DNA of 64,000 bases. Origin: Candidatus Hydrogenedentota bacterium. GTDB taxonomy: Bacteria; UBA8481; J006. How positions within the stretch are numbered: the first letter of the stretch is position 1; the number at the start of each line of letters is the position of its first letter. Shown piece by piece: positions 1 to 64,000 of this stretch. Below the pieces are notes generated by a model. The model was not told the DNA's origin and ran no database searches. It saw nothing but the letters and a program-made list of their open reading frames with translations. The translations under genes and the position numbers were made by a program. The stretch covers positions 17,562-81,561 of the forward strand of contig RFFU01000074.1 in assembly GCA_003697085.1 (NCBI GenBank), written 5' to 3'.

Positions 1-342
1 GGTCGAGATCGGCTGTGTAGGGATAAGGAAGATCAAGAGCAGAAGCCTTCTCCTGCATTTTCTCAAGCGAATCCTCCGCGTAGTTTTTGTTCGCCGCGTT
101 GGGATTGACCGCGATCCAGTGAATACCGCGAGGCAAAGTCTTGCGGGCGAGAGAGACCGTGCGGAGATCGTAAGCCTTCGCATAGGGACAGTGGTTGCAC
201 GTGAAGACCACAACGAGTCCACGGGATCCCTTGGCGAGCGCGGAGGGAAGATACAGTTTTTCTCCCTCCAGCGTCGTAACGGAAACCTCCGGTACCGGTG
301 AGCCGAAGGGAATGATATCGGGGTTCTTTTCGATCAATACCA
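1..342 (-). CDS. Thioredoxin-fold redoxin (AhpC/TSA/thiol-disulfide oxidoreductase family), 5'-window-truncated (C-terminus runs off the edge)
   Basis: Minus-strand translation from the ATG at 342: MVLIEKNPDIIPFGSPVPEVSVTTLEGEKLYLPSALAKGSRGLVVVFTCNHCPYAKAY... has the CxxC-type redox motif (CNHCP) in a thioredoxin-like beta-alpha context. No stop before position 1, which is why it is absent from the ORF track. Confidence 0.6.
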
Positions 343-411
343 TAAGGAAAGTATCCCTCGAAGAAGGGGTGAGGTCAAGACGCGCGGTAGAGAATCGAAA
401 AAAAGAGCGTG

Positions 412-590
412 TTCCTGGGAGCGAAGGCGTCTTGCCCGCAGGAAACGGCGCGCGAATTCTCCAACCCGGGAGCGCGGGCATCTTGCCCGCAAGAAACGGA
501 GCGCAGATTCTCCAACCTGGGAGCGCGGGTATCTTGCCAGCAAGACACGCGGCGCAGATTATCAACCCGCGGAGAGCAATTCTCTCCATT
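412..590. repeat. Three tandem copies of a ~60-bp unit (module A of the dispersed repeat family)
   Basis: Unit consensus ttcctGGGAGCGcgGGCaTCTTGCCcGCAaGAAACGGaGCGCAgATTCTCCAACCcGG repeats head-to-tail at ~412-469, 470-529 and 530-590. Each unit has an internal imperfect palindrome (GCGGGCATCTTGCCCGC). Sits between the CPBP gene stop and the redoxin gene start. Confidence 0.85.
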
Positions 591-708
591 CACGGCCGAA
601 CGTGTCTGTGGTCGGATGGGACGCGGACATTCTGCTTGTAGGAACGCGAGCAGATGAGATTTTCCCCCGACAAGAGAATTCACCTTTCTTTAGGGAAAAG
701 GAAGGTGA

Positions 709-1584
709 TTATTGGTCAGAGTCCGATCCGGAAGAGGACACTTTTGCGGCGAGGCATCCAGTGAGAAGAAGCAGCGGCCACGCCAATGGTGAGGCGTAGA
801 GACGTTCGGGAGGCCAGAGCAGAGGCGAAACATCCTGTCGGGCAATGAAAAAGAGCGGCGAGGATTTCATCAGAAAGATCCACGCGCTGTGAAGGCCGAC
901 GGAGCGTCCGAGGCGGCCGGTGGCGACGAGGGGAAGCGCCAAGGCGATTCCCGTGCAGAAGAGGCCGAAGGCTTCGGGAGGAATCTGTTGGCCGGGGCGG
1001 ATACGAAGAAAGTGAATCGCGCTGAAGAAAAGGCTCCCGAGAAGAATGCCGGCGGTGCTTCCACCAGAACGAACGAGGATTCCCGTGAGATACCCTCGCA
1101 TGAAGAACTCCTCGGAGAAGGCTATGATCAGGGCGGCGAGAAGATTTTCGAGAAGGCGGAAGGCGAGATCTCCGAGGGTGCGATTGAAACCGAAAAAGGC
1201 CGCGCCGAAAAGGATTCGAAGACCAAGGAAGAAAAGAAAAGGCACCAGACCGAGACGGAATCCGCGGAGGATATCTCCGGTGAGCGCGGAGGAGGGAGCG
1301 AGGCCGACCCGGTTCCAGCCCTCGGGAAAGGTGAAAGTGTAATGAAGGGCGGCCCCGAGAGCCGAGAGAGCCGCGAGGCGGGTAAAGATGCGTTCCGGAG
1401 TGAACGTAGGAAAAAGGGGATGAAGAAGCAACGCGAGAAAAACTGACCCGACCAGAGCGGCGGCGACGCCGGCGAGAAGATGGTGCAATTCGCGACGCCG
1501 CATCCTTGTATTGGCGTTTGAATTCATCCCACCTCCCGGTTGTCGGAAAGGAAGGATTCTATCTTTTGCCCGCGTTCCAAACAA
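709..1584 (-). CDS. CPBP family intramembrane glutamic endopeptidase (CAAX protease / bacteriocin-immunity Abi-like)
   Basis: Multi-TM protein with the diagnostic motifs EEFFMRGYL (EExxxR) and FSAIHF (FxxxH) spaced as in CPBP/Abi proteins. Confidence 0.75.
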   Translation of the reverse strand: MFGTRAKDRILPFRQPGGGMNSNANTRMRRRELHHLLAGVAAALVGSVFLALLLHPLFPTFTPERIFTRLAALSALGAALHYTFTFPEGWNRVGLAPSSALTGDILRGFRLGLVPFLFFLGLRILFGAAFFGFNRTLGDLAFRLLENLLAALIIAFSEEFFMRGYLTGILVRSGGSTAGILLGSLFFSAIHFLRIRPGQQIPPEAFGLFCTGIALALPLVATGRLGRSVGLHSAWIFLMKSSPLFFIARQDVSPLLWPPERLYASPLAWPLLLLTGCLAAKVSSSGSDSDQ

Positions 1585-1659
1585 GAAAGAGGCATCCTCC
1601 CTCCTCCCCCCTCCCTCTCCCCCGTGGGGAGAGGGTTGGGGTGAGGGGAATCTCCTCCG

Positions 1660-2718
1660 TCAATGGTTCCTCTTCCATTTTTTCGCGGCTTTCTTCGCCG
1701 CCTTCGGGTGATGATACGCCGTCTTCGCCGCCTTCGGATGGCTCGTTACAGCCTTCCGATGCTTGTAGGCCTCCTTGGCGGCCTTCGGATGACTTGCGAT
1801 CGCCTTCCGATGTTTGTAAGCCTTCTTCGCCGCCTCCGGATGATTCTTGACAAAGGTCCTATGAGCGTAAATCGCCTTCGCGACCGCGGGATGGGAATTC
1901 AGATACTTCTTGTTCTTCCATAACGCCTCCGCGACCTCGGGATGATCGTACAGGTACTTGCGGTTCTTATATACCTCCTTCGCCACCTCCGGGTGGGCAT
2001 CGAGCCATTTGCGGTTCTCGTAGAGTTTCTTCGCGATCTCCGGGTGCTCGTTGAGAAAAACTCGGTTCTTGTAAACCTCCTTGGCGACTTCCGGGTGTTC
2101 GTTCAACCACGTCCGATTCTCGTAGAGCCGTTTGGCCACCTCCGGATGTTCGTTCAACCATTCCCGGTTCTCGTAGAGTTTCTTTGCCACCTCCGGGTGC
2201 TCGTTCAGCCATTTCTTGTTCCGGGCGAGGGCCTTCGCCACCTTCGGATGTCGATCCAGATAATACTTGTTCTCGAGGAGTTTCTTCGCCACGGTGGGGT
2301 GGTTCTTCAGCCACTTCAGATCGTCGAGATTCGCGTTGGGATACTTCGCCTTGAGATCGCGCCAGGCGCGTGCTTCAAGCGCTTCCCGGTGTCGGATCTC
2401 CCAGCGCCGCTGCGCCTTCGCTTCCTCAAATGAGATTCGTCCATCGCCGTCCTTGTCGGCGTGCTGGAAGCGCTCCCCGTCACGATAGGATTCAAATTCC
2501 AGCATCGCTGCGTCGATCTCATCCTTGTCCAGAAATCCATCTCCGTTTAGGTCTGTCTCGTCAAACCGTTCCTTCGAGTAATACTCCTTGTAAACCTCGC
2601 CCTCGTCGTCCGCTCTCACTGGAAGCACGGAACCAAGGGTACAGCCGATCGCCGATGCCAGAATCACCGCCGCCAGCCTTCGCACCGCTTTGCTCTTTCC
2701 TCGCTTCTCCCTTGCCAT
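1660..2718 (-). CDS. Secreted EF-hand calcium-binding protein with ~12 tandem 13-aa repeats (N[RK]xWL[ND]EHPEVAKKLYE)
   Basis: N-terminal signal peptide (AVILASAIGCTLGSVLPVRA). Two canonical EF-hand loops (DLNGDGFLDKDEI; DKDGDGRISFEE). Then a 39-nt periodic DNA repeat (~1700-2300) encoding YENR(E/T/K)WLNEHPEVAK(K/R/E)L repeats. C-terminal HPKAAK(E/T)AYKHRKA(I/V)(A/T)S repeats. Confidence 0.8.
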   Translation of the reverse strand: MAREKRGKSKAVRRLAAVILASAIGCTLGSVLPVRADDEGEVYKEYYSKERFDETDLNGDGFLDKDEIDAAMLEFESYRDGERFQHADKDGDGRISFEEAKAQRRWEIRHREALEARAWRDLKAKYPNANLDDLKWLKNHPTVAKKLLENKYYLDRHPKVAKALARNKKWLNEHPEVAKKLYENREWLNEHPEVAKRLYENRTWLNEHPEVAKEVYKNRVFLNEHPEIAKKLYENRKWLDAHPEVAKEVYKNRKYLYDHPEVAEALWKNKKYLNSHPAVAKAIYAHRTFVKNHPEAAKKAYKHRKAIASHPKAAKEAYKHRKAVTSHPKAAKTAYHHPKAAKKAAKKWKRNH

Positions 2719-2908
2719 TCTTCTCCCTCCATCTTTCGATATTCTTGAGGCTCTTTTCGTCCTCTGTTCCTTTAGAAGCTCTGAGGCGAAAACCGTTTAC
2801 CTGAAATAACGGTAACTTTTCTTACATAGGGAGCATACAACATGTTCCCAAAAGGATTTACCACGAAAAGAAGAGAGGGGAGAAAAGAGAAGAGTGATCG
2901 ACCTTCGC

Positions 2909-3904
2909 TCAAGAAACACTTTCCGCGGCACGGACTCCTCCCTTCCGGGAAGCGATGAGAAAGGTGATCAGGTCCCCGAGGGCGCTGACAACGCGCAGAA
3001 GGACCGCCAGCGCCAAGGTGGTTCCCTGTCCCAGGGTTTTTTCATAAAGAAGAAGGAAGACCGTCTCGCGGATTCCCAATCCGGCCGGCGCTCCCGGAAC
3101 CAGGAAACCGGCCAACCACGCCGCCGCGAACCCCCAAGAAAAGTCATACCATCTCAGGGGGACGTGGGAACCGGACAAAAGGGCCAACAACAGCGAAGAG
3201 ATGATGCCGTAAAGCCCGAAAACGATCCAATAGAGAAGGAAAGCAGAAATCAATCGAAGGGGAGAGCAAAAAGCCCGTCGCGCTAGAAACCATCCGCGAA
3301 CCCTCGGCAGGAGAGCGGCGAAAACGGCCGCGCCAACGCCCCCGGCCAGGAAGAGCGGAAGGCCGAATTCCTTGAAGGAAGAAAGAAAGGGAAGGAGTCT
3401 GCCCGCGCTGAAGTAACCGGAAAGGATTCCCGCAAGAATCAGCGAACCTCCGCTGAGAACGATGATGAATGTCTGCATTCCGATCGCCAGAACGGAAACC
3501 TCCCCTGGAATCCGCTTCTTAATCGCGAGGGCCACCTGGCCGATATGCTGAAAGATGTTGCCGGGGATGTACTTGGCAATCTGACTGATTCCGACGATTT
3601 CGTAACATCGTCCAAAAGTGATTGGCGGGGCGCCGGCGGAATAGAAGAGTGTCGAGACGGTCACGGTCAACGCAACGCATGACGTGGCGAGAAGGACCGC
3701 GAGGGAGAAGAAGAGGAGATTGGTTGCGGTGAGGCGGATGGAGGGAATTTGATGGAACAAAGTCGCGAAGCGTGTCAGGAAAAAGAGAAGGGAGAGTCCG
3801 AATAGGACTCGGCCGACAATGTCGATCGCTCTTCCCGCGTTCGTCCTCATTTTGTCGGTAGTTTGATCGGTGGAACGAGCGTTGTCAAAGGAAGGGGGAG
3901 TCAT
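2909..3904 (-). CDS. Polytopic membrane protein, flippase-like / lysyl-phosphatidylglycerol-synthase TM-region-like (UPF0104-type)
   Basis: About 8 predicted TM helices, glycine/leucine-rich, no soluble domain. The start is ambiguous. The ORF runs to 3949, but the ATG at 3904 gives a 4-nt overlap with the upstream methyltransferase stop. Confidence 0.5.
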   Translation of the reverse strand: MTPPSFDNARSTDQTTDKMRTNAGRAIDIVGRVLFGLSLLFFLTRFATLFHQIPSIRLTATNLLFFSLAVLLATSCVALTVTVSTLFYSAGAPPITFGRCYEIVGISQIAKYIPGNIFQHIGQVALAIKKRIPGEVSVLAIGMQTFIIVLSGGSLILAGILSGYFSAGRLLPFLSSFKEFGLPLFLAGGVGAAVFAALLPRVRGWFLARRAFCSPLRLISAFLLYWIVFGLYGIISSLLLALLSGSHVPLRWYDFSWGFAAAWLAGFLVPGAPAGLGIRETVFLLLYEKTLGQGTTLALAVLLRVVSALGDLITFLIASRKGGVRAAESVS

Positions 3905-4659
3905 GTCTTCTTCTTGATCAGGAGCCAGATGTAAGTGGGGAAGAGGCAATACAGCCGCCGCACTGCGAAAGCGGCCATCTTTTGCTTGAAGGAACCGGGG
4001 AGTAGCATATCCGTGGCGGCGAACGTTTCCGGCTCCTCAACGATCCTCGGAGTGTAATCGACGACGTCGAAGGCCTTCACAAGTTTTCTCAACCCCCAAC
4101 AGGTGTAAAGGCGTTCGTGGTATTCATTCCCGCGTCCGGTGAGCCGTACATAGGCGTTCGCGAGGGGCCGCGGTAATATCGAGAGAAAGGGAAGTCTATT
4201 GTCCGGCTCGATGAGAATCAGCCTGTTTCCCGCTCCGAAATAACAGACTCCACCCGGTTTAAGGACCCGTTCTATTTCCTTCATCAAGTCCTCGGCGTTC
4301 TCGACATGTTCATAGACGTGGTTACAGACAATGACATCGAAACTCTCGTTCGGAAAATCGGTATGAATTGCATCGCCGATTTGAAAGGAAAGGTTCGGCC
4401 CTTCGAATGTCCGCCGGGCAAACTCCACGGCGGCCTCATCGAGATCGATTCCCGTTGCCGAGCGGAAATGTCGAGCACAGGCGGAAGTCGCGAACCCGGC
4501 CGAGCATCCCATTTCCAGGAGATCAAGATTTCGAGTGTTCGGGAGAAAATCCAGGAGCACGGAGACAATCTTTTTCGCCTTCCAGAGCCGCTGCCGTTCG
4601 TCAAACTGCTCCTGATGAGAGTGGGAATATCCCGTGCGATCATCGGAATCAGGGATCAT
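3901..4659 (-). CDS. Class I SAM-dependent methyltransferase (Methyltransf_11/25-like)
   Basis: SAM-binding motif I LDLLEMGCSAGFAT, then acidic loop GIDLDEAAV and motif ...FDVIVCNHVYEHVEN...LKPGGVCYF. The longest ORF starts at 4725, but the ATG at 4659 overlaps the upstream GT1 stop by 4 nt. Confidence 0.75.
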   Translation of the reverse strand: MIPDSDDRTGYSHSHQEQFDERQRLWKAKKIVSVLLDFLPNTRNLDLLEMGCSAGFATSACARHFRSATGIDLDEAAVEFARRTFEGPNLSFQIGDAIHTDFPNESFDVIVCNHVYEHVENAEDLMKEIERVLKPGGVCYFGAGNRLILIEPDNRLPFLSILPRPLANAYVRLTGRGNEYHERLYTCWGLRKLVKAFDVVDYTPRIVEEPETFAATDMLLPGSFKQKMAAFAVRRLYCLFPTYIWLLIKKKT

Positions 4660-5930
4660 TCGGAGAAACCATCCGCTGTTTCCGCGGAAAGAAATGCGAG
4701 ATATTTCCCGACGATCTTTTCCCAACTGTAATGGTTCCGGACGAAAAGGGTGGCGCGGCGTTGTTGTTCGATAGCGTGGTCGGTGTCGAACGAGAGTATC
4801 TCGTTGATTTTTCCGGCCAGTGCCTCGACATCGGCCGGCGGGAAGTAGTAGGCCCCTTCTCCCTCCTGGACGGCCCCGATGTTTCCTCCGACCTCACTGA
4901 CCAACGCGATCGTTCCACAGGCCATTGCTTCAAGGGCGATCGTGGCGGATCCTTCCGTGTCTCCTCGGCTGTCGATGCAGGAGGGGAGAACAAAAAGGTC
5001 GGCGCTTCGCATCCAATCGACGATTTCTTCCTCGGGAATGGGACCGGGCATGATGACGTCGTTTTCGAGACATAATCTTCTCTTCAGAGCCTCCAGTTCA
5101 TTTTGCAAAGGGCCGTCGCCACCGAGAAGGAGACACGCATCGGGATGTTCTTTTTTTACCGCCGGCATCGCCTCCAAAAGGTATCGGTGCCCTTTCCTCT
5201 CAACCATTCTTCCCGTGAAGAAGAGAACTTTCCTGCCGAAGATTTTATATCTTTCGAGAAGGGTGAGGTTGGGAGGTCCTGGAGAATAATAAGCCGTATC
5301 GATGCCATCCGGGATGATCTTGGGGCGGATGCCCGGCGCCACTCGTTCGAGGGCGTCGGCCGTGTTTTTGCTGATGGCAACGAGAAGATCGGCGCCCCGA
5401 GCGCTCATGCGAACGAAAGGTTTGAGAAAAGTCCAGCGGCCGGAATCGAGCGGAAAAATCTCGGCTCCATACGCCGTGATGATCAGCGTGCGACCCGTCA
5501 TTCGTTTGATGAGATAACCGATGAATCCGGGAGGAAACGCCCAGTGGGCATTGATATAACGGATTCTGTTTTCTTGAACGATTCGATAGGCGGTCCAGAA
5601 GAGTCTGAAAAAATAGAACGGAACCTGAAGGAGGCACCACGGGTGACGAATGTTTTCGGGGATTCCGGCGCCCGAGGTGAGTGTCTCCCAGCCGGATACG
5701 AAATAATGAAATCGGTGGATGTTCACACCGTCGACTTTGGCGAAGAGTGCCGTACCGGGTTCGGCGTGAGTCACGACATGAACGGCAAATCCGGCGGAAA
5801 CGAAACTCTTCGCCGCGTGATGGACGAACTTCCCCTTCGGAAGTCTCTTTGAATCGCGGACAAAGGAAGGATAGGAGGTTGTCAGAATACAGAGGGAGCG
5901 TTGGGAGTGCCCGGCGTGGAGAGTCGTCAC
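4656..5930 (-). CDS. Glycosyltransferase family 1 (GT4-like, retaining GT-B)
   Basis: C-terminal GT1 signature ...LLLGGDGPLQNELEAL...ADLFVLPS...EGSATIALEAMACGTIALVSEVGG... (EX7E-type motif). Confidence 0.8.
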   Translation of the reverse strand: MTTLHAGHSQRSLCILTTSYPSFVRDSKRLPKGKFVHHAAKSFVSAGFAVHVVTHAEPGTALFAKVDGVNIHRFHYFVSGWETLTSGAGIPENIRHPWCLLQVPFYFFRLFWTAYRIVQENRIRYINAHWAFPPGFIGYLIKRMTGRTLIITAYGAEIFPLDSGRWTFLKPFVRMSARGADLLVAISKNTADALERVAPGIRPKIIPDGIDTAYYSPGPPNLTLLERYKIFGRKVLFFTGRMVERKGHRYLLEAMPAVKKEHPDACLLLGGDGPLQNELEALKRRLCLENDVIMPGPIPEEEIVDWMRSADLFVLPSCIDSRGDTEGSATIALEAMACGTIALVSEVGGNIGAVQEGEGAYYFPPADVEALAGKINEILSFDTDHAIEQQRRATLFVRNHYSWEKIVGKYLAFLSAETADGFSE

Positions 5931-6487
5931 GAGAATTCCACGAAATGAATGGAAACCGAATCAATGGATCGACGGGATTTTCCCAACACGGATTTCCTTC
6001 TCATCCTCCCGGCGATGAGGGTAGCAAGCCGCCAGGGGGCGGGCAACCGATAAAGCGCCGGAAGGAATGCGGCGTAAAGTCGGTCCCTTGTGTCAATCCT
6101 GTTCTTCATTCCATCGAGTCCCCGTCTCATCTTCGCGGAGCCCTTCGTGGAGGAGGCCGGCCGGGTTCTCTCCCCCGGTGTCATTCCGAGCGAGGCGGAG
6201 CGAAGCAACGCCGACGAGGAATCCCCCATGAGTGCCATCCAGCGCATAGCGCGGGGTTCTTACCTGCGGAAATTCGCTTCATAGAGCGGCCAACCCTGGG
6301 AACGCAGGCATCCTGCCTGCATGGAAGGGATGGAACGTAGACTTTTCAGTCCACGCGAGTGAAACGCGGACTCTCCCGTCCGGGGAACGACGCGGCAAAG
6401 TTCGGCACAAATGCCCCCTCTTTGCCTCGCAACCGCGGAACCGCGGGGTTTGTTGCGAAAAGAACACCTCCCTCTTATACTTGATTT

Positions 6488-7474
6488 ATGTATCAAAAAC
6501 AGCGGATCGCGCTGGTTATTCCGGCTCACAACGAAGAGAAACTCATCGGAGATACGTTGCGGGGGGTTCCGGAACTTGTGGACGATATCTACGTAATTGA
6601 CGACGGTTCCACGGACGCGACCTCGGAATGCGCAAGGAAAGTCGGAGACCGCCGGGTCGTGGTCATTCGGAAGGAGAAGAACGAGGGAGTGGGAGCTGCG
6701 ATCGTTACGGGCTACAAGGTTGCCTTTGAGAGAGGCGCCGATATCGCCGTCGTGGTTGGTGGCGATAACCAGATGGACCTGGCGGAGATCGAGAATTTTC
6801 TTCGACCGATCATCGAGGGAGCGGCGGATTACACGAAAGGCAATCGGTTTCTCGATCCCTCCGGGACTTTCGAAAGAATGCCGACCGTCCGGCTCTTCGG
6901 AAATGCCTTGATTTCGGCGATGTGTAAATTGGCTTCCGGTTATTTCAAAGTTTATGATGCGGTGGACGGTTACACGGCGCTGTCGAGATATGGATTCGAG
7001 CAAGTTCGATGGAAGAAGGTCTGGAAGGGATATGGATATCCTTTGGACTTTCTCATTCGTCTCAATACTGCAGGACTTCGGGTAATGGATGTGCCGCGAC
7101 GCGCAATTTACCTTTCCGGGGTCCGACAATCCCAGATTCACGGTTTCTCGTATGCAATTCACGTGTTCCCGATGCTTCTGCGGGGTTTCTTTCGGCGACT
7201 GCTTTACAAATATATTCTTCGAGATTTCCATCCGCTCGTCTTCTTTTATTTGCTGGGGCTCTTCCTGGTTCCGGCGGGATTCGTTTTTGGCCTCTACCTC
7301 GTTTGGCAGCAGGCAAGCGGGATCGGCGTCTCCGGCCCCCGTGCCGTTTTGTGCGCCTTGGCGATCTTGATAGGAGTGCAATCCTTCTTCTTCGCCATCG
7401 CTTTCGAAATCCTGCATCAAGAATCCCCCGGAAACCGACGCCAAGAAGGTCGTTCGAAGCGACAATCGTTATGA
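6488..7474 (+). CDS. Glycosyltransferase family 2 with C-terminal TM helices (polyprenyl-phosphate sugar transferase / DPM-synthase-like)
   Basis: IALVIPAHNEEKLIGDTL...IYVIDDGSTDAT... (GT2 DxD context). The C-terminal ~90 aa are hydrophobic (2 TM). The gene is co-directional and only 137 nt upstream of the first precursor peptide gene. Confidence 0.8.
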   Translation: MYQKQRIALVIPAHNEEKLIGDTLRGVPELVDDIYVIDDGSTDATSECARKVGDRRVVVIRKEKNEGVGAAIVTGYKVAFERGADIAVVVGGDNQMDLAEIENFLRPIIEGAADYTKGNRFLDPSGTFERMPTVRLFGNALISAMCKLASGYFKVYDAVDGYTALSRYGFEQVRWKKVWKGYGYPLDFLIRLNTAGLRVMDVPRRAIYLSGVRQSQIHGFSYAIHVFPMLLRGFFRRLLYKYILRDFHPLVFFYLLGLFLVPAGFVFGLYLVWQQASGIGVSGPRAVLCALAILIGVQSFFFAIAFEILHQESPGNRRQEGRSKRQSL

Positions 7475-7573
7475 GAAAACGTTTTGAGAAAATCTTTCGT
7501 AAAAAAAATCACCGACTTCACCCCTTGCGAATCTTTTTCGATCCGGCTTTATTTTTCGATAGAGAGAAGAAAC

Positions 7574-7611
7574 GATTCTCCGCAATCGGGGAGAAAGGAG
7601 AGGTGAAAACG
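7574..7611 (+). promoter_or_regulatory. Conserved 5' leader with stem-loop plus Shine-Dalgarno (GGAGAGG) in front of precursor gene 1
   Basis: gattctccgcaatcggggagaaaGGAGAGGtgaaaacg. The palindrome TCTCC-gcaatcgg-GGAGA sits immediately 5' of the RBS. A near-identical copy precedes gene 2 at 7791..7828. Confidence 0.5.
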
Positions 7612-7758
7612 ATGGCGGAAAAGGAAGCTGAGAAGGTTGAGTCGGATTCCGGGAAGGAGCCGGAGAGGAAAGAGGAGGAGGCGCTTTCCGAGGAGGAGAT
7701 GCGGAAGGTGACGGGGGGACGACTCTTTGGAAATTCGATCGCCGGGCGGGTGCTATGA
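7612..7758 (+). CDS. Short precursor peptide with a double-glycine leader (48 aa: 36-aa leader + 12-aa core RLFGNSIAGRVL)
   Basis: MAEKEAEKVESDSGKEPERKEEEALSEEEMRKVTGG|RLFGNSIAGRVL. The LSxxEMxxVxGG motif matches the consensus recognised by C39 peptidase-ABC exporters. Strong RBS 7 nt upstream. Paralogous leader in the next gene. In the ORF track this is the in-frame tail of the spurious 7009..7758 ORF. Confidence 0.75.
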   Translation: MAEKEAEKVESDSGKEPERKEEEALSEEEMRKVTGGRLFGNSIAGRVL

Positions 7759-7790
7759 CTCGAGTGCTCTTCTTAAATGAGGGCGGAAAT

Positions 7791-7828
7791 GATTCCCCGC
7801 AGTCGGGGAGAAAGGAGAGGTGAAAAGG
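7791..7828 (+). promoter_or_regulatory. Second copy of the conserved 5' leader (hairpin CCCCG-cagt-CGGGG plus GGAGAGG RBS)
   Basis: gattccccgcagtcggggagaaaGGAGAGGtgaaaagg is 34/38 identical to 7574..7611. Confidence 0.5.
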
Positions 7829-8515
7829 ATGGCGGAAAAGGAAGACGGGAAGGCAAAAGCCGACAAAGAGAAGGAACCGGAAAGAAAACCGGAGGAACCC
7901 CTTTCGGAGGAGGAGATGAAGGATGTGGCGGGAGGGTTTATTCCCACTCCGGCCACTTTCGGGAATCCCCTTTCGTCCCGGATGGCGTCGAGATTGCGTC
8001 GGCGCGGCGCGGTCGGTCCGGTCGATCCCGAGGAGGCGGTCTCACGCGGTCCGGTCGATCCCGAACAAAGCCGGCGTCCCGACGATCCGAAACACCCGTG
8101 GCACCTTTGCTTCGGCCCGGAGACGCTGGTTCCAACGCGGAAGGGCTATCAGCCTATTTCTGGGATCGCAGTCGGTGACGAGATCGTCAGTGTCACCTTC
8201 GACGGAACCTTGTTCGTCGATCGGGTCGAAAAGCTGGACGTTCACCACGGGGAGATTTCCGTGATCGAACTTTCGTTGGACGACGACGTGATTCTCGTCA
8301 CTCCTGACCATAAGGTCTGGTCGGGCGAGAAATGGATCCGAGCCGCCGACTCGATCTATGTTTCCCGGACGAAGGTGGGAAGAATCGTTCCGGCGGTCTA
8401 TAACCTTCGAACCACCACGGGAACATACCTGGTCGGATACAGCGGACTGCTCGTTTCAGGTGGGCGGGTGGAAGACCTGCATTCCGAGGATCCGGTGGCG
8501 GAGGTTGCTCGGTAG
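7829..8515 (+). CDS. Precursor protein of 228 aa: double-glycine leader (36 aa), 57-aa core, and a C-terminal Hedgehog/intein-type Hint autoprocessing domain
   Basis: MAEKEDGKAKADKEKEPERKPEEPLSEEEMKDVAGG|FIPTPATFGNPLSSRMASRLRRRGAVGPVDPEEAVSRGPVDPEQSRRPDDPKHPWHL|CFGPETLVPTRKGYQPISGIAVGDEIVSV...ILVTPDHKVWS...VPAVYNLRTTTGTYLVGYSGLLVSGG. Hint block A begins with Cys (codon 8108..8110; compare CFTPES in Hedgehog). Block B is T-x-x-H (VTPDHKV). Block F/G-like VYNL..TGTYLV is present, but there is no terminal His-Asn. The track ORF starts at an in-frame GTG at 7820; the ATG at 7829 with an RBS matches gene 1. Confidence 0.75.
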   Translation: MAEKEDGKAKADKEKEPERKPEEPLSEEEMKDVAGGFIPTPATFGNPLSSRMASRLRRRGAVGPVDPEEAVSRGPVDPEQSRRPDDPKHPWHLCFGPETLVPTRKGYQPISGIAVGDEIVSVTFDGTLFVDRVEKLDVHHGEISVIELSLDDDVILVTPDHKVWSGEKWIRAADSIYVSRTKVGRIVPAVYNLRTTTGTYLVGYSGLLVSGGRVEDLHSEDPVAEVAR

Positions 8516-8549
8516 GAATGTCTTCACCTGACAATTCCTGAAGTTCCCG

Positions 8550-8590
8550 AAGGAGGGCGTGTTTTCGGAACCGTCCTCCTTTTCTTTTTT
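8550..8590 (+). terminator. Rho-independent terminator after the precursor genes
   Basis: aaggagggcg-tgttttcggaac-cgtcctcctt forms a 10-bp stem (one G-U pair) followed by tttctttttt. Confidence 0.55.
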
Positions 8591-8739
8591 GCCGTGCTCG
8601 CTCGATGTCTCCCAAACGTTTCACGCTTCGATTCGCTCTTCCCCCTACCGTTCTGTATCTTCCGAGCGTTCCATCGTTTCTTAGTCCGCGCTCCCCCCTT
8701 TCCGGCGCGGGACGGCGCGTAAATGGCGGGTGGCGGGTT

Positions 8740-10986
8740 TTACCCTTGTTGGAACGGTTCCCCCGGCGCTGCCTCCGCCATACGCTCGAGAAAATAGACC
8801 GCCGGGCCGTCGTAGGGAAGTCGTCGTGCGACCTCGGTGATCGATTCCTTGGCACGGGCGACGTCCTTTTCGCGGTAGGCTCGAACGCCCTTCTCCCACG
8901 TTTCCATAACCTCCAGGTAACTCTTCGGGAGCCGTGCGGTTTCATCCACAAGTTCGTAAACATCCAACGCGGCTTTCTGTCCCCGAAGCCGAAAGACTCC
9001 GACGGTACGGAAATAGAACCGGTTTGGAGCGCACTTTTCGACCTCTTGCTTCGTCTCTCCGGACGTCAGGATTGTCGTGCCGAGATCGCGGTTGAGACTT
9101 TCGAGCCGCGAGGCGATATTGACCGTCGTGCCGATGACCGTGTAATCGAAGATCGTTTCGGAACCGAGGTTTCCGGCCACGACTTCGCCTGTATGGATTC
9201 CGATTCGAATGCCGAGATTTGGCCACACTCCGCTGGCCCACGTCTGGGCCAGCTCCGCCACCGCCCGCCGCTTTTCCAGGGCGCAGGAACAGGCGAGCAC
9301 GGCGTGCTTCTCCTGGTGAAGAGGGACGTTCCATTCGGCCATCACCGCGTCGCCGATCATCTTGTCGATCGTTCCGTCGAACGCGACGATCTTCTCGGTC
9401 ATCCTCGTGAAGTAGGTGTTGAGGAAGCGGACCAGATCTTCCGACGGCAACTCCATCGCCCACCGACTGAAGTGTTTGATATCCGAAAAGAGGACGGTCG
9501 CCGTCGTCTTTCGACCGACGAGTGTCAGCGCCGAGGGGTCCTTCAGGATCTCCCGCATTACGGAGGGGGCGACGTATTTCTGAAAGGCCAATCGCAGCCT
9601 CCGTTTCTCCTCGAACTGGTGATAGGTCCAGTCCGACAGGAGGAAGATGCTGGAGGCGAGCAAGGGAGCCGCGACCGGAAGAAGAAAGCCTTTGTTCATC
9701 AGTACTGCGGCGGCTCCCAGAAGAAGAACGCCACTTCCCGCCAAGGATGTCACTCCCCAAACCAGATTGCGGCGCATCCCCCACCATGCAAGAAACGCCG
9801 TGAGGACCGTAAGCAGCCAACCGAGCCACCTTGGAGGGAGCCGGAGGGAGGTGGGATCGAGCAGGGTTGCCGTGGCGTTTGCCAAAATCCGAGTGTAAGG
9901 AAGGGAAACGCCCAAGGGAGTCCGAATCCTCTTCCGAGCGGGACCGATCAAAACGATTCGCCCGGAAAAACGGTCCCGCGACAGCCGTTTCGGCGCGTTA
10001 TCGAAAGCCGCGTCGTGCCACAGGTCGGCGAAGGAAAGCGGTTCCCCTGGAAAGACCTCGAAACGTCCCGCCCGATCCTTTCGATTCCGTTTCGGGTTTC
10101 GGTAATAGTTGACCAGGATGGTTTCGTCCGCATTGGCGGCGCTTTGCTCCCCGAGATTCCGGAGGAGCGAACATCGTGCGCGCCCGTTTCCAGTAAACCC
10201 ACCGGAGTTGCCGGAGAGAGAAGCCGTCCAACCGGCGATCGCCAACGGCAGAGACGGGAAGAAAACGCCCTTGACCTGGAGCCAGAGTGGGAATCCCATC
10301 GTGGGGCGTTCCGGGCGCCGAAAAGCAAGGAAGCCGATCTCCGTTTTCGGAGTCGATACGCGGGACGAGGGAAAAGAGACGCTCGGAACGGAAAGAATTT
10401 TCTTCGGGGGGGTGGAAAAGGAACAGGCGGCCGCGTCGAGTACGGCGGCTTGTTGCCGGTTTGAATTCGCGAAGCCCGAGTCGATTCGGAGAGGCAGGAT
10501 GTTGGGGATTCGATCGAGCGCACTTCGAAAGGAGGCATCCTGTTCTCGGGAGAAGAGGACGGGAAATTCCGCCACGAAGGTTTCGAGTTGGCTCTCTTGT
10601 TCGGCGAGGTGTTTTCGGAGCGCGTCACGGAAGATCGTTGAATTGAGTTTGACGGGAACTTCGTCCAGTACGAAGGGAATGTGGAACGCGACCCCCTGGG
10701 CCCCGTTCTCCGCGAGATATTCGACCACCTTCGCAAAAACACTTCTCGGCCAAGGAGGTTCTCCCATTTCGGGCTTCAGTCTTCGCAAACTTTCGTCATC
10801 GATTTCCACGACCGTGAGGGGCAACTCCGTGGTCGTTTCCCGGTAATGACGGCGTATCCGAAACGCGATGGTTTCTTCCTCGAGACCCTGAACGAGATAG
10901 AACGGGTCCAAGAGGACGAAGAGGACGATCACCGCGAGAAGAAGGGTGCTCGAGTGAGAGAAGTTCTTGACCGACCTAAGAATCAT
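8740..10986 (-). CDS. CHASE2 sensor domain-containing class III adenylate/guanylate cyclase
   Basis: N-terminal signal/TM, a large periplasmic region and several TM helices typical of CHASE2. C-terminal cyclase catalytic domain VLFSDIKHFSRWAMEL...FDGTIDKMIGDAVMAEWNVP...IRIGIHTGEVVAGNLGSE...YTVIGTTVNIASRLESL. Confidence 0.85.
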   Translation of the reverse strand: MILRSVKNFSHSSTLLLAVIVLFVLLDPFYLVQGLEEETIAFRIRRHYRETTTELPLTVVEIDDESLRRLKPEMGEPPWPRSVFAKVVEYLAENGAQGVAFHIPFVLDEVPVKLNSTIFRDALRKHLAEQESQLETFVAEFPVLFSREQDASFRSALDRIPNILPLRIDSGFANSNRQQAAVLDAAACSFSTPPKKILSVPSVSFPSSRVSTPKTEIGFLAFRRPERPTMGFPLWLQVKGVFFPSLPLAIAGWTASLSGNSGGFTGNGRARCSLLRNLGEQSAANADETILVNYYRNPKRNRKDRAGRFEVFPGEPLSFADLWHDAAFDNAPKRLSRDRFSGRIVLIGPARKRIRTPLGVSLPYTRILANATATLLDPTSLRLPPRWLGWLLTVLTAFLAWWGMRRNLVWGVTSLAGSGVLLLGAAAVLMNKGFLLPVAAPLLASSIFLLSDWTYHQFEEKRRLRLAFQKYVAPSVMREILKDPSALTLVGRKTTATVLFSDIKHFSRWAMELPSEDLVRFLNTYFTRMTEKIVAFDGTIDKMIGDAVMAEWNVPLHQEKHAVLACSCALEKRRAVAELAQTWASGVWPNLGIRIGIHTGEVVAGNLGSETIFDYTVIGTTVNIASRLESLNRDLGTTILTSGETKQEVEKCAPNRFYFRTVGVFRLRGQKAALDVYELVDETARLPKSYLEVMETWEKGVRAYREKDVARAKESITEVARRLPYDGPAVYFLERMAEAAPGEPFQQG

Positions 10987-11129
10987 CGTTCTTCCTTCCC
11001 GCCCGACTCGCGTTTTCGATCGCGTTCAAGGACGATTTCGATTCGGTATCCTAAACCACGAAGAAGGCTTTATTGGAGTGGAATTTCGAAGCGGAGGCGC
11101 TTCGCGACGATCCGCGAATCGAGCGTCCG

Positions 11130-11590
11130 TGCGTGGAGCGCGGATTCACCAGTCTGCGGATGGCCGAACCGCTCTGCACAGGTTGGAGAACCTGCGGCCC
11201 ATCCTTGCAGGCAAGATGCGTGCGCTCCGAGGGAGCGTAGACTCTCCAGTCTGCGAATTGCTAATTCGCCCTCCGTGGAAGGGGCTGGTTAGCGCTGGTG
11301 GGGGATTCCTCGTCGGCGTCGCTTCGCGCCGCCTCTCTCGGAATGACACAAGGGGGGAGCGAAGCGACACACTGTTGTCATCCCGAGTTCGCCTCAAGGC
11401 GAACGACGGATCTCCCCAACGCGGTATTCCGCATTGCGAACCGATCGGTGCCTGTGGGGGATTCCTCGGCGCTAATGCGCCTCGGACTGACAGGCCGATC
11501 CGGCTCCATGTTCGCCGTGTTACGGAGCGCGGAGACTCCTGTCTGCGAATTCAGCGATCCGTCGCTCGCCGCCGACCGCACCTGTGCATT
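11130..11590. repeat. Composite intergenic repeat element (module A in reverse orientation plus two module B copies)
   Basis: 11180-11245 caggttggagaacctgcggcccatccttgcaggcaagatgcgtgcgctcc is the reverse complement of module A. 11296-11345 and 11455-11480 carry gtgggggattcctcg...ctcggaatgaca (module B). Confidence 0.7.
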
Positions 11591-11718
11591 CCCATTTTTT
11601 CTTTCATTCGCTCTTGAAAATCAATACCAATTGGATTAAACTATAATGCTCTCCTGTTGGAGATTTCGGAGAAGATCGAATTTGAGGAACCGTGGGAGGC
11701 GGGAAGGAGTTCGCGTGT

Positions 11719-12765
11719 ATGAGGTGGTTTTCGCGACGTCTTTTCTCTCTAGGAATGGCGGTTTCGGCTTTGTTTTTGGTGGCGGGAGCCGGGAATGCTT
11801 CCCTCTATTCCTCCAACGGTTTCTATAACGTTACCTTCAACAATCCAACAAACACGAAATATATCGACAAGAGAGCCTCGGATTTCATCGACGCGGCTCA
11901 GTCGTACTGTTACGTCGCGATCTACGCGCTGAATCGCCAGAGGATCGTGGACAGCCTGATCGAGCGTCACCAGGCCGGGGTGGACGTTCGCGTGGTGACC
12001 GAAGCCGATAACCGTAATCACCCCTCCTACAAGGCCGCTTATGATCAACTCGAGGCCGCCGGAATCGTCGTCAAAACCGATAACCGGTCCGCTCTGATGC
12101 ACCACAAGTTCATCGTGGTCGATGATAACGAGGTTCTGACGGGATCCTACAATTTTACCGATGAAGGAACGCAACAGAACAAGAACAATCTCTTGGTCAT
12201 CCACTCCTCGGGCGTCGCTTCGCGTTTCAAGGGAGAGTTCCTCGAGATGTGGGCGGGGAGGTTCGGCAACGCGAAGGCGGATTTCTCGGGGAGAAACACC
12301 GTCAGCGGCGCCACCGTGTACACGAAGTTCGGCCCGAAGGCGAATCTCCGCGCTTCCCTGCTCTACCATCTCAACACCGCCAACGTTTCCGTCTATTTCA
12401 ACATCTTCACCTTCACCGACCAGTCGATCGCGGACAAGTTGGTCGAACTCCACCAGCGCGGTGTTACCGTAAAAGGCACGATGGACGCCTACCAGGCCAC
12501 CGACCAGTATTCGCAGTATCAGTACCTCGTGGCGAACGGCCTGCCGATCAAGCGCGATGCATATGCGGGTTTGTTGCACGACAAATTCATCGCCATCGAC
12601 GCGGGAACCGCCAGCACACCGAAACTGATCACCGGTTCGGCGAACTGGACGGCCGCGGCCGACGAGGAGAACGACGAGGATATGTTGGTCATCTACGACT
12701 ACGACACCGTCGGAAGAAGTTACAAGGGAAACGCCGTTTACGTCTACAACTACAAGGCCTACTGA
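11719..12765 (+). CDS. Secreted phospholipase D-like superfamily protein with two HKD motifs (PLD/Nuc-like phosphodiesterase)
   Basis: Signal peptide MRWFSRRLFSLGMAVSALFLVAGAGNA. First HKD: LMHHKFIVVDDNEVLTGSYNFT. Second HKD: LLHDKFIAIDAGTASTPKLITGSANWT. The track ORF starts at 11692; the ATG at 11719 gives a clean signal peptide. Confidence 0.8.
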   Translation: MRWFSRRLFSLGMAVSALFLVAGAGNASLYSSNGFYNVTFNNPTNTKYIDKRASDFIDAAQSYCYVAIYALNRQRIVDSLIERHQAGVDVRVVTEADNRNHPSYKAAYDQLEAAGIVVKTDNRSALMHHKFIVVDDNEVLTGSYNFTDEGTQQNKNNLLVIHSSGVASRFKGEFLEMWAGRFGNAKADFSGRNTVSGATVYTKFGPKANLRASLLYHLNTANVSVYFNIFTFTDQSIADKLVELHQRGVTVKGTMDAYQATDQYSQYQYLVANGLPIKRDAYAGLLHDKFIAIDAGTASTPKLITGSANWTAAADEENDEDMLVIYDYDTVGRSYKGNAVYVYNYKAY

Positions 12766-13007
12766 GTCGACACGACGAACCTGTATCCTGCGCTTTTTTG
12801 TGCGTATCGAAGAGGCGGACTCAACCCCCCGGTGGTTCGGCCGGCGGATTGGAAAACAAAAACTTTGAGCTGGTATCGCATCGCAGTATACTTTTTCTTG
12901 AATCACAAGGCAGAGGTGCCCGCGTGAAGGCAAAAACGGACGCGTATCCGTTGTAGCGACCGGACGGTGTCGTCCACCACGGCGTCATCGAACCCGATAA
13001 GGATCCT

Positions 13008-13286
13008 GTGGTGCGGGAGATCGTCGGCGAGGCGGCCAAGGTCGAGGGAATCGCCTGGGTCGTCCTTTTCGGTTCCCGCGGCCGGGGGGATCATAATCGC
13101 CGTTCGGATTATGATATCGCAATCTCGGCACCGTTGTTGTCCAGGCAAGATTGGACGTTCTTCGCCTCCCACCTTCGGGATACGGTCCGAACTCTCTGTT
13201 GTCTCGATTTGGTCCGTTGGGAAGATCCCCTCGATCCCGAATTGAGAAGAGAGATCGAACGAGGAATCCGGGTTTACGCGGCGTGA
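13008..13286 (+). CDS. Nucleotidyltransferase-domain antitoxin (MntA-like, type VII TA)
   Basis: VVLFGSRGRGDHNRRSDYDIAI is the minimal NTase fold GS-x9-13-DxD motif; 92 aa. Confidence 0.75.
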   Translation: MVREIVGEAAKVEGIAWVVLFGSRGRGDHNRRSDYDIAISAPLLSRQDWTFFASHLRDTVRTLCCLDLVRWEDPLDPELRREIERGIRVYAA

Positions 13287-13687
13287 ATCGCCTTTCGTCC
13301 TCGATCGAGAACCTGAAATTGGCCTTCGCCGCGCTCGAACGGTTGCTGAAAACCCCCGTCACAGAACCACGCGATCTTTCCGGTATCGTGAAGGATTTCG
13401 AGATCGTCTATGAATTGAGTTGGAAGACCTTGAAAAAATTCCTCGAAAGCGAGGGCCATTCCCCTCGTTCAGCCAGGGAAGCCTTCCTTTTGGCCTTTCA
13501 ACTCGGATACCTGGAGGATGATCGGGTCTGGGTCGAGATGATCGAAGACCGAAACCTCACGGGACACACTTATAATCAACCTTTTGCAGCCTCTTTGGTG
13601 AAGCGGATACGGGAGAAGTATCTCCCCGCTTTGGCGGGACTAAGGAATACGATCGTCTCAGAGAGGGAAAACCAGACCAATCGTTGA
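13283..13687 (+). CDS. HepT-like toxin (nucleotidyltransferase substrate-binding protein, HI0074 family)
   Basis: Overlaps the MntA stop (GTGA). Contains the Rx4HxY motif (RNLTGHTY) near the C-terminus. The in-frame GTG at 13283 is taken as the start. Confidence 0.7.
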   Translation: MNRLSSSIENLKLAFAALERLLKTPVTEPRDLSGIVKDFEIVYELSWKTLKKFLESEGHSPRSAREAFLLAFQLGYLEDDRVWVEMIEDRNLTGHTYNQPFAASLVKRIREKYLPALAGLRNTIVSERENQTNR

Positions 13688-13859
13688 ATCGCGTTACGAC
13701 TTCCGTCACCCGGCTTCGCAATCTTTCCATAATGACCAGCGATACCGAGTGATGACGAGAGGGAGAACGAGCGTTTGGATAGGCGGGAGGAATGGGATGC
13801 CCGGGCCGCCGCGTTTTCTTGGACGAATCAGCATCTCCCAAAAAGGAATCGACGAAGTC

Positions 13860-14138
13860 TCAACCCCCGTTCCCGAACCGCTGTGCCACAACCAGAAGGA
13901 GTTCTCGAAACCCACCGGGCCGCCGGACAAGCGCAGCCGGATCGGGCAACGACTTCGGCACTTTCGAACCGTCGGTGAAGCCTTGGAGGTAGAGATCCAG
14001 GAAGGAATCGACGAGCGACAATAACTCCTCGAATTGTCCGGGCCCGAGCCGCGAGGCCAGATCGTTCATCAACGTTTCGTCTTCGAGAATCGCCTCGTGA
14101 ACCCGCCGGCGAAAATGAGCCGTGTTTCTTACTGCCAT
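13860..14138 (-). CDS. Hypothetical small protein (92 aa)
   Basis: Intact ORF with GC3-rich codon usage typical of the window; no recognisable motif. Weak call. Confidence 0.3.
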   Translation of the reverse strand: MAVRNTAHFRRRVHEAILEDETLMNDLASRLGPGQFEELLSLVDSFLDLYLQGFTDGSKVPKSLPDPAALVRRPGGFRELLLVVAQRFGNGG

Positions 14139-14309
14139 TCGATGACTCTATTCTCTCTGTTCCAACGATGCAATTCGATATGGCCGCGCGGGAACGAAGA
14201 AACGGCGAGGGTTTCGGGGCGCGCGGAGATTTGGAGCCGACCGGCCGGTGAAGCGCATAACATCCATTGTGATTTCGTGAAGAGCGGGGCGAACCGACGC
14301 CACCCGGCG

Positions 14310-14660
14310 CCCCCCTGTCCTTCCGAGGAGGCCGAAGGCCAACGAGGAATCCCCCGCGGGAGCGAAACCGGCCCCCTGGAAGTATGGCGAAAAACGGGCA
14401 CCGTTTGTCGGATCGTGTCCGTCCACTCCGGCGCGAAACCCCGCATGGGATCGGGACGGGCGAAAGGTGACCCTCTGCGAACCCGTTTTTGCAGGCAAGA
14501 TGCCTGCCTGTCGGCAGGCAGGCCCGCGCTCCCAGGACACGCTTCCCATTCCCTTTTCGTTTCCCTTCCCCATTCCCTTTTTTTTGCCCTTGCCTTTGCC
14601 CTTGCCCTTCCCGCGTGATACTCCGTGGAGGGGATTCCTCAATCGCCTTACGGCGATTTT
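14310..14660. repeat. Composite intergenic repeat element (modules B, A and C in reverse orientation)
   Basis: 14320-14345 cgaggaatccccc (module B). 14488-14545 gcaggcaagatgcctgcctgtcggcaggcaggcccgcgctcccagga (module A). 14545-14620 ttcccattcccttttcgtttcccttccccattcccttttttttgcccttgcctttgcccttgcccttccc (module C, pyrimidine strand). Confidence 0.7.
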
Positions 14661-14875
14661 CGGAATGATAAAAGACGCTGTCCTTCCGGGGATGCCGCAG
14701 TCCCGGTGAGGCATCCTCGATGAGGAGGGGCTGCCGACGGCTCGCTTCTCGTCCCCACCTGTCTTTGGGTCTGCGCCCCCGGCAGGAGACAGCCGGATGC
14801 CCCTCTGGATGGCTCACTATGTCCCCGTGTACTTCTGAAACTGTCAAAATGGAAGAATGACACCTTTTTCTTTGT

Positions 14876-15496
14876 ATGATAGGTTGGGAAACGATGCGAA
14901 AGGTCCTTTTCATTCTCGGGCTCCTGACGGATCAGGATGTTGAACGCCTCGGGAGGCTGGGGTCCATCGAGAAGATTTCAGCGGGAGCGACGTTGATAGA
15001 AGCGGGGCGTCATCCCGACAAGGTCTATTTCATACTCAGCGGTATTTTTCGTGTTACGCGGAACGCTGCCGTCGGTACGGAGGGGGCGAGCGAGGGGGCG
15101 GTGGGTTCGAAAAACGTCGTGGCGGAACTGCGCGCGGGTGAAGTATTGGGGGAGATGTCGTTCGTTCAAGATGCGCCGCCGACGGAGACGGTCACGGCGG
15201 TCGGGGAGGGTGAGGTCTTGGCGATACCCCGCGAGGACCTCCGCGCCGTTCTCGAATCGGATCCCGCTTTCGCCTCGCGTTTTTATCAAGCCATCGCCGC
15301 TTTTCTTGCGGATCGCCTGCGCGGAACGATGAACCGGCTCTATGGGAGGCCGACGGAAACGGCGGGAGCGGGAGACGATGACTCGGAGAGAGGAACGATT
15401 CTCGAAGAGGACGAGTTGGATCCCCGCGTTCTTGATCGTGTTTCGCGTGCCGGAGAACGATTCGACCGATTGCTCAAGAAGTTCCGCGGGAGATAA
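14876..15496 (+). CDS. Cyclic nucleotide-binding domain protein (CAP-effector-domain family, no HTH)
   Basis: ...KVYFILSGIFRVT...RAGEVLGEMSFVQDAPPTETVTAVGEGEVLAIPREDL... is the canonical cNMP-binding beta-roll signature (G-E-x-S/A ... R-T-A-T-V-like). First gene of the exporter operon. Confidence 0.8.
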   Translation: MIGWETMRKVLFILGLLTDQDVERLGRLGSIEKISAGATLIEAGRHPDKVYFILSGIFRVTRNAAVGTEGASEGAVGSKNVVAELRAGEVLGEMSFVQDAPPTETVTAVGEGEVLAIPREDLRAVLESDPAFASRFYQAIAAFLADRLRGTMNRLYGRPTETAGAGDDDSERGTILEEDELDPRVLDRVSRAGERFDRLLKKFRGR

Positions 15497-15501
15497 GACG
15501 T

Positions 15502-16746
15502 ATGGTCGAATATCGCAAGGCGGCGCTCGATAAACTTGCTTCCCCCGAGCAACTCGACCGTCTCATTACGGTCACCGGTTCCCGTAGTTGGCTCGCTCTG
15601 GGCTCCATCTGTTTTCTTCTTCTCCTGATCCTCGTTTGGAGTGTCGTCGGGCGGATCCCCGTCACCGTCTCGGGACGCGGAATCCTGATCCGGGAGGGGG
15701 GGTTGGTTGAGATCGAGAGTCTGGGGACGGGATTAATTTCGGAGCTCCTGGTGGAGGAAGGGGATCACGTGGAGCCGGGCCAGCTGGTCGCTCGGATCCG
15801 ACAACCGACGCTCGTAACGGAGATCGAACAAGCGCGGGATCGGGTGCAGGAGCTCGAGGTGCAGCGGGAACGGACTTCGAAGCTAGAGTCGGAACGTGTC
15901 CGGCTGGGGGCCGCCGCGCTCGACCAACAGGAGGCGGAATTGCGAGGAACGATCCGCACCTCTCGGGAACGTGTTGCGTGGTTGGAGAAGCGGGTGGAGG
16001 CCTATCGCGATGCTGTTCGCGAGGGGCTGATCACGGAGGAGGAGTTGCGGCGGGTGATGAAGGAACGGGCGAGCGAGCGGGAGGTGATCGCGCGGGCCGA
16101 ATCCCGTCTCAAGAAGATCGCGTCGGATCGCCAAGCGCTGGAGACCGAGCGGGAGCGAAATCTTCTTGCGATCGACAAACAGCTCAGCGACGCCCGGCGG
16201 ACGCTGGCGGCTTTGGAGTCGCGGCTTCGCGAGGAAGGGCAGGTGTTTTCTCCGCACCGGGGCCGGGTCGTGGAGATCAAGGTCGAGCAAGGAGCGATTG
16301 TGACGAGGAACGCGGCCCTGATGAGTCTCGAGGCGGAAACGGGCCCGCTGGTCGCCGAGGTTTTCATTCCGGTCGAGGCGAAGAAGATACGCCGTGGGAT
16401 GGCGGCGCGGATCGCTCCCGCCACGGTGAAAAAGGAAGAGTACGGGATGATTGTCGGGCGCGTGGACGGTGTCTCGGCGCTTCCCGCCACGCGGGAAGGG
16501 ATGATGCATCTTTTGAAGAACGAATTGTTGGTCAAAGAACTGGCTTCGCGCGGCGCCCCCTTCCGTGTCACGTTGTCGCTCGAGGAGGATTCGGCGAGTT
16601 TCAGCGGTTTCCGATGGACCTCCTCGCGCGGGCCGAGAGTGCGGATCGAAAGCGGGATGCTCTGCGAGGGACGGATCGTCGTGGAGAAGAAGGCGCCGAT
16701 CCGCTTTCTTATTCCGGCGCTCAAGTCCTTCTTCGGCATAACGTAA
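15502..16746 (+). CDS. HlyD-family membrane fusion protein (bacteriocin-type / NHLM-type secretion adaptor)
   Basis: N-terminal cytoplasmic stretch, single TM (WLALGSICFLLLLILVWSVV), then long coiled-coil and beta-barrel hairpin regions typical of type I secretion MFPs. 6 nt downstream of the cNMP-binding gene. Confidence 0.8.
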   Translation: MVEYRKAALDKLASPEQLDRLITVTGSRSWLALGSICFLLLLILVWSVVGRIPVTVSGRGILIREGGLVEIESLGTGLISELLVEEGDHVEPGQLVARIRQPTLVTEIEQARDRVQELEVQRERTSKLESERVRLGAAALDQQEAELRGTIRTSRERVAWLEKRVEAYRDAVREGLITEEELRRVMKERASEREVIARAESRLKKIASDRQALETERERNLLAIDKQLSDARRTLAALESRLREEGQVFSPHRGRVVEIKVEQGAIVTRNAALMSLEAETGPLVAEVFIPVEAKKIRRGMAARIAPATVKKEEYGMIVGRVDGVSALPATREGMMHLLKNELLVKELASRGAPFRVTLSLEEDSASFSGFRWTSSRGPRVRIESGMLCEGRIVVEKKAPIRFLIPALKSFFGIT

Positions 16747-16757
16747 CTCGGAGAACG

Positions 16758-18962
16758 ATGGCTGTCGCCGCCGCGGAAGGTATCAAACCGTCTTCGGGAA
16801 AACCGCGGTTCCGTCGTGTCCGAACGCCGACGGTTCTTCAGATGGAGGCGGTGGAGTGCGGCGCGGCATCGCTGGCGATTATTCTCGAGTATTACGGCCG
16901 CGTGGTTCCGCTCGAGGAACTTCGCGTCGCATGCGGGGTGACGCGGGACGGAAGCAACGCCTTTCATTTGATCTCGGCTGCGCGGGAGTACGGATTCGAA
17001 GCCCACGGATACCGAAAGGACATTCCCCACCTCTACAACATCAAACCGCCCTTCATCATCTTCTGGAACTTCAACCATTTTTTGGTCGTCGAGGGATTGG
17101 CCAAGGATCGCGTTTTTCTCAACGATCCCGCGATGGGACCGCGCGTCGTTCCGATGGACGAATTCAACGAGTCCTACACCGGCGTTGTTCTGACCTTTGA
17201 ACCGACGCCGCGCTTCAGGAGAGGGGGACGCCGTCCGAGCCTGTCAGCGGCGGTCTGGAACCGCGTACGCCACTCTTCCGAAGGCATCGCCTACGCCGCT
17301 GTGGCGGCCGTCGCGCTCGTCGGCCCCGGATTGGCGGTTCCCGCCTTTTCGCGGATCTTCATCGATGACATTCTCATCGGCGGAATGCACGACTGGATCC
17401 GTCCCGTCCTGCTCGGTTTGGCGATCACTGGGTTTTTTCGCGTCTTTCTTACCTTTCTCCAGTCCCATTCTCTTCTTCGGCTCGAAACGAAACTTTCGAT
17501 CACCCAGACCGGTCGCTTTTTGCACCATATCCTTCATCTTCCCGTCTCGTTCTACCAGCAGCGTTACGGCGGAGAAATCAGCAACCGAGTCGGTTTCAAT
17601 TCGGACATCGCCCGCATCCTTTCGAACCGTCTCGCCGGAACGATCCTGGACCTTTTCATGACTGTCTTTTATGGAACGGTTCTCTTTCTGCTTTCTCCGG
17701 TGTTGATGCTGATTGCGGTTCTGGGAGTGGCCGCGAATGCCGTTACGGCTCGGACGATGCATCGGACCCTGACCGACGAGAACCTCCGTCTTCAGCAAGA
17801 GGCCGGAGCGACTTTGTCCGCGGCGATGTCCGGCGTGGCCTCGATCGAGACGCTGAAGGCGACGGGGAGCGAATCGGACTTCTTCGCGAACTGGGCGGGG
17901 CATCACGCGAAATACACGGTGACGATGCAAAACCTGAGTCTCAAAAGTGCTCTCTATTCCTCCCTCTCGACCCTCGTGAATTCCCTTTCGGACGTGGCGA
18001 TTCTGGGAGCCGGGGCCCTTCTGATTATGAACGGCCGCATCACGATGGGAACCTTTGTCGCCTTTCACGCGCTCTCCGCCTCCTTTGCGGGTCCGGTGAC
18101 GCGGATCATCAATCTCGCGACGGTGATTCAAGCCTTGCGCGCGCGCCTTGTCCGTCTCGACGACGTGCTCAATCACAAACACGCGCCGGACCTGCGGGTC
18201 GCGGAATCGACGCCGGTCGTTGCAGAAGAGGAAGAGAAACTTTCGGGACATCTCGAGATCCGCAATCTCACCTTCGGCTATTCGCGTTTCGATCCGCCGT
18301 TGATCGAGAATTTTTCGATGACGATCGCTCCGGGCGGGCGCGTGGCTTTGGTGGGGGCATCGGGATGCGGGAAATCGACATTGGCGAAACTGATCACCGG
18401 ATTGTACGAGCCGTGGGAGGGTGAGATTTATTTCGACGGACGTCCGCGAAAGGCGATCCCGCGTTCCGTGCTTACGAGCTCCGTTGCGATGGTGGATCAA
18501 GAGATTTCACTCTTTTCCGGAACCATTCGCGAGAACATTACACTTTGGGACGAGACGATTCCGGATATCGAAGTGGTGCGGGCGGCCAAGGATGCGGCGA
18601 TTCACTCCGAGATCACAGCGCGCGCGGGGGGATATGACGCGGAGTTGGAGGAGGGAGGAGCGAATCTTTCCGGCGGTCAACGCCAGAGGCTGGAGATCGC
18701 CCGGGCGCTCGTGACGAATCCTCGCCTGCTGATTCTGGACGAGGCGACCAGCGCTCTCGATCCCGTGACCGAGAAGGAGATCGATCGCAATCTGCGGGTG
18801 CGCGGTTGTACCTGCGTGATCGTCGCCCATCGGCTTTCGACGATTCGCGACGCGGACGAGATCATCGTCCTTGAACGCGGCCGGGTGGTTCAAAGGGGGA
18901 CGCACGAGGAATTGATCGCCGATCCGGACGCGCCGTATGCGCGATTGGTAAAGGCTCAATGA
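16758..18962 (+). CDS. Peptidase C39 domain-containing ABC transporter (double-glycine leader cleaving, bacteriocin exporter, peptidase/permease/ATPase)
   Basis: N-terminal C39 domain with catalytic Cys in MEAVECGAASLAIIL and His in FNHFLVVEG. Six-TM permease. C-terminal NBD with Walker A GASGCGKST, signature LSGGQRQRLEIARAL and Walker B LLILDEATSALD. The ATG at 16758 is used; the track ORF's upstream extension overlaps hlyD and is spurious. Confidence 0.88.
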   Translation: MAVAAAEGIKPSSGKPRFRRVRTPTVLQMEAVECGAASLAIILEYYGRVVPLEELRVACGVTRDGSNAFHLISAAREYGFEAHGYRKDIPHLYNIKPPFIIFWNFNHFLVVEGLAKDRVFLNDPAMGPRVVPMDEFNESYTGVVLTFEPTPRFRRGGRRPSLSAAVWNRVRHSSEGIAYAAVAAVALVGPGLAVPAFSRIFIDDILIGGMHDWIRPVLLGLAITGFFRVFLTFLQSHSLLRLETKLSITQTGRFLHHILHLPVSFYQQRYGGEISNRVGFNSDIARILSNRLAGTILDLFMTVFYGTVLFLLSPVLMLIAVLGVAANAVTARTMHRTLTDENLRLQQEAGATLSAAMSGVASIETLKATGSESDFFANWAGHHAKYTVTMQNLSLKSALYSSLSTLVNSLSDVAILGAGALLIMNGRITMGTFVAFHALSASFAGPVTRIINLATVIQALRARLVRLDDVLNHKHAPDLRVAESTPVVAEEEEKLSGHLEIRNLTFGYSRFDPPLIENFSMTIAPGGRVALVGASGCGKSTLAKLITGLYEPWEGEIYFDGRPRKAIPRSVLTSSVAMVDQEISLFSGTIRENITLWDETIPDIEVVRAAKDAAIHSEITARAGGYDAELEEGGANLSGGQRQRLEIARALVTNPRLLILDEATSALDPVTEKEIDRNLRVRGCTCVIVAHRLSTIRDADEIIVLERGRVVQRGTHEELIADPDAPYARLVKAQ

Positions 18963-21877
18963 CGGCGCGCGATCTGCTCGCGTCTCTCGCTCGGCTCGGT
19001 CCAGAACGGGATGTGAGCGGGAAGGAGACGTTCTACGTTCAGGGAGCCGAACGCGCGTGGGTCCTGACGAAAGGCGTTGTCGATGTCTTCGCGGTTATGC
19101 TCGAGGACGAGCGGCCCATCGGCCCGCGACATTACCTCTTCAGCGCCTCGCCGGGAATCATTCTCTTCGGTGTCGATCTTCTCCGCTACCACAAGCGTTG
19201 TGCTCTGTTGGCGGTCGGAGTTCCGGGAACGCGTGTTGTTTCCTTCGGCATCGCGGATTTGGTCGAGACGGCCCGGCGAAGTGGAACGCTGGAGGCGCTG
19301 GCGAGGCAGATTGAGGATTTTTCTGGAAAGGTAGGGGCGCTCTTCACCGCTCGTGAGCGGCCACCGTTCGATGAATTTCTCGCCGTGGGAGAGGAACGAG
19401 AGGTTCCGGCGGGTCGTGTTCTCGGAACGGAGCGCGGAATTACTTGGGTCCACGTGATCGGGGGGAAGGTCCGGCTCTGTGGTTTCGAGGATCTCGTCGT
19501 GGAGGCCGACGGCACCGCCGTTCCTCTCGCCCCGGGGCTTTGGCTCGAAACACTTATTGCGTCACATCTCGAGGTGATCGACAGCCGCGCGTTGCTTGAA
19601 CGCGATCCGCGCCTGAAGGCGTTGGGAAATTTGCAAGCCGTATATGTCCGATGGATCGAGGACCGCATCGCGGCGAAGCGGGCCGAGGAGCGGGAACGAA
19701 TTTCCCGGAGGCGTGAGCGGGATCAGGCGATTCTTGCCAAGGCTCTGGAGGATCTTAGCAGTGTTCTTGTCGGAAAAGGGCGCGCCGTGCCGGAGCACGA
19801 TCGTCCTCTGTTGGCCGCCTTGAATCGGATCGGCGCCGCGCTCGATTTGGATTTTCACCTTCCTTCGGAGTGGGAGTTGAGCCGGTACGGCGCCGCGCCT
19901 CTCGAGGCCATCTGCCGCCGTTCGCGGATCCGCCACCGGCGGGTGGCCCTTTACGGAGATTGGTATCGCCGGGACAACGGGCCGTTATTGGTCTTTCGAG
20001 ACAAGGAGCACGGGGCAACGCCCGTAGCCGCGGTTCCTCTTTCGGAGTCGCAGTACGAATACTTTGACCCTGTCACGGGAGCGACGGGGATTCTGACGCG
20101 GGATGTTGCCGCCACGCTCGATCCCTTCGGCGTGATGTTTTATCCTCCGCTTCCCGCAAAACCGCTTCACGTCTTTCAACTACTCAGACACGGAAGCCGG
20201 TTCGTTTCGAAGGACCTCCGGCGGGTGTTGGGGTTGAGTTTGGCGGCCGGCGCGCTTTCGCTGGCGTTGCCGTGGGCGACAGGGCTCCTTTTCAGCGACG
20301 TGATTCCTTCTTCCGAGCGACCGCTTCTTCTGCAGGTTGTTTTAGCGCTGTTGATCGCTTCTTCCGTCCAGACGCTCTTCCATTTCGTTCGCACGATTGC
20401 GCTGACGCGGATGCGGGCACGGTGGGGCGAGACGGTTCAGGCGGCGCTGTGGGACCGGATCGCTTCCTTGCCTCCGCGATTCTTCCGCCGCTTCACCGTC
20501 GGGGATCTCGTGGATCGCGCCGAGGTCGTGGATCACCTGCGCGAGGAACTCAGCGGCGCCGGGCTGACGGCCATCATCGGCGGGTTGATGTCGCTGATGC
20601 AATTTATTTTGATGTTCTACTATAGCCGGGTTCTCGCTCTGGGAGCCTTGGGAATCACGGCGCTCTTTGCTCTCGTGACCGGAGGCCTTGCCGTGGGAAT
20701 GCTGCGGTACGAGAGGGAGATGCAGAGGATCGCGGGGCGCCTCTCGGGTTTTCTTTACCAGGTGATCACCGGCATTGCCAAGATTCGGGTGGCGGGGGCC
20801 GAGGAACGGGCGTTTGCGGAATGGGCGCGACGGTTCCGCCGCGAACGCCTTCTCCGCTTCCGGGCCGGCTCCTACCAGAACATCATTCTCACCGTCAATG
20901 CCGGGCTGCCGATCCTTTCGACGATTCTCGTCTTTCTCCTTGTGCGTTATGCCGCGTTGCTCCCGGAGGGAGCCTGGATCAGTGTCGGGGATTTCATTGC
21001 CTTCAACGCCGCGATGACCGTCTTCCTCAACTCCGCGCTTTCGCTTACCGACACGGCGGTCAACCTTCTCAACCTCGTCCCGATGTTCGAACGCGTCGAG
21101 CCGATTCTTGTGACGGAGCCGGAAGCGCGGGAGGATCGGCCGGATCCGGGGCGCATCACCGGTTCTGTCGAGATGAGTCACGTTTCGTTTCGGTATCATC
21201 CCGACGGGCCGCTTGTTCTCGACGATGTTTCGTGGTCGGCGGCGCCCGGGGAGTTCGTTGCGTTGGTCGGGCCGTCCGGGGGAGGCAAATCGACGATCAT
21301 CCGGTTGTTGCTGGGATTCGAAATCCCGGAGACGGGAAACATCTATTTCGATGGGAGGGATGTATCGGCGGTGGACGTCACGGCGTTGCGGCGTCAGATC
21401 GGAGTCGTTCTCCAGAACAGCCGGCTCCGCCCCGGCTCGATCTTCGACAATATCGTCGGTTCCTCGAATCTTACCCTCGATGATGCCTGGCGTGTGGCCG
21501 AGCAGGCGGGTTTGAAGGAGGATATCGAGGCGATGCCGATGGGAATGCACACGAACATTTCCGAGGGAGGGACGACGTTTTCGGGGGGGCAGCGACAACG
21601 AATTCTGATCGCCCGCGCGCTGATTCATCAACCGCGAATCCTGATCTTCGACGAAGCGACGAGTGCCCTGGACAACACGACGCAGAAAGTCGTCTCCGAC
21701 AGTCTCGACCGTCTCAATGCAACGCGGATCGTGATCGCCCATCGCCTTTCGACGATCCGAAATGCCGACAGAATCTATGTAATCGAGAAGGGAAGGATTG
21801 TACAACGGGGAAACTACGAGGAATTGATGACGGAGGGAGGTCTATTCACCGACCTCGCGCGCCGTCAACTCGCTTAG
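18959..21877 (+). CDS. ABC transporter ATP-binding/permease with N-terminal cyclic nucleotide-binding-like domain (second component of the NHLM-type exporter)
   Basis: 972 aa. The N-terminal ~150 aa are cNMP-binding-like (ETFYVQGAERAWVLTKGVVDVF). Then a degenerate peptidase-like region, a 6-TM permease, and an NBD (GPSGGGKST; FSGGQRQRILIARAL; ILIFDEATSALD). ATGA start/stop overlap with the preceding gene. Confidence 0.85.
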   Translation: MTARDLLASLARLGPERDVSGKETFYVQGAERAWVLTKGVVDVFAVMLEDERPIGPRHYLFSASPGIILFGVDLLRYHKRCALLAVGVPGTRVVSFGIADLVETARRSGTLEALARQIEDFSGKVGALFTARERPPFDEFLAVGEEREVPAGRVLGTERGITWVHVIGGKVRLCGFEDLVVEADGTAVPLAPGLWLETLIASHLEVIDSRALLERDPRLKALGNLQAVYVRWIEDRIAAKRAEERERISRRRERDQAILAKALEDLSSVLVGKGRAVPEHDRPLLAALNRIGAALDLDFHLPSEWELSRYGAAPLEAICRRSRIRHRRVALYGDWYRRDNGPLLVFRDKEHGATPVAAVPLSESQYEYFDPVTGATGILTRDVAATLDPFGVMFYPPLPAKPLHVFQLLRHGSRFVSKDLRRVLGLSLAAGALSLALPWATGLLFSDVIPSSERPLLLQVVLALLIASSVQTLFHFVRTIALTRMRARWGETVQAALWDRIASLPPRFFRRFTVGDLVDRAEVVDHLREELSGAGLTAIIGGLMSLMQFILMFYYSRVLALGALGITALFALVTGGLAVGMLRYEREMQRIAGRLSGFLYQVITGIAKIRVAGAEERAFAEWARRFRRERLLRFRAGSYQNIILTVNAGLPILSTILVFLLVRYAALLPEGAWISVGDFIAFNAAMTVFLNSALSLTDTAVNLLNLVPMFERVEPILVTEPEAREDRPDPGRITGSVEMSHVSFRYHPDGPLVLDDVSWSAAPGEFVALVGPSGGGKSTIIRLLLGFEIPETGNIYFDGRDVSAVDVTALRRQIGVVLQNSRLRPGSIFDNIVGSSNLTLDDAWRVAEQAGLKEDIEAMPMGMHTNISEGGTTFSGGQRQRILIARALIHQPRILIFDEATSALDNTTQKVVSDSLDRLNATRIVIAHRLSTIRNADRIYVIEKGRIVQRGNYEELMTEGGLFTDLARRQLA

Positions 21878-21927
21878 CGAGGCAGGGCTGGACAAATCCA
21901 TGACGACACGACAGCGAGGCACCAAAG

Positions 21928-23367
21928 GTGAATCTCCGCCCCTTCGTTTCCTTTTTCTCTCCCGCTGATACAATTTCCCCGATGGAACGGTTTTCGGATA
22001 AGAGCTTCTCGGATCGTGATGTCTCCGAACAACGGCGGCCGCGGATTCTCGTGGTTCGCTCCTGCGCGGCGACGCTCCTACCCGCAATCGATTCTCTCCG
22101 TAATGAATTTCCAGATGCGGCTGTCGATCTTCTGGTGAGCCGCGGATTTCGAGACGCGGCGGGGAACGAAGCCGCGAACGGCCGCGTAATCGAGGTTGAT
22201 CGGGACGGACCGTTTCGTCGAGCCAGTCTGCGTGCCGCCACGCGACGAACGTTTCGCAAGACGAATTATATCGCCGTCGTGACCCTCTATCCTCCGGAAA
22301 CCACCGCACCGGCCGCGAATCTCGAGTCCCTCGTCCGATCGCTTCGCGTCCACCGCCACCTTCGGCTTCGCCGAAAGGGAAACAGCGTCGAACCTCTTCC
22401 CGAGACACCGGCGATTCGAGCAAGAACGAGGCAAGGGCGAGGCTCCGGCCGATGGCGTTCGAGTGCATTCGTTGAACTCGCCTCCCCGGCGCGTTCCCCG
22501 CATTCCTTCTCGCGTCGGCTTCGATCCTTTTACGCCACGCTCTTCAATAAACCCGCCTTCCTCCCATGGAACCGTTTTCTCTTCCGGCTCGGACTGGCCG
22601 GTTTGGGCGTCGACCATTGCGGAGACGAGAAGAACAGCGGGGAAGCCTGGTTCGTCCGCAACATCCTGCGCCGTATCGGAAAAAAGGCCACGGTCGTCGA
22701 TGTGGGAGCCGGTATCGGTCGTTACGCACGCTTGGTCCGACGGAATGCTTCCGATGCACGTATCCTCTGCCTCGAACCCCACCCCGCCACCTTTCGCGTT
22801 CTTTCGGCCGCCGCCGCCGAAATAGGAGCGGAGGCTTTCGCCGTCGGCGCAGCGGAGACGGATCGTTCAGCGCCGCTTTTCGATTTTGTTCCGACCGGCT
22901 CGTCCCGAGCATCGCTCTTTCCGGAGACGCTCCTCTCCGGCTCCCGTCTTGATCAGTCACGTCCCGCGGAGGGGGATTCCGGTGAAGAATCCCTCTGGCA
23001 CTCCGACGTTCCCCTCGTCAGCCTCGACTCTTGGCTCCCCGCGCAGGAGGTCTCCCAGATTCATCTTCTTAAAATAGATACCGAAGGTTCTGAACGTCTC
23101 GTCCTCGAAGGGGCACGCCGTTTTCTTTCGGAGGGAAGGGTGGATGTCATTCAGTTCGAATTCAACGAGATGAATCTTGCCTCTCGGACGTTCTTGGCGG
23201 ACATTCGAACGCTTCTCCCCGGATTTCAACTCTATCGGATTCTCTCCACCGGCCTCCTTCCGCTCGATTCCCTCGCTCCCTTCGAGCGAGAGATATTCGC
23301 GTATCAGAATATCGCCGCGATCCGATCCGCTCTGTCGTCGCCGGATGGCATCTTCAACTCACTGTGA
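21928..23367 (+). CDS. FkbM-family SAM methyltransferase with an N-terminal Rossmann-like (GT9-like?) extension
   Basis: The C-terminal half matches FkbM: VVDVGAGIGRYARLV...ILCLEPHPATF...HLLKIDTEGSERLVLEGA...VIQFEFNEMN. The N-terminus RILVVRSCAATLLPAIDSLR resembles the start of heptosyltransferase-like proteins but is short. Confidence 0.65.
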   Translation: MNLRPFVSFFSPADTISPMERFSDKSFSDRDVSEQRRPRILVVRSCAATLLPAIDSLRNEFPDAAVDLLVSRGFRDAAGNEAANGRVIEVDRDGPFRRASLRAATRRTFRKTNYIAVVTLYPPETTAPAANLESLVRSLRVHRHLRLRRKGNSVEPLPETPAIRARTRQGRGSGRWRSSAFVELASPARSPHSFSRRLRSFYATLFNKPAFLPWNRFLFRLGLAGLGVDHCGDEKNSGEAWFVRNILRRIGKKATVVDVGAGIGRYARLVRRNASDARILCLEPHPATFRVLSAAAAEIGAEAFAVGAAETDRSAPLFDFVPTGSSRASLFPETLLSGSRLDQSRPAEGDSGEESLWHSDVPLVSLDSWLPAQEVSQIHLLKIDTEGSERLVLEGARRFLSEGRVDVIQFEFNEMNLASRTFLADIRTLLPGFQLYRILSTGLLPLDSLAPFEREIFAYQNIAAIRSALSSPDGIFNSL

Positions 23368-25089
23368 TTTCGGATTCATCCAGGGAGGGAAGAGTGCGTC
23401 GCGGAAGACCCGCAGAAACTCTTTTGCCGTCAAAAGGGCGATACGCTCTCCCGTTCCATCACGGCATTCGGTCCTTCGGGAATGCCGTTCAAGGAAATTC
23501 CGTAGGCGGAGGTAGGACGCGTCGGCGGGATCGTTGACGGGAAGAACCGCCAGGTCGAACCTCTCTTGAACCAGTTTCTCGAGAACCTCGACACGGTAAT
23601 TTTCGAGATTCGGATAAAAGATCGTCTTTTCCAAACGCGCCTCCTCCGGCGGCGGATAATTGCGGTGGCAGACGAGAGTGAACGAAGCCTGGGGCCATTC
23701 TCGACGGAGAGCATCCCAAACTCTCTTCATAACCTCCCGTCTTGCGGACTGCAAAATGAGAATCGACCGCGGCTGATTCGGCGATACCTCTCTCTCTTTT
23801 TCCCGGGAAATGTCTTCTCCTCTCGATGCCTCTCCCCCCCGTTCGCCTTCCTCCGGCCGTGCTTCGTCTTCCCGGCGCGTTTCGCATTTCGTTCCTCCCC
23901 TCCTTTTTCGAAGTGGCGTCGCTTGTTCCGCGAATTCTGCGAACAACTCCTCGTACCGCCGCGCGACGGCTTCCGAATCGTCCCAGATTTCACGGCGAAC
24001 GCGTTTCGCCCTTGCGCCTCTCTCCAATTCCTCGCGCCGGCGTTCGTTCTTCAATAGGTGCGTCAGGGTTTTCCGTAAAGCGGCACGGCTTCCGGCGGGG
24101 AGAAGCACGCCGTTCACTCCTTCCTCGATCACCTCTTTCACAAGTCCCACGGAAAAGGCCACCGCCGGGATCCCGGCGTCGAGCGCTTCGAGGAGCGTCA
24201 ACGGGAGGCCTTCCGAGCAGGAGAGCACGAGGATGAGGTCGATGAGACCGGTGCGTTCGCGGACGGTGGGCAGTGAGCCCGTGAAGAGAATCCTCTCCGC
24301 CCAAGAGGTCCCGTCGAGCATCTTCCGCATTCTCTCTTCCGTTTCCGGGTCGACGCGGGGACCTATGAAGGCGACGCGAACGCTCCGTCCATCGTCCGTT
24401 TCGGTCGGCAGTCCAGGAAGAACCGCGGCCAAGTGATGAACCCCCTTGTGGGCATTAACAGCGCCGACCATTCCCAAGACGTATTCGTCCTTTTCCAGAC
24501 CGTATTCTTTTCGAAGCGCCTCGTCTCGCCCGCCGGGAGGGCCGAAACGCGGATAGGGGAGGCGAAAGAAGGGACGATGGCGGGCGGGAAGCGAAAGCAA
24601 AGCGGGAGACGGCCCGGCGAACGCGTCGGGAGGGGCGGTTTCATCGAGCCAGCGGCGGTAAGGGGGAGGAGCGAACGATTCCTGGACGAACTGAAGGGCG
24701 GTCGCACCGAGGTTGCGGGCCAGCACGTTGCCGTAGCGGATGGCCCCGGTCGTCGAGACGACAAGGTCCGGTGGTTCCTCGGCGAGCCGTTCTCCGAGGC
24801 GTTCGATGTTCTTCCAGCCCGCGCGAACGGCGGCGACCACTCTCCGAAACCGAACATTGATCGGAAAAGCGCCGTCGTGAAGAAGATGGATCTTTCCGAC
24901 AAACGGACGCAATTCCTCGACAGCCGGCCCCGCGGGAAGGGCCGCGTCGATCAGTAGACCGGTCTCCTTGACTCTTCCCGCGAGATACTCCAGCACGGGG
25001 AGCATCAGGCGGTAGGAGCCGCCGAGCCCGGAGCCGGAATGAAAAAGGAGCAGAACGCGCCGGCGGATGATTTCGTCTCGGAGCGTCAC
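23359..25089 (-). CDS. Glycosyltransferase family 1 (GT4-like) with a ~200-aa N-terminal extension
   Basis: ...RVAFIGPRVDPETEERMRKML...ILFTGSLP...IDLILVLSCSEGLPLTLLEALDAGIPAVAFSVGLVKEVIEEGVNGVLL (GT1 C-terminal Rossmann domain). Confidence 0.75.
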   Translation of the reverse strand: MTLRDEIIRRRVLLLFHSGSGLGGSYRLMLPVLEYLAGRVKETGLLIDAALPAGPAVEELRPFVGKIHLLHDGAFPINVRFRRVVAAVRAGWKNIERLGERLAEEPPDLVVSTTGAIRYGNVLARNLGATALQFVQESFAPPPYRRWLDETAPPDAFAGPSPALLSLPARHRPFFRLPYPRFGPPGGRDEALRKEYGLEKDEYVLGMVGAVNAHKGVHHLAAVLPGLPTETDDGRSVRVAFIGPRVDPETEERMRKMLDGTSWAERILFTGSLPTVRERTGLIDLILVLSCSEGLPLTLLEALDAGIPAVAFSVGLVKEVIEEGVNGVLLPAGSRAALRKTLTHLLKNERRREELERGARAKRVRREIWDDSEAVARRYEELFAEFAEQATPLRKRRGGTKCETRREDEARPEEGERGGEASRGEDISREKEREVSPNQPRSILILQSARREVMKRVWDALRREWPQASFTLVCHRNYPPPEEARLEKTIFYPNLENYRVEVLEKLVQERFDLAVLPVNDPADASYLRLRNFLERHSRRTECRDGTGERIALLTAKEFLRVFRDALFPPWMNPKSQ

Positions 25090-26243
25090 GAAAGCGCCGT
25101 TCGGAGAACGCGAACCATTTCCGGGGGTTTCGTCGAGCCCGCCGGGTGAAGACGCCGGTGAATTCCACCGAGAAGAAGATTCGTTCGCACGAAGGGAATT
25201 GCGCTTCGCGGTCCATGGCGTTCGAGGTAGCGCAGTCGTCCCCGCGCCAACCGCTCCCAGACAATCCAGGAGTTTTCGGTGCTTCCTCTTCCGTAGTGAA
25301 CGACCGGTCCCACCGGAAGATAACCGATACGGTATCCGGCCTTGCGCATCCGGCGGCAGAGGTCGGGATCGTCAAAGTACATCCGGAAGGTTTCATCGAT
25401 TCCACCGGTTCGTTCGAGTGCCTCGCGGCGCAAGGCGACGAAGGCGAAGGAGACCGAGGCGAGATTCCGATGCTCGCTTTCATATTCACGCGGATCTCGA
25501 ATCAATAGTCTGTTGTGCCAACGCCGATAACGCGGCGTTCTTCCAAGCCATGCATCCACGAGCCCCTGTTCCAAAAGCGTCTTCCAACCATAATCGTCGC
25601 GAACAAGGTTGAAATACGGACGTCCGGAGCCATCCTCCATCCGACACGTCACCGCTCCGAGACCTCGATGCTTCTCCAGAAATCCAATCAGCGGTTCGAA
25701 CGGGTCGATGGGAAACGAGAGATCACTGTTGCAAAGAAACAATATCTCCGCGCGACTCGCTTCCAATCCGTCATTCACGCTCGCCGCATATCCCCGATTC
25801 CGTTCGTGAGCGATGAGACGAATTTCCGGATATCTTTCCCTCACGAACTCGGCGCTTCCGTCGGTCGAAGCGTCATCGACGACGGTAACGGGAATCGCGA
25901 TGCGCAGGCGGCTCAGGCTTCGAAGAATTTCGGCAAGATACTCGCGGGTGTTGTAGTTGGTAACGATAATTTCCGCAGGATCTTCCTTTGTCAGCGAAGA
26001 CGTTTTTCGAGCGGAGCCGATCTTCCAATCGTCTCCTGCTTTCGCGGCGCCGTCCGGTCGCATCTTCCTCCGTGAGGGGATCGTTCGGATTCGCGGCGGT
26101 TCGAATCGAATGAGAGAGAGAATCGTGCCGAACGAGGCCGCAGCGAAAACGGGAGGGAGAAGGAGAGCCTCAATCAGCCCGGTAAAGAGAGACCGTATCA
26201 GGGTTCTTCTTCGCGCCCGCCGACACTCTTTCGGCGACAACAT
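25086..26243 (-). CDS. Glycosyltransferase family 2 (start uncertain; the longest ORF extends to 27011)
   Basis: ...EIIVTNYNTREYLAEILRSL...VTVVDDASTDGS...NRGYAASVNDG...LCNSDL... The upstream extension to 27011 would overlap the oppositely oriented lipoprotein gene by ~300 nt and carries no recognisable domain. The ATG at 26243 (MLSPKE..., followed by a hydrophobic anchor) is chosen; an internal MRPDGAAK start is also possible. Confidence 0.55.
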   Translation of the reverse strand: MLSPKECRRARRRTLIRSLFTGLIEALLLPPVFAAASFGTILSLIRFEPPRIRTIPSRRKMRPDGAAKAGDDWKIGSARKTSSLTKEDPAEIIVTNYNTREYLAEILRSLSRLRIAIPVTVVDDASTDGSAEFVRERYPEIRLIAHERNRGYAASVNDGLEASRAEILFLCNSDLSFPIDPFEPLIGFLEKHRGLGAVTCRMEDGSGRPYFNLVRDDYGWKTLLEQGLVDAWLGRTPRYRRWHNRLLIRDPREYESEHRNLASVSFAFVALRREALERTGGIDETFRMYFDDPDLCRRMRKAGYRIGYLPVGPVVHYGRGSTENSWIVWERLARGRLRYLERHGPRSAIPFVRTNLLLGGIHRRLHPAGSTKPPEMVRVLRTALS

Positions 26244-26714
26244 TCGAATATCCCCGCGCGAAAGACACGCGTGAACCGAGGACGCCCCGAGGGAATAAAG
26301 CCGGCCGGCAAGCCGTAACAGAGCCGCGGATTCATCGATTCCGGCGATGACGACGCGATCGAAAACGTGCGGCTTTACCTCGAACTTCCCGGAATCAGGA
26401 AGGAGGTTTTGGTCGAAGGAACGTTGAAGAACGAGCGACTCCCCGTTCGGTCTCTTCCGGAAGGAAAAACCGTTCCGTTCCGCCAAAGCCGCCTCCTCGG
26501 ATCGAATCATACAGATCCGCGTCGAAGACTCCTGACCGGGGATCGAAAAGGGCGTCTCCAACGCGCGCCGAACCTCGTCGGACCACCTCAATACAAGCCA
26601 GAGCTCCTTCATAGAGCCATCATACGCCCCCCGATTCTTTTCCACAACCGCGGCCGCAACGACGTTTCTCTCCCTTACCAAGAGCGGTCTCCGTGTTGTA
26701 TAATTCCCCCCGTG

Positions 26715-28169
26715 ATGAGAGCACGGATTTTCACGATACGGGCATTCTTGCTTTTGGTTCTTGCGATCGCATCCGGTTGTGCTCAGGCGGACGTGGTGAT
26801 TGCGAAGGCGGAACAGACGATCGAGAAGGCGCGGGAAGTGCGCGCCGAGGAATTTGCTCCCGACTATTACCGCCAAGCGGTCGACCGGCTCGCGGAAGCG
26901 AAGCGCTATCAGCAGAGCAACAACGCGGCGGCGCTCGAGAACGCCGAGAAGGCGCTCGATGCCGCCCAACGGGCCTACGAACTCGCCGCCGTCCACTTCG
27001 AACTGGCTCAAACCCGCGAAGAGCTCGAACGAACGAAGGAGGAGGCGCGGAAGAAACTCGACGCGTTGACAAAAGAACTGTTGAAATTACGCGCTGACCG
27101 GGACCGGCTCGAGGCGGCGGCGCGCCAAGCCGAAAAAGAACGCGACGCGCTCCGCGCCGATCTCGAGAAACAATCGCGTCTTCTGGCTGATCTGAAGTCG
27201 GAGAAAGAATCTCTCGGCCGAGAACTCGATTCTCTCAACAACCAGATCGCGACGTTGAGTGAGGCGCGGGAGAAACTTCAGTCCGACAGAGAATCCCTGC
27301 GGAAGGAATTGGAGAAACGCACGAAGGAATTGGAGGAATTGGCGGCGCGAGGCGATTCTTTGGCGAAGCAGGTTGCGGAACTGGCCGCTCACCGCGCCAG
27401 TCTTGAAAAGGCGCTGGCGGAAAAGGATCGCGAGGTCTCGAAGATGAAGGCGGCGGCGGATTCTCTCCGAAAGGAGATTGCGACGCGGGAAGAGGCGTTG
27501 GCGAAGGAGAGAAGAGCGCTCGAAGACCTCCAAAAACAGCGCGAGGAGGCCGAGGGTCTTCTCGAAAGCCTCCGAAAACAGAGCGAAGAGGAGCGCGCGG
27601 CGCTGGAGAAGCAACTCCGGGAATTCGAAACGGCGAAGAAACGATCCGAAGAAGCCTTGCTTGCGGCGAAACAGGAATTGAAGCGGCACGAAGAGGAGTT
27701 GGCGAAGGCGAAGAAAGAGAACGAGAAATTGATGCGCGACCTCAGCGGCCTGCAGAATGAACAGGTTCGTCTTCGTGAGGAGTCGGATCGCATAACGCTC
27801 ACCTTCGTGGATAAGATTCTCTTCGAGTCCGGGAAGGCGGAGATTCAGCCCGAAGGGAAGGAGGCGCTGAAGAAGGTCGCCGAGATTTTGAAGCAGTATC
27901 CCGACCGGATCGTGCAGGTTGCCGGTCATACCGATACGGTGCCGATCACAAGTGCGCGCTTCCCGAGCAACTGGGATCTCTCCGTGGCGCGAGCCGTGAC
28001 CGTCCTGCGGTTTCTCTTGGAGAGTGAGCCGGATCTGAATCCGCGCCGGTTCATCGCCGCCGGGTTCGGCGAGTATCGGCCCGTGGCGACGAATCAAACG
28101 GAGGCCGGACGAAGAGAGAACCGCCGCGTCGAGATCGTCATTCTGAAGGGGAAGTTCGTCATCGAGTAG
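26715..28169 (+). CDS. Lipoprotein with a ~300-aa coiled-coil and C-terminal OmpA/MotB-like peptidoglycan-binding domain
   Basis: Lipobox LVLAIASGC. Long heptad-rich region (EELERTKEEARKKLDALTKELLKLRADRDRLEAAARQAEKERDALRADLEKQ...). C-terminus ...VAGHTDTVPI...SNWDLSVARAVTVLRFL...RRENRRVEIVIL matches the OmpA_C domain. The track ORF start at 26367 is an upstream read-through. Confidence 0.8.
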   Translation: MRARIFTIRAFLLLVLAIASGCAQADVVIAKAEQTIEKAREVRAEEFAPDYYRQAVDRLAEAKRYQQSNNAAALENAEKALDAAQRAYELAAVHFELAQTREELERTKEEARKKLDALTKELLKLRADRDRLEAAARQAEKERDALRADLEKQSRLLADLKSEKESLGRELDSLNNQIATLSEAREKLQSDRESLRKELEKRTKELEELAARGDSLAKQVAELAAHRASLEKALAEKDREVSKMKAAADSLRKEIATREEALAKERRALEDLQKQREEAEGLLESLRKQSEEERAALEKQLREFETAKKRSEEALLAAKQELKRHEEELAKAKKENEKLMRDLSGLQNEQVRLREESDRITLTFVDKILFESGKAEIQPEGKEALKKVAEILKQYPDRIVQVAGHTDTVPITSARFPSNWDLSVARAVTVLRFLLESEPDLNPRRFIAAGFGEYRPVATNQTEAGRRENRRVEIVILKGKFVIE

Positions 28170-28597
28170 AGGGCGGGGGGGCGATGGATTCTCCTGATTT
28201 ATCTTTGTTCCGAGGCTTCTCATCGGAACGGCGGAGACAGGCGAAATCCGTTGCGTTTGGTTGCGGAGCCGAGGTGGAGGAACGACGAGCCTAGTAGAGA
28301 AGGGGAACAGCCGAAGAGGATTACGGGTGCAAGGCAAATTTTGGGCAAGGTCAAATTTAGCCAAACAGGTATTCCTGGGAGCGCAGGCCCGCCTGCTGGC
28401 AGGCAGGCATCTTGCCTCTGCAATGACGGACTCGGAGAAGGTTACCTTTCGGCCGCCCCGATCCTATGCAGGGGGTTCGCCTAGGGAGTGGTCTGATACG
28501 ATTCGGCGAAAGCTTCCCGTTTTTCGCCATGCACCTGAGAATTACAAAGAGAAAGAGATAGAATATTCGGGGAAGTTCTTGTAATCTCGGCTCGAGC

Positions 28598-28672
28598 GGC
28601 GGCGTAGCTCAGAGGTAGAGCAGAGGTCTCATAAGCCTCGTGTCGGCGGTTCGATTCCGCCCGCCGCTACCA
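28598..28672 (+). tRNA. tRNA-Met (anticodon CAT; elongator type, or tRNA-Ile2 if lysidinylated), CCA encoded
   Basis: 75-nt cloverleaf GGCGGCG-TA-GCTC-AGAGGTA-GAGC-A-GAGGT-CTCATAA-GCCTC-GTGTC-GGCGG-TTCGATT-CCGCC-CGCCGCT-A-CCA. The anticodon stem lacks the three G-C pairs of initiators. Confidence 0.85.
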
Positions 28673-28737
28673 AGGCGGTGACGGTGCCTCTTCTTCTGCG
28701 GGAGGGAAGCGGTTTTGGACGAAGGCGGGGGTGGCCT

Positions 28738-29406
28738 ATGAAAATCAATCGTGTTTATACGCGCGCGGGCGATGACGGAACAACGGCGTTGTTGGGTGGA
28801 GGACGGGTTCCGAAGGACTCGGTGCGCGTCGAGGCTTACGGAACACTTGATGAACTCCAATCGATTCTCGGGCTTTTGCGCGCTGAACTGCGCGGAATCG
28901 TCGAATCCGGCGGGCAAGACAGTGCTTTCGCCACCGGTGTCCTCAATGACCTCCACGCTCTCCAGAACGACCTTTTCGATATCGGCCGGAGGCTTTCGAT
29001 TTTCGGCGGCAATTCCGAGGCCGGCGCCGAACCGTTCGACGAGAAACGAGTGCGGTTCTTGGAGTACCGCATCGACGAGGGCACGGCGGATTTGCCCGAG
29101 TTGCGTTCGTTCATACTCTCCGGAGGAGGTCGGTTCTCGGCGCTGGCTCATTTCGCGAGAACGGTCTCACGGCGCGCCGAGCGGATCGTCGTGGCGCTTG
29201 CGCGTTCCGAGCCCGTCTCGAGCGTCACACTTGCCTATCTCAATCGCCTTTCCGATTATCTCTTCGTCCTGGCACGGCGTCTGGCCGCCCATTTCGGCGA
29301 AAGCGAACCGTTGTGGGAAACACCGCTGAAGAAGGAATCTCAACAAGAAGATACCTCGCCGCCCCCGCAAGTCGAAGGAGAAGGGGGAACGCCGGCTGGG
29401 AAATGA
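28738..29406 (+). CDS. ATP:cob(I)alamin adenosyltransferase, PduO-type
   Basis: MKINRVYTRAGDDGTTALLGG is the hallmark N-terminus of PduO/MMAB-type adenosyltransferases (compare MKIYTKTGDKGTT). Length ~220 aa with a helical bundle. Confidence 0.8.
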   Translation: MKINRVYTRAGDDGTTALLGGGRVPKDSVRVEAYGTLDELQSILGLLRAELRGIVESGGQDSAFATGVLNDLHALQNDLFDIGRRLSIFGGNSEAGAEPFDEKRVRFLEYRIDEGTADLPELRSFILSGGGRFSALAHFARTVSRRAERIVVALARSEPVSSVTLAYLNRLSDYLFVLARRLAAHFGESEPLWETPLKKESQQEDTSPPPQVEGEGGTPAGK

Positions 29407-29408
29407 CG

Positions 29409-29482
29409 TAGCGGGGGGAGGATTTGAACCTCCGACCTCTGGGTTATGAGCCCAGCGAGCTACCAGACTGCTCTACCCCGCG
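29409..29482 (-). tRNA. Initiator tRNA-fMet (anticodon CAT)
   Basis: The reverse complement folds as CGCGGGG-TA-GAGC-AGTCTGGTA-GCTC-G-CTGGG-CTCATAA-CCCAG-AGGTC-GGAGG-TTCAAAT-CCTCC-CCCCGCT-A. Initiator hallmarks: 1:72 mismatch (C:U), A11:U24, and three consecutive G-C pairs (29-31:39-41) in the anticodon stem. CCA is not encoded. Confidence 0.8.
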
Positions 29483-29499
29483 TCGCTGAAGGGTATCCT

Positions 29500-30060
29500 A
29501 TTCACGTTTCTCGAAATTTCAAGACGAATTTTTGGACGAGTTGGGAATGCACATCTACAGTACGAGACACCTGGAGGGGCCGCTGCCGCGTTGTGTCCTT
29601 CCGACGCGCGTCTTCGATGTCAATCCGAGGCACGCATCTTCTGTCATTCCGATGCGCGTCTCTTCTATCATTCCGGGGCGCGTCTTTTCTGTCATTCCGA
29701 GGCGCTTTGGCGCCGAGGAATCCCCTTCCCGTGGTATCCCGCGTTTTGTCATTCCGAGCGCCAGCGAGGAATCCCCTCGGCGCGGTATCCCGCGGGAAGG
29801 GCAAGGGCAAAAGCAAGGCCAAGAATAAGGGAATGGGGAAGGGAAAGGAAAAAGGGAATGGGAAGCGTGTCCTGGTAGCGCAGGCAATCTGCTTGCAAGG
29901 ATGGGGCGCAGGTTCTCCAACCTGCAGGGCCGATCGGCACTCGTGGGGGATTCCTCGTCGGGCTTCGCCCTCCTCGGAATGACAAGTATGGTGTCGGATT
30001 GCGCCTGCCTGCCGGCAGGGCCTCCTCAGAATGACACGCCTGGGGGGCGGGATCGGCCAA
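29500..30060. repeat. Large composite repeat element (module B x4-5, module C, module A, module B)
   Basis: 29590-29790 has repeated (t)gtcattccga(g/t)gcgc units ending in gcgaggaatcccc. 29800-29870 is the purine-rich module C (gggaagggcaagggcaaaagcaaggccaagaataagggaatggggaaggg). 29868-29930 is module A (gcgcaggcaatctgcttgcaaggatggggcgcaggttctccaacctgcagg). 29942-29990 is module B. Confidence 0.75.
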
Positions 30061-30293
30061 ACGCAGACTGGAGAGTCCGCGCTCTATAACTCGGCGAAAA
30101 TCGAGTGTAGGTTATCCAGCTCCATTGGGAGCGAACGTTTTCTTGACAGTACCGCCGTTCGACGTGGATCGGGAACGATTCTTGCTACCATCATCGCCGG
30201 TCGATTTTGAATCGCCCGATCGCCGCTGTCTGATTTCCCGAAACGGCTTTCGGACGTCGCTGAAAATGACTCTCTACGCACGGTGACTGTCAG

Positions 30294-31358
30294 ATGGGCG
30301 TTTTTGAGATGCAAGAAAATGTCATAACGGCACGGCGGATTCTTTGCGGCCGTTCTTCCTTTTCAATCCCTTTCCATTCCTTTCTAGCGGTTTTCGCGGC
30401 CGCACTTGTTTTCGCGTCACCGGCGCCGGCGACAACAGCCGCCGCGGACTCGGCCCCCGTGAATCGATCTTTTCCGCCGCCGCGTTCCTCCACTCCGTCC
30501 GTCCCCGCGCTCGTCACGCCCACGCCTCTTCGACGGCCACTCCCGCCCGACGCGGACTTCCAGGATCAGATCCGCCTCGGCGTCGAGACCTCCCGCGACA
30601 GCCTCCCCTTAGGGGATTCGGTTTCAGTCACGATCACAATTGCCACGCGGGGAACCCCGATCATTTTCGATCCGATCGACCATCTTCCCACCCGCGGCCT
30701 CCGCCTCATCGGCTCCCGCCACGAGGTTCTCTCGGAAGGGGCGGAAACCGCTTCTCTCCGCGTCACCCGCTTCCGTTTTCTCTTCCGCGCCTCCGAACTC
30801 GGAATGGCGTATCTCGAACCGATTCGATTCCGCTATCGTGTTTCCTCGGATACTGCGGAACGGATTCTCTTTTCTCCCCAGATCGGATTTCTGGTGATAC
30901 GCGGTGCGGAGGTGAATCAAACCCATCGCGGTCTCTTTATCGTTGGGGGGATAACGTTACTGATTCTGTTCTTGCTGGGGGGAGCGCTTTTCGTTTTGCG
31001 TCGCCGGTCCGGGACGGTCGAAAAGGAAGAAGCCGAAGAGGAGCGGGAGGAAATCATCGCGGAGATGGTGTCCGCCGTAGACGGGGTGGATGTCGAGGAC
31101 CCGGCGGCGGCGGGGGAGCTCTACCGACTGGCGCGCGAGTTTGTCCGGCGTTACGATCCGGACGCGCCGTCGTTTCCAACGGCGAAGAATCTTTGTCACT
31201 ATCTTGCCGAGCGGCATCCCGGTGTCGATGCCGACTTTCTGCCGCGCCTCGAGGAGCGTCGTTTCGCCAAGAGCATTACGCGGGACGACCTCGTCGTGGA
31301 AAAGATGCGGGTCAAGAATTTCATTCGATCTTTCAGAAAGAGGAGGAAGAGTCAATGA
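30294..31358 (+). CDS. Membrane protein of the Bat/MoxR operon (N-terminal signal, beta-rich ectodomain, one TM, cytoplasmic acidic tail; DUF4381/BatD-N-like)
   Basis: Signal/TM FHSFLAVFAAALVFASPAPA. Central TM GLFIVGGITLLILFLLGGALFVLRRR followed by an acidic stretch EEAEEEREE. Architecture is paralogous to 33268..34287. First gene of the operon. Confidence 0.55.
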   Translation: MGVFEMQENVITARRILCGRSSFSIPFHSFLAVFAAALVFASPAPATTAAADSAPVNRSFPPPRSSTPSVPALVTPTPLRRPLPPDADFQDQIRLGVETSRDSLPLGDSVSVTITIATRGTPIIFDPIDHLPTRGLRLIGSRHEVLSEGAETASLRVTRFRFLFRASELGMAYLEPIRFRYRVSSDTAERILFSPQIGFLVIRGAEVNQTHRGLFIVGGITLLILFLLGGALFVLRRRSGTVEKEEAEEEREEIIAEMVSAVDGVDVEDPAAAGELYRLAREFVRRYDPDAPSFPTAKNLCHYLAERHPGVDADFLPRLEERRFAKSITRDDLVVEKMRVKNFIRSFRKRRKSQ

Positions 31359-32344
31359 ACCCGGAGATTGAAGCGATCCAGAAACGGATCACGGAGACGA
31401 GCGGTTTCGTGGAGCCCTTCTTCGAGAGGGCGGGGACGGTCGTGATCGGACAGAAGAACCTTCTGCGGTCGATCCTGATGACGATTTTGGCGCGGGGGCA
31501 CATCTTGATCGAGGGCTTGCCGGGCCTGGCGAAGACGCTGGCCGCGCGCACGACTGCGGCTCTAATCGAGGGGACCTACTCGCGGATCCAGTTCACGCCG
31601 GACCTGCTTCCTTCGGACATCACGGGAACGACGATCTACAATCAGAACACGGGGAAGTTCGAATCGCGAAAAGGCCCTATCTTCGCGAACATCGTCCTGG
31701 CGGACGAGATCAACCGCGCACCGGCGAAGGTCCAATCGGCGCTTCTGGAGGCGATGCAGGAGCGCCAGGTGACGATCGGCGAAACCTCGTATCCCTTGCC
31801 CGATCCGTTTCTCGTTTTGGCGACGGAGAATCCGATCGAGCAGGAGGGAACGTATCCGTTGCCGGAGGCTCAAATCGACCGATTCCTCTTTAAGATCGAT
31901 GTTACGTATCCGTCGCGCGAGGAAGAGGAAGAGATTCTCAAGCGAATGAGCGCGGCGGCGCCGGCGTTGCCGGAGCCGGTGATCACGCAGGAAGGGTTGG
32001 CGCGCGCCGTCGAGGCGTACGAAGGCATCTATGTGGACGAGAAACTCTACGGCTATGTCGCGCGGTTGCTCGAGGCGACCCGCACTCCCGGAAAGGCGGG
32101 ATTGTCGGATCTGGAGGCGATGATCCAATACGGCGCCTCGCCCCGGTCCGGAATCTTCCTCGTTCGGGCCGCCAAAGCCAACGCCTTCCTGAACCACCGC
32201 GGCTACACGACCCCGGAGGATGTTCGTGAGGTCGCACGGACGGTGTTGAGCCACCGGATCATTCCGACGTATGAGGCGGAGGCGGAGAATATCTCGCGCG
32301 AAGAGATCATCCTGAAGATACTCGATACCGTCGAAGCGCCCTGA
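31355..32344 (+). CDS. MoxR-family AAA+ ATPase
   Basis: GHILIEGLPGLAKT (Walker A); ...FANIVLADEINRAPAKVQSALLEAMQERQVTIGETSYPLPDPFLVLATENPIEQEGTYPLPEAQIDRF (sensor/arginine finger region typical of MoxR). The ATG at 31355 overlaps the upstream stop. Confidence 0.88.
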   Translation: MNPEIEAIQKRITETSGFVEPFFERAGTVVIGQKNLLRSILMTILARGHILIEGLPGLAKTLAARTTAALIEGTYSRIQFTPDLLPSDITGTTIYNQNTGKFESRKGPIFANIVLADEINRAPAKVQSALLEAMQERQVTIGETSYPLPDPFLVLATENPIEQEGTYPLPEAQIDRFLFKIDVTYPSREEEEEILKRMSAAAPALPEPVITQEGLARAVEAYEGIYVDEKLYGYVARLLEATRTPGKAGLSDLEAMIQYGASPRSGIFLVRAAKANAFLNHRGYTTPEDVREVARTVLSHRIIPTYEAEAENISREEIILKILDTVEAP

Positions 32345-32357
32345 GGAGGTCCCGCGC

Positions 32358-33260
32358 GTGATCGACAAACGCCTTCTGGCTTATCTCCGGCGGCTGGAGT
32401 TGGAGAGCCGTTCCCGACTGACCGGCCTCTTCAGCGGGCGCTACCGGAGCGTCTTTCGCGGCCAAGGAATCGAGATGGCCGATCTGCGTGAGTACATACC
32501 CGGCGATGACATCAAGGCGATTCACTGGAAGGTCACGGCTCGGACCGGAACCCCGCACGTGAAACTCTTCGAGGAGGAGCGGGAGTTGGAGATGATGATC
32601 GTCGTGGATGTTTCCGGGTCGCAATCCTTCGGCTCGAAGCGCAACACGAAGACGGCGACGGCGGCGGAAGCGGCGGCCTTCCTCGCTCTGGCGGCCGGAT
32701 TCAACAACGATCGGGCCGGACTCGTTCTCTTTTCAGAAACGATCGAGCACTTCGTTCCAGCCCGCCGCGGGCGTAATCACGCCCTCCGTCTCGCTCGCGA
32801 TATTCTCGAGCAGCGTTCCGGTCGCCGGGCGACCGATCTCGATCGCGCGATCCGCTTTACGGATCGTATTATGAAGAAGCGCGGGATGGTCTTTCTCATC
32901 TCCGATTTCCTCGACGAGGGCTACGAACGGGCCTTGAGCCGGCTCTGCGGTCGGCACGACGTCACCGCTTTGGTGGTCCTCGATCCCCGGGAATGCGCCT
33001 TGCCCGACGCCGGCGTGGTTCTTCTTGAGGACGCGGAGACGGGAGGGATTCTCGAGGTCGAGACCGGCTCGGAAGAGATTCGTGAATCCTTCGCTACAGC
33101 GGCACGAAAGCGGAAACGCGACCTCGAGGTGCAACTGCGCGGGATCGGCGCCGATGTCGTCTTCCTCTCGACCGATCGCCTCTGTTACCCGGAACTGGTC
33201 GCGTTCTTCAACCGCCGCGCGGTCCGGTCGCGGCGCCGTGAGCGAAGCCGCATTCGGTGA
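32358..33260 (+). CDS. DUF58 (vWA-like) protein, MoxR partner
   Basis: ...SVFRGQGIEMADLREYIPGDDIKAIHWKVTART... then MIVVDVSGSQSFGS (degenerate MIDAS). Positioned immediately after MoxR as in Bat operons. Confidence 0.8.
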   Translation: MIDKRLLAYLRRLELESRSRLTGLFSGRYRSVFRGQGIEMADLREYIPGDDIKAIHWKVTARTGTPHVKLFEEERELEMMIVVDVSGSQSFGSKRNTKTATAAEAAAFLALAAGFNNDRAGLVLFSETIEHFVPARRGRNHALRLARDILEQRSGRRATDLDRAIRFTDRIMKKRGMVFLISDFLDEGYERALSRLCGRHDVTALVVLDPRECALPDAGVVLLEDAETGGILEVETGSEEIRESFATAARKRKRDLEVQLRGIGADVVFLSTDRLCYPELVAFFNRRAVRSRRRERSRIR

Positions 33261-33267
33261 TCCGGCT

Positions 33268-34287
33268 ATGAATGTCCCTCCGCGTTCCCGCAAAACGCGA
33301 AACGGGAGGCGAGACAGCGCCTGCAGGTGTACAGTAGGCTCTTGTCCGCCGGTAAGGATCTTCTTCCTCCTCCTTCTCTTCCTCGCGCCGTATCCTCCCG
33401 CCGGTGCGGCTCCCTCGTTCCGGCCGAAGTTCGTTTCCTCGGAACTCGATCGCCTCGCCGTCCGCATCGGTGATACCGTCACGCTGACCTTGACGGCACG
33501 CTTCGACACGGGTTTCACCGTCCTGAAGCCGCCCGAAATCCGAACCGGTCCGCTCGAATTGCGCCGGTGGAACCTCGATACGTCGCCGACCTCGCTGACT
33601 CTTTCCGTCACCTTTCAAGCCTTCACGCCCGATACGATCCTCGTTCCTCCCGCCTCCCTTTCGGTCCGGCACGCCGATACGATGATCGCAATCCGGTCGG
33701 AAACATTTCCCCTCTTCGTTTCCCTCGGACTTGCCCCGGGTGACTCGGCTCTCCGCGATATTATTGGACCGATCGCGCCGTCACCGCCCTTCTGGAAGCG
33801 CCGGGGGCTTCTCCTCCTCCTCCCGGTGCTCCTTTTCCTTGTGCTCATCCTCGCTCTGGTGTGGAAGGCCGTGCGCCGCCGGAGACGAACGCCGGCGGGA
33901 ACCAAACGACGGACACCGTTCGAGGAGTTCGACGACCGGATGCGGATGATCAAGCGGCTTCTGGCGAGGGACGCCCCGGACATCAAAGAAATCCACTTTG
34001 TTCTTACGGAGGCCTTCAAGGAATACCTCGCCGTGGCGGAGGGGATCGACGTGTTGGGTTTGAGTACGCGGGAAACACTCGAGCATCCCGGACTCCGGGC
34101 TTGGCCGGAATCGTTGTATCGAAAGACGGCCGAGGTTCTTCGAGCAGCCGACCTCGTGAAATTCGCCAAAGCCGCTTCGACGCGCGAGGAGACGTGGAGC
34201 CGAGCGCAAATGCTGCGCGAGGTCGTGGAAGAGCTCGAGGCGGCGCGCAAGCGAGATGAGGCGGAGACAGGAGGAACGCACCGATGA
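33268..34287 (+). CDS. Membrane protein of the Bat/MoxR operon, paralogous in architecture to 30294..31358 (DUF4381-like)
   Basis: Signal/TM IFFLLLLFLAPYPPAGAAPS, beta-rich ectodomain, TM LLLLLPVLLFLVLILALVWKAVRRRRR, cytoplasmic C-terminus. The ATG at 33268 is chosen because the track ORF start at 33025 overlaps the DUF58 gene. Confidence 0.6.
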   Translation: MNVPPRSRKTRNGRRDSACRCTVGSCPPVRIFFLLLLFLAPYPPAGAAPSFRPKFVSSELDRLAVRIGDTVTLTLTARFDTGFTVLKPPEIRTGPLELRRWNLDTSPTSLTLSVTFQAFTPDTILVPPASLSVRHADTMIAIRSETFPLFVSLGLAPGDSALRDIIGPIAPSPPFWKRRGLLLLLPVLLFLVLILALVWKAVRRRRRTPAGTKRRTPFEEFDDRMRMIKRLLARDAPDIKEIHFVLTEAFKEYLAVAEGIDVLGLSTRETLEHPGLRAWPESLYRKTAEVLRAADLVKFAKAASTREETWSRAQMLREVVEELEAARKRDEAETGGTHR

Positions 34288-35276
34288 CGTGGCTGGCTCC
34301 CCAATACTTCTGGCTCCTTCTGCTTCTGCCGTTTCCTTTTCTTGTGCAAAGGAAGCGCCGGGAGGCGGCGGTGCTCTTCTCTTCGTTCCGTTTGCTTCCC
34401 CCATCGATTCGACGGAGGCGCCGGCGGCTCCGTCACATTCTTCCGCCGGTCCTGCGTTTCTTCGTTCTTCTTCTCGGGATCGTGGCGCTGGCGCGGCCGG
34501 TCAAGATCAAGCGGAACGTTACGGAGACGGTCGAGGGGATCGACATCGTGCTCGTGATGGATGTTTCGAGTTCGATGAGCGCGCGGGACCTGGGGCGCCG
34601 GACACGCCTGGAAACCGCCAAAGAGGTCATCAAGGAGTTCATCGGGAAACGTCCGAACGACCGGATCGGTCTAGTCGTCTTTTCCGGGCGCGCGTTCACG
34701 CAGGCTCCGCTCACGCTCGACCACGATCTTGTCGCCACGCTCGTCGATTCTCTCAAGATTGGAATGATCGAAGACGGGACGGCGATCGGGACGGCGCTGG
34801 GAACAGCCGTCAGCCGCTTGCGGACCTCGAAGGCCCGCTCGAAGGTCGTGATCCTCTTGACCGACGGCGATAATAACGCCGGTGTTCTCGATCCGCTTAC
34901 CGCGGCGGAACTGGCCCGGCAGTTCTCGGTTAAGGTTTATACCATCGGCCTCGGGTCCGAATCCGGATACCGCTTCACGCAACGCGATCCAGCCACGGGA
35001 CGCCTTTTTACCGGTCTCTACCGCTTCAATCCTCGACTCCTCCGCCGGATTGCGCAAATCACGACGGGAAGTGAAGCCGCCTATTTCAACGCCACCAGTG
35101 AAGAGGAATTGCGACAGATCTACGACACAATCGATGCACTCGAGAAAACGGCGATCGAGGTCAAGCGTTTCGAGAAGCGGGACGAATACTTCGCTCCGTT
35201 TCTCTTCGCGGCCGTCCTGCTGCTCACTCTCGAGATCGTTCTCACCGCCACGGTGTTCCGGAGGGTGCCGTTATGA
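34284..35276 (+). CDS. batA: BatA-like von Willebrand factor A domain membrane protein
   Basis: Two N-terminal TM helices, then vWA with MIDAS DIVLVMDVSSSMSARD...DGTAIGTAL...VVILLTDGDNN, and a C-terminal TM. Confidence 0.85.
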   Translation: MTWLAPQYFWLLLLLPFPFLVQRKRREAAVLFSSFRLLPPSIRRRRRRLRHILPPVLRFFVLLLGIVALARPVKIKRNVTETVEGIDIVLVMDVSSSMSARDLGRRTRLETAKEVIKEFIGKRPNDRIGLVVFSGRAFTQAPLTLDHDLVATLVDSLKIGMIEDGTAIGTALGTAVSRLRTSKARSKVVILLTDGDNNAGVLDPLTAAELARQFSVKVYTIGLGSESGYRFTQRDPATGRLFTGLYRFNPRLLRRIAQITTGSEAAYFNATSEEELRQIYDTIDALEKTAIEVKRFEKRDEYFAPFLFAAVLLLTLEIVLTATVFRRVPL

Positions 35277-36262
35277 CGCTGGCCCAACCGCACGTCTTGA
35301 TTCTGCTGGCGGTTTTGCCGGTCCTGGTTCTGCTTTATCTTGCCGCGGATCGGGCGTTTCAGGCGCGATTGCACCGCTTTCTCTCCCGCCGCCTCTCTTC
35401 GCGGATGACGCGGTGTTTCTCGCTGGGGCGGCTCCGGTTCAAGCGCATCCTTCTCTTGGCTGCGTTGGCATTGTTGATCCTCGCGGCCGCCCGCCCGCAA
35501 GCCGGTGAGGCGATCCGTATGGTCCGCAAACGCGGAATGAACATCGTCTTCGTGCTCGACACCTCGCGCAGTATGGCGACACCGGATGTCGCGCCGAATC
35601 GATACGCTCGGGCGATGCATGACATCGAAAAGATACTCGAACACCTTGGCACCGATCGTGTCGGGCTGGTGACGTTTGCCGGCGAGGCCTTCCCGCAGTG
35701 TCCACTGACAACCGACTACGCCGCCTTTCGAATCCTGGCGCGCGCGGCACACCTCGGCTCGATCCCGCTGCCGGGAACCAATATCGAGAAGGCCGTCGCG
35801 AAGGCGCTGGAAACACTGGAGGCCGGGTCGAAGGGCAAGGGCAAGGGAGCCGTCGTGCTCTTCACCGACGGCGAGAACCACCAGGGCGATCTCGATGCCG
35901 CGATCGCGGCGGCGAAAAAGAAGAGCATCCCGGTCTTTACGATCGGATTCGGTTCGCCCGCCGGCTCCCCCGTTCCCGATCCTCGCGGGGGCTTCAAAAA
36001 AGACCGCGAAGGGAATATTGTCGTCAGTCGGCTCGATGCCGAGACCCTGCGCCGTCTGGCTTCGGGAACCCGCGGTCGCTTCTTCCTCGCCGACGCTCGC
36101 GGCACCGAGGTCGATGCGGTTCTGCGGGCGCTGGAGGGATTCGAGCGGGAAGAGGTGCTCAGCCGCGAGGTGAGTTCCCGCGCGGAACGGTATCAGTGGC
36201 CGTTGGCCGGAGCCTTGATCCTTTTGGCCTGTGAATTCTGTCTGGGAGTGAGACGCCGATGA
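35273..36262 (+). CDS. batB: BatB-like vWA domain membrane protein
   Basis: N-terminal TMs; MIDAS NIVFVLDTSRSMATPD...GTNIEKAV...VVLFTDGENHQGD; C-terminal TM. Confidence 0.85.
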   Translation: MTLAQPHVLILLAVLPVLVLLYLAADRAFQARLHRFLSRRLSSRMTRCFSLGRLRFKRILLLAALALLILAAARPQAGEAIRMVRKRGMNIVFVLDTSRSMATPDVAPNRYARAMHDIEKILEHLGTDRVGLVTFAGEAFPQCPLTTDYAAFRILARAAHLGSIPLPGTNIEKAVAKALETLEAGSKGKGKGAVVLFTDGENHQGDLDAAIAAAKKKSIPVFTIGFGSPAGSPVPDPRGGFKKDREGNIVVSRLDAETLRRLASGTRGRFFLADARGTEVDAVLRALEGFEREEVLSREVSSRAERYQWPLAGALILLACEFCLGVRRR

Positions 36263-36999
36263 GAGAGTCTTTCTCGAAAAGGACGCGATTGGGTAGGATA
36301 CGCCTTTACCTGCCGACACCGGCCTCGCTCGCCGGAATGGTCGCTTCGCTTCTTCTTCTCTTCTCCTTCTCCGCCGCGGCGGCCGCCGCTGATCCCTTCG
36401 CCGAAGGGTACCGATTTCAAAAGGAACACCGTTACGAGGAGGCCCTCCGCCGCTACGCGGCCGTCCCCGCGGACGCACCGGAGCACGGGGCGGCGCTCTT
36501 CAACAGCGGCGTGGCGGCTTACACCGCGGGGTGGTACGACACCGCAGCACGCTTCTTCACCGCCTGCCGGAACCTCGTCGATACCTTCTCCGTTTCCTAC
36601 AACCTCGGGAACTCCCTCTACCGGGAGGGAAAATTCAAGGAGGCGGTCGAGGCGTACAAGCAAGCCCTGCGCACGCGTCCGGGCGAGGAGCGGGCGGCTC
36701 ACAACCTCGCGCTCGCTTTGGAACACCTCCGGGGAAAGTCCGGCGCGGATACCGGTGCGCGGAACGATACCGGAGCGGGAAACTCCAAGCAGCCGTCTCC
36801 GCGGGCCGATTCCTCGGCGCGCCGGAATCCGTCGCCGCGGGCGGCGCAGAATCCGCCGGCGTCACCGAAGCAGCAGGGGCTCGACCGTGACCAGGCGCAA
36901 CAGATCCTCGATGCGCTCGACGACGCGGACAAAAAGACACGCGAGAAACTCGCCCCCATCGCGGTTCCTCGTGCTCCATACGTGGAGAAGGACTGGTGA
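36259..36999 (+). CDS. batC: BatC-like TPR-repeat protein
   Basis: Signal/TM, then 3-4 TPR motifs (YEEALRRYAAV...ALFNSGVAAY...YNLGNSLYREGKFKEAVEAYKQAL...AHNLALAL), and an Arg/Pro-rich C-terminus. Confidence 0.75.
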   Translation: MRESFSKRTRLGRIRLYLPTPASLAGMVASLLLLFSFSAAAAAADPFAEGYRFQKEHRYEEALRRYAAVPADAPEHGAALFNSGVAAYTAGWYDTAARFFTACRNLVDTFSVSYNLGNSLYREGKFKEAVEAYKQALRTRPGEERAAHNLALALEHLRGKSGADTGARNDTGAGNSKQPSPRADSSARRNPSPRAAQNPPASPKQQGLDRDQAQQILDALDDADKKTREKLAPIAVPRAPYVEKDW

Positions 37000-38927
37000 G
37001 GCGCGGCGCCGAGAGTCGCGGGCCTCTACCCCTTATTGCAATGGCGACCGCTGTCGTGCTGATAATGGGCTTGCTCCCCGGTGCGCTGCGCGCCGACGCC
37101 GGAGTTCGCCTCACGGCCAACGTCTCAAGCACTCACGTCCGTGTCGGCGAGCCCTTTCGCTACACCGTCACCGTCTTTTCCTCCTCCGGAAGTGTACCGC
37201 AACCGCAACTCGGTGCTCTGACCGGCGTCGACGTCGTCGGTCGCTCGACCTCCCAGTCCTTCTCCTTCGTCAACGGATCCCTCTCGGCCTCCTCCTCGAC
37301 ACATTACACACTCGTGGCCCGCAGACCTGGAACGCTGACGATTCCGCCCGCAACCATCACCGTAGGCGGAACACTCATCCAATCGAATCCCGTGACCGTC
37401 ACGGTCGATACGGCCGCGCCGACGCCGCCGTCACCGTCCGGATCGGGGGCGGCGCAGGCTCCTCCCGCTTCTGGTGCGAATCCGCCGGCTCACCGATCTT
37501 CGGCCTCCCGCCCCGATATCTGGCTCGAACTCGAGCCCGAAAAACGCACGGTCTTCGTCGGCGAGGCGCTTCCGGTCAATATCCGGCTCTATTCCAACAC
37601 GGCGCTTGCGGGGTATGGATTGGAGCCGATGACACCGAGCGGTTTCTGGATCGAGGAAGCAGAGTTGCCGAAGAAGCCGGAGGTCGAGCAGAAGACGGTC
37701 CGGGGACAGCGCGTCTATTCCGTTCTCGTCCGCCGGCTCATCCTCTTCCCCACCAAGCCGGGGAGACTGACCATCCCCTCGCAGAAGGGAACGATCCAAT
37801 ACTACGTGCGGAAGCGGCAGAGGGATCCGTTCGAGGAGTTCTTCCGGCATCCGTTCTTCAACGATCCCTTCTTCCGCGATCCCTTCTTCGACCGGAGCGT
37901 GCTCGTCGTGGAGGAAACCGAGGCACGATCGAAGCCGCTGGCGATCACGGTGAAGTCTCTGCCGCGATCGAGGTTCCGCCGCAACCACGTTCCCGTCGGA
38001 CGGTTTACCATCGCGGCGCGGCTGAAGAAACGAACCCTCGCCGTGAACGAAGGAACGACTTTGACGGTCACGATTCAGGGGCGGGGAACACTTCAAGGTT
38101 CGAATATCGATACGCCTCCGGAGGTGCCGGGCTGTAACGTCTTTCCGTCACAGACCCGGCGCTCCTTCGAGGCCGATCGGAACTCCTATCGCGGAACACT
38201 GGTTGCCGAATACGCCGTCGTGGGACTGGCCGAAGGCCGGTACACCGTTCCCCCGATTCCTTTCACCTTCTTCGATCCGGAACGGAAACGATATGTCACG
38301 ATCTCTTCGGAGAGCCTCCCTTTTGTCGTCGAAGGAACGGCCTCGGCGGCGCCGATACCCGGCGTGACCGCGCAAGGACCAGCGACTCCCGTCAACCGCA
38401 TCACGGGGGAACAGAAGGATCTGATCGATATCCATACGGAATACCGACCGCGCCGGCGACGGCGGCCCCTGAGCTCGACGCAGAAAATCCTGCTGAATCT
38501 TCTGCCGTGGACTCTGGTTCTTCTGAGTGCACTCGACCGGCGGCGGCGGATCCTTTTGCGCGACCCCGCCTACGCCGCTCGTGTCCGCGCGCCGGCCCGC
38601 GTTCGAGCGGCACTCAGTGATGCGGTGAAAGCACTATCGAGCCCGGAGGTGTCCGAATTTTATCGCCTTCTCTACCTTGCTATCGCCGAGGAGATCGCCG
38701 CGAAGTTCAGTGTTCCCGCCCCGTCGGTTCAGCCGGAGCGCGTCTCGGCGATCCTCCAGGGGGCGGTTCCGGAGGAAAAAATCCGTACCATCCGCGATTT
38801 CCTCGAGATCTGCCATCGACGGCGGTACTCCCCGGAAACGCCGGAGCGTGCGGAGAAGAAACGCGACTTGGAGACGGCTCGGAACCTCGTCAAGACGCTG
38901 GGGCGGATCAAGGTGAGGAACCGATGA
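36996..38927 (+). CDS. batD: BatD-like (oxygen-tolerance) membrane protein
   Basis: 643 aa. Signal peptide, repeated beta-sandwich-like segments, C-terminal TM (LNLLPWTLVLLSAL). Position and size match BatD of Bat operons. Confidence 0.7.
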   Translation: MRRGAESRGPLPLIAMATAVVLIMGLLPGALRADAGVRLTANVSSTHVRVGEPFRYTVTVFSSSGSVPQPQLGALTGVDVVGRSTSQSFSFVNGSLSASSSTHYTLVARRPGTLTIPPATITVGGTLIQSNPVTVTVDTAAPTPPSPSGSGAAQAPPASGANPPAHRSSASRPDIWLELEPEKRTVFVGEALPVNIRLYSNTALAGYGLEPMTPSGFWIEEAELPKKPEVEQKTVRGQRVYSVLVRRLILFPTKPGRLTIPSQKGTIQYYVRKRQRDPFEEFFRHPFFNDPFFRDPFFDRSVLVVEETEARSKPLAITVKSLPRSRFRRNHVPVGRFTIAARLKKRTLAVNEGTTLTVTIQGRGTLQGSNIDTPPEVPGCNVFPSQTRRSFEADRNSYRGTLVAEYAVVGLAEGRYTVPPIPFTFFDPERKRYVTISSESLPFVVEGTASAAPIPGVTAQGPATPVNRITGEQKDLIDIHTEYRPRRRRRPLSSTQKILLNLLPWTLVLLSALDRRRRILLRDPAYAARVRAPARVRAALSDAVKALSSPEVSEFYRLLYLAIAEEIAAKFSVPAPSVQPERVSAILQGAVPEEKIRTIRDFLEICHRRRYSPETPERAEKKRDLETARNLVKTLGRIKVRNR

Positions 38928-39835
38928 AGCGATTCGTCGTTGGACTCCTTCTGGCCCTGTTGGCGGGAGGGATCGTCTTGACGAGCACGGCGGCGGAAGA
39001 CACGACGTCTGTATCTCGACAAGGGCCGGCGAAAGAGGCGGCGGTCGGTCCGGAAGTTCTCTTCCGGAAGGCGAATGCCTTGTACAAAGAAGGCGATTAT
39101 GCCGGCGCCGCCGAACTCTACCGGCGCGTGGTGGAGGCCGATCCCGGCAACCCGGTCGCTCTCTTCAATCTCGGCAATACCGCCTACCGCCTCGGACATC
39201 TCGGCCGCGCCGTCGTCGCGTATCGAAAAGCCCTTCTGGTCGATCCCGATTTCACGGATGCAAGAAAGAATCTCGCCTTTGTCCGGAAACGGAGAACCGA
39301 CAAGATCGAAATTCCCACGCCTTCACTGATCGCAAAACTCCTCGCTCGCGCCCAGACAAACGCAGGAACGGGTCTTTTGATCACGAACGGACTCTTCGCC
39401 TTAGTGCTGGCGCTTCTCTTCCGCTTCTCTCCCTTGCCCGGTGATGCCGAACCGGAATCGGGAGCGGTCGAGGGCGAGGAATCCGAGGAGAGCGGCGAAG
39501 GGAGGCGAAGTCGGCGCGGTCGAGCACTGCGATTCGCGGCGATCTTTTTGGGCGTGCTGTTTCTGGGGAATCTCCTTCTTGTCGTTGCAAGCGGAACGCG
39601 GAAGGAGCGCGCGGAGGCGGTGGTGGTCGCAAAAGAAGTGCCGGTCTATGCGGAGCCGAAAGAGACGGCGCCGGTATTGACGGTCCATGACGGGCTGGAA
39701 GTCGTGATCCGGCGTTCGAGCGGCAGTTATGTCGAGATCGGGATCGCGGACGCGCCGCTGGGCTGGGTCCGGAGCGCCGTTCTCTATGTCCTTCCGAAGA
39801 GGGAGCGGAACTTTGATCAGCGTGCCGCAGGTTGA
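38924..39835 (+). CDS. batE: BatE-like TPR plus SH3b-domain protein
   Basis: Signal peptide. TPR motifs (ANALYKEGDYAGAAELYRRVVEADPGNPVALFNLGNTAYRLGHLGRAVVAYRKALLVDPDF). TM. C-terminal SH3b-like region (VVVAKEVPVYAEPKETAPVLTVHDGLEVVIRRSSGSYVEIGIADAPLGWVRSAVL). Confidence 0.75.
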   Translation: MKRFVVGLLLALLAGGIVLTSTAAEDTTSVSRQGPAKEAAVGPEVLFRKANALYKEGDYAGAAELYRRVVEADPGNPVALFNLGNTAYRLGHLGRAVVAYRKALLVDPDFTDARKNLAFVRKRRTDKIEIPTPSLIAKLLARAQTNAGTGLLITNGLFALVLALLFRFSPLPGDAEPESGAVEGEESEESGEGRRSRRGRALRFAAIFLGVLFLGNLLLVVASGTRKERAEAVVVAKEVPVYAEPKETAPVLTVHDGLEVVIRRSSGSYVEIGIADAPLGWVRSAVLYVLPKRERNFDQRAAG

Positions 39836-39839
39836 GGGC

Positions 39840-40420
39840 CAGGCCTGTCTGCTCTGAGTGCCCGCCAATAGCGCAATTCCTGGGAGCGCAGGCATCATGC
39901 CTGCAAGAATGGGGCGCGGGTTCTCCAACCTGCGGGGCTGATCGCCGTCTGCGTTGTCATTCCGAGCGCCAGCGAGGAATCCCCTTCGCGCGGTATCCCG
40001 AGGGAAGGGCAAGGGCAAAGGCAAGGGCAAGAAAAAGGGAATGGGGAAGGGGAACGAAAAAGGAGACAGGAAGCGCTTCCTGGGAACGCACGCCTGCCTG
40101 CAGGAAGTCCCGCAAGGAGCGCCATTCCCGGTAGCGCAGGCATCTTGCCTGTAAGAATGGGGCGCAGGGTCTCCAAGCTGCGGGGCGCATCGATACCACC
40201 GTTGTCATTACTGAGCCCCTCGCATTCGCTCGGGACAGGCTCCGCGAGGAATTCCCCCAGGTGGTTCCCGTCGCGGGGGCCGATGGGCGCTCGTGGGGGA
40301 TTCCTCGTCGGCCTCCGGCTGCCTCGGAATGACACCACGGGTGGGCGGACCGGCCGAACGCTCCTCACCCCTACCTGTTCTGCACCTCACGTCCTCCTTT
40401 GTCGGCCCGCTCCCGGTGGC
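39840..40420. repeat. Large composite repeat element (module A, B, C, A, A, B)
   Basis: 39868-39935 module A (gggagcgcaggcatcatgcctgcaagaatggggcgcgggttctccaacctgcgg). 39950-39995 module B (tgtcattccgagcgccagcgaggaatcccc). 39995-40060 module C (gggaagggcaagggcaaaggcaagggcaagaaaaagggaatggggaagggg). 40080-40185 two more module A copies. 40288-40335 module B (gtgggggattcctcgtcggcctccggctgcctcggaatgaca). Confidence 0.75.
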
Positions 40421-40865
40421 TCACCTGATCCGACCTAAGATGTGAACTTAATCACCTTGCCCCATGAGTTCCCGAGGCCGGATAATTTAATTGAATTTCG
40501 GAGGAAGTGGTTTTCGGGATTCCGATGGATTCCGCGCAGTTTTCTATATAACTCGTTCCACTCCGCTCATGCGGGGCCCGACCCTCGGGCCCCGCGCTTT
40601 TCTCTGGTTCTCTGCACTTTCCCCTCTCTCTTCTTCGTGCTTCGATCGGGAAGGAAGCATGGGAGACATCAGAACGCAAGACATCAGAACGCAGAAACCG
40701 TGGCGCGAGTGGAAACACCGCCCCGGGAGCGCAGGCATTCTGCCTGTATCCCCGACACGCCGCTGGGCCGAGGGAATCCCGAGTCGAGGGATCGGATAGA
40801 ATCTGCCAAGCCGTTGCGTTCCCTTGGGGGAAAAGCCTTGAGGAAGTATTAAAAGCAGACCATTC

Positions 40866-41255
40866 TCAGGGTTCGAGCAGTTGTAGTTCCCGGAAGTACT
40901 TCCGGAAGAACCCGCGATCACGCGTGCAGAGCCGGTCGGCATGGTGGAGGGCGTGGGCTCCAATCATGAAGTCCGAAAGAATTCGCGTTCTCTTTCCCCC
41001 GGAGCGAAGGTGACGCGTCCAAAGCGCACCAGCCCTGGCGAGCGCGTCCGGTGACGAAGCGACGAAGGTCACACCCAGGCGCGCGAGAATCTCGTCGACC
41101 TCTTGTCGGGATCTCACCGCGCATAACTCCGAGTAGACAACCTCCCCGAGGACCAGGCCGCCCTCCGCGTGGGCTCGCCGAACCGCCTCTCTCGATGCGA
41201 CGTTCGAGGCCGTCACGATGTCGATGAGGATGTTTGTGTCGAGGGCAGTGATCAA
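40866..41255 (-). CDS. vapC: PIN-domain ribonuclease toxin VapC
   Basis: (M)ITALDTNILIDIV... places the first conserved Asp of the PIN fold at residue 5. ...LSDFMIGAHAL (conserved D). The TTG start at 41255 overlaps the antitoxin stop (TTGA). The track ORF extends to the ATG at 41321, inside the antitoxin gene. Confidence 0.7.
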   Translation of the reverse strand: MITALDTNILIDIVTASNVASREAVRRAHAEGGLVLGEVVYSELCAVRSRQEVDEILARLGVTFVASSPDALARAGALWTRHLRSGGKRTRILSDFMIGAHALHHADRLCTRDRGFFRKYFRELQLLEP

Positions 41256-41491
41256 CGTCCGCGGATCGCCTCGATGAACTCGTCCGTAGACATCTTCCCC
41301 GGTAGCCCCTTTTCCGCCCACGCTCCCCAGACGTGATCAACAGGATCCAGGTCGCCTTTTACCAACACCAGACGCCCCTTCTCCTCGCGAAACGTGATGC
41401 TCGTGCCGGGCCGGAGACCGAAGCGATCCCTGAGCGGCTTCGGGATTACTACCTGCCCCTTGGTGTTGACCTGATATGTCTTACTCATCAA
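41252..41491 (-). CDS. vapB: AbrB/MazE/SpoVT-family antitoxin (VapB-like)
   Basis: KGQVVIPKPLRDRFGLRPGTSITF is the swapped-hairpin beta-barrel DNA-binding motif. 79 aa, immediately upstream of and overlapping vapC. Confidence 0.7.
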   Translation of the reverse strand: MMSKTYQVNTKGQVVIPKPLRDRFGLRPGTSITFREEKGRLVLVKGDLDPVDHVWGAWAEKGLPGKMSTDEFIEAIRGR

Positions 41492-41794
41492 GTAATATCA
41501 TACTACATAAAAAGTAATCACGTCAATAGGGGAAGCAGATCACAAATCTCCTCTGCGGATTCGAAAATCCGTGCTCCGCTGAGGATAAGATGCCTGCCTG
41601 CCGGCGGACAGGCCTGCGCTCCCGGGAAGGCATGTCTACCGATGATTTAAAAATTTTCCGTTTGATGCGCCGTTGGCTTTCGTGTATCAATTTTTGGATT
41701 TTCCCTGGCATCGATGTGGATTTTTCGTGGTGAGGCATGGCTCACTGATGACCGTGGGGAAGGAACAAAACCGATTCAGCAGGAGAGGAATTCG

Positions 41795-44341
41795 ATGAAG
41801 ATTTTGCCGATTACCGTTCTACCCAACCTTCCGGACCGCCTCAAGCCGCTTCAAGAAATGGCGGAGAATATCTGGTTCTCGTGGCATCCGGAACTGCTCC
41901 TTCTCTTCCGCCAGATGAGCCAGGAACTCTGGCAGTTGACGGGGCACAATCCGGTCAAGATTCTCGCCGAATTGGATCAAGATCGGATCGAGGAATTGCT
42001 CTCGGACGAAGGTTTTCTCGACGGCATGGATTCCGTCTACAAGAAGTTCCAGCGATATATGAAGGAGCAGGCCTCCTACGATTTTCATCTCGAGGAGCCC
42101 GCTGATTACACGATCGCCTACTTTTCGACCGAATATGGTTTGACGGAGTGTCTGCCGATCTACTCCGGAGGTTTGGGAGTCCTCTCCGGCGACCATCTCA
42201 AGTCCGCCAGCGATATCCGCATTCCGCTTGTGGCCGTCGGGCTTCTCTACCAAGAAGGCTATTTCAAGCAACGGCTCAACTCTCAAGGGTGGCAGGAGGA
42301 ACAATATCCGGACAATGATTTCTACGTCCTCCCGTCATCACCGGTTCTCGATGCCAACGGTGAGCCGGAAACGATCGAGATTCTTGTTGGAGAACGATCG
42401 GTCAAGGTTCATATTTGGCGGGTCAAGGTCGGCCGCGTCGACCTTTATCTCCTCGACACGAACCTCGCGGAGAACCACCCGGACGACCGCAAGATCACGG
42501 GACAGCTCTACGGCGGAGACCGGGAGATGCGCCTGAAACAGGAGATCGTGCTGGGGATCGGCGGCGTGCGGGCTCTCCACCATCTCGATATTCATCCGGC
42601 CGTTTACCATATGAACGAGGGGCACAGCGCTTTCGCCACGCTCGAACGCGCCAATATCCTGATGAAGAAAGGCCTCTCCTTCACCGCAGCGAAGAATTAC
42701 ATCCGGGCGACAAGCGTTTTCACGACGCATACTCCGGTCCCGGCGGGCAACGACTACTTCGCGCCCGATCTGATGATTCGTTACTTTCGGAAGTACTGCG
42801 AGGAGATCGGGATCGACCTCGCGCAACTCCTTTCCTTGGGCCGAATCAATCCCGAGGACAAGAACGAGTACTTCTGTATGACAGTCTTTGCTTTGAGATT
42901 AAGTCTGTGGTGCAACGGCGTAAGCAAGATCCACGCTCGCGTCTCCAAGAATATGTGGAAGGGGATCTGGCCGGACGTACCTTTCGACGAGATCCCCATC
43001 AAGCCGCTCACGAACGGCGTGCATATCCCCTCCTGGATCTCTTACGAGATCGGCCTGCTTTACGATCGGTACCTCGGCCCGCGTTGGAGTGAGGATCCGG
43101 ACAATCAGAAGGTGTGGGAGAAATCGCTGACGATTCCGGACACGGAGTTATGGCGGACGCACGAGCGGCGGAGGGAACGGCTGGTCTCCTTCGCCCGGCG
43201 GCGATTGGCGTGGCAGCGGATGCGGCGCGGCGCGGCGCCCTCGGCCGTGGAAGAATCCCGAACGGTCCTTCATCCCGAAGCGCTCACGATCGGCTTCGCG
43301 CGCCGCTTTGCCACCTACAAACGGGCCATTCTCATCTTCCGCGATCCCGAGCGTCTGGCGCGGATTCTCAACGATCCCGAACGTCCCGTTCAAATCATCT
43401 TTGCGGGGAAGGCGCATCCCGCGGACGAACGAGGAAAGGAGTTCATCCAGCAGATCATTCGTTACAGCGAGGATCCTCGTTTCCGGAACCGCGTGGTCTT
43501 CCTCGAGGATTACGATATGAACGTCGCTCGGTATCTCGTCCAGGGAGCCGATGTCTGGCTCAACAATCCCCGGCGCCCCTTGGAGGCTTGCGGGACGAGC
43601 GGGATGAAGGCCGCGGCGAACGGCGCCATCAATCTCAGTGTCCTCGACGGTTGGTGGGCAGAAGGGTATTCCCCCGACAACGGTTGGGCCATCGGCCGAG
43701 GGGAGGAGTATCAGGACGAGGATTACGCCGACGAGGTGGAAGCGCGGGCCATCTACGATCTTCTCGAAAAGGAGGTTATTCCCACCTTCTACCAACTCAG
43801 CGAAGATGGATTACCACACGCCTGGATCGCCCGGATGAAGAATGGTCTCAAGAACGTCTGTCCCTTCTTCAACACCCACCGAATGGTTGAGGATTATATG
43901 GAGATGTTCTACAACCCGGCGGCGCTTCTGGGCAAGCGGCTCCGCCAGAACGATTATCAGGACCTCAATGCGATGACCGAGTGGCTCGATCGAGTCCGTT
44001 CCGTTTGGCCGAATGTCGTCGTGCGCGAAATCCACGTCTCGCCGGAGAAAGAGGTTTCAGTCTATTCCGAACTGACGGTGGAGGCGGTCGTGGACGCCGC
44101 CGGTCTCGCTCCGGCCGAGATCGATGTCCAGGCCTACTACGGTCGGCTCAATACCGCCGGGGAGTTCGAGGAGAGTTGGAAGGATTCGTTGGAATTTGTC
44201 GAGGAACGTGACGGGGCGCTGCTCTTTCGTGGAACGGTGAAGTGCCGGAGGACCGGTCGCGGAGGCGTCACGGTTCGCGTTCTTCCGAAACACGAACTGC
44301 TCCTCAACCCGCTCCATCTCAACCTCGTCCGCTGGGCGTAA
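41795..44341 (+). CDS. glgP: Alpha-glucan (glycogen/maltodextrin) phosphorylase, GT35, alpha-glucan-family ~850-aa form
   Basis: ...AYFSTEYGLTECLPIYSGGLGVLSGDHLKSASD... (GT35 N-terminal signature) and the PLP-site region ...ACGTSGMKAAANGAINLSVLDGWW... The ATG at 41795 with RBS AGGAGAGG is used; the track ORF begins at an upstream in-frame ATG. Confidence 0.88.
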   Translation: MKILPITVLPNLPDRLKPLQEMAENIWFSWHPELLLLFRQMSQELWQLTGHNPVKILAELDQDRIEELLSDEGFLDGMDSVYKKFQRYMKEQASYDFHLEEPADYTIAYFSTEYGLTECLPIYSGGLGVLSGDHLKSASDIRIPLVAVGLLYQEGYFKQRLNSQGWQEEQYPDNDFYVLPSSPVLDANGEPETIEILVGERSVKVHIWRVKVGRVDLYLLDTNLAENHPDDRKITGQLYGGDREMRLKQEIVLGIGGVRALHHLDIHPAVYHMNEGHSAFATLERANILMKKGLSFTAAKNYIRATSVFTTHTPVPAGNDYFAPDLMIRYFRKYCEEIGIDLAQLLSLGRINPEDKNEYFCMTVFALRLSLWCNGVSKIHARVSKNMWKGIWPDVPFDEIPIKPLTNGVHIPSWISYEIGLLYDRYLGPRWSEDPDNQKVWEKSLTIPDTELWRTHERRRERLVSFARRRLAWQRMRRGAAPSAVEESRTVLHPEALTIGFARRFATYKRAILIFRDPERLARILNDPERPVQIIFAGKAHPADERGKEFIQQIIRYSEDPRFRNRVVFLEDYDMNVARYLVQGADVWLNNPRRPLEACGTSGMKAAANGAINLSVLDGWWAEGYSPDNGWAIGRGEEYQDEDYADEVEARAIYDLLEKEVIPTFYQLSEDGLPHAWIARMKNGLKNVCPFFNTHRMVEDYMEMFYNPAALLGKRLRQNDYQDLNAMTEWLDRVRSVWPNVVVREIHVSPEKEVSVYSELTVEAVVDAAGLAPAEIDVQAYYGRLNTAGEFEESWKDSLEFVEERDGALLFRGTVKCRRTGRGGVTVRVLPKHELLLNPLHLNLVRWA

Positions 44342-44489
44342 ACCGCTCCTCGCTCGTTGAAGAGTACCACGGGAATTCGTGTGAGTCCGCCGGAGGTGCA
44401 AGAAACAGCAACTTGGTGATGGAAAATCCGGCGTCCCCGCCGTTTCCTCGGCCCCCCGGGTCCTCAAGTTCAGGAAAGAGTTTCCGGTC

Positions 44490-44795
44490 TTATTTCAGAA
44501 ATCCGCGGACTTTCTGCTCCACGATCTTCGCCTTGATGGACATTGCGCTCTCTTCCGGAAGCGCCTCGACGTGATAACTGTCTCCCAATTCCCGTACGGA
44601 GGTCACTTTCAAACCGGTCCGGATCTTCGGTGTCTGAATCACCAATTGAAAGCGGCTTCCCAGCGCGACGGGATCAAGCGTATAGATTTCCAAATACCCC
44701 TTTTCGCTCACGTGAACCAGCTTGCACGGGATCGAATCGGCATTTTCGTTCACGAGCACCCCGCTGATTTCGAGAGATTGCGTCATTTCACCCAT
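44490..44795 (-). CDS. Hypothetical small protein, possibly a degenerate PilZ-like beta-barrel
   Basis: 101 aa. ...LVHVSEKGYLEI... loosely resembles the D/NxSxxG PilZ motif, but no RxxxR motif is present. Weak call. Confidence 0.35.
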   Translation of the reverse strand: MGEMTQSLEISGVLVNENADSIPCKLVHVSEKGYLEIYTLDPVALGSRFQLVIQTPKIRTGLKVTSVRELGDSYHVEALPEESAMSIKAKIVEQKVRGFLK

Positions 44796-44817
44796 ATCAT
44801 ATTATATCTCGGCTGTT

Positions 44818-45342
44818 ATGAACAGAGACTTTACCGATGAAGACGTCCACTGGCTCGAAGAGGCCTTGAGACTCGCGGAAGAGGCGGCCGCGGCGGGAGA
44901 AGTCCCGGTGGGAGCCGTTGTCGTGGAGGACTCGGAAATGATTGGAAGCGCCCGGAACCGGATGATCGAGGGGAACGACCCGACGGCTCACGCCGAGGTG
45001 TTGGCTCTTCGTCAAGCGGCGCGCCGTCGCCGGAATTATCGGCTTCCCAACACGACCCTCTACACCACCCTCGAGCCGTGTCTTCTCTGCGCAGGAGCCA
45101 TCGTGCAGGCCCGCTGCCGCCGCGTCGTCTTCGGAGCCTTCGATCCGAAAGCCGGAGCGTGCGGCTCCGCGCTTTCGGTTCTGCCTCATCCGGCACTCAA
45201 TCACCGGCCGGAGGTCCGGGGAGGTCTTTTGGCCGATCGCTGCGGAATTCTCCTCTCCACGTTCTTCGCCCTTCGTAGAAATCCGAAAGGTTCGATAAGG
45301 GCACCGGCATCCGCCGCCTCCGACAGTGTCGTTCAGCGCTGA
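44818..45342 (+). CDS. tadA: tRNA-specific adenosine(34) deaminase
   Basis: VPVGAVVVED...HAEVLALRQAA (H-A-E zinc ligand plus catalytic Glu) and TLEPCLLCAGAI (PCxxC zinc ligands). Confidence 0.88.
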   Translation: MNRDFTDEDVHWLEEALRLAEEAAAAGEVPVGAVVVEDSEMIGSARNRMIEGNDPTAHAEVLALRQAARRRRNYRLPNTTLYTTLEPCLLCAGAIVQARCRRVVFGAFDPKAGACGSALSVLPHPALNHRPEVRGGLLADRCGILLSTFFALRRNPKGSIRAPASAASDSVVQR

Positions 45343-45351
45343 AGAAGAGCG

Positions 45352-46617
45352 ATGAAGACCGTTGCAATCGTCGGGAGGCCGAACGTGGGAAAATCCCGGC
45401 TCTTCAACCGGTTGATCGGCCGGCGATACGCGATCGTCGAGGGCACCCCGGGCATCACGAGAGATCGAATAGAAAAAGTAGGCGAGTGGAGGGGAAGAAG
45501 AATTCGGTGGATCGATACGGGCGGCATCGGTTCCGATGACGATCTTTCTTCCCTCGTCGCCTTTCAGGTTCGTGTGGCGATCGAAGCCGCCGATCTGATC
45601 ATCTTCGTCGTGGATGGAGCGGAGGGGCTTCTCCCGCTCGACGAGGAAATCGCCGATTCCCTTCGGGGGCGCAAGCCGGTGATCCTTGCCGTCAATAAAA
45701 TCGACCATCCGAAGCGGGAGTCGCTTGTTTCGGAATTCTTCTCTCTGGGATTCGAGGAGAGCTTCGCTGTTTCGGCGGAACACGGCCGCGGCGTCGGCGA
45801 TCTCCTCGACTCCGTCGTCGAACGGCTCGGTTCCGAGGAAGAGGGAGAGTCGGATGAGGAAGGCGGCGTTCGCGTCTCGATCGTCGGGAGGCCCAATGTT
45901 GGGAAATCAAGCCTGCTGAACGCCTTTCTTGAGACGGAACGCGTCATCGTTTCGGAGATTCCCGGTACAACCCGCGATACGGTTGAGGAAACGATCGATC
46001 TTCCTCAAGGACGAATCACGTTCGTGGATACCGCGGGAATACGGAGGAAGCGCCGGAAATACGACCTTCTCGAAAGTATAATGGTCTCCCGAACGCGCAA
46101 CGCCGTCAGTGCCAGTGACGCCGCGATCGTGGTCGCGGACGCCGTGGAGGGAATCACGGAACAAGACGTCAAAATCGTTCAGGCCGTCTTCGCACTCGGC
46201 CGTTGCGCCGTGCTCGCGCTGAATAAATGGGACGCCGTTTCGGAAAAAGATTTCGACGCAGTTTTGAAAGGCTTTCGCGCAAAATATCCGACCGATGCTC
46301 ACCTCCCCGTTATCAGTGTCTCCGCTCTCCGCCGCCTCCGCCTCCGCCGGCTCCTCTCGACGGTTCTCGATACGGTCGAACGGAGTCGATTTCGGTTTCG
46401 GACTTCGGAACTGAACAGGCTCCTCGGTCCGGTGGCCGCGCAAGCGCCGCGAAAGGTGAAACTCCGTTACGCGCTCCAGAAATCGATCTCACCGCCGACC
46501 TTCGTTCTCTTCGGAAGCGGGCGCCCGCCGCATTCCTACCTCCACTTCATCCGGAACACGATCCGCGACGCAGGAGGCTTCCAGGGTATTCCCCTGAATA
46601 TCGAGTTTCGGTCGTGA
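45352..46617 (+). CDS. der: Ribosome-associated GTPase EngA/Der (tandem GTPase domains plus KH-like C-terminus)
   Basis: First G domain GRPNVGKSRLFNRL...DTGG.... Second G domain GRPNVGKSSLLNAF...DTAG...NKWD. Confidence 0.9.
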   Translation: MKTVAIVGRPNVGKSRLFNRLIGRRYAIVEGTPGITRDRIEKVGEWRGRRIRWIDTGGIGSDDDLSSLVAFQVRVAIEAADLIIFVVDGAEGLLPLDEEIADSLRGRKPVILAVNKIDHPKRESLVSEFFSLGFEESFAVSAEHGRGVGDLLDSVVERLGSEEEGESDEEGGVRVSIVGRPNVGKSSLLNAFLETERVIVSEIPGTTRDTVEETIDLPQGRITFVDTAGIRRKRRKYDLLESIMVSRTRNAVSASDAAIVVADAVEGITEQDVKIVQAVFALGRCAVLALNKWDAVSEKDFDAVLKGFRAKYPTDAHLPVISVSALRRLRLRRLLSTVLDTVERSRFRFRTSELNRLLGPVAAQAPRKVKLRYALQKSISPPTFVLFGSGRPPHSYLHFIRNTIRDAGGFQGIPLNIEFRS

Positions 46618-47213
46618 GTTTCATTCTCTGGTTGGGAGCCGCCGTCATCGGATACTGCTGCGGGGCGATTCCCTTCTGCCTTCTGATCGGCTTGAAGCGG
46701 CACGGAATCGATATTCGTAAACACGGCTCGGGAAACGTTGGAGCCACGAATCTCTGGAGGACGTGCGGATTTCGGAGCGGTCTCCTGGGCTTTTTCTGCG
46801 ATATGGGCAAGGGCCTCCTTCCGACACTGCTCTTCAAGGCCGCTGGCGGGGAATTTCTCGGCTTGACGGCGGGGATCGCCGCCGTCGTGGGACATATCTT
46901 TCCCGTCTCGATCGGAGCCCGCGGAGGAAAGGGCGTCGCGACGATGGCCGGAGTCCTGCTCGTCCTCGCCCCGCACACTTTTCTCTATTCCTTCTTCGTC
47001 TTTCTTATCGTCGGTCCGCTTGCGACACGAACGATATCCGGAGGGAGCCTGGCGGCGGCGGCGCTTCTTCCCTTCGTCTCCTTCACGAATGACTCGACAC
47101 TCGTCGCTTCCGTCTGTACTCTCATCTCCCTCCTCGTAATCTATCGCCACCGCGAGAACATCCGCCGCCTTTACAACGGCACGGAACGAAAAATTTGGGA
47201 AGGGCGTAAATGA
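46614..47213 (+). CDS. plsY: Glycerol-3-phosphate acyltransferase PlsY (acyl-phosphate dependent)
   Basis: ...IDIRKHGSGNVGATNLWR... (the GSGNxGATN motif) in a 5-TM protein. The GTG at 46614 overlaps the der stop. Conserved der-plsY-gpsA synteny. Confidence 0.85.
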   Translation: MSFILWLGAAVIGYCCGAIPFCLLIGLKRHGIDIRKHGSGNVGATNLWRTCGFRSGLLGFFCDMGKGLLPTLLFKAAGGEFLGLTAGIAAVVGHIFPVSIGARGGKGVATMAGVLLVLAPHTFLYSFFVFLIVGPLATRTISGGSLAAAALLPFVSFTNDSTLVASVCTLISLLVIYRHRENIRRLYNGTERKIWEGRK

Positions 47214-47285
47214 CGAAATGAACCTTTACGAGAGATTATCGCGTTCACGGTGGTCGAGGTGCGCCGGATTGAACGGAAATTCGGG

Positions 47286-48290
47286 ATGAGGATCGCTGTT
47301 CTCGGAGCCGGGGGGTGGGGAACGGCTCTCGCCGTACTCTGGCACCGCCACGGGCGCGACGTTCTTCTCTGGACGCCCTTCGAGCAGGAGCGGCGGGCGA
47401 TTCGCGAAGCCGGTGAACATTCCCGCGTCCTCCCTGGAATCCGCGTGCCGGAGACACTTCCTATTACGACCGACATCGAGGAAGCCGTCGGCGGCGCACA
47501 GGTCGTGCTCCTCGTGACTCCTTCTCAGTTCATCGAGGAAACGGCGTGCAAGGCCGCGCCCTTCCTCGCTGAGGGGACCCCCGTCATCTCCGCCGCCAAA
47601 GGTCTCGAACGAACGGAGAATCCGGTGCCGCGAACCTTGACGGCGTTGATCGAGGAGGCCTTGCGAACTCACGGGGTCCTGTGCCCCGTTCTGGCGCTCT
47701 CCGGACCGAGCCATGCCGAGGAAGTGGGGCGGGGGCTTCCCACGACCATCGTTCTGGCGGGTGAGAATCCGGAACCGCTTCAAAAAGTCTTCAGCACCCC
47801 GACCTTCCGTGTCTATCGCTCCACCGATCGGCTCGGAGTGGAACTCGGCGGAGCCCTCAAGAACCCCATCGCCATCGCGGCGGGAATCGGAGCAGGGCTG
47901 GGAGGGGGTGATAACGCGCTCGGTGCGCTTGTCACGCGGGGAATGGTCGAGATCGCCCGTCTGGGAACCCGCGCCGGTGCCCGGCCGGAAACCTTCTGGG
48001 GTCTTTCAGGAATCGGTGATTTGGTCACGACATGCGCCAGCCCCCACTCCCGAAACCGGCGCGTCGGAATGGAACTGGCCAAAGGACGAGCCCTGGACGA
48101 CATCTTAAGAGAACTCGGAATGGTGGCGGAAGGCGTTCAGACAGCGCAGACCGTCGATTGCTGGGCCCGCCATCTCGGGATCGAAACGCCGATCACCTCC
48201 GCCGTGGCTCGCGTCCTCTTCCAAGGTTCGTCTCCGATGGAGGAACTTCAAAATCTTATGACCCGAGACCTGAAGGAGGAGCATTTCTGA
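47286..48290 (+). CDS. gpsA: NAD(P)H-dependent glycerol-3-phosphate dehydrogenase
   Basis: MRIAVLGAGGWGTALA (Rossmann GxGxxG) ...; C-terminal GpsA catalytic domain. Confidence 0.9.
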   Translation: MRIAVLGAGGWGTALAVLWHRHGRDVLLWTPFEQERRAIREAGEHSRVLPGIRVPETLPITTDIEEAVGGAQVVLLVTPSQFIEETACKAAPFLAEGTPVISAAKGLERTENPVPRTLTALIEEALRTHGVLCPVLALSGPSHAEEVGRGLPTTIVLAGENPEPLQKVFSTPTFRVYRSTDRLGVELGGALKNPIAIAAGIGAGLGGGDNALGALVTRGMVEIARLGTRAGARPETFWGLSGIGDLVTTCASPHSRNRRVGMELAKGRALDDILRELGMVAEGVQTAQTVDCWARHLGIETPITSAVARVLFQGSSPMEELQNLMTRDLKEEHF

Positions 48291-48616
48291 AGGGATCATC
48301 GCCGGATCCGCTCGCTGATTCCCGGCGCCCGAAGGAAGGCACGCCGGCTGGTGGAGCGGGTTGAGACGGCTTTACGGTTGACGCCGGGGTGGCGGATAGA
48401 AATCCTCACCCGATCGAAGCGAAATTCGGGGTGTGCTCTCACACCTCACCTCCCTCCTGTCCCTCCGGGAAATCGTTTCGCCACGCGGGAGTTTTTTTGT
48501 GCCGCGGGAGGAGCTTCTGAAGAGGAAGGATTAGGTTGACGACGGGGATTTTCGCAAAATACCACTTTCTCCCGTTAAATTCCTCACGGAGAACGCCGAT
48601 AAGGATAATACCAAGG

Positions 48617-50071
48617 ATGGTTATGGAAATGATGCAAACGGATTTGTCACAACTTCTTTCTTTCCGGGCCGACTCTCCCGGAAACGGCGTTTCCACCGCT
48701 GTTTCGGCTGCGCCGCCCGCTCCGCCCACCTCGCCTGATCTTTCCGGCATACGCGTTCCGGTTTCCGTTCTTTCCCCGACCGAACCGACTTTCGATCAGC
48801 AAGTTTCGGATACCGCTGCGGGAGCCGATTCGGGAAACGACAGAGTGGAGATTACGGGGGAAAAACCCGATTCCTCCCGGCAAGACCAACTTTTCGAGGA
48901 CGTGGCGCGGAAGACGAAAGACCTTCCAACACCGGAGCAAATCTCCTCGGCCAATATCGTCCGAATCGTCAGTGAGAACGCTCCTCACGTTCTCCAGACA
49001 CTCCGGGCCATTCTGGCGACACGACTCGGGCTCGAACCTCCTCAACCGGCAAGCGACACCGTCTCTGACGAAACAGGCGGTGATTCCTCGAACGAGGTTT
49101 TGCCATCCTTTCCCGCTCCGGAAGGAACGGTTGACGGTTCCACCGTAAAACCGCTCGAAGACGCCTTGACGGCCGCCGCCGGCTCACCGGACCCGAGCCG
49201 GCGCGTGGCGGCAGTTGTCGAGGGAGCGGCGAATTTACCGGAGAAGGTGCGCGATACCTTCTACAAGGCCGCAACGCATCTTCTGAAGAACGAAAGCGCA
49301 GTCGTGCGTCGGGATCTCGTTTCCGGCCAGACTTCCCCCGTTGCCGTCGATCCGTCCTCGGGGGTCTATTCCGCGGAGGGAACGGGGACCCGTGTCGGCG
49401 TCAAATTCGATCTCTTCTATTCCATCTCGTCACGCTACGCCGTTCAGGCCGGGAAAGATGCAAGCGGCTCCTTTTACGAAGCGACGGCGGCCGTGGAGGC
49501 GAAATTTGGCGCGTCCTTCTCTCTGGAGATCGGAGGACGCTTCCTCTCCCTCGCCGACGCCGCTTCCAAGGTCGATCCCACGGTGCTCGACGCTTTCTCG
49601 GAAGCGGTCTCGGGCCTGGCTGGACTCGACGAGAACGCCCTGGATCGCTTCTTCAAAGCGACCGAATCGCTCTTTTCCGCCGTCGAGGATTCCTTGGAGC
49701 TGGCCGACGGCAGCCTCGACGGTGTCGCCACCGAGGTGAAAGAGACGGCGAAATCCTTCTTCGCCGCCGTCTCCTCCGCGACGGCGGACACCTTTCCCGG
49801 GGTCGACGTAAGCCAAATCTTCTCGCTTCCCGAGGGACTGGATTCCAACGGCACGACCCCCTTGTTGGATATGTTGCTGGGGGCGTTGGAGCAGGGAGAC
49901 GTATCGCCGACGGAACGACTCCTTGCCGCGCTCACGGGTGCGGAGAACGGTCGCGCCGCCGCCGCGCAACCGCCTTCAACGGAGAATCTCCCGAACCTTC
50001 CGGTCGGAAGTGTGCCGGGCACCGCTCAAGGAGGAACGACGACTGCGGACACATCCGCGAAGGCGGTCTGA
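48617..50071 (+). CDS. Hypothetical acidic Ser/Ala/Thr/Pro-rich protein, no recognisable domain
   Basis: 484 aa beginning at the ATG at 48617 (MVMEMMQTDL...) with an upstream AAGGA-like RBS. Low-complexity acidic composition. Followed by a strong terminator. Confidence 0.5.
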   Translation: MVMEMMQTDLSQLLSFRADSPGNGVSTAVSAAPPAPPTSPDLSGIRVPVSVLSPTEPTFDQQVSDTAAGADSGNDRVEITGEKPDSSRQDQLFEDVARKTKDLPTPEQISSANIVRIVSENAPHVLQTLRAILATRLGLEPPQPASDTVSDETGGDSSNEVLPSFPAPEGTVDGSTVKPLEDALTAAAGSPDPSRRVAAVVEGAANLPEKVRDTFYKAATHLLKNESAVVRRDLVSGQTSPVAVDPSSGVYSAEGTGTRVGVKFDLFYSISSRYAVQAGKDASGSFYEATAAVEAKFGASFSLEIGGRFLSLADAASKVDPTVLDAFSEAVSGLAGLDENALDRFFKATESLFSAVEDSLELADGSLDGVATEVKETAKSFFAAVSSATADTFPGVDVSQIFSLPEGLDSNGTTPLLDMLLGALEQGDVSPTERLLAALTGAENGRAAAAQPPSTENLPNLPVGSVPGTAQGGTTTADTSAKAV

Positions 50072-50130
50072 AGACGGAACTTTTACGAATAGGGTGAACG
50101 GCCTTATTCATACGTTATAATATAATTCAA

Positions 50131-50168
50131 ATTGTCCCGCAACGACCTTGCGGGACATTTTTTTGGAT
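50131..50168. terminator. Bidirectional Rho-independent terminator between convergent genes
   Basis: gtcccgcaa-cgacc-ttgcgggac (9-bp stem) followed by attttttt on the + strand, with an A-rich run upstream that serves the minus-strand hisZ. Confidence 0.7.
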
Positions 50169-50217
50169 GGATAGAGGACGCCATTCCGTTTTCCGTTGTT
50201 TGCAATAGTGTGCTTGG

Positions 50218-51156
50218 TTATCCGCGCAAAATCGACTCCAATTGCACACTGAATCCGATGGCGGGAACGTCGGGACCGAAACGGCCGACAACATTATCGT
50301 AGCGGCCGCCGACGAGCACGGGGCGCCCGTGTCCCCGGGCCACTCCTTCAAAGACGATCCCCGTGTAATACGGCGTTACCGGCACCATCGCCGGGTCCAC
50401 GATCACTTCGATCCCTTCCCCCCGCAAAAATTCCGCCACGCCGAACAACCTCTCCACGGCGTCTCGAAATTCCGCATCGGAAGCAAGCGATTCCACCGCG
50501 GACCGCGACGGAGAAAAACCGAACTCAAGGAGTCGCACCAGTCGTTCGCCTCCTTCGAAAGCCCCGAGTGCCGTGCGATCCCGCCGCCGAATACTTTGGA
50601 GTATCGTCTCTCGTTCCGTCTCATCTCCGGCGGAAAGAAGCGCCGGGACAAGCGTGGAGTCTCCCAGGGCGATCCGAACATCCTTCAATCCCAGATCCCG
50701 CAAAGACTCGACCGCCAAACGCACCGTGGCGCGATCTTCTTCGGAAACATCGCCCCCATAAACCTCGTACCCGACCTGGCGGAATTCCCGGGTCCGGCCC
50801 GTATTCCGCAAGACTTGCCGAAAGACTTCGCCGGCATAAAAGACACGCACGGGAAGGTCTCGATCCGTCATTGCAGCGGCGAAAATCCGCGCCGCCGGAA
50901 TCGTCAATTCGGGCCGCAGGGCCAGCGTCTTTCCGTCCGTGTCGGAAAAAAGAAAGAGATCGTCCCAACCGGCATTGGCTTCCTCGAAGACGGAAGCGTA
51001 CTCGAGACACGGAAGCGAAATTTCTTCGGCTCCCCACGCGAGAAACCTCCGCCGCAAAATCTGCTCGCTCTCCCGCAAACGCCGGCAATCTTCGCCGAGC
51101 CACACCGACGTTCCCCAAGGGTACGGCGGAACAGCCCGTTCCTTCTTTTTCTTCAT
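50218..51156 (-). CDS. hisZ: ATP phosphoribosyltransferase regulatory subunit HisZ (HisRS paralog lacking the anticodon-binding domain)
   Basis: Class II aaRS-like catalytic core (...LPCLEYASVFEE...LALRPELTIPAARIFAA...RVFYAGEVFR...FRQVGYEVYGG). 312 aa is too short for HisS. Confidence 0.65.
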   Translation of the reverse strand: MKKKKERAVPPYPWGTSVWLGEDCRRLRESEQILRRRFLAWGAEEISLPCLEYASVFEEANAGWDDLFLFSDTDGKTLALRPELTIPAARIFAAAMTDRDLPVRVFYAGEVFRQVLRNTGRTREFRQVGYEVYGGDVSEEDRATVRLAVESLRDLGLKDVRIALGDSTLVPALLSAGDETERETILQSIRRRDRTALGAFEGGERLVRLLEFGFSPSRSAVESLASDAEFRDAVERLFGVAEFLRGEGIEVIVDPAMVPVTPYYTGIVFEGVARGHGRPVLVGGRYDNVVGRFGPDVPAIGFSVQLESILRG

Positions 51157-51302
51157 CTCTTCACACTCCCTCTTTCCTTCCCTCCGTTTCCTCTCGAAAA
51201 CGTTCTCTCCTCGTTACCCATTCCGCTCCGGATAATCTTCCTCGCACCTTTCCTCGAGACGACACGCCATCGATCGCCCGAGGAAACGGGTCGAGGGACG
51301 AT

Positions 51303-52238
51303 TCAGACGAGCCGATTCCGAAACGTTCCCGAACGGGCGTATTCGACGATAATCGCGGCCGCCTCGGTCGAAACGCTTGCTTGTGCTTCATCCGTGGAGG
51401 CTCCGATGTGAGGCGTTGCGATCACCTTCGGATGACTCGCGATCGAATTCTCTCCCGGCGGTTCCGTTTCATACACATCGAAAGCCGCTCCGGCGACCCG
51501 ACCGTCGTCGAGCGCTTCCCGCAGGGCCTGTTCATCCACGACTCCTCCCCGCGCGCAGTTGATGATCCTCACACCCTTCTTCACCTTCTTCAATGTCTCC
51601 GTGCCGACCATATGCCGAGTCTCTTCCGTCAGGGGAACGTGGAGAGAAAGGTAATCCGCCTCCCGAAAAACCCGATCCAGATCGCATCGTTCGATTCCGG
51701 CGATATCTTCCGTCACGAGCGGATCGTAACCGATGACGGTCATACCGAAAGCACGGGCATATTCCGCAACCGTACGGCCGATCCTTCCAAGGCCGATCAG
51801 GCCCAAGGTCTTGTCCTTCAACTGCGTTCCCTGAAGCGACTTCTTCTCCCAGCGGCCGGCCTTCATCGTGCGGTCCGCCTCGGGAAGACGCCGAGCCAGT
51901 CCCAGCATCATTCCTAAAACCAGTTCCGCCACGGCGCTCGTGGACCCGCCTGGCGTGTTCATTACCGCGATGCCTCGCTCCTTCGCCGCCGTCAAGTCGA
52001 CGTTATCCACCCCGACCCCCGCGCGAACGATCGCTTTCAACGAGACCGCCTTCTCGAGAATCGAAGCCGGAAGTTTCGTCGCTGATCGGATGATGATCGC
52101 TTCGTACCCCCCGATCCGTTCCGACAGCTCCTCCGGACTCAAGCCGACCGCGACATCGAGTTCCACCTCTTCCGCCGCCCGCAAAATCTCCAATCCCGCT
52201 TCCGACAACTTGTCCGATACCAAAACCTTCACCGCCAT
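51303..52238 (-). CDS. serA: D-3-phosphoglycerate dehydrogenase-like 2-hydroxyacid dehydrogenase (short form, no ACT domain)
   Basis: MAVKVLVSDKLSEAGLEIL... then NAD-binding GLIGLGRIGRTVA and catalytic ...CARGGVVDEQAL...; D-isomer-specific 2-hydroxyacid dehydrogenase family. Confidence 0.7.
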   Translation of the reverse strand: MAVKVLVSDKLSEAGLEILRAAEEVELDVAVGLSPEELSERIGGYEAIIIRSATKLPASILEKAVSLKAIVRAGVGVDNVDLTAAKERGIAVMNTPGGSTSAVAELVLGMMLGLARRLPEADRTMKAGRWEKKSLQGTQLKDKTLGLIGLGRIGRTVAEYARAFGMTVIGYDPLVTEDIAGIERCDLDRVFREADYLSLHVPLTEETRHMVGTETLKKVKKGVRIINCARGGVVDEQALREALDDGRVAGAAFDVYETEPPGENSIASHPKVIATPHIGASTDEAQASVSTEAAAIIVEYARSGTFRNRLV

Positions 52239-52354
52239 CGATCCGCCTCCTTAATCTTCTGTTCCTTTCAGGAGGAGCGACGATCGGCGTTTTCGCGAAT
52301 CGAAGGTCTCCGCCTCGCGAAGCCCCCCGCTCCTCCGTCCGCAATGCCCGTTTC

Positions 52355-52903
52355 TCACTCCCCCTTCAACACCCGGTATATCCTCCGGCGCAATTCTTCC
52401 ACCCCATAACCGGTCCGCGCGGAAATCGCGATCACTTCCGTTCCGGCCGGGGATTGAGCCTCTCTTCGCCGCATTATTCCCGGAATGGCGGAACGCGCAA
52501 CCTTGTCCGCTTTCGTCAAAAGGAGCAGGTTCTCTCCCTCCCCCTTGGCGAACCACCCTAAAAATTCGCGTTCCTCCTCCCTCAACTCCCGCCGAATATC
52601 ACAGCAGAGAACGAAGAGGGCGACATATCCGGAGGCGAGAAGTTCCCGAATCAGCGGTTCGAAGTTCCGTGAACGCACCTTCGCCGTGGCGGCGTAGCCG
52701 TACCCCGGAAGATCAACGAAATAACCGCCTTGGGAAAGAGAAAAGAAGTTCGCCGCCGCGGTGCAACCGGGCGTCTTCGAGACACGGGCTAATTTTCGGT
52801 TTCCGCACAGAAGATTGAGGACCGTGGACTTTCCGGCGTTGCTCCTCCCGCCGAACAGGACCCATCGCGCATCGTCCCGCGGGAAATCCCTCGCCGACAC
52901 CAC
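52355..52903 (-). CDS. engB: Ribosome biogenesis GTPase EngB/YihA/YsxC
   Basis: VLFGGRSNAGKSTVLNLL (G1); ...VDLPGYGYA (G3 DxPGYG, characteristic of EngB); 182 aa. Confidence 0.85.
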   Translation of the reverse strand: MVSARDFPRDDARWVLFGGRSNAGKSTVLNLLCGNRKLARVSKTPGCTAAANFFSLSQGGYFVDLPGYGYAATAKVRSRNFEPLIRELLASGYVALFVLCCDIRRELREEEREFLGWFAKGEGENLLLLTKADKVARSAIPGIMRRREAQSPAGTEVIAISARTGYGVEELRRRIYRVLKGE

Positions 52904-52938
52904 GCTTTTGTGGAAAGCGGCTTCAAACCGGATCGGAA

Positions 52939-55386
52939 CTACCTCTTCTTCTTCCGAGCCCTTCCCGACGGCGCCTTCCGCGCCAACGCCAAATCCAAAA
53001 CCTCGTCCATCGACTCGACGGGATGGAATTGGATCTTTTTCTTGATGGATTCGGGAATGTCCTCGAGGTCACGTTCGTTCTCTTTCGGAAAGATGACATG
53101 ATCGATTCCCGCGCGGGCGGCGGCCATAAGTTTCTCCTTCAATCCCCCGATCGGAAGAACCTTTCCTCGCAACGTGATCTCGCCTGTCATCGCCAAATCG
53201 CAACGAACGACGCGATTCGAAACGAGCGAAAGCAGCGCGGTGGCGATCGTGATTCCCGCCGAAGGCCCATCCTTCGGTATGGCCCCTTCGGGAACATGCA
53301 CGTGGACGTCGGTCTTCTTGAAGAAATCCCGCGGACATCCGAACTCCTTCGCGCGCGAGCGGGTGTATCCGTAGGCGGCTTGAGCCGATTCCTGCATCAC
53401 CTCTCCCAGTTTCCCCGTCAGGGTCAGTTTTCCCGTCCCAGGCATCTTCAGGGCCTCCACGGCCAGCAACTCGCCTCCCGTCTCCGTCCAAGCCAATCCC
53501 ATCACGACACCGACCTCGGGTTTCTTTTCCGCGGTTCCCGGCCGGTATTTCGGCACGCCGAGATAGGTTTTGAGGTCTTCCGGAGCGATGCGGCGCGGAG
53601 CGGGCCTTTTCTTCTCCGGTCTCCCGGGGCTTCCCGCTTTCTTCTTTCTCTTCCCCCTTCCCGTTCCTTCTCCCTGCTCGACGATCTCACGTGCCACCTT
53701 CCGGCATGTGCGTGCGATCGAGCGCTCCAAGTTTCTAACTCCGGCTTCGCGCGTGTACTCCCGGATGATTCGATACAGCGTTTCGTCTGGAAACGTGATC
53801 CGAAACTTCTTCAGCCCGTGCTCCTCCAGTTGTTTCGGAACAAGAAAACGTTTCCCGATCTCGACCTTCTCGTCATCGGTGTACCCGGAAAGATTGATCA
53901 CCTCCATCCGATCCAGAAGCGGACGAGGAATCGGATAGAGAACGTTGGCCGTGGTGATGAAGATGACCTGCGAGAGATTGTAGTCGACGTCGAGGTAGTG
54001 ATCGGCGAAGGTCGCGTTCTGCTCGGGATCGAGAACTTCGAGGAGAGCTGCGGAGGGATCGCCCCGAAAATCCATCGCCATCTTGTCCACTTCGTCGAGA
54101 AGAAAGAGCGGATTGATCGAACCGGCGCGGCGCATTCCCTGAATGATCCTTCCGGGCAACGCCCCCACGTACGTACGGCGATGCCCGCGGATTTCCGCCT
54201 CGTCCCGCACACCCCCCAGACTCATTCTGACGAACTTCCGCCCGATCGCCCGCGCGATGCTCCGCCCCAAACTCGTCTTTCCCACCCCGGGCGGTCCGAC
54301 GAAACAGAGGATCGGTCCGCGATGCGTGCGCGAAAGTTTCCGTACAGAGAGATACTCGAGGATTCGTTCCTTTGCCTTCTCCAACCCGTAATGGTCCTCA
54401 TCGAGGATCCTCGCGGCCTTGCGGATATCGAGCCGGTCCCGCGTCGAGGTCTTCCATGGAAGTTCCACGAGCCAATCGAGATACGTGCGGCAGACGGAAG
54501 CCTCGGCCGACATCGGGCTCATTCGCTCCAGTCTCCGCAACTCGCGCTCCGCCTTCACCCGAACCTCGTCCGGCATCCCCGCCGCGGCGATCTTCTGCTT
54601 CAGTTCCTCCATCTCGGTGAAGTCCTCGTCCTTCTTCCCGAGCTCCTTCTGGATCGCCTTCATCTGTTCGTTGAGATAATACTCCCTTTGCGTCTGCTCC
54701 ATCTGACTTCGCACTTCGCTGCGGATCTTCTTTTCGATCTTGAGAATCTCGATCTCGGCCGTCAGTTTCTCCATGATCAACTCGATACGCCGCTTCAAGT
54801 CGCGCGTCTCGAGTATCTCCTGCTTGTCCTTGACCTTCAGAACCATCTGCGCCGCGATCGCGTCCGCTACGCGCGCGGGATCCTCCTGGTTCGTGATCGC
54901 CATCACCGTCTCCGGAGGAACACGCTTGTTCAATTTCACGTATTGTTCGAAAAGCCCCACGCAACTGCGCAACAGTGCGGCGAATTCAACCGTCCCTTCC
55001 ACAATGTCCGGATACGGCGCCGTCAAAACCTCGAAGTATGCATCATTCGGAAGATAATCCCGGATCGCTCTCCGCTCGACCCCTTCCACCAGAACCTTGA
55101 TCGTTCCATCGGGCAGTTTGAGCAGTTGGAGGATCTCAGAGACGGTTCCGATCCGGAAGATGTCGTCTTGAACCGGATCGTCGGTCGTGGGGTCTCGTTG
55201 AGCGGCAAGAAAGATGAGACGCGGTCCCTTCATCGCCGCGTTCAAGGCTTCGACCGAGCGCTCGCGTCCCACGAAAAGCGGAATGACCATATGCGGGAAA
55301 ACGACGAGATCGCGCAAGGGCAACAGCGGCAGCGCCTCCGGAATCCGGGTGACCGAAGCCGCACGCTTGATCGGTCCCGCCGTCAC
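52939..55386 (-). CDS. lon: ATP-dependent Lon protease (LonA)
   Basis: N-terminal LON domain, AAA+ module ([15 protein letters not shown]; Walker B LLDEVDKM), C-terminal protease with catalytic Ser in ...[18 protein letters not shown]. Confidence 0.92.
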
Positions 55387-55589
55387 GGACTCTCTCCGAA
55401 GAACCGCACCGGCCGCCTCCTGCGCCCGCGTCCTCGTTTTTTAACTCGTTTCGAACTCGTTTTCGTCATTCGTGGGACGGAGTCTAGCCGGGAATCCTTC
55501 CCGGTGGCAAGAAGATTGCGAACGTTTCCGAAGCGGGCATGAGAAATTTTCGGTGAGGAACGTCCCTACGAGCGCGGGTTCTATATGCC

Positions 55590-55990
55590 GGGAACGCCGG
55601 CATCCCTGCCGGCAGAAATGGGGCGCAGGTTCTCCAACCTGCGGAAGCCAAATCGTGCACCCGTAGGGGATTCCTCGTCGGACTGCGCCTGCCTGCCGGC
55701 AGGCAGGCCCGCCTCGGAATGACACTACGTGCGGATCGCCGGTCGCCGCTACGATTGTCGGTCGTGCCAGGAGGGCGACCGGCCGGTCGCCCCTGTGGGA
55801 AGGATGCCCGCGCTCCCAGGTTCCCCTCCTCCCCTTTTTCCTTCTCCCTTTTGCCTTTTTCCTTTTGCCTTCTTCCCGTTCCGTTTTTCGTGATTTCCGT
55901 GTCCGTGGTTTTACTTCCTTCCGCGTCTTCCGTGGTTCTCATTTTTTCCGTGTCCTTCCGCGTGCTCCGTGGTCCTCAGTTTGTGACGAC
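55590..55990. repeat. Composite repeat element (modules A, B, C) plus a CT-rich TTCCG-periodic tract
   Basis: 55592-55660 module A (ggcatccctgccggcagaaatggggcgcaggttctccaacctgcgg). 55665-55735 module B (gtaggggattcctcgtcggactgcgcctgcctgccggcaggcaggcccgcctcggaatgaca). 55810-55880 module C pyrimidine strand. 55880-55980 has repeated ttccgtg/ttccgcg. Confidence 0.7.
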
Positions 55991-56377
55991 GAGTTTGAAG
56001 ATCTGCCGGCTCCGAGCGGGACCGCAGGAAGCATGACAGGTGAAGGCGTAGGTCCCCGGGACAGTCGCCGGGATCTCGATCGGCCCCGCCTCAGGTCCCT
56101 TCTCCTCCCCCTCCTTCCGTGCCGGAATCACAAGGTCGATCCCCAAGGCGCGATTCGTCAAGGTGTGTTCCACGTCGAGCGATCGCGCACGCAGCCGAAG
56201 AATCGTTCCCTTTCGCACCGTTATGCGCGCCGGCTCGTATCCCCACTGCCATGCCGTAAGATTCACTTCGCGTACCGCCGGCAGCGGCTCCATCAGATTC
56301 TCCCGGCAACCCCACGCCAACAACGCCACGCCGAAAAGCGCGATCACGGCTCTCCGAGAAGGTCGAATTCCGCTCAT
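55976..56377 (-). CDS. Small lipoprotein with cupredoxin-like fold (133 aa)
   Basis: Lipobox signal [24 protein letters not shown]. Beta-rich mature part ending ...[29 protein letters not shown], with a Cys/His cluster as in plastocyanin/CoxII-like metal sites. The start ATG overlaps the thrC stop (ATGA). The track ORF's N-terminal extension overlaps thrC and is rejected. Confidence 0.5.
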
Positions 56378-57744
56378 GAGGCCATTCGGTCCCGGTGCAT
56401 CCGAATTGCCTCGAGAACCGCTTCCGCTCTCGCCGGTAATTCCACCGGCTTGTTGACGTAATGCCCGACGACCCCTTCGAGCGCATCCGTGTGATATCGA
56501 ATCTTGAACTCTGGAAACTTCAAACCGTTGGCCGTGGAAATCACGACAACCTTTTCGTCCTTCCGAATAATTCCCTTTTCCAGACACTTGATCAACGAGG
56601 CCAATGCGACACCGGTGTGGGGACAATTGAAGAGTCCCGTCCGATCCGCGCGGGCGACGGCATCCGAGAGTTCCTGTTCCGTCGCCTGCTCGACGATCCC
56701 GTTGAACCGTTTCAATGTTCGTATCGCCCGCCGAATCGATACCGGATTCCCGATCTGAATCGCCGAAGCCAATGTCTTTTCCGCTTTCTTCGGACGAAAC
56801 TCCGCAAACCCGGTGAGAAAGGATTCGTAGAGCGGATTGGCGCGCGCGGCCTGCGCGCAAACGATCCGCGGCAATCGGTTGATCACGCCCAACTCCTTCA
56901 TCATCCAGAAACCGCTTCCGAGGGCGGAGACGTTACCGAGGTTTCCGCCGGGAATCACGACCCAGTCCGGAACCTCCCAATCACACTGCTGAACGATCTC
57001 GAACGCGACCGTCTTCTGTCCCTCGATCCGCAACGAATTCATCGAGTTGGCGAGATAGATTGATTTGTCCTTTGTGATCTCCTTGACGATGGCCATGCAC
57101 CCGTCGAAGTCGGTATCGAGAGAAAGAACGAGAGCGCCGTTGGCGATCGGCTGGATCAGTTGGGCCGGCGAGATCTTCGCTCGAGGAAGCAGAACCACCG
57201 CTGGGATGCCCGCGGCCGCGCAGTATGCGGCCAGCGCCGCCGAGGTATCACCGGTCGAGGCACACGCGACGGCGTCGATTGCGATTCCCTGAGCAATCAT
57301 CTCGTTCACCATCGAAACCAACACCGTCATGCCGAGATCCTTGAAGGAGCCAGTGTGCGAATTGCCGCACTGCTTGATCCAAAGATCCTCGACCCCGATC
57401 TCGGCTCCAAATCGCTCCGCCCAAAAGAGATTCGTTCCGCCTTCATACATCGAGATGACATTCTCATTACTCACTTCCGGGCAGACCCATTCCTTTTTTC
57501 CCCAAACCCCTGATCCGTAAGGCCAATTCGTGCGCATATAACGCTCGTCGAAGAGCCGGCGCCAGTAATTCGGAGATTGCTGCTTCAATCGTTCGATATC
57601 GTGTTCGACCTCGAGTAACCCTCCGCACTTCGGACAGTGATAAACGATCTCGGTAAGATCCAAGCGAACATCGCAACCTTCTCCACATCGAAACCAGGCC
57701 CGATAAGGAGTCTGCTGTCGGTGATTTTCACGGTTGCCAGCCAT
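56374..57744 (-). CDS. thrC: Threonine synthase (long form with N-terminal zinc-ribbon)
   Basis: N-terminal CxxC...CxxC ribbon (YHCPKCGG). PLP-lysine motif ...[19 protein letters not shown]...; PLP fold type II. Confidence 0.88.
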
Positions 57745-58197
57745 ACGCTGATCCTATCCGGGAACTTTCCTCTGCGGCAAGCACGGAATCCGATTTTCTT
57801 GGTGACCGGATTGCGCGGATGCGTTCGCTCCGCGTGGCAGTCGGCAACGAGGCGCGGATTCTCAACCCACGGAGGCGAAAAAAGCGCTGGAGAGGCGGAC
57901 GTACCGTTGCGCCCTCCAATGGCCGCCTTCTTTTTTATCCCGGTTCCGATGCCGGCCCCTCGATCAGCCGATGGGGAATAGAGAGACGGGATTCGTGTTG
58001 GATAGCCAAGAGCGTTCGCGCCCTTCTTCCTTTGTTTCCTTTGCCCTGTCTCCTTCCTCCTATTTCCGTGCATTCGGTGTATTCCGGGGTTCTCCTTTTC
58101 CGTTTTCCGTCTCTTCCGCGGTTCCTTTCCGCTCCGTGTGTTCCGGTGTTTCGGGCTTGACCAGCGTTACTTTCGAATTGTAGGTGGGGAGGGGGTT

Positions 58198-58899
58198 TCA
58201 GAGGGCTCCGAGTTGTCTGAGGTTGACCCGGGCGGGCTCCATGTTGGGATCGATCAGAAGGGCCGCCCAGTAGTTCTCGACCGCCTTCCTCCGGTTTTGA
58301 AGAGATTGATAGGCTACCCCGAGGGAAAAGTATCCCAGTGCGTCGAACGGATGGTGCCGTACGTAACGGGTGAATATCTCGACGGCGCCCGTGTCATTGC
58401 CGAGCCGTAAACGACACGAACCGACCAACGTCATTACCGTCGTGTCGTCCGGCATCTCGCGAAGGACCGAAAGGCCGTACTCCTCGGCTCGCTCGTAGTC
58501 TCCGCCGTCGTAGTACTGGAGGGCGATATAGAGTCGCCGGAGCCGGTCCAGTTCCGAGAGGAAGGCGGCGCGGTCGGGAGGAACCGGGGCGGCGGCAGCG
58601 GCGGAAGCAGCAATGCCGACGGGACGGGAAGGAGCGGAAGGCGAAGGGGTCGTGGAGGGGGAGGCGGGAGCCGAAGGAGCGCGAACTGAGGACGCGTGTT
58701 GCGCGGTCTCGGCGGAAGCGGTGGAGGGGAGAAGGGAGGGCGAGGAGAGGGAGGCGGCAATGCTGGAGTCGGCGGTGGGAGCGGAGGCGGGTGCGGTTTC
58801 GATGCCGGGGACCGGCGCGCTTGCGGGGGGAGCGGAAGAAGACTCCGCCGCCCCGGCGGGACGCGCGGCCGCCAGAAGCAACACTAGCGGAAACAGCAT
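58198..58899 (-). CDS. Secreted TPR-repeat protein with Ala/Pro/Ser-rich linker
   Basis: Signal peptide MLFPLVLLLAAARPAGAA. Low-complexity ASAPxP region. C-terminal TPRs (YIALQYYDGGDYERAEEYGLSVLREMPDD...ALGYFSLGVAYQSLQNRRKAVENYWAALLIDPN). The start is set at the ATG at 58899, because the longer track ORF would read through the tRNA-Leu gene. Confidence 0.65.
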   Translation of the reverse strand: MLFPLVLLLAAARPAGAAESSSAPPASAPVPGIETAPASAPTADSSIAASLSSPSLLPSTASAETAQHASSVRAPSAPASPSTTPSPSAPSRPVGIAASAAAAAPVPPDRAAFLSELDRLRRLYIALQYYDGGDYERAEEYGLSVLREMPDDTTVMTLVGSCRLRLGNDTGAVEIFTRYVRHHPFDALGYFSLGVAYQSLQNRRKAVENYWAALLIDPNMEPARVNLRQLGAL

Positions 58900-59057
58900 C
58901 TTTCCCTTGCCGGAATATGCGAAGTGGGAAAGGACCGAGACGAAGCACAGCGAGAAAACCGAATTCAATTTTGAGAACCCTTTGGACATCATTTCCAGAT
59001 CCAGATAAATATAATCGGTCTTTCCGCTCGAGTCAGAAAGGATTTTCGAGTGAAAAA

Positions 59058-59145
59058 TGGTGCCCCGGGCGGGATTCGAACCCGCACTCCCTTTTGGGGA
59101 ACCGGATTTTAAGTCCGGCGCGTCTGCCGATTCCGCCACCGGGGC
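59058..59145 (-). tRNA. tRNA-Leu (anticodon TAA), long variable arm, CCA encoded
   Basis: The reverse complement GCCCCGG-TG-GCGG-AATCGGCAG-ACGC-...-GGACTTAAAATCC-...-GGGTTCGAATCCC-GCCCGGGGC-A-CCA gives an 88-nt class II tRNA with anticodon loop CTTAAAA. Confidence 0.85.
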
Positions 59146-59448
59146 TCCGACGGCGGAAATATCTTATGCCACTGATCCAACGTCGAAAACAGGATTTCAA
59201 CCCCGCGAATGGTGTTTAAGAGAACTGCAATTTTTGTAATTCTTTTTCATTTCCTGGTTTTTATGGTTTTTCCTTTTCCGGTGTCCCGTCTTTCAGAACA
59301 GAAGAAGATGGTTGGGAAAGCGGGACAGTCGTTTGCGAAAAATTCTTATCCAATAGCTATGGAATACAGATTCTCCAATTTGAGCGGGAATCGAGTTGTT
59401 TAAATCTTCTGTTCCTCATTTTTTTGAATTACGAAGTGATCCGTGGTC

Positions 59449-60579
59449 TCAAGCGGGGCGTTTTCGCGCCCGCCCTTCCGTCACGGGGAGACTTTCGGCG
59501 CGGGCCAGCCGGGAGAGCTGTTCATCGACGGTTTGTGCAACCCGAGGGAAGTTCTCGTCGGTTACGTTCCTATACGGGAAGGGACGGTGGGGGCCGGCTC
59601 CGGCGCTTCCCGCTCCGCGATGTCCTCCGCCGCCGAACGGTCGCAGCATTTCTCCCGCGTGAAGTTCGTTCTCCCGCGGATTGATCCTGATCGAGAGGAA
59701 CGGGTCGCGGTGGAGGAAGACGGCGACGCGTGCGTGAAGGTTCTGGAGGCAGTGAAGGCCGGCGGCGGTGACCTTAAGTCCGTGATGAGGGGGCATCAGA
59801 GCATAGACGACGTCGATGCGGCGTCCGGAGGCTAAGCGCCATCGGCGCCAGTGGTACCTCAATTCCCGCAAGAGGCGTTGCGTCTTCTCCTCCTGTCGGG
59901 AATGCACGGCGGCCAACTCGCGGTTCCAAAAAATTCCCCGGGAAAGGCAATCCGCTAGTTTCAAGGGAGGATAGTCGGCGCCGATCACGACCGAGATGCG
60001 ATTGGCTTCGGGAATCTCACGGAGCCCGAAGTCCTGATCGTGCGCCCACCGCATAATCCTCCGCGCGGTTTCGTCCAGGGGGACGTTCCATACACGTTCG
60101 AGGAAACGGGCCGTGACTTCCGTCGCACAAAGTTTTCGAGTATGGTCCAGAACTCGATCCTCCTCGGGACAAAAGGGGCAGATCCAAAGGGAGCGGATCA
60201 ATCCGTTTCGGTGGAATTCTTCGAAGATCGCTCGAGTCTCGCGTGTTACAGGGTGATGGTCGAGAAAATGGAGAATGACCTTCTGCGCGCGGAGTTTTTC
60301 GAGGCGTTGTCTGAGACCATCGCGGCCACCGGATTCCGGTTTCAATAATACATCGGGCGGAATATCCGCCAGTAAAATCTCCGTATTCCTTCGTTGAAGG
60401 AGGCGATCGAGCCCCGAGGAGTAGTAATCAATCATATCGAGTTCAAAGTCGCGACCGTACCGAAAGCCCTTTGCCATCGCTGTATGTTGGAGCAAGGCCA
60501 GAGATGCAACCGCGTCGAAATCCGTTCTTGTGTTCTCTCCCTCGGGAGATCCGTGGCTGACGTAGAGATAACGAGGCAT
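59449..60579 (-). CDS. DHH-family phosphoesterase (NrnA/RecJ-like DHH plus DHHA1)
   Basis: DHH motif in ...VILHFLDHHPV...; DHHA1 motif ...RPFGGGGHRGAGSAGA... (GGGH). Confidence 0.7.
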   Translation of the reverse strand: MPRYLYVSHGSPEGENTRTDFDAVASLALLQHTAMAKGFRYGRDFELDMIDYYSSGLDRLLQRRNTEILLADIPPDVLLKPESGGRDGLRQRLEKLRAQKVILHFLDHHPVTRETRAIFEEFHRNGLIRSLWICPFCPEEDRVLDHTRKLCATEVTARFLERVWNVPLDETARRIMRWAHDQDFGLREIPEANRISVVIGADYPPLKLADCLSRGIFWNRELAAVHSRQEEKTQRLLRELRYHWRRWRLASGRRIDVVYALMPPHHGLKVTAAGLHCLQNLHARVAVFLHRDPFLSIRINPRENELHAGEMLRPFGGGGHRGAGSAGAGPHRPFPYRNVTDENFPRVAQTVDEQLSRLARAESLPVTEGRARKRPA

Positions 60580-60803
60580 AGTACTTCCACTCCGATGAAT
60601 TATGAAAAGTGAGTATAATCCGAAAGCAATTCACGTTAAGATATTTCTTCATTTCTCGGCCGGGATGTCAAAATACCCTTTACGCGACCGCGACGCGACG
60701 TGTGAACGCCGGGCCGGGATGCTTGAACTTTTTTCGTGAGGAGTATCTCCTTCCAAATTCAGCGACGTTTTTTCGGAGAGGGCCATAGGGTGACTGAGAA
60801 CAA

Positions 60804-61850
60804 ATGAGCAAGATAGCGGTGGCAATGTCGGGAGGCGTCGACTCCTCGGTCGTTTTTCGTATGTTGTACGAGGAGGGGCACGAGGTTTTTGGAATCACGA
60901 TGCGGCATCTTCCCGAAGAGTTGGTTCGGGACAGGATCGGTTCTTGTTGTGCTCCTCGGGCTGTTCGTGCGGCTTCTCGTTTGGCGGCGTCTCTGAACCG
61001 GCCGCACTATCTTTTTGATCTCTCGGAGGAGTTCGCCGCCACGGTGATGCGGTGGACGGCCGAGGCCTATCGAAGTGGAGTGACGCCGAATCCCTGCGTG
61101 TTGTGTAACGAGGGAATCAAGTTCGGCCTGCTTTTTCAGCGGGCGCGGGCTTTGGGGGCGGAGTTCCTCGCCACCGGTCATTACGCCCGTGTCCACAACG
61201 GGCGTCTTTTCGCGGCCCGGGATCGGATGCGGGACCAATCTTATTTTCTCTACCGCGTGCCGAGATCGGTCCTTTCCGCGACGTTTTTTCCTCTCGGGGA
61301 AGTGGGCAAAGACGAGGTGCGGAGGATGGCCGAGGAATGGGATTTGGAGATGAAGGATGCGCCGGATTCGACCGACGTCTGCTTCGCTCCCGAGGGGGAT
61401 TTTTCCTATATCTTCGAACGTTTCGCGCCGGAGGCGATCGAGTCCGGACCGATCGTCGACGAGGCAACGCGTCTCTTGGGAAGACACCGCGGCTTCGGGC
61501 GCGTGACGATCGGCCAGAGGCGAGGGTTGGGGATTCCGGCCTCCGAACGGCTTTATGTCCGGGCGATACGCCCGGAAACGAAGACGGTCGTTCTCGGCGG
61601 GCGTCCCGTTGCCTCGCGGATGCTCGTGGAGAACCTCATTTGGCATCAGAAAATGCCGGAGCGATTCGAGGCGGTGGTCAAGATTCGGAGCCGGCATCCG
61701 GGGCGCGCCGTGTCGATCGAACGTATCGGAGACCGCTGTCATGTCACCTTTCCGGCTCCGGAACCGAACGTGACACCGGGGCAATCCGCCGTCTTTTATG
61801 AAGGCGATTGTGTTTTGGGGGGAGGCATTATTTGCCAAGGCGAAGTGTGA
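60804..61850 (+). CDS. mnmA: tRNA-specific 2-thiouridylase
   Basis: MSKIAVAMSGGVDSSV (PP-loop SGGxDS); catalytic cysteines ...NPCVLCN...; C-terminal beta-barrel. Confidence 0.9.
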   Translation: MSKIAVAMSGGVDSSVVFRMLYEEGHEVFGITMRHLPEELVRDRIGSCCAPRAVRAASRLAASLNRPHYLFDLSEEFAATVMRWTAEAYRSGVTPNPCVLCNEGIKFGLLFQRARALGAEFLATGHYARVHNGRLFAARDRMRDQSYFLYRVPRSVLSATFFPLGEVGKDEVRRMAEEWDLEMKDAPDSTDVCFAPEGDFSYIFERFAPEAIESGPIVDEATRLLGRHRGFGRVTIGQRRGLGIPASERLYVRAIRPETKTVVLGGRPVASRMLVENLIWHQKMPERFEAVVKIRSRHPGRAVSIERIGDRCHVTFPAPEPNVTPGQSAVFYEGDCVLGGGIICQGEV

Positions 61851-61869
61851 CGCGTAGAATCGGGTCGCT

Positions 61870-62958
61870 ATGAGCGGAAACACATTCGGCCGGTTGTTTC
61901 GAGTGACTTCCTGTGGAGAATCGCACGGGGCGGGAATCGGTGTGATCCTCGACGGCGTTCCGCCGGGATTATCGCTCGATCCATCCGAGATCGACGCAGC
62001 ATTGGCCCGGCGACGTCCCGGGCAATCCGACCTCGTTTCGCCGCGGAGCGAGGCGGATCGTTGCGAGATTTTTTCGGGTGTCGAGTCGGGGGTGACACTG
62101 GGGACGCCGATCGGTGTTCTGGTGCGAAACAAGGATGCGCGACCGGAATCTTATGACGAAATCAAGAATGTGTATCGTCCCTCGCATGCCGATTTCACTT
62201 ACGAACGAAAATACGGGCGGACGGCGGCGTCCGGGGGAGGGCGAGCCAGTGCGCGCGAGACGATCGCGCGGGTCGTCGGCGGCGTTGTTGCCGAGAAGAT
62301 TTTATCGCGAGCCGGGAGGATCGAGATCGTCGCGGCGGTCGAGCGGGTGGGAACGATCGAGACGAAGATCAGTCCGGATGATCCGCGTTTGACCCGCGAG
62401 TCCGTCGATGCGCATCCGGTACGATGTCCGGTTGCGGAGATTGCCGATAAGATGGGGGACTTGATCCGTGATACGCGCCGGCAGGGCGACTCGTTGGGGG
62501 GGATCATTTTGGCTGTGGCACGGAACGTCCCGGCGGGGTGGGGGGATCCCGTCTTCGATAAGATCGACGCGACGCTGGCCCACGCGCTCTTTTCGCTTCC
62601 TGCCGTGAAAGGTGTCGAGATCGGTTCGGGATTTGGAGGCGTTGCGCTTCGAGGAAGCGAACACAACGACGTCTTCGAAAATCGAGAAGGGCGAATACAA
62701 ACCCGGACGAACCGCTCAGGCGGCATTCAAGGCGGGATTACGAACGGTGAGAATATCGTGGTGCGCATCGCGTTCAAGCCGACCTCGACGATTGCTTTGG
62801 AGCAGGACACGGTGACGCGGCAAGGAGAACCGGCGCGGCTGAAAGGCCGGGGACGACACGACCCCTGTGTTCTTCCTCGCGCCGTTCCGATCGTCGAAGC
62901 GATGATTGCGATCGTTCTCGCCGACCATTACCTTCGCCAGCGCGCGATTACGTTCTGA
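61870..62958 (+). CDS. aroC: Chorismate synthase
   Basis: MSGNTFGRLFRVTSCGESHGAGIGVILDGVPPGL is the near-invariant AroC N-terminus. ...GGGRASARETIARV...; 362 aa. Confidence 0.92.
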   Translation: MSGNTFGRLFRVTSCGESHGAGIGVILDGVPPGLSLDPSEIDAALARRRPGQSDLVSPRSEADRCEIFSGVESGVTLGTPIGVLVRNKDARPESYDEIKNVYRPSHADFTYERKYGRTAASGGGRASARETIARVVGGVVAEKILSRAGRIEIVAAVERVGTIETKISPDDPRLTRESVDAHPVRCPVAEIADKMGDLIRDTRRQGDSLGGIILAVARNVPAGWGDPVFDKIDATLAHALFSLPAVKGVEIGSGFGGVALRGSEHNDVFENREGRIQTRTNRSGGIQGGITNGENIVVRIAFKPTSTIALEQDTVTRQGEPARLKGRGRHDPCVLPRAVPIVEAMIAIVLADHYLRQRAITF

Positions 62959-62979
62959 TTTGGTGGGTTGTCTGAAGCG

Positions 62980-64000
62980 ATGGATAAGACTCCAAAGCGG
63001 GAAAAGCGCGCGGCTTCCTTGACGATTCGCCTCCGGGTTCTTATCGGTGCTCTTCTCATCGGAAGCCTTGCCGTTTCGGCGGGCGCGGCATCGGTCGAAA
63101 GAGCACCGAACGGTGCGGCCTTGATACTGGAACACCGTGCCGGGGCTCCCGTGACGGCGGTACAACTCTGGGTTCGAACAGGTTCGCGCGACGAAGACAC
63201 GGTGACGATGGGGCTGAGTCATTTTTTGGAGCATATGCTTTTCAAGGGAACGAAGACGCGACCGGTCGGGGAGATCGATGAGGAGGTCGAGAGCAACGGC
63301 GGTGAGATGAATGCCGCGACCTCGAAGGACTGGACCTATTATCACGTCACGATTCGTTCGGAGGAGTGGCGGCGCGCCCTCGAGATCATCACGGATATTG
63401 CGAGGAATGCGTCCTTCCCTCCGGTGGAGATGAAGAAGGAGCGGGAGGTGATCAAGTCGGAGATCGACCGCCGTAACGATGATCCTGTCACGATGCTCTA
63501 CGACAGCATCGATCGCGCCGCCTATCTTCGTCACCCCTATCGCTTCCGCGTCATCGGAACAGACACCACGTTGGATCGCACGACGCGCGAGGACCTTGTT
63601 CGATACTACCGGTCACGTTACGAACCGACACATCTTGCCGTCGTTGTCGTGGGGGACTTCGACACGGTGATCGCACGGAATATCTTCAGGGAAACGCTCG
63701 GCGCGGACACTCGGCGGCCGGCCGTGGATCGGTTCTTCTCACCCGAGGTTGGGCTCCCCGCCGATACACTGCTCATTCTTCATACCAATGCCGTTTCCGC
63801 CTACGGAGCCATTTCCTATCCCGCGCCGGCCGCGCGGAATTTCCGCGACAATGTTGCCGCCGACCTTCTTCTGACCCTCCTTTCCGGAGACGCCGTCGGT
63901 CGCATGCGGCGTCACCTTGTCGAGGAAACCCGCCTCGCTGATCGGTTTTGGATCTCCTTTCCGACTTCGCGCGATCCCGCGCGATTCAGTTTTCTCTACG
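62980..64000 (+). CDS. M16-family (pitrilysin/insulinase-like) zinc peptidase, secreted; 3'-truncated by the window edge
   Basis: Signal peptide (LRVLIGALLIGSLAVSAGAAS). Inverted zinc motif HxxEH in ...GLSHFLEHMLFKGT... with a downstream Glu in EVESNGGEMNAATS. Runs off the window. Confidence 0.8.
   Translation, partial: MDKTPKREKRAASLTIRLRVLIGALLIGSLAVSAGAASVERAPNGAALILEHRAGAPVTAVQLWVRTGSRDEDTVTMGLSHFLEHMLFKGTKTRPVGEIDEEVESNGGEMNAATSKDWTYYHVTIRSEEWRRALEIITDIARNASFPPVEMKKEREVIKSEIDRRNDDPVTMLYDSIDRAAYLRHPYRFRVIGTDTTLDRTTREDLVRYYRSRYEPTHLAVVVVGDFDTVIARNIFRETLGADTRRPAVDRFFSPEVGLPADTLLILHTNAVSAYGAISYPAPAARNFRDNVAADLLLTLLSGDAVGRMRRHLVEETRLADRFWISFPTSRDPARFSFLY

Follow-up and report, generated by a model that had tools for sequence, protein, structure and literature searches.

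On the evidence of its sequence, the interval 7612-7758 (+) in a 64,000-nt stretch of DNA from a Candidatus Hydrogenedentota metagenome-assembled genome (MAG; the whole stretch is called the window below) is a genuine gene of 48 codons, located directly 5' of the gene for a larger secreted-peptide precursor. It is an old, still-constrained partial copy of the front end of that neighbour; the two are referred to as gene 1 and gene 2. We propose that gene 1 specifies a second substrate of the C39 exporter encoded downstream and would give rise to a small secreted 12-mer, a reading that we hold with about as much confidence as doubt. Of the roles suggested in a first-pass annotation of the region, that of a second small exported product, putatively active, best fits the evidence: it agrees best with the signature of selection in the leader and with the signals for translation of the gene.

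Gene 1 and its predicted product

The features of gene 1 and its upstream region are as follows:

7475-7571 (+), AT-rich spacer 3' of a glycosyltransferase gene, presumed to be the promoter region and wrongly placed inside the NCBI 95-aa model
7572-7611 (+), 5'UTR block, copy 1, 36/40 identical to 7789-7828, containing the Shine-Dalgarno sequence AAGGAGAGGTG
7612-7758 (+), gene 1 including the stop codon, by translation a 48-aa double-glycine precursor
7612-7719 (+), gene 1 leader, 36 aa, with the C-terminal end LSEEEMRKVTGG
7720-7755 (+), gene 1 core, RLFGNSIAGRVL, 12 aa, charge +2, 1301.76 Da

Translation of 7612-7758 (+) yields MAEKEAEKVESDSGKEPERKEEEALSEEEMRKVTGG followed by RLFGNSIAGRVL and the stop codon. 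The GC content at the three codon positions (0.65/0.41/0.71) is that of genuine genes of the locus. The spacer before gene 1 was scanned for a sigma-70 consensus promoter and gave no match. The reading frame lies within a 249-aa ORF (7009-7758), where the first-pass annotation had described it as hidden; the further statement that gene callers would miss it holds in part, in that the ORF is annotated by NCBI whereas the true 48-aa form is absent from the annotation. The NCBI model is a 95-aa hypothetical protein (D6679_07455) starting at ATG 7471, which overlaps the stop codon of the glycosyltransferase gene (ATGA) and adds 47 residues; it is most likely a mis-called start. We judge this start to be wrong because the extension (7471-7611) is 40% GC compared with 59% for the window, and because it takes in the UTR/RBS block, which is noncoding ahead of gene 2, where the frame opens only at GTG 7820.

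The core differs in three respects from its earlier description as an amphipathic peptide of ~1273 Da without Cys, Ser or Thr: a Ser sits at core position 6 (read from the sequence), the helical hydrophobic moment is 0.17, a value equalled or exceeded by 83% of shuffles, and the monoisotopic mass is 1301.76 Da.

Gene 2 and related leader-Hint proteins

Gene 2 (7829-8515, +) begins 70 bases 3' of gene 1 and encodes a leader-core-BIL/Hint fusion of 228 aa (RMH56959.1, D6679_07460 of the Candidatus Hydrogenedentota MAG). Its parts are:

7789-7828 (+), 5'UTR block, copy 2, 36/40 identical to copy 1
7829-7936 (+), gene 2 leader, 36 aa, MAEKEDGKAKADKEKEPERKPEEPLSEEEMKDVAGG
7937-8107 (+), gene 2 core, 57 aa (residues 37-93, average mass 6342 Da), with a GPVDPE repeat and a DPKHP junction motif, predicted to be disordered
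8108-8515 (+), C-terminal BIL/Hint domain of gene 2, from Cys94; the family profile matches PDB 2lwy (E = 1.5e-12)

The AF2 model of gene 2 has a pLDDT of ~90 over residues 90-215 and below 50 in the core, and its best Foldseek matches are Tetrahymena BIL2, 2lwy and hedgehog 1at0 (probability 1.00). Cys94, Thr158 and His161, i.e., the N-terminal Cys and the block-B TxxH, are invariant in the alignment of the gene 2 family; the Pfam model Hint_2 alone scores gene 2 under its gathering score. The family is small: a search of 1.84 billion cluster representatives gave 14 matches at E <= 1e-10. A DPKHPxxx↓CF junction is common to the members with a GG leader (P0002, P0003, P0005 and P0006), to a member with an NHLP-like leader (P0041) and to its tandem neighbour at locus L018. 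Precursors of the gene 2 type constitute a rare family in which a GG-type or NHLP-like leader and a disordered core are joined to a C-terminal BIL/Hint domain (L001, L003, L004, L005 and L018), and a search of a literature library for Hint or BIL domains combined with a leader peptide, RiPP, bacteriocin or C39 found no paper. At L018, the two tandem paralogues (5100-5771 and 5990-6631) both combine an NHLP-like leader with a core that has Cys/Ser/Thr residues, followed by a Hint domain at the C-terminus, and a P450 gene is present upstream of them. The gene 2 core has at ~8018-8064 an internal GPVDPE(E/Q) repeat from a near-exact DNA repeat (GGTCCGGTCGATCCCGA), whose counterpart in the peptide P0023 is a GPIDP repeat.

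Hint-less members with cores of 34-49 aa are found alongside Hint-fused ones in two leader families, a recurring pattern that offers a precedent for the proposed Hint-less product of gene 1. P0023 (L002, 1980-2189), 69 aa long, stands alone, is equipped with an RBS and a terminator of its own and is homologous to the leader and core of gene 2. It ends four residues past a DPRFP motif, about where a Hint domain would cleave, which suggests that the Hint domain does no more than release the peptide or activate its C-terminus. The second leader type, MARIKIEDLP...GG (MARIKIEDLP..KEEM..V.GG), is carried both by Hint fusions and by Hint-less peptides of 60-76 aa; P0128, P0129 and P0130 (L019-L022) are isolated Hint-less peptides of this kind, and no exporter was detected within 10 kb of the L019 peptide. 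The five other leader-Hint loci (L001, L003, L004, L005 and L018, on short contigs) have no short partner gene. A degenerate DNA pattern for the peptide motif VYNLRT..GTYLVG was found at 12 loci, all in PVC-type MAGs or metagenome contigs, none of them with a GG leader or short partner.

Tandem duplication and constraint on the gene 1 leader

Gene 1 and gene 2 form a 157-nt direct repeat (7562-7718 and 7779-7935) that is 77% identical in a constant register of 217 nt. In a tblastn search of the whole window, the sole match of gene 1 was gene 2 (E = 5e-13); the two therefore form a two-copy family and do not resemble each other by chance. No further leader copies were detected in the window by tblastn and a motif scan. 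The first-pass annotation had called the leaders homologous, and the repeat and the tblastn match confirm that they are paralogous; the 5'UTR/RBS segments are near-identical, as it had also stated, with 36 of 40 positions shared in the block 7572-7611 and 15 of 15 in codons 1-5. Over the UTR block and the first five codons together, 51 of 55 positions agree, many more than the average over the leader would give (P = 1.6e-4). The two sequences had further been said to diverge right after the GG, which places the end of the similarity too early: beyond a gap of 5 codons, FGNSIAGRV of gene 1 can be aligned to the gene 2 segment FGNPLSSRM (p = 0.0026 by shuffling, or ~0.016 once corrected for six targets). 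The gene 1 core retains in this segment residual homology to gene 2 core residues 44-52, and because of this alignment past the GG we take the copy to extend to ~17 core codons. Comparison with the cores of P0003 and P0006 was not significant (p = 0.31 and 0.88, respectively), both of which begin with R followed by L or F. The alignments identify gene 1 as a tandem duplicate of ~217 bp at the 5' end of a gene 2-like ancestral precursor gene; UTR and leader were copied together with ~17 codons from the start of the core, and a stop codon closes the copy.

Assembly of the MAG might have placed two strain variants of a leader region in tandem, the sequence being known from one metagenome-assembled contig. 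We find such an artefact scarcely credible: the copies are only 77% identical and differ in a mosaic, codon-position-specific manner, far beyond the strain variation that confuses assemblers, and unique sequence continues on both sides.

The leader pair has 14 synonymous differences at 21.2 sites (dS ~1.6, saturated) and 16 non-synonymous differences at 86.8 sites (dN 0.21), giving an omega of ~0.13, an estimate based on 36 low-complexity, E/K-rich codons. Identity at codon positions 1, 2 and 3 is 28, 29 and 21 of 36, respectively. Had the gene 1 branch been neutral, it would be expected to give ~43 non-synonymous differences by itself (P = 3e-9), or ~23 with pS at its lower 95% bound (P = 0.06); the probability that a neutral copy retains its start and is free of stops is 0.04-0.24, with indels ignored. 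The leader of gene 1 contains no stop codon, indel or start loss, and the Shine-Dalgarno sequence AAGGAGAGGTG, common to both genes, is the strongest of the locus. With no lesions seen and an omega of ~0.13, gene 1 does not have the appearance of the decaying duplicate that the first-pass annotation had named as the finding that would speak against its proposal.

An intact partial duplicate may also be an evolutionary leftover, perhaps translated, whose 12-residue product has no role and whose leader constraint reflects a former function or conversion by gene 2. Only this MAG has the arrangement, the five leader-Hint loci named above being without a short partner, and the core corresponds to a piece of the gene 2 core that has been cut short and carries an indel; no Hint-less relative has so short a core. 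Gene conversion could account for the 51/55-identical 5' block, which fits a conversion tract; in codons 15-36, however, most differences are at third positions (counted from the alignment), which argues for protein-level constraint rather than conversion, and the leader is free of stops, indels and start loss although the synonymous sites are saturated. We therefore consider a functionless leftover unlikely, though an explanation to be taken seriously.

Probable co-transcription of the gene pair

One further element is located 3' of gene 2:

about 8549-8590 (+), intrinsic terminator, a GC-rich hairpin followed by UUUUCUUUUUU; predicted fold, z = -2.6 over 101 nt

Nothing comparable follows gene 1, and from this terminator 3' of gene 2 only we infer that a single transcript probably covers both genes. 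No attenuator-like or anti-terminator structure was found between the genes (fold of 7740-7800, z = +0.4). A conserved UTR hairpin was not significant (z = -2.0 in copy 1 and +0.5 in copy 2), and Rfam searches over the window and the locus detected only tRNAs elsewhere.

These data bear on a second role that had been suggested for gene 1, that of a regulator or decoy. The leader would then be its functional part: by competing for the C39 domain or exporter, or by priming it, the leader would tune secretion of the gene 2 product; alternatively, the ORF would act as an upstream ORF affecting gene 2 expression. Such a role would agree with a minimal core, with a demonstrable constraint that is confined to the leader and translation signals, and with the identical strong RBS of both genes. 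The absence of terminator or anti-terminator structure between the genes argues against it, and the 70-nt spacer and gene 2's own RBS speak against translational coupling, so that we regard it as improbable. Leader-only decoys are not known to us from PCAT systems.

Predicted leader recognition and the exporter

The export genes lie 7-14 kb downstream of gene 1 on the same strand, ABC1 being ~9 kb downstream:

14876-15496 (+), cNMP-binding protein, bacteriocin-type-transport associated (PF00027, E = 4e-18; TIGR03896, 131.7 bits, below cutoff)
15502-16746 (+), NHLP-system HlyD-type adaptor (TIGR03794, 348 bits, above cutoff)
16758-18962 (+), ABC1, C39 peptidase/permease/ATPase (TIGR03796, 1027 bits, above cutoff; Peptidase_C39 PF03412, E = 4e-36)
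18959-21877 (+), ABC2, second exporter subunit without a peptidase domain (TIGR03797, 876 bits, above cutoff)

The C39 domain of ABC1 is intact, the motifs QMEAVECG...NHF containing the catalytic Cys and His (read from the sequence). No informative Pfam domain was found in the N-terminal 280 aa of ABC2. The three-gene TIGR03794/03796/03797 cluster has been tied to families of paralogous precursors that are conserved only as far as the Gly-Gly, and cores that vary after the GG on paralogous leaders are the norm for this exporter family (PMC2887384). C39 domains of the ComA and LahT type read Leu-12, Glu-8, Leu-7 and Val-4 before the GG (PMC6363468). The corresponding residues of the gene 1 leader are L25(-12), E29(-8), M30(-7) and V33(-4), with Met instead of Leu at -7, and the predicted cleavage site is ...KVTGG↓R, the GG being residues 35-36. 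Gene 1 has three marks of a double-glycine substrate, i.e., the GG motif, the recognition residues and a C39 exporter in the same locus. Its earlier designation as a genuine short double-glycine precursor stands: start and RBS are intact, the leader is under purifying selection, the residues recognized by C39 are kept, and a C39 exporter is present in cis.

For the exported 12-mer we propose the following pathway. Genes 1 and 2 would be transcribed together, sharing the terminator 3' of gene 2, and each would be translated from the same strong ribosome-binding site. The acidic leader would be the address tag of the precursor; the C39 peptidase domain in the NHLP-type ABC exporter would read this tag, cut after Gly36 and export the linear cationic 12-mer RLFGNSIAGRVL. 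This peptide would correspond to the beginning of the gene 2 peptide in a truncated "short form" without a Hint domain and may be secreted beside the gene 2 peptide as a small co-product, its bioactivity, if any, being presumably bacteriocin-like or signalling. Several points count against the proposed 12-mer: the core appears fragment-like, is not helically amphipathic and is far below the 34-49 aa of the Hint-less members; homologues of gene 1 were found in none of the collections searched; and the exporter is ~7 kb off, behind an oppositely oriented cyclase gene.

That gene, a CHASE2-domain adenylate/guanylate cyclase (8740-10986, -), is situated between the precursor genes and the export operon, whose first gene is the one for the cNMP-binding protein (14876-15496, +). 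The cyclase and the cNMP-binding protein hint at cyclic-nucleotide control of secretion.

Other features were observed in the neighbourhood. Intergenic repeats of one family, whose core reads TGTCATTCCGAG...GACGAGGAATCCCCC and which has no Rfam match, occur at 6168-6254 (+), 11273-11359 (-), 14338-14374, ~29936 and ~40286; the copies at 6168-6254 and 11273-11359 form an 87-nt inverted pair (82% complementary) that flanks the glycosyltransferase gene, gene 1, gene 2 and the CHASE2 cyclase gene. A nucleotidyltransferase gene (Polbeta/NTP_transf_2, 13008-13286) followed by an NTase substrate-binding (HEPN-like) gene (~13286-13687) makes up a toxin-antitoxin-like pair between a PLD-like gene and the export operon. 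Six kb upstream, at 709-1584 (-), is a gene for a CPBP/Rce1-like intramembrane protease, a family often linked to bacteriocin immunity. Directly after the exporter, 21928-23367 (+) encodes a protein of 479 aa that has an FkbM methyltransferase domain at its C-terminal end and, in its N-terminal half, no informative Pfam domain.

Possible partner functions of the 12-mer

In a bolder proposal, which we think quite improbable, the 12-mer would be a working partner, either ligated to the gene 2 core via the BIL thioester or acting as an autoinducer for the CHASE2 cyclase. In the autoinducer variant, the extracytoplasmic CHASE2 domain (8740-10986, -) would sense the secreted 12-mer, and the resulting cAMP would gate the exporter via the cNMP-binding protein that opens the export operon. 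In the ligation variant, a ribosomal peptide would be made from two genes without ATP-dependent ligases.

Ligation in trans to the thioester-activated core of gene 2 had been put forward in the first-pass annotation. In detail, the 12-mer or its precursor would attack the thioester that the BIL/Hint domain of gene 2 forms at Leu93-Cys94, and would so be linked to the core of gene 2. The BIL/Hint domain at the end of gene 2 is bona fide, with Cys1 and TxxH, and the two genes are adjacent and probably co-expressed. Amine attack on the BIL thioester has a precedent in BIL2/BUBL, and the Tetrahymena BIL2, the closest solved fold, makes isopeptide bonds with amines of other proteins (PMC8616854). 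The gene 1 core, however, has neither Lys nor an N-terminal Cys, Ser or Thr, its alpha-amine would be blocked by the leader until export, and in the AF2 model the homologous segment of the core does not touch the Hint domain. P0023 suggests plain release of a free peptide, and no partner is present at any other leader-Hint locus examined. The proposal thus found no support, and we consider it very improbable.

Searches for relatives of gene 1

Searches of 5.8 billion proteins, of 1.84 billion cluster representatives, of JGI metagenomes and of GTDB genomes yielded no homologue of gene 1, and the exact 48-mer is absent from the protein collection searched. A profile made from gene 1, the N-terminus of gene 2 and P0023 retrieved only P0023 and gene 1's own 95-aa NCBI model; GTDB genomes and JGI metagenomes queried with gene 2 and the leader alignment yielded no relatives. 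The models NHLP TIGR03793 and N11P TIGR03798 gave no match to gene 1 or gene 2 at E <= 0.1. A class IIb two-peptide bacteriocin (lactococcin G/enterocin 1071 type) was rejected as a candidate, the scores being 16.8 and 14.1 bits where the cutoff is 37, with only residues 25-41 (the leader end) aligned. Among the neighbours of gene 1 that were scanned, there was no leader-dependent modifying enzyme (cyclodehydratase, LanM, radical SAM or similar), and the only possible modifiers were glycosyltransferases and the FkbM-type methyltransferase (21928-23367). No histidine kinase or response regulator of a ComC/BlpC-like quorum system was present among the genes scanned within 709-28364, where the CHASE2 cyclase and the cNMP-binding protein were found instead.

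Significance of gene 1

Gene 1 adds one small double-glycine peptide that is mis-annotated by NCBI (a 95-aa model with a false start), and it shows that the leader of Hint-fused precursors also serves Hint-less peptides. Located next to a very rare leader-core-BIL/Hint architecture, it is a natural experiment and a ready control substrate for the contribution of the Hint domain, whether release, C-terminal activation or ligation. If the 12-mer were indeed a ligation partner or a signal for the CHASE2 cyclase, the locus would represent a new way to build or regulate secreted peptides.

Comparison with known systems

Judged by sequence, gene 1 probably does not differ in function from other paralogous double-glycine precursors that belong to NHLP-type export systems. 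The NHLP/Nif11 tandem precursors and prochlorosins (PMC2887384) share with it the TIGR03794/03796/03797 exporter, a leader ending in GG, adjacent paralogues and cores that vary after the GG. The present leader differs from theirs in being 36 aa long, acidic and of low complexity and in matching neither TIGR03793 nor TIGR03798; furthermore, no TOMM or lanthionine enzyme is encoded near gene 1, and one paralogue of the pair has a BIL/Hint domain at its C-terminus.

The cores of peptide pheromones are short, about 17-27 aa. Gene 1 resembles the precursors of class II bacteriocins and pheromones in its small, linear and probably unmodified core, and in having L-12, E-8, a hydrophobic residue at -7 and V-4 before the GG (ComC/ComA and LahT; PMC6363468). 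In contrast to those examples, its core is shorter (12 aa) and no histidine kinase or response regulator is adjacent, and the host, a Hydrogenedentota MAG, is presumably diderm, with a HlyD-type adaptor.

P0023 and P0128-P0130 are similar to gene 1 in that one leader family bears both Hint-fused and stand-alone short members; their 34-49 aa cores, however, stand alone rather than in tandem with a Hint-fused copy, whereas the gene 1 core is a 12-aa fragment. The likeness to BIL and Hedgehog-type Hint domains (2lwy, 6y75 and 1at0) concerns gene 2 only (Cys1, TxxH and fold), gene 1 being without a Hint domain; its bearing on gene 1 is solely that the duplicated portion of gene 2 lies 5' of this domain. 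Gene 1 is an ordinary kind of gene in an unusual setting, and the more unusual object is the neighbouring Hint fusion.

Follow-up and report, generated by a model that had tools for sequence, protein, structure and literature searches.

The gene at positions 7829-8515 of the window (the whole stretch of 64,000 nucleotides analyzed here) probably specifies the precursor of a ribosomal peptide, with a putative removable module at either end. The 228-amino acid (aa) protein consists of three parts, namely a double-glycine leader (residues 1-36), a variable segment (residues 37-93), and a Hint domain that starts at Cys94 and is followed by a 16-aa tail (Table 1). An identical sequence is deposited at NCBI as [quoted passage not shown]. 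The terminal Hint domain may be an undescribed way to release or chemically activate the tail of secreted peptides. No description of this leader-core-terminal-Hint architecture was found in the full-text literature searched (subscription-only papers were outside the scope), and within that literature the novelty claimed by an earlier sequence-only reading of this DNA stands.

Gene Structure, Leader, and Variable Segment

The GC3 of the gene (0.68) is typical of the window. A frameshift artefact or a pseudogene was rejected on the basis of the ribosome-binding site (RBS), the start codon, the conserved size of the relatives, and the invariant catalytic residues. The sequence-only reading had described this open reading frame (ORF; 228 aa), its division into a 36-aa leader, a 57-aa core, and a Hint domain starting at the Cys codon 8108..8110, and a short paralogous precursor, which is the 48-aa paralogue with the leader in common; all of these features were found as described.

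The end of the leader reads L(-12) S E E E(-8) M(-7) K D V(-4) A G G, and positions -12, -11, -8, -7, -4, -2, and -1 fit the double-glycine (GG) consensus. Such leaders were recognized by hydrophobic residues at -4, -7, and -12, an acidic residue at -8, and GG at -2/-1, a pattern found in both the 7829-8515 product and the tandem paralogue, which are the only two ORFs with such a leader in the 64 kb. The duplication that links the two genes covers the RBS plus the leader, with 77% DNA identity. Curated GG-leader models match the 7829-8515 leader only below their cut-offs, and the NCBIfam scan gave no match of the protein to any NHLP or Nif11 leader family. The assignment of the leader to the C39-cleaved type is supported by the consensus fit and by the recurrence of the leader in the tandem paralogue.

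The variable segment (residues 37-93) contains 10 Pro and 8 Arg, has no Cys, and is hydrophilic and charged (9 K+R, 7 D+E). The GPVDPE(E/Q) duplication noticed earlier is present and corresponds to a 33-bp tandem repeat in the DNA. Given its low complexity, predicted disorder, and recent 33-bp duplication, this core may serve as little more than a spacer, without bioactivity of its own.

Table 1. Features of the precursor gene, its tandem paralogue, and the export-related genes in the 64-kb window.
Feature	Position	Strand	Remarks
CPBP (Rce1-like) intramembrane protease, possible immunity/maturation factor	709..1584	-	Weak link, 6 kb away
48-aa tandem paralogue	7612..7758	+	Same RBS and leader (LSEEEMRKVTGG); 12-aa core RLFGNSIAGRVL
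Ribosome-binding site AGGAG	7813..7817	+	11 nt 5' of ATG; arrangement repeated before the 48-aa paralogue
Leader-core-Hint gene, intact	7829..8515	+	228 codons plus stop; ATG 7829, stop 8513-8515
Double-glycine leader, residues 1-36, ending LSEEEMKDVAGG	7829..7936	+	Consensus match; weak GG-leader model matches
Variable "core" or spacer, Pro/Arg-rich, residues 37-93 (57 aa)	7937..8107	+	AF2 pLDDT <50 over residues 37-66
33-bp tandem duplication	8015..8064	+	17-nt identical cores GGTCCGGTCGATCCCGA at 8015-8031 and 8048-8064; GPVDPE(E/Q) encoded twice
Junction motif DDPKHPWHL, residues 85-93	8081..8107	+	(D/E)PKHP kept 4-8 residues before Cys1 in closest relatives
Hint domain, Cys94-Gly212	8108..8464	+	Family profiles, PDB matches, AF2 model
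Cys94 (TGC) = Hint Cys1	8108..8110	+	Invariant; predicted nucleophile of N-S acyl shift
D137-V-H139	8237..8245	+	Asp aligns with Hedgehog D46; His invariant in family
T158-P-D-H161 = block B T-x-x-H	8300..8311	+	Thr and His both invariant
Block F/G-like VYNLRTTTGTYLVGYSGLLVSGG	8396..8464	+	Ser210-Gly211 where inteins have His-Asn
C-terminal tail, 16 aa (213-228), RVEDLHSEDPVAEVAR	8465..8512	+	Non-conserved; no C-extein or toxin domain
cNMP-binding protein, first gene of exporter operon	14876..15496	+	Like bacteriocin-type transport-associated protein TIGR03896, below cut-off
NHLP bacteriocin system HlyD-type secretion protein	15502..16746	+	TIGR03794, 348 bits vs. 156 cut-off
C39 peptidase/permease/ATPase exporter subunit	16758..18962	+	TIGR03796, 1026 bits vs. 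853; Q/C/H/D present
Second permease/ATPase exporter subunit, without peptidase	18959..21877	+	TIGR03797, 876 bits vs. 709 cut-off

Identity and Active-Site Residues of the Hint Domain

For residues 94-212, family profiles and structural comparison both support a HINT fold far more strongly than chance would allow. Among 15 aligned relatives, Hint_2 of Pfam is matched by all (E<=0.01), PT-HINT by 10, and Hint by eight, and the family profile matches the PDB entry 2LWY at an E-value of 1.2e-12, as well as BIL2, inteins, and Hedgehog. Relatives that exceed the cut-offs include the second precursor gene of locus L025 (Hint_2 30.5, PT-HINT 30.1) and P0004 (intein_Nterm 35.0). By comparison, the 7829-8515 protein alone is below the Pfam/NCBIfam cut-offs for Hint_2 (18.7 bits vs. 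28.4), Hint (11.6 vs. 29.7), and intein_Nterm (15.2 bits vs. 24.5). The Hint similarity claimed from the sequence therefore holds in family-level Pfam and PDB matches, whereas the single sequence stays below every curated Hint/intein cut-off. The AF2 model, built from the 15-sequence alignment, supports the Hint fold with pLDDT >90 across most of residues 91-210; with a 2-sequence alignment, pLDDT was 44.7. In both sequence and structure comparison, 2LWY is the best match, and the top structural matches include the BIL2 domain from the Tetrahymena BUBL locus. A match to the designed propeller "SAKe" (PDB 7OP4) was discarded as a repeat-driven artefact.

In a 22-sequence alignment, C94, T158, and H161 are invariant and D137 is at least 90% conserved. 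C94, D137, T158, and H161 align with Hedgehog C1, D46, T69, and H72 (hhalign probability 94%), and phmmer comparisons to 1AT0 and 6TD6 agree with this alignment. The N-terminal Hint catalytic residues named by the sequence-only reading (Cys1 and T158-x-x-H161) are thus present and conserved. Because Ser-Gly replaces His-Asn, the N-terminal acyl shift, with N-cleavage, is left as the sole chemically possible reaction; this had also been proposed earlier, and it agrees with the Gly that stands where inteins have their C-terminal Asn and with the lack of a C-extein. The further claim that nothing follows the Hint domain is correct with regard to a C-extein or a toxin domain, but the Hint fold is not literally last because the 16-aa tail follows.

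These substitutions also bear on the idea that the gene encodes a true (mini-)intein, or one half of a split intein, and joins the core to a second polypeptide by splicing. Such an identity would fit the HINT fold with Cys1 and T-x-x-H and the weak matches to intein_Nterm and DnaE inteins, but it is extremely unlikely and was rejected, as the defining features fail: the C-terminal Asn/Gln, the +1 nucleophile, and the C-extein are absent, no host protein is interrupted, the block F Asp is replaced by Asn (VYN, as in 2LWY), and no gene for a partner C-intein was seen in the window.

Comparison With Other Hint Proteins

Hedgehog/Hog C-terminal domains (1AT0) resemble the 7829-8515 protein in having the cargo first and Hint last without a C-extein, and in sharing Cys1, T-x-x-H, and the Asp aligned with D46. 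Several differences separate the two. The 7829-8515 protein is bacterial and lacks a sterol-recognition region, with only 16 unconserved residues after Hint, and its family has no conserved second Cys like Hh C143. Moreover, where Hedgehog carries a folded signaling domain, its cargo is a short peptide with a leader, and export is predicted to proceed through a peptidase-ABC exporter rather than by a signal peptide.

BIL domains are bacterial Hint domains without a +1 nucleophile whose products come from cleavage, not splicing. The 7829-8515 domain also has no +1 nucleophile, and its block F Asn is found in the BIL domain 2LWY (Clostridium thermocellum). Described BILs lie within large secreted or variable proteins and keep their C-terminal flanks, and type A retains His-Asn. 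Here, in contrast, Hint is terminal, Ser-Gly stands in place of His-Asn, and what precedes the domain is a leader with a short core.

Pretoxin-HINT (PF07591) is a third relevant group, as relatives score on PF07591 and members of the terminal-Hint clade are also attached to RHS tips and to giant surface proteins. In polymorphic toxins, HINT is located just before the C-terminal toxin, frees the downstream part, and is tied to T2SS, T5SS, T7SS, or TcdB/TcaC export (PMC3482391). The 7829-8515 protein differs in that the cargo is upstream, no domain is present downstream, and the GG leader is the export signal.

Relatives With the Terminal-Hint Layout

Relatives were obtained mainly from an exhaustive HMMER search; a word-indexed protein search gave few, even with profiles. 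The profile matches numbered 4954. A degenerate DNA pattern for YN[LIV][RQ]TxxGTY[LI]VG located seven genome loci and six short metagenome loci. Locus L004 was rejected, as an unrelated Lachnospiraceae protein contains the motif there by chance. When relatives were clustered at 50% identity, the 170-250-aa layout was found in 10 or more independent clusters, which come from different phyla. The GG-leader motif is present in 14 of the 50 terminal-Hint relatives (2.4 expected from shuffles, with a maximum of eight in 500), whereas other Hint architectures have it in six of 94 cases (7.3 expected), such that enrichment is confined to the terminal-Hint proteins.

This distribution argues against a degenerate remnant, that is, an orphan pretoxin-HINT piece left from the decay of a polymorphic-toxin gene, or a reading frame created by a frameshift artefact, with a fortuitous "leader". 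Although relatives match Pfam PT-HINT, many family-profile matches are large multi-Hint or RHS proteins, and the adjacent 48-aa paralogue can be read as a truncated copy, such an origin is very improbable. An RBS and an ATG of its own precede and start the ORF, its GC3 is typical of the window, and the HINT domain of polymorphic toxins precedes a toxin instead of following a cargo (PMC3482391). The recurring layout, the invariant catalytic residues, and the GG enrichment effectively refute this explanation.

The cargos of the relatives are diverse. P0155, P0156, and P0060 combine a TIGR03898 leader and a Ser/Thr/Cys core with a terminal Hint of the same clade, and resemble class II lanthipeptide precursors. 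Their mersacidin-type leader scores 64 bits (cut-off 23.5). P0155 is encoded on contig DATIVC010001549.1 of GCA_035466255.1, and genes of the P0155/P0060 type are found at one locus as tandem copies downstream of the end of a LanC-like gene (a lanthipeptide-synthetase gene fragment). The 7829-8515 precursor differs from class II lanthipeptides in its type of leader and in its core without Cys, and neither LanM nor LanC was found among the ORFs scanned in the 64 kb. Hydrophobic, Gly-rich, bacteriocin-like cores precede the terminal Hint in P0034, P0050, P0101, and P0133. Among these, P0101 has a GG leader and adjoins two B12 radical-SAM genes, beside which long-leader Gly-rich peptides fused to Hint recur, and P0034 has a CPBP gene 1.1 kb downstream. 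The fusions of mersacidin-type leaders to Hint by the LanC-like gene end, and of GG-leader Gly-rich peptides to Hint by B12 radical-SAM genes, strengthen the peptide-natural-product role suggested by the sequence-only reading. Terminal Hint domains also occur behind RHS toxin tips (P0014, P0028, P0051, P0058, and P0119) and in giant Planctomycete proteins, where they follow a variable enzymatic domain in the penultimate position. At a Cytophagales locus (L007), the protein that ends in Hint is lipoprotein-like.

Some close relatives, from Verrucomicrobiota and Kiritimatiellae, have only about 23 residues before Cys1 and lack GG, and a purely "exported core peptide" model leaves them unexplained. 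In addition, tblastn detected no homologs of the exporter (PCAT), HlyD, CPBP, or GT2 in the fetched loci of the relatives, a result that says little because the contigs are short (1-14 kb for most). Other GG-leader/Hint fusions, for which the sequence-only reading had suggested a metagenome search, do exist; none of the relatives' contigs contains a PCAT homolog.

Proposed Release Mechanism and Its Alternatives

We infer self-cleavage, export, and a thioester fate for the 7829-8515 product along the following lines. Cys94 would attack the Leu93 carbonyl in an N-S acyl shift, converting the Leu93-Cys94 peptide bond to a thioester. Resolution of this thioester by a nucleophile, for which water, a thiol, a hydroxyl group of a lipid or sugar, and an amine are candidates, would detach the 135-aa Hint module and free the upstream peptide, which would then carry a free or derivatized C-terminus. 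During export, the C39 domain of the 16758-18962 exporter would cut the leader at Gly36/Phe37, and the 48-aa paralogue, with its leader in common, would use the same exporter. Because the terminal Hint is fused behind lanthipeptide-like, Gly-rich, RHS, and Planctomycete cargos, it may represent a general self-removing C-terminal cap or activator of secreted cargo. Hedgehog C-domains carry out the N-S acyl shift only (PMC7664689).

A stronger proposal, which we put forward tentatively, is that the precursor makes its own C-terminal thioester for Hedgehog-style attachment to a specific acceptor (lipid, glycan, or amine) or for a macrocycle, under an undescribed RiPP logic. A macrocycle or acceptor reading of this kind would span lanthipeptide-like, bacteriocin-like, and Pro/Arg-rich peptides, with no need for a separate activating enzyme or ATP.

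In a more specific version of the main model, Hint would pass the C-terminal carbonyl of the peptide to a defined acceptor, such as an amine, a hydroxyl group on a lipid or glycan, or the new N-terminus of the peptide after leader removal, and the products would be C-terminally lipidated, esterified, amidated, or head-to-tail cyclized. D46 of Hedgehog is the base that activates cholesterol, and the near-invariant D137 aligns with it and is followed two residues on by an invariant His; however, this Asp/His pair may be structural, and DnaE inteins have His/Asp in that loop. The conservation of (D/E)PKHP before Cys1 in the closest relatives suggests that the released C-terminus is recognized by something. 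The Tetrahymena BIL2 domain, which is among the top structural matches, reportedly mediates conjugation. A membrane GT2 gene is located immediately upstream on the same strand, but its size and predicted C-terminal membrane helices resemble those of a polyprenyl-phosphate glycosyltransferase in a polysaccharide gene neighborhood. With an unconserved 16-aa tail in place of a sterol-recognition-like extension, and with no consistently linked acceptor-making enzyme in the relatives, transfer to a defined acceptor appears rather unlikely.

Alternatively, Hint may be a protective or solubilizing pro-domain, i.e., a temporary cap through which the producer holds a cargo that is toxic or acts on membranes in an inactive or soluble state, and which drops off by simple hydrolysis or thiolysis, with no further role for the thioester. 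This possibility, which we consider doubtful, is consistent with the kinds of cargo in front of terminal Hint domains, which include hydrophobic Gly-rich cores, the toxin tips of RHS proteins, and variable enzymatic domains in giant proteins of Planctomycetes, and with the observation that BIL domains yield mainly cleavage products (PMC7664689). Being hydrophilic and charged, however, the core encoded in the window needs no solubilizer, and the pro-domain explanation does not account for the conserved junction motif or the D46-aligned Asp.

If the Hint domain is active, these precursors would be natural counterparts of intein-thioester tools (expressed protein ligation and SICLOPPS) used on the bacteria's own secreted peptides, as well as a bacterial parallel to the cholesterol modification of Hedgehog. 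A self-contained, enzyme-free C-terminal activation would join the repertoire of ribosomal peptide maturation, could provide a reason for the terminal Hint behind RHS toxin tips and giant surface proteins, and would allow genomes to be mined for new products of the lanthipeptide-like and bacteriocin-like kinds by the combination of leader plus terminal Hint. Even if the thioester is only hydrolyzed, a self-removing C-terminal pro-domain on double-glycine-leader precursors would still be undescribed in the literature searched.

Export and Genomic Context

In the main model, the N-terminal module would be removed during export. A complete NHLP-type peptidase/ABC operon (14876-21877) is located 6-13 kb downstream of 7829-8515, and its TIGR03794, TIGR03796, and TIGR03797 scores all exceed the trusted cut-offs. 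The sequence-only reading had placed the exporter 9 kb away and had counted a co-located CPBP protease as further support. A C39-ABC exporter is indeed present in the window, but the operon begins at 6.4 kb and the C39 gene at 8.2 kb downstream; the CPBP gene is likewise present (709..1584), but its link to the precursor is weak, as it is 6 kb away. The gene downstream of 7829-8515 is a convergent CHASE2 adenylate cyclase, and the region between precursor and exporter contains this adenylate cyclase, a PLD gene, and an NTase-related gene on mixed strands. Because such unrelated genes intervene, only the type of leader and the short distance link the precursor to the exporter. The size of the cargo, 192 aa, also counts against the main model, as it is large for ABC exporters with a peptidase domain.

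The locus shares several features with those of double-glycine peptides (class II bacteriocins/microcins, NHLP/Nif11, and NHLM export), including the leader consensus, tandem paralogues, the three-gene TIGR03794/03796/03797 exporter in the region, and a CPBP gene nearby. In contrast to NHLP/Nif11 precursors, the 7829-8515 leader is neither NHLP nor Nif11, and no GG-leader model scores it above its cut-off. Known double-glycine-leader substrates end with the core, and we know of none described that bears a 135-aa autoprocessing domain.

No modifying enzyme (LanM, LanC, radical SAM, YcaO, and similar) was recognized among the scanned ORFs of the 64-kb window. A glycocin reading, prompted by the GT2 gene directly upstream of 7829-8515, was rejected because this GT2 looks like a membrane polyprenyl-phosphate-type enzyme within a polysaccharide neighborhood. 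The neighbors in the window are glycosyltransferases, an FkbM methyltransferase, signaling proteins, and housekeeping genes.

Gene Architecture and Domain Assignment

From its in-frame ATG, the Hint gene encodes a 228-aa product that is identical to an NCBI entry on a 199.7-kb contig ('MAG: hypothetical protein D6679_07460 [Candidatus Hydrogenedentota bacterium]'), and the coordinates and three-part layout proposed in the sequence-only reading are correct. The GC3 of this gene (0.68) is like that of other genes in the window. The leader (residues 1-36) ends in LSEEEMKDVAGG. The 57-aa core (residues 37-93) is Pro/Arg-rich (10 P and 8 R) and contains GPVDPEE and GPVDPEQ, which are encoded by a 33-bp tandem DNA duplication, suggesting replication slippage and rapid turnover of this variable segment.

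For the C-terminal part, family-level evidence from profiles and a predicted structure settles the assignment as a Hint domain. As a single sequence, the protein matched curated models only below their thresholds (E-values: Hint_2, 0.0023; Hint, 0.21; intein_Nterm, 0.033). It resembled DnaE inteins and Hedgehog in the PDB only weakly, and every one of these matches was anchored at Cys94. The profile check proposed for the protein itself remained sub-threshold, but the family-level result is clear. One relative (P0002) shares the layout at 36% identity. At E<=1e-3, an exhaustive search with the profile yielded 4954 proteins. Among 15 aligned small relatives, Pfam models matched as Hint_2 (15/15), PT-HINT (10/15), Hint (8/15), and Intein_splicing (5/15). 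The family profile matched 2LWY, a bacterial intein-like (BIL) domain from Clostridium thermocellum (E 1.2e-12), followed by Tetrahymena BIL2, inteins, and Hedgehog. In the AF2 model from the 15-sequence alignment, block means of pLDDT lie at 90-97 across most of residues 91-210, drop to 78-85 near residues 171-190, and are <50 for core segment 37-66.

Coordinates of features in the window and in loci encoding relatives
Feature	Position	Strand	Source or remark
CPBP protease	709-1584		Window
Glycosyltransferases (GT2, GT4, GT1) and FkbM methyltransferase	6488-7474 (+), 4656-5930 (-), 21928-27011		Flank precursor pair and exporter
Paralogue	7612-7758	+	48 aa; same RBS and double-glycine leader; 12-aa core RLFGNSIAGRVL
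AGGAG	7813-7817		Upstream of ATG 7829
Hint gene ORF	7820-8515	+	In-frame ATG at 7829
Tandem duplication, variable segment	8015-8031, 8048-8064	+	33 bp; 17-nt identical cores
Cys94 codon TGC	8108-8110	+	Window
CHASE2-sensor adenylate/guanylate cyclase	8740-10986	-	Between precursor pair and exporter operon
NHLP-type exporter operon	14876-21877	+	Window
Cyclic-nucleotide-binding, 'bacteriocin-type transport-associated'-like protein	14876-15496	+	First gene of exporter operon
MoxR-type AAA ATPase, BatD-domain protein, TPR protein	30344-39835	+	Bat/aerotolerance-like cluster
Alpha-glucan phosphorylase	41714-44341		Window
GTPase Der	45352-46617		Window
L025: LanC-like gene 3' end (PF05147, 29.2 bits vs 23.2), two tandem 224-aa genes	1-2013		Thermoanaerobaculia MAG GCA_035466255.1, DATIVC010001549.1
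L015: cluster around 379-aa terminal-Hint protein	3172-12686		Logan SRR11659435 contig
L005, L006: short relatives, MNRKLTELLPSKTIAACKGIHEC/CF... at Cys1	L005 4367-4900; L006 6758-7291 (-)		Verrucomicrobiota and Kiritimatiellae MAGs
L003, L008: repeat proteins	L003 99-7370; L008 3-6959		Planctomycetaceae and Pirellulaceae MAGs

Catalytic Residues and Comparison with Known Systems

In a 22-sequence alignment, C94, T99, H139, T158, H161, W169, N192, and Y200 are invariant, and D137 is at least 90% conserved. Alignment by hhalign to Drosophila Hh-C (probability 94%; the first 80 residues of the Hh-C sequence were confirmed by the 1AT0 alignment) pairs Hedgehog C1, D46, T69, and H72 with C94, D137, T158, and H161, respectively. 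Alignment to 2LWY matches the C-terminal VYNLRTTTGTYLVGYSGLLVSGG with intein blocks F and G, with Ser210-Gly211 at the His-Asn position of inteins. No C-extein +1 residue follows the Hint domain; the earlier statement that nothing follows is right about the C-extein, but a 16-aa unconserved tail is present. With the N-terminal catalytic set kept, Ser-Gly in place of His-Asn, and no +1 residue, the protein is chemically equipped for the N-S acyl shift, and Asn cyclisation and splicing are excluded. This agrees with the proposal that only the N-terminal reaction is possible, and with the established chemistry of Hh-C and BIL domains (PMC7664689).

In its mode of action, the protein probably resembles Hedgehog/Hog proteins and BIL domains. 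It does not qualify as an intein (the Asn and C-extein features are absent) or, lacking a sterol-recognition region, as a member of the Hedgehog family. The N-terminus is similar to those of double-glycine-leader bacteriocin/RiPP precursors, none of which, to our knowledge, has been described with an autoprocessing domain. In the pretoxin-HINT arrangement, HINT lies immediately ahead of the toxin (PMC3482391), whereas terminal-Hint proteins have the reverse order; with its cargo upstream, the present protein is not a pretoxin-HINT. The same survey of polymorphic toxins says nothing of double-glycine export (PMC3482391). The earlier claim of novelty held in the searchable, non-subscription full-text literature, where no description of the leader-core-terminal Hint architecture was found. 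We regard the protein as a module of known chemistry whose biosynthetic role is new.

Recurrence of Leader and Terminal Hint

Of the 150 top representatives, 50 carry just one Hint domain, located <=45 residues from the C-terminus. GG-leader-like motifs occur upstream in 14 of these 50 (shuffles predict 2.4, with a maximum of 8 in 500), compared with 6/94 (7.3 expected) in other Hint architectures. Approximately ten of these 14 motifs are convincing (e.g., ...KEEMSRITGG, ...KDDMAKVMGG, ...QAEIKDIIGG, ...PEEAQAITGG, ...RSELSQVSGG, and ...REELLRILGG), with the motif 36-90 aa from Cys1. A tail-less sub-clade (P0060, P0061, P0068, P0080, P0052, P0113, and P0128) ends exactly in ...VRDH, ...VRQH, ...VRDS, or ...VRHN, and P0080 retains a literal C-terminal His-Asn with nothing beyond.

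The cargo upstream is of three independent kinds. In the subfamily of the window, the middle is low-complexity (S/T/P-rich or Pro/Arg-rich), and (D/E)PKHP is conserved 4-8 residues upstream of Cys1. The second kind (P0155, P0156, and P0060) is lanthipeptide-like, with a mersacidin/lichenicidin-type leader (TIGR03898, 64 bits vs cut-off 23.5), a core with conserved Ser/Thr/Cys (..TSSWVCGV..C..), a linker of Gly/Ser or Pro, and a Hint domain that ends exactly in ...LLVRDC or ...LLVRDH. The leader type is also NCBI's name for the protein, and the L025 genes are listed there as type 2 lantibiotics, with Hint unmentioned. Each tandem L025 gene, downstream of the LanC-like 3' end, combines a mersacidin-type leader, Ser/Thr/Cys core, GGGSGG linker, and Hint with the end ...LLVRDC; a second MAG likewise has two tandem copies. 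The third kind (P0034, P0050, P0101, and P0133) is bacteriocin-like, with a Gly-rich hydrophobic core after the GG site. The P0101 gene is flanked by two B12-binding radical-SAM genes, plus methyltransferase and sulfotransferase genes, and a CPBP gene lies 1.1 kb downstream of P0034. The L015 cluster has methyltransferase and sulfotransferase genes alongside two B12-binding radical-SAM genes, together with an Orn/DAP decarboxylase and an unknown gene of 337 aa; its 379-aa protein has ~185 N-terminal aa without a Pfam match, ending ...KLSPAEMNELQGG, then a Gly-rich hydrophobic core and terminal Hint. B12 radical-SAM fragments are also found on the contigs of P0004 and P0005. No peptidase-ABC exporter was found on the contigs of the relatives, most of which are 1-14 kb long.

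Leader, Exporter, and Neighborhood

The leader agrees with the double-glycine consensus at -12, -11, -8, -7, -4, -2, and -1. When all six frames of the 64 kb were scanned with a leader pattern, only the Hint gene and the paralogue matched convincingly; the remaining matches are not leader-like. The short paralogous precursor reported earlier is a tandem duplicate with 77% DNA identity from ~45 bp upstream of the start to the first core residues (FGNSIAGR vs FGNPLSSR). It stops where the Hint gene runs on and may represent either a truncated copy or another exported peptide.

A competent exporter lies nearby. The NHLP-type bacteriocin export operon is complete, with a cNMP-binding accessory protein (TIGR03896-like, below cut-off), HlyD (TIGR03794, 348 bits vs cut-off 156), C39 peptidase/permease/ATPase (TIGR03796, 1026 vs 853), and a second permease/ATPase (TIGR03797, 876 vs 709). 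Its C39 domain keeps Q/C/H/D (LQMEAVECGAASL ... NHFLVV ... NDPA). The co-location claim stands in these respects, but unrelated genes intervene (the convergent CHASE2 adenylate cyclase, a PLD-family protein, and an NTase-substrate-binding protein). Given these genes and the position of the CPBP protease, linkage is plausible but loose. The cyclase and the cNMP-binding gene hint at cyclic-nucleotide control of export. No modifying enzyme was recognizable in the window; the flanking glycosyltransferases (GT2 with apparent C-terminal membrane helices) and FkbM methyltransferase resemble polysaccharide genes, and their involvement in modifying the peptide is unsupported. The Bat-like cluster, alpha-glucan phosphorylase, and Der represent ordinary housekeeping context.

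Proposed Mechanism

We moderately favor an inferred mechanism in which Cys94 would form a thioester from the Leu93-Cys94 bond, a nucleophile would resolve it and free the upstream peptide, and the C39 exporter would strip residues 1-36 in the course of export. The thioester may be resolved by simple hydrolysis/thiolysis, making Hint a self-removing cap, or by Hedgehog-like transfer/cyclisation. The D46-aligned Asp, an invariant His two positions further on, and conservation of the junction motif make us lean slightly toward a specific acceptor.

Short Relatives and Larger Cargo

Close relatives with short N-termini (P0009, P0153, P0154, L005, and L006; Verrucomicrobiota and Kiritimatiellae) have only ~23 residues ahead of Cys1. 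They share an MxRIxIxxLP start with GG-leader members, lack GG, and have housekeeping neighbors; any exported core peptide model leaves their function unexplained. The same terminal Hint clade also sits on larger cargo. Among the profile hits, P0014, P0028, P0051, P0058, and P0119 have RHS C-terminal tips (DPxGL), a small domain, and then terminal Hint; such cargo would be released on one side by the RHS aspartyl protease and on the other by Hint. The orthologous giant L003 and L008 repeat proteins (about 2300-2400 aa) are similar along most of their sequence, with repeats in common, and have a divergent ~250-aa penultimate domain followed by terminal Hint. This layout is polymorphic-toxin-like, with Hint after rather than before the variable domain. 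L008 has an additional partial YDLQT..GTCLVG block.

Follow-up and report, generated by a model that had tools for sequence, protein, structure and literature searches.

Class III cyclases recurrently accompany one type of peptide-export cassette across phyla, with a variety of sensor architectures and partly in operonic arrangements. In the window, by which we mean the whole 64-kb stretch of DNA analysed here, the one cyclase present is a CHASE2-sensor enzyme that sits inside a peptide-secretion locus, with the substrate genes on one side of it and the exporter cassette on the other (Table 1). A signalling link between cyclase and exporter is likely, though the presumed sensor, a CRP-like CNB protein, lacks a key binding residue. 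We regard it as about an even call that the cyclase serves the secretion system as an accessory signal-input module, such that a cue alters cAMP and the nucleotide modulates export or expression of the locus. Under this proposal, CHASE2 would detect a cue in the envelope or outside the cell, cAMP synthesis would change in response, and cAMP would in turn modulate peptide export or locus expression, with the cassette's CNB protein, which has no DNA-binding domain, as the putative receptor. We infer both that the product of the window cyclase acts on the secretion locus and that the CNB protein receives it, the receptor step being the weakest of the proposal.

Table 1. Features of the cyclase–exporter locus (window coordinates).
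Feature	Coordinates	Strand	Basis
Precursor 1, 48-aa double-glycine-leader peptide, …LSEEEMRKVTGG followed by RLFGNSIAGRVL	7612..7758	+	ORF translation, motif scan
Precursor 2, 228 aa: double-glycine leader, about 56-aa core, C-terminal Hint-like domain	7829..8515	+	ORF, Pfam
Terminator-like hairpin and U-tract, between precursor 2 and cyclase 3' end	8549..8590	+	RNA fold
CHASE2-sensor class III (IIIb-like) adenylate cyclase, 748 aa	8740..10986	-	Pfam, PDB match, alignments
Cyclase homology domain, aa 493-677	8956..9510	-	Alignments to solved and 28 other cyclases
Membrane-spanning cluster, sensor/catalytic junction, aa about 386-453	9628..9831	-	Kyte-Doolittle windows
Extracytoplasmic CHASE2 domain, aa 19-399	9790..10932	-	Pfam envelope
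TM1, ahead of CHASE2, about aa 12-34	10885-10953	-	Hydropathy
PLD/NucT-like nuclease, intervening gene	11692..12765	+	Pfam PLDc_2 at 5e-48
HEPN-type NTase_sub_bind protein, intervening gene	13151..13687	+	Pfam PF08780 at 3.6e-27
CRP-like CNB protein without DNA-binding domain; binding cassette GEMSFVQDAPPTETV	14876..15496	+	PF00027 at 4e-18
HlyD-type adaptor	15502..16746	+	TIGR03794, 348 bits vs cutoff 156
ABC1: C39 peptidase/permease/ATPase (PCAT)	16758..18962	+	TIGR03796, 1026 bits vs 853; Peptidase_C39 7e-36
ABC2: permease/ATPase	18959..21877	+	TIGR03797, 876 bits vs 709, aa 281-971
ABC2 N-terminal extension, about 280 aa, conserved, unannotated	18959-19800	+	ABC2 gene part

The cyclase gene is an intact reading frame whose catalytic part matches Pfam Guanylate_cyc (PF00211) at 83.5 bits against a cutoff of 21.9 (2e-23), while its sensor part matches CHASE2 (PF05226) at 84.8 bits against a cutoff of 26.3 (9e-24). 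At E≤1e-5 it is matched by 53 solved cyclases, which together with PF00211 places it in class III, and among these P. aeruginosa CyaB (3r5g) matches best, at E 9e-29. The CHASE2 match is flanked by membrane-spanning segments, TM1 on one side and the junctional cluster on the other, a pattern that fits the usual CHASE2 topology. Pfam and hydropathy thus agree with the earlier, sequence-only reading of this DNA, which had called the gene a class III cyclase with an extracytoplasmic CHASE2 sensor. Across the databases searched, one protein, from a Ca. Hydrogenedentota MAG, is 100% identical, and all other matches are at most 33% identical.

On one side of the cyclase lie the putative substrates. 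Both precursors carry leaders of about 36-39 aa that end in GG, with the motifs LSEEEMRKVTGG in precursor 1 and LSEEEMKDVAGG in precursor 2 being the only ones of their kind in a leader context in a scan of the entire window. Neither precursor matches NHase_alpha or Nif11 in Pfam, so that their leaders are not of the NHLP substrate type. The C-terminus of precursor 2 matches Hint_2 at 0.0023, and relatives of like design were found. Precursor 2 and the cyclase converge, with 225 bp between their ends at 8515(+) and 8740(-), and RNA folding predicts a terminator-like hairpin of 15 pairs (8549-8582) followed by UUUUCUUUUUU in this gap; the tail-to-tail arrangement and the intervening terminator of the sequence-only reading are therefore both seen. 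Note that the folding z-score is only -1.1 for the 95-nt stretch containing the hairpin, and that an automatic scan for consensus terminators did not pick the hairpin up, probably because its stem is bulged.

On the other side, HlyD, ABC1 and ABC2 form a contiguous block (15502-21877) in which each gene exceeds its equivalog cutoff, making this an NHLP-type export cassette, with the CNB gene directly ahead of it. Between cyclase and cassette, a further reading frame at 13828-14913(-), 361 aa long, is spurious: its sequence is Arg/Gly-rich and without Pfam match, and its GC2 is 0.61, as opposed to 0.39-0.46 in real genes here.

Should this layout be read as a functional unit? It might be that the cyclase is an independent sensor that ended up next to the exporter by chance, its cAMP going into a pool shared by the whole cell or to a CRP-type regulator at an unlinked locus. 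The gene is encoded on the strand opposite to the cassette, has 706 bp of upstream region to itself, and is separated from the cassette by 3.9 kb that include the PLD nuclease and the HEPN gene, all of which would suit such an explanation. Yet it is also the sole cyclase in 64 kb, it lies 3.9 kb from the sole recognisable CNB domain of the window, and the substrate genes and exporter that lie on either side of it belong to one system. Overall, we consider a chance neighbourhood somewhat unlikely; the distribution of cyclases in other genomes also bears on this.

To describe that distribution, homologues of the CNB protein were used to obtain 160 loci, 80 from genomes and 80 from metagenomes, being the best matches in each set. 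A class III cyclase lies within 10 kb of the CNB-protein gene in 18 of the 160 loci (10/80 genome, 8/80 metagenome); among metagenome contigs of at least 7 kb the fraction is 8/35. In seven of the ten genome loci with a cyclase, the cyclase immediately adjoins the cassette. Cyclases thereby occupy 7 of 134 neighbour slots, corresponding to a binomial P of about 6e-6 if 0.5% of genes is assumed as background, and to a P of about 0.005, again with an assumed background frequency, once the loci are collapsed to four lineages. A census of the flanks (485 ORFs, Pfam) yields 14 outer-membrane efflux protein (OEP), at least 12 DUF7005, 10 Guanylate_cyc, 9-10 Response_reg and 7-8 HATPase_c matches, so that, among the families listed, Guanylate_cyc is the third commonest, about level with response regulators. 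GGDEF is absent from the 25 families that each batch of the census lists.

The cassette-linked cyclases come in at least seven distinct sensor architectures: CHASE2-cyclase (L010, L019, L029, L150), FHA-GAF-cyclase (L015, L092, L128, L138), FHA-cyclase (L104, L109), Zn-ribbon-cyclase-AAA-TPR (L048, L017), CHASE4(weak)/HAMP-cyclase (L055), REC-cyclase (L040) and Tll0287-cyclase (L155). Some are operonic. At L010 a mere 18 bp separate the cyclase stop from the HlyD start, and in the cultured Pleomorphomonas sp. NRK KF1 (L029) the operon runs cyclase, HlyD, ABC1, ABC2, CNB; the commonest cassette order among 80 loci is CNB-HlyD-ABC1-ABC2. Moreover, synteny of cyclase and cassette persists at low identity in three cyclase lineages (L010/L150 at 41%, L015/L128 at 57-62%, L048/L017 at 52%). 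The functional tie that had been proposed between such cyclases and this type of exporter consequently gains support from 18 of 160 loci, from the diversity of architectures and from synteny at 41-57% identity. A literature search returned no description of a cyclase–exporter link, and nothing on TIGR03896 or TIGR03903 either.

Recurrence in so many architectures, along with conserved synteny, is hard to square with a chance neighbourhood, although the survey also contains observations that would fit one. No cyclase was found within 10 kb in 142 of the 160 sampled loci (about 89%). The window cyclase shares 27-33% identity with exporter-linked CHASE2 cyclases and is no closer to these than to unlinked ones, and its closest CHASE2-cyclase homologues (P0002, P0004 and P0007) are none of them located beside exporters. 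This last observation implies that the link belongs to the cassette neighbourhood rather than to one orthologue group of cyclases. Across the 80 genome loci, the PLD, FkbM and Hint-precursor genes of the window have no homologues in other cassette loci.

If the cyclase does act as an input to the exporter, what might receive its product? The CNB protein is the obvious candidate. Its AF2 model (pLDDT 81) returns CRP, GlxR and Clr as top Foldseek folds, indicating a CNB beta-barrel, and the modelled fold is similar to the cAMP-sensor domain of these three proteins. Public annotation (P0022) starts the protein at 14894, 18 bp inside our start, and no relative exceeds about 50% identity over the full length. 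Against TIGR03896, the two-CNB 'bacteriocin-type transport-associated' family, it scores 131.7 bits with a cutoff of 161 and matches model positions 137-317 only, meaning that it has one CNB domain; we therefore rejected TIGR03896 as its home and place it in a sister group whose members are about 180 aa long and have a single domain. At its C-terminus lies a conserved helix, a probable docking element for the transporter.

The binding cassette itself is half canonical. The Gly-Glu that contacts the ribose 2'-OH is kept (GEMSF), with G and E invariant across the family. The Arg that contacts the cyclic phosphate, on the other hand, is replaced by Pro in every pairwise alignment of the window protein to solved CNB domains. 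None of the 71 locus CNB proteins matched by motif has the canonical Arg (most read 'PPSA'), and it is likewise absent from the two-domain cyanobacterial forms examined. A shifted Arg found in many family members is missing from the window protein, and at cyclase-linked loci the binding cassette is no more canonical than at cyclase-free ones. Cyclic nucleotide binding by this family would hence have to be non-canonical, or else another receptor acts; the missing Arg also sits comfortably with a cyclase that has nothing to do with the exporter. Of the Arg/Glu contacts whose loss the sequence-only reading had named as evidence against itself, then, one has survived and one is gone.

That reading had further counted two cNMP-binding domains in the operon. 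One, the CNB protein, stands; the other, the N-terminus of ABC2, does not hold up as a recognisable HetC-like cNMP-binding domain. Its first 290 aa give zero Pfam matches even at E≤10 and zero PDB sequence matches, and a protein homologue search with the domain found none. Profile methods, applied to an alignment assembled from the fetched cassette loci, give a weak signal (hhalign probability 33%, E 4.5e-4; E 0.011 for the Crp-family structure 4ev0). Neither the Glu nor the Arg of the CNB binding cassette is present, and a single-sequence AF2 model is unusable at pLDDT 43. The extension may thus be CNB-like only remotely.

A link between cyclase and locus could also be transcriptional. Here, cAMP would act through a canonical CRP-family factor encoded elsewhere on the promoters of precursor and exporter genes, and the Arg-less CNB protein would sense something else, for instance ppGpp or GTP. 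To our knowledge, HetC is the only relative among CNB-bearing exporters to have been tested for its ligand. Its CNB domain bound ppGpp, GTP and GDP, but not cAMP, cCMP or 2-OG (PMC10986499), as this scenario would have it, and the absent Arg of the cassette protein points the same way. So does L150, where a CHASE2 cyclase is followed by a canonical CRP (FFGELAAIDGKPRSAGV and HTH_Crp_2) and then by HlyD-ABC1-ABC2-CNB, as do the S. meliloti CHASE2 cyclases, which are reported to act via the CRP-like Clr. However, an adjacent CRP is seen in only one of 18 cyclase-bearing loci, and we detected no CRP-type factor in the 64-kb window. The motif TGTGA-N6-TCACA occurs 10 times against an expectation of 10.2, with no match at relevant promoters, keeping in mind that this consensus is that of E. 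coli and may not be the one used by Hydrogenedentota. In our view a purely transcriptional route is distinctly unlikely. Of the local second-messenger circuit initially proposed, a functional link is plausible in view of the genomic association; direct gating by a cyclic nucleotide fares worse, given the missing Arg and the ppGpp bound by HetC.

The accessory-input reading can be taken further, to a family of modular exporters that spans phyla. In such a system, cyclases with swappable sensor heads (CHASE2, FHA-GAF, REC, HAMP, AAA-TPR, Tll0287) would supply a cyclic nucleotide to the Arg-to-Pro CNB sensor. This sensor, bound via its conserved C-terminal helix to ABC2 at the pseudo-CNB N-terminal domain, would gate the secretion of double-glycine-leader peptides. 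CHASE2 versions could even sense the exported peptide, closing an autocrine, quorum-type loop. We offer this tentatively, and think it rather unlikely to be right.

All of the above presupposes a working enzyme, and the residues of the cyclase homology domain suggest that it is one. FSDIKHF (aa 500-506) supplies the metal-binding D502, DKMIGDAVMA (aa 541-550) K542 and D546, and TVNIASRLE (aa 621-629) the transition-state residues N623 and R627, with D502, D546, N623 and R627 all falling in conserved columns of the cyclase alignments. The signature of class IIIb consists of the adenine-specifying Lys plus a Thr that replaces Asp. The window cyclase has both, K542 (DKMIGD) and T616 (DYTVIG) aligning to 'DKFVGD' and 'DYTIIG' of CyaB. 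The quoted catalytic motifs are accordingly all present, as had been claimed, and six canonical positions are kept. What had been overlooked is Ile612, which lies in the loop that precedes DYT; Arg or Lys occupies this position in most of the other 28 aligned cyclases, exporter-linked ones included. We take this position to be that of the Arg which contacts polyphosphate or bicarbonate in CyaC, sAC and other class IIIb cyclases. When the equivalent Arg of soluble AC is mutated, stimulation by bicarbonate is gone but basal activity is kept. Although loss of the loop Arg might suggest a weak or inactive enzyme that serves as scaffold or pseudo-enzyme, we judge this highly improbable: both metal Asp, the Lys/Thr pair and Asn/Arg are intact, and in a few homologues (His in P0004, Leu in P0014 and P0016) the residue at this position is not Arg or Lys either.

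ABC exporters that contain a peptidase and secrete bacteriocins or signalling peptides are encoded in thousands of bacterial genomes, many of them together with a CNB-type protein or domain. A recurrent cyclase neighbour is a candidate source of ligand for these CNB-type proteins, and the link predicts that signals from the environment or the cell envelope gate peptide secretion. If the link is true, RiPP/bacteriocin export would come under an additional form of control, post-translational or by a local second messenger, and CHASE2, a domain that is poorly understood, would have an output assigned to it. Cultured strains with an operonic cyclase and exporter, such as Pleomorphomonas sp. NRK KF1, make the question of the ligand directly testable, and the Arg-to-Pro change that the family shares, set in a phosphate-binding cassette that is otherwise canonical, provides a clear target for work on ligand specificity.

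How does the locus compare with known systems? The TOMM kinase/cyclase fusion TIGR03903 is named for a cyclase-homology-domain protein and matches the cyclase region of the window weakly (E 4e-8). We rejected membership, as the protein reaches 31.5 bits where the model's cutoff is 706; TIGR03903 proteins consist of kinase, cyclase and a long tail, whereas the window protein consists of CHASE2 and cyclase, and there are no TOMM enzymes in the 64-kb window.

With the NHLP/Nif11-type cassette (Haft et al. 2010, PMC2887384), the window shares the three transport models and a CNB protein directly upstream. It differs in that its substrates have short double-glycine leaders without an NHase or Nif11 domain, and in that its CNB protein has one CNB domain, below the TIGR03896 cutoff, rather than two. 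The published description of that cassette makes no mention of a cyclase neighbour (PMC2887384). HetC of Nostoc PCC 7120 is, like the window system, an exporter of the PCAT clade with a CNB-type module on the cytoplasmic side, and this module is required for function (PMC10986499). In HetC, however, a Pfam-recognised CNB domain forms part of the C39-bearing transporter itself, while the recognisable CNB of the window is a separate protein; the in vitro ligand of HetC is ppGpp, with no cyclase link reported (PMC10986499).

As for the enzyme, the window cyclase is built like S. meliloti CyaD1, CyaD2 and CyaK and like the CyaB type, with a TM segment, CHASE2, three TM segments, the cyclase domain and a helical tail, and it has the Lys and Thr signature in common with class IIIb CyaB. 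It departs from these proteins in the insertions of its CHASE2 domain, which takes up 381 aa against a model of 257 positions, in the Ile at the conserved loop Arg, and in its overall identity of no more than 33%. It departs, too, in the company it keeps: S. meliloti-type CHASE2 cyclases adjoin a CRP/Clr regulator, whereas the window cyclase sits in a peptide-export locus.

The gene at the centre of this locus encodes a genuine CHASE2-sensor cyclase of class IIIb type, situated within a locus for the export of double-glycine peptides. Its reading frame is intact, and both the CHASE2 domain (PF05226, residues 19-399, 84.8 bits) and the class III catalytic domain (PF00211, residues 493-677, 83.5 bits) score far over their Pfam gathering thresholds, in keeping with what the sequence-only reading had called at 8740-10986. 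Hydropathy places one transmembrane segment at the N-terminus and a cluster at residues 386-453, and the topology is the usual CHASE2 type, with an extracytoplasmic sensor. A Candidatus Hydrogenedentota MAG protein annotated on a 199.7-kb contig matches the cyclase at 100% identity; among 5.8 billion sequences, the second-best full-length match shares 32% identity and none of the other matches listed, partial alignments included, exceeds 38%.

Precursor 2 and the cyclase converge across a 224-bp spacer containing a hairpin and U-tract, so that the tail-to-tail arrangement with an intervening terminator, proposed earlier, was recovered. Double-glycine motifs in leader context are confined, across the 64-kb window, to precursors 1 and 2. 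The export operon comprises the same three genes as the cassette defined by Haft et al. for NHLP/Nif11 peptides (PMC2887384), plus a 'bacteriocin-type transport-associated' protein with a cyclic-nucleotide-binding (CNB) fold. With precursors on one side and an NHLP/Nif11-type cassette on the other, the cyclase is thus flanked by the substrates and the exporter of a single secretion system. The 64 kb contain no second cyclase, and no recognisable CNB domain besides that of the CNB protein.

Features of the secretion locus and its cyclase (window coordinates)
Feature	Position	Strand	Details
Precursor 1	7612-7758	+	48 aa; double-glycine leader; LSEEEMRKVTGG/RLFGNSIAGRVL
Precursor 2	7829-8515	+	228 aa; double-glycine leader LSEEEMKDVAGG, then core and Hint-like domain
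Hairpin, then U-tract	8549-8582		precursor 2/cyclase spacer; RNA fold
CHASE2 class III cyclase	8740-10986	-	748 aa; ORF and Pfam
PLD/NucT-like nuclease	11692-12765	+	cyclase side away from precursors
HEPN-type NTase_sub_bind gene	13151-13687	+	
CNB protein	14876-15496	+	first gene of export operon
HlyD	15502-16746	+	TIGR03794
C39-ABC1	16758-18962	+	TIGR03796
ABC2	18959-21877	+	TIGR03797
ABC2 N-terminal extension	18959-19800	+	~280 aa; two beta-rich subdomains and coiled coil
FkbM-family protein (methyltransferase)			479 aa; directly 3' of ABC2

In precursor 2, leader and ~56-aa core are followed by a C-terminal Hint/BIL-type autoprocessing domain (Cys at HL/CFGPETLV, TPDH block). An exhaustive search returned 14 cluster representatives at E<=1e-10, window protein included, and four database homologues (P0096, P0098, P0099, P0100) share the design (DPKHP, Cys-Hint start, ...VYNLRT..GTYLVG..ALVSGGT). 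By sequence, the group looks like an uncharacterised exported-peptide family, whose C-termini may be cleaved or activated by the Hint domain. The locus is set among genes for glycosyltransferases and methyltransferases (GT4, GT2, Methyltransf_11; 712-1584(-), 3901-7474, 21928-27011), and immunity might be provided by an Rce1-like CPBP protease encoded at 712-1584(-).

Proximity in a single window may, of course, be coincidental. The cyclase lies on the strand opposite the exporter, and the two are separated by the PLD nuclease and HEPN gene, which have the look of an inserted module of defence or toxin-antitoxin type and are absent from the other cassette loci. (The nuclease further shows weak similarity to DISARM DrmC and DpdK; a 361-aa ORF at 13828-14913(-), overlapping the start of the CNB gene, is Arg/Gly/Ser-rich, has a GC2 of 0.61 and no family match, and is almost certainly not a gene.) Since the window cyclase has no close relatives, we tested conservation of the neighbourhood from the exporter side, using two independent, non-random sets of loci retrieved through CNB-protein homologues: the best 80 of at least 498 CNB-family places in species-representative genomes (1.25 Mb) and the best 80 metagenome loci (0.59 Mb, chiefly short contigs). 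Many loci derive from MAGs, and flanking genes were called by a simple longest-ORF heuristic.

Searched with a cyclase-domain HMM, 10/80 genome loci have a class III cyclase no more than 10 kb away, and in seven of them it directly adjoins the cassette. In Rhodobacterales and Pleomorphomonas (L010, L019, L029) a CHASE2 cyclase sits immediately 5' of HlyD-ABC1-ABC2-CNB on the same strand, 18 bp away in L010; in Thermoanaerobaculia (L048, L017), Bryobacteraceae (L040) and Acidobacteriota (L015) the cyclase lies directly 3' of the CNB gene. Architectures include CHASE2-cyclase, Zn-ribbon-cyclase-AAA-TPR, FHA-GAF-cyclase, CHASE4(weak)/HAMP-cyclase and REC-cyclase. The metagenome set reproduces this pattern (8/80 loci, or 8 of the 35 contigs that reach 7 kb), adding FHA-cyclase, Tll0287-cyclase and a further CHASE2-cyclase (L150). 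Twelve of the 18 locus cyclases are on the CNB-gene side of the cassette, and synteny is kept between CHASE2 cyclases at 41% identity (L010 vs L150), AAA-TPR cyclases at 52% (L048 vs L017) and FHA-GAF cyclases at 57-62% (L015 vs L128). Cyclases of many sensor types are, then, recurrent and sometimes operonic neighbours of the cassette. In the reverse direction, the homologues nearest to the window cyclase have no exporter beside them, and the window cyclase itself is equidistant from exporter-linked and unlinked CHASE2 cyclases. These reverse-direction results make the association look like repeated recruitment of various cyclases, not one travelling orthologue.

Is a cyclase a more frequent neighbour than expected? 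In a census of Pfam families in 485 ORFs that lie within 6 kb of cassettes but are not part of them, the T1SS partner to be expected, the outer-membrane efflux protein (OEP), was counted 14 times, Guanylate_cyc 10, Response_reg 9-10 and HATPase_c 7-8 times; GGDEF was not among the 25 families listed per census batch. Two-component proteins are usually several-fold commoner than class III cyclases in bacterial genomes, so that equal counts imply cyclase enrichment near cassettes. Seven cyclases in 134 immediate-neighbour slots correspond to a binomial P of ~6e-6, or ~0.005 once collapsed to four lineages, given a background of 0.5% of genes that is generous but assumed, and controlled only indirectly, by the census. 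DUF7005, second only to the TolC-like OEP, flanks at least 12/80 cassettes; none was seen among the window genes scanned. Overall, we consider a coincidental neighbourhood in this window rather unlikely.

A functional link between cyclase and exporter, which we regard as the likeliest reading, at about even odds, would run from an envelope or extracellular cue, through cAMP made by the window cyclase, to a tuning of secretion or expression at the locus by this nucleotide. The natural candidate for the receptor is the cassette's CRP-like CNB protein, which all sampled loci carry by virtue of how they were retrieved. It matches PF00027 (4e-18), and the best superpositions of its AF2 model (pLDDT 81) are with the cAMP-binding sensor domains of CRP, GlxR and Clr; it has no DNA-binding domain, and beyond its long C-helix a disordered linker leads to a C-terminal helix that is conserved (AG.RFDRLLK). 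The phosphate-binding cassette, GEMSFVQDAPPTETV, has Pro at the phosphate-contacting Arg position in every alignment to solved CNB domains, making canonical nucleotide binding doubtful. This is a family trait: the consensus is GEMSF[VI]D[SA][RA]PPSATV, and none of 26 database and 71 motif-matched locus homologues has the canonical Arg, which is replaced by Pro in most and Thr/Ala in the remainder (family alignment A1; L001-L080). Two-domain cyanobacterial forms lack it too. Otherwise the cassette keeps its canonical residues (Gly-Glu, then Ser-Ala of SATV past the missing Arg), and many members carry a semi-conserved Arg two residues upstream, Ala in the window protein. The family's sequences suggest that the ligand, or the way it is bound, is non-canonical. 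In the related Nostoc exporter HetC, the N-terminal CNB domain showed no response to cAMP, cCMP or 2-OG and bound ppGpp (Kd 59 uM), GTP and GDP (PMC10986499). At metagenome locus L137, a fusion protein (2813-4057) joins an Arg-less CNB domain to a CPBP intramembrane protease of the Rce1-like type, which is often tied to bacteriocin immunity. Beside it, at 4266-6450, an ORF with a SAM domain and a truncated cyclase adjoins an ABC2 truncated at its N-terminus, which could be a deletion, rearrangement or assembly chimera.

The sequence-only reading counted two cNMP-binding domains in the operon and made binding hinge on Arg/Glu contacts. The loss of these contacts, which it named as refuting, is partly borne out: the CNB protein has the fold of such a domain and keeps the Glu but not the Arg, and the ABC2 N-terminus lacks both. 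The extension, present in 47/59 full-length ABC2 genes identified (genome loci plus window), has no Pfam match at E<=10 and no PDB sequence match. In an alignment from 32 loci (A6), its first ~95 residues are weakly CNB-like (hhalign 33% probability, E 4.5e-4; Crp-family 4ev0, E 0.011), and the phosphate-binding-cassette residues Gly-Glu and Arg are missing from it.

Alternatively, the cyclase might act through transcription only, via a canonical CRP. At L150 (2-10519), a CHASE2 cyclase is followed by a divergent canonical CRP-family regulator (GELAAIDGKPRSAG cassette and HTH domain) and then by HlyD-ABC1-ABC2-CNB, a gene order suggesting that cAMP may act on cassette transcription. As the whole of the link, we think this improbable. 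That the enzyme is catalytically dead is more improbable by far: D502 (FSDIKHF), K542 and D546 (DKMIGDAVMA), T616 (DYTVIG), and N623 and R627 (TVNIASRLE) match the conserved catalytic columns, among them every residue named earlier as intact. Lys and Thr are the signature of class IIIb adenylate cyclases in the Linder-Schultz classification, and the closest solved structure is P. aeruginosa CyaB (3r5g, E 9e-29), followed by photoactivated and cyanobacterial class IIIb cyclases. One deviation had gone unremarked: Ile612 (GSET-I-FDYT), outside the six canonical residues, is Arg/Lys in most of 28 other aligned cyclases, exporter-linked ones included. We take this position to be the polyphosphate/bicarbonate-contact Arg of class IIIb enzymes, loss of which may reduce activity or abolish bicarbonate stimulation.

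Cyclases go unmentioned in the paper that defined the cassette (PMC2887384), and searches of full texts turned up no account of a cyclase-exporter link, of TIGR03896 or of TIGR03903. What comes nearest to a hint is the model name of TIGR03903, TOMM system kinase/cyclase fusion protein; the window cyclase is not a member (31.5 bits vs a cutoff of 706). The components are all of known kinds, namely CHASE2 cyclases, the NHLP-type cassette, its CNB companion and the HetC CNB domain. What we rate as new is a putative second-messenger input module, its receptor only a candidate, attached to a known exporter family.
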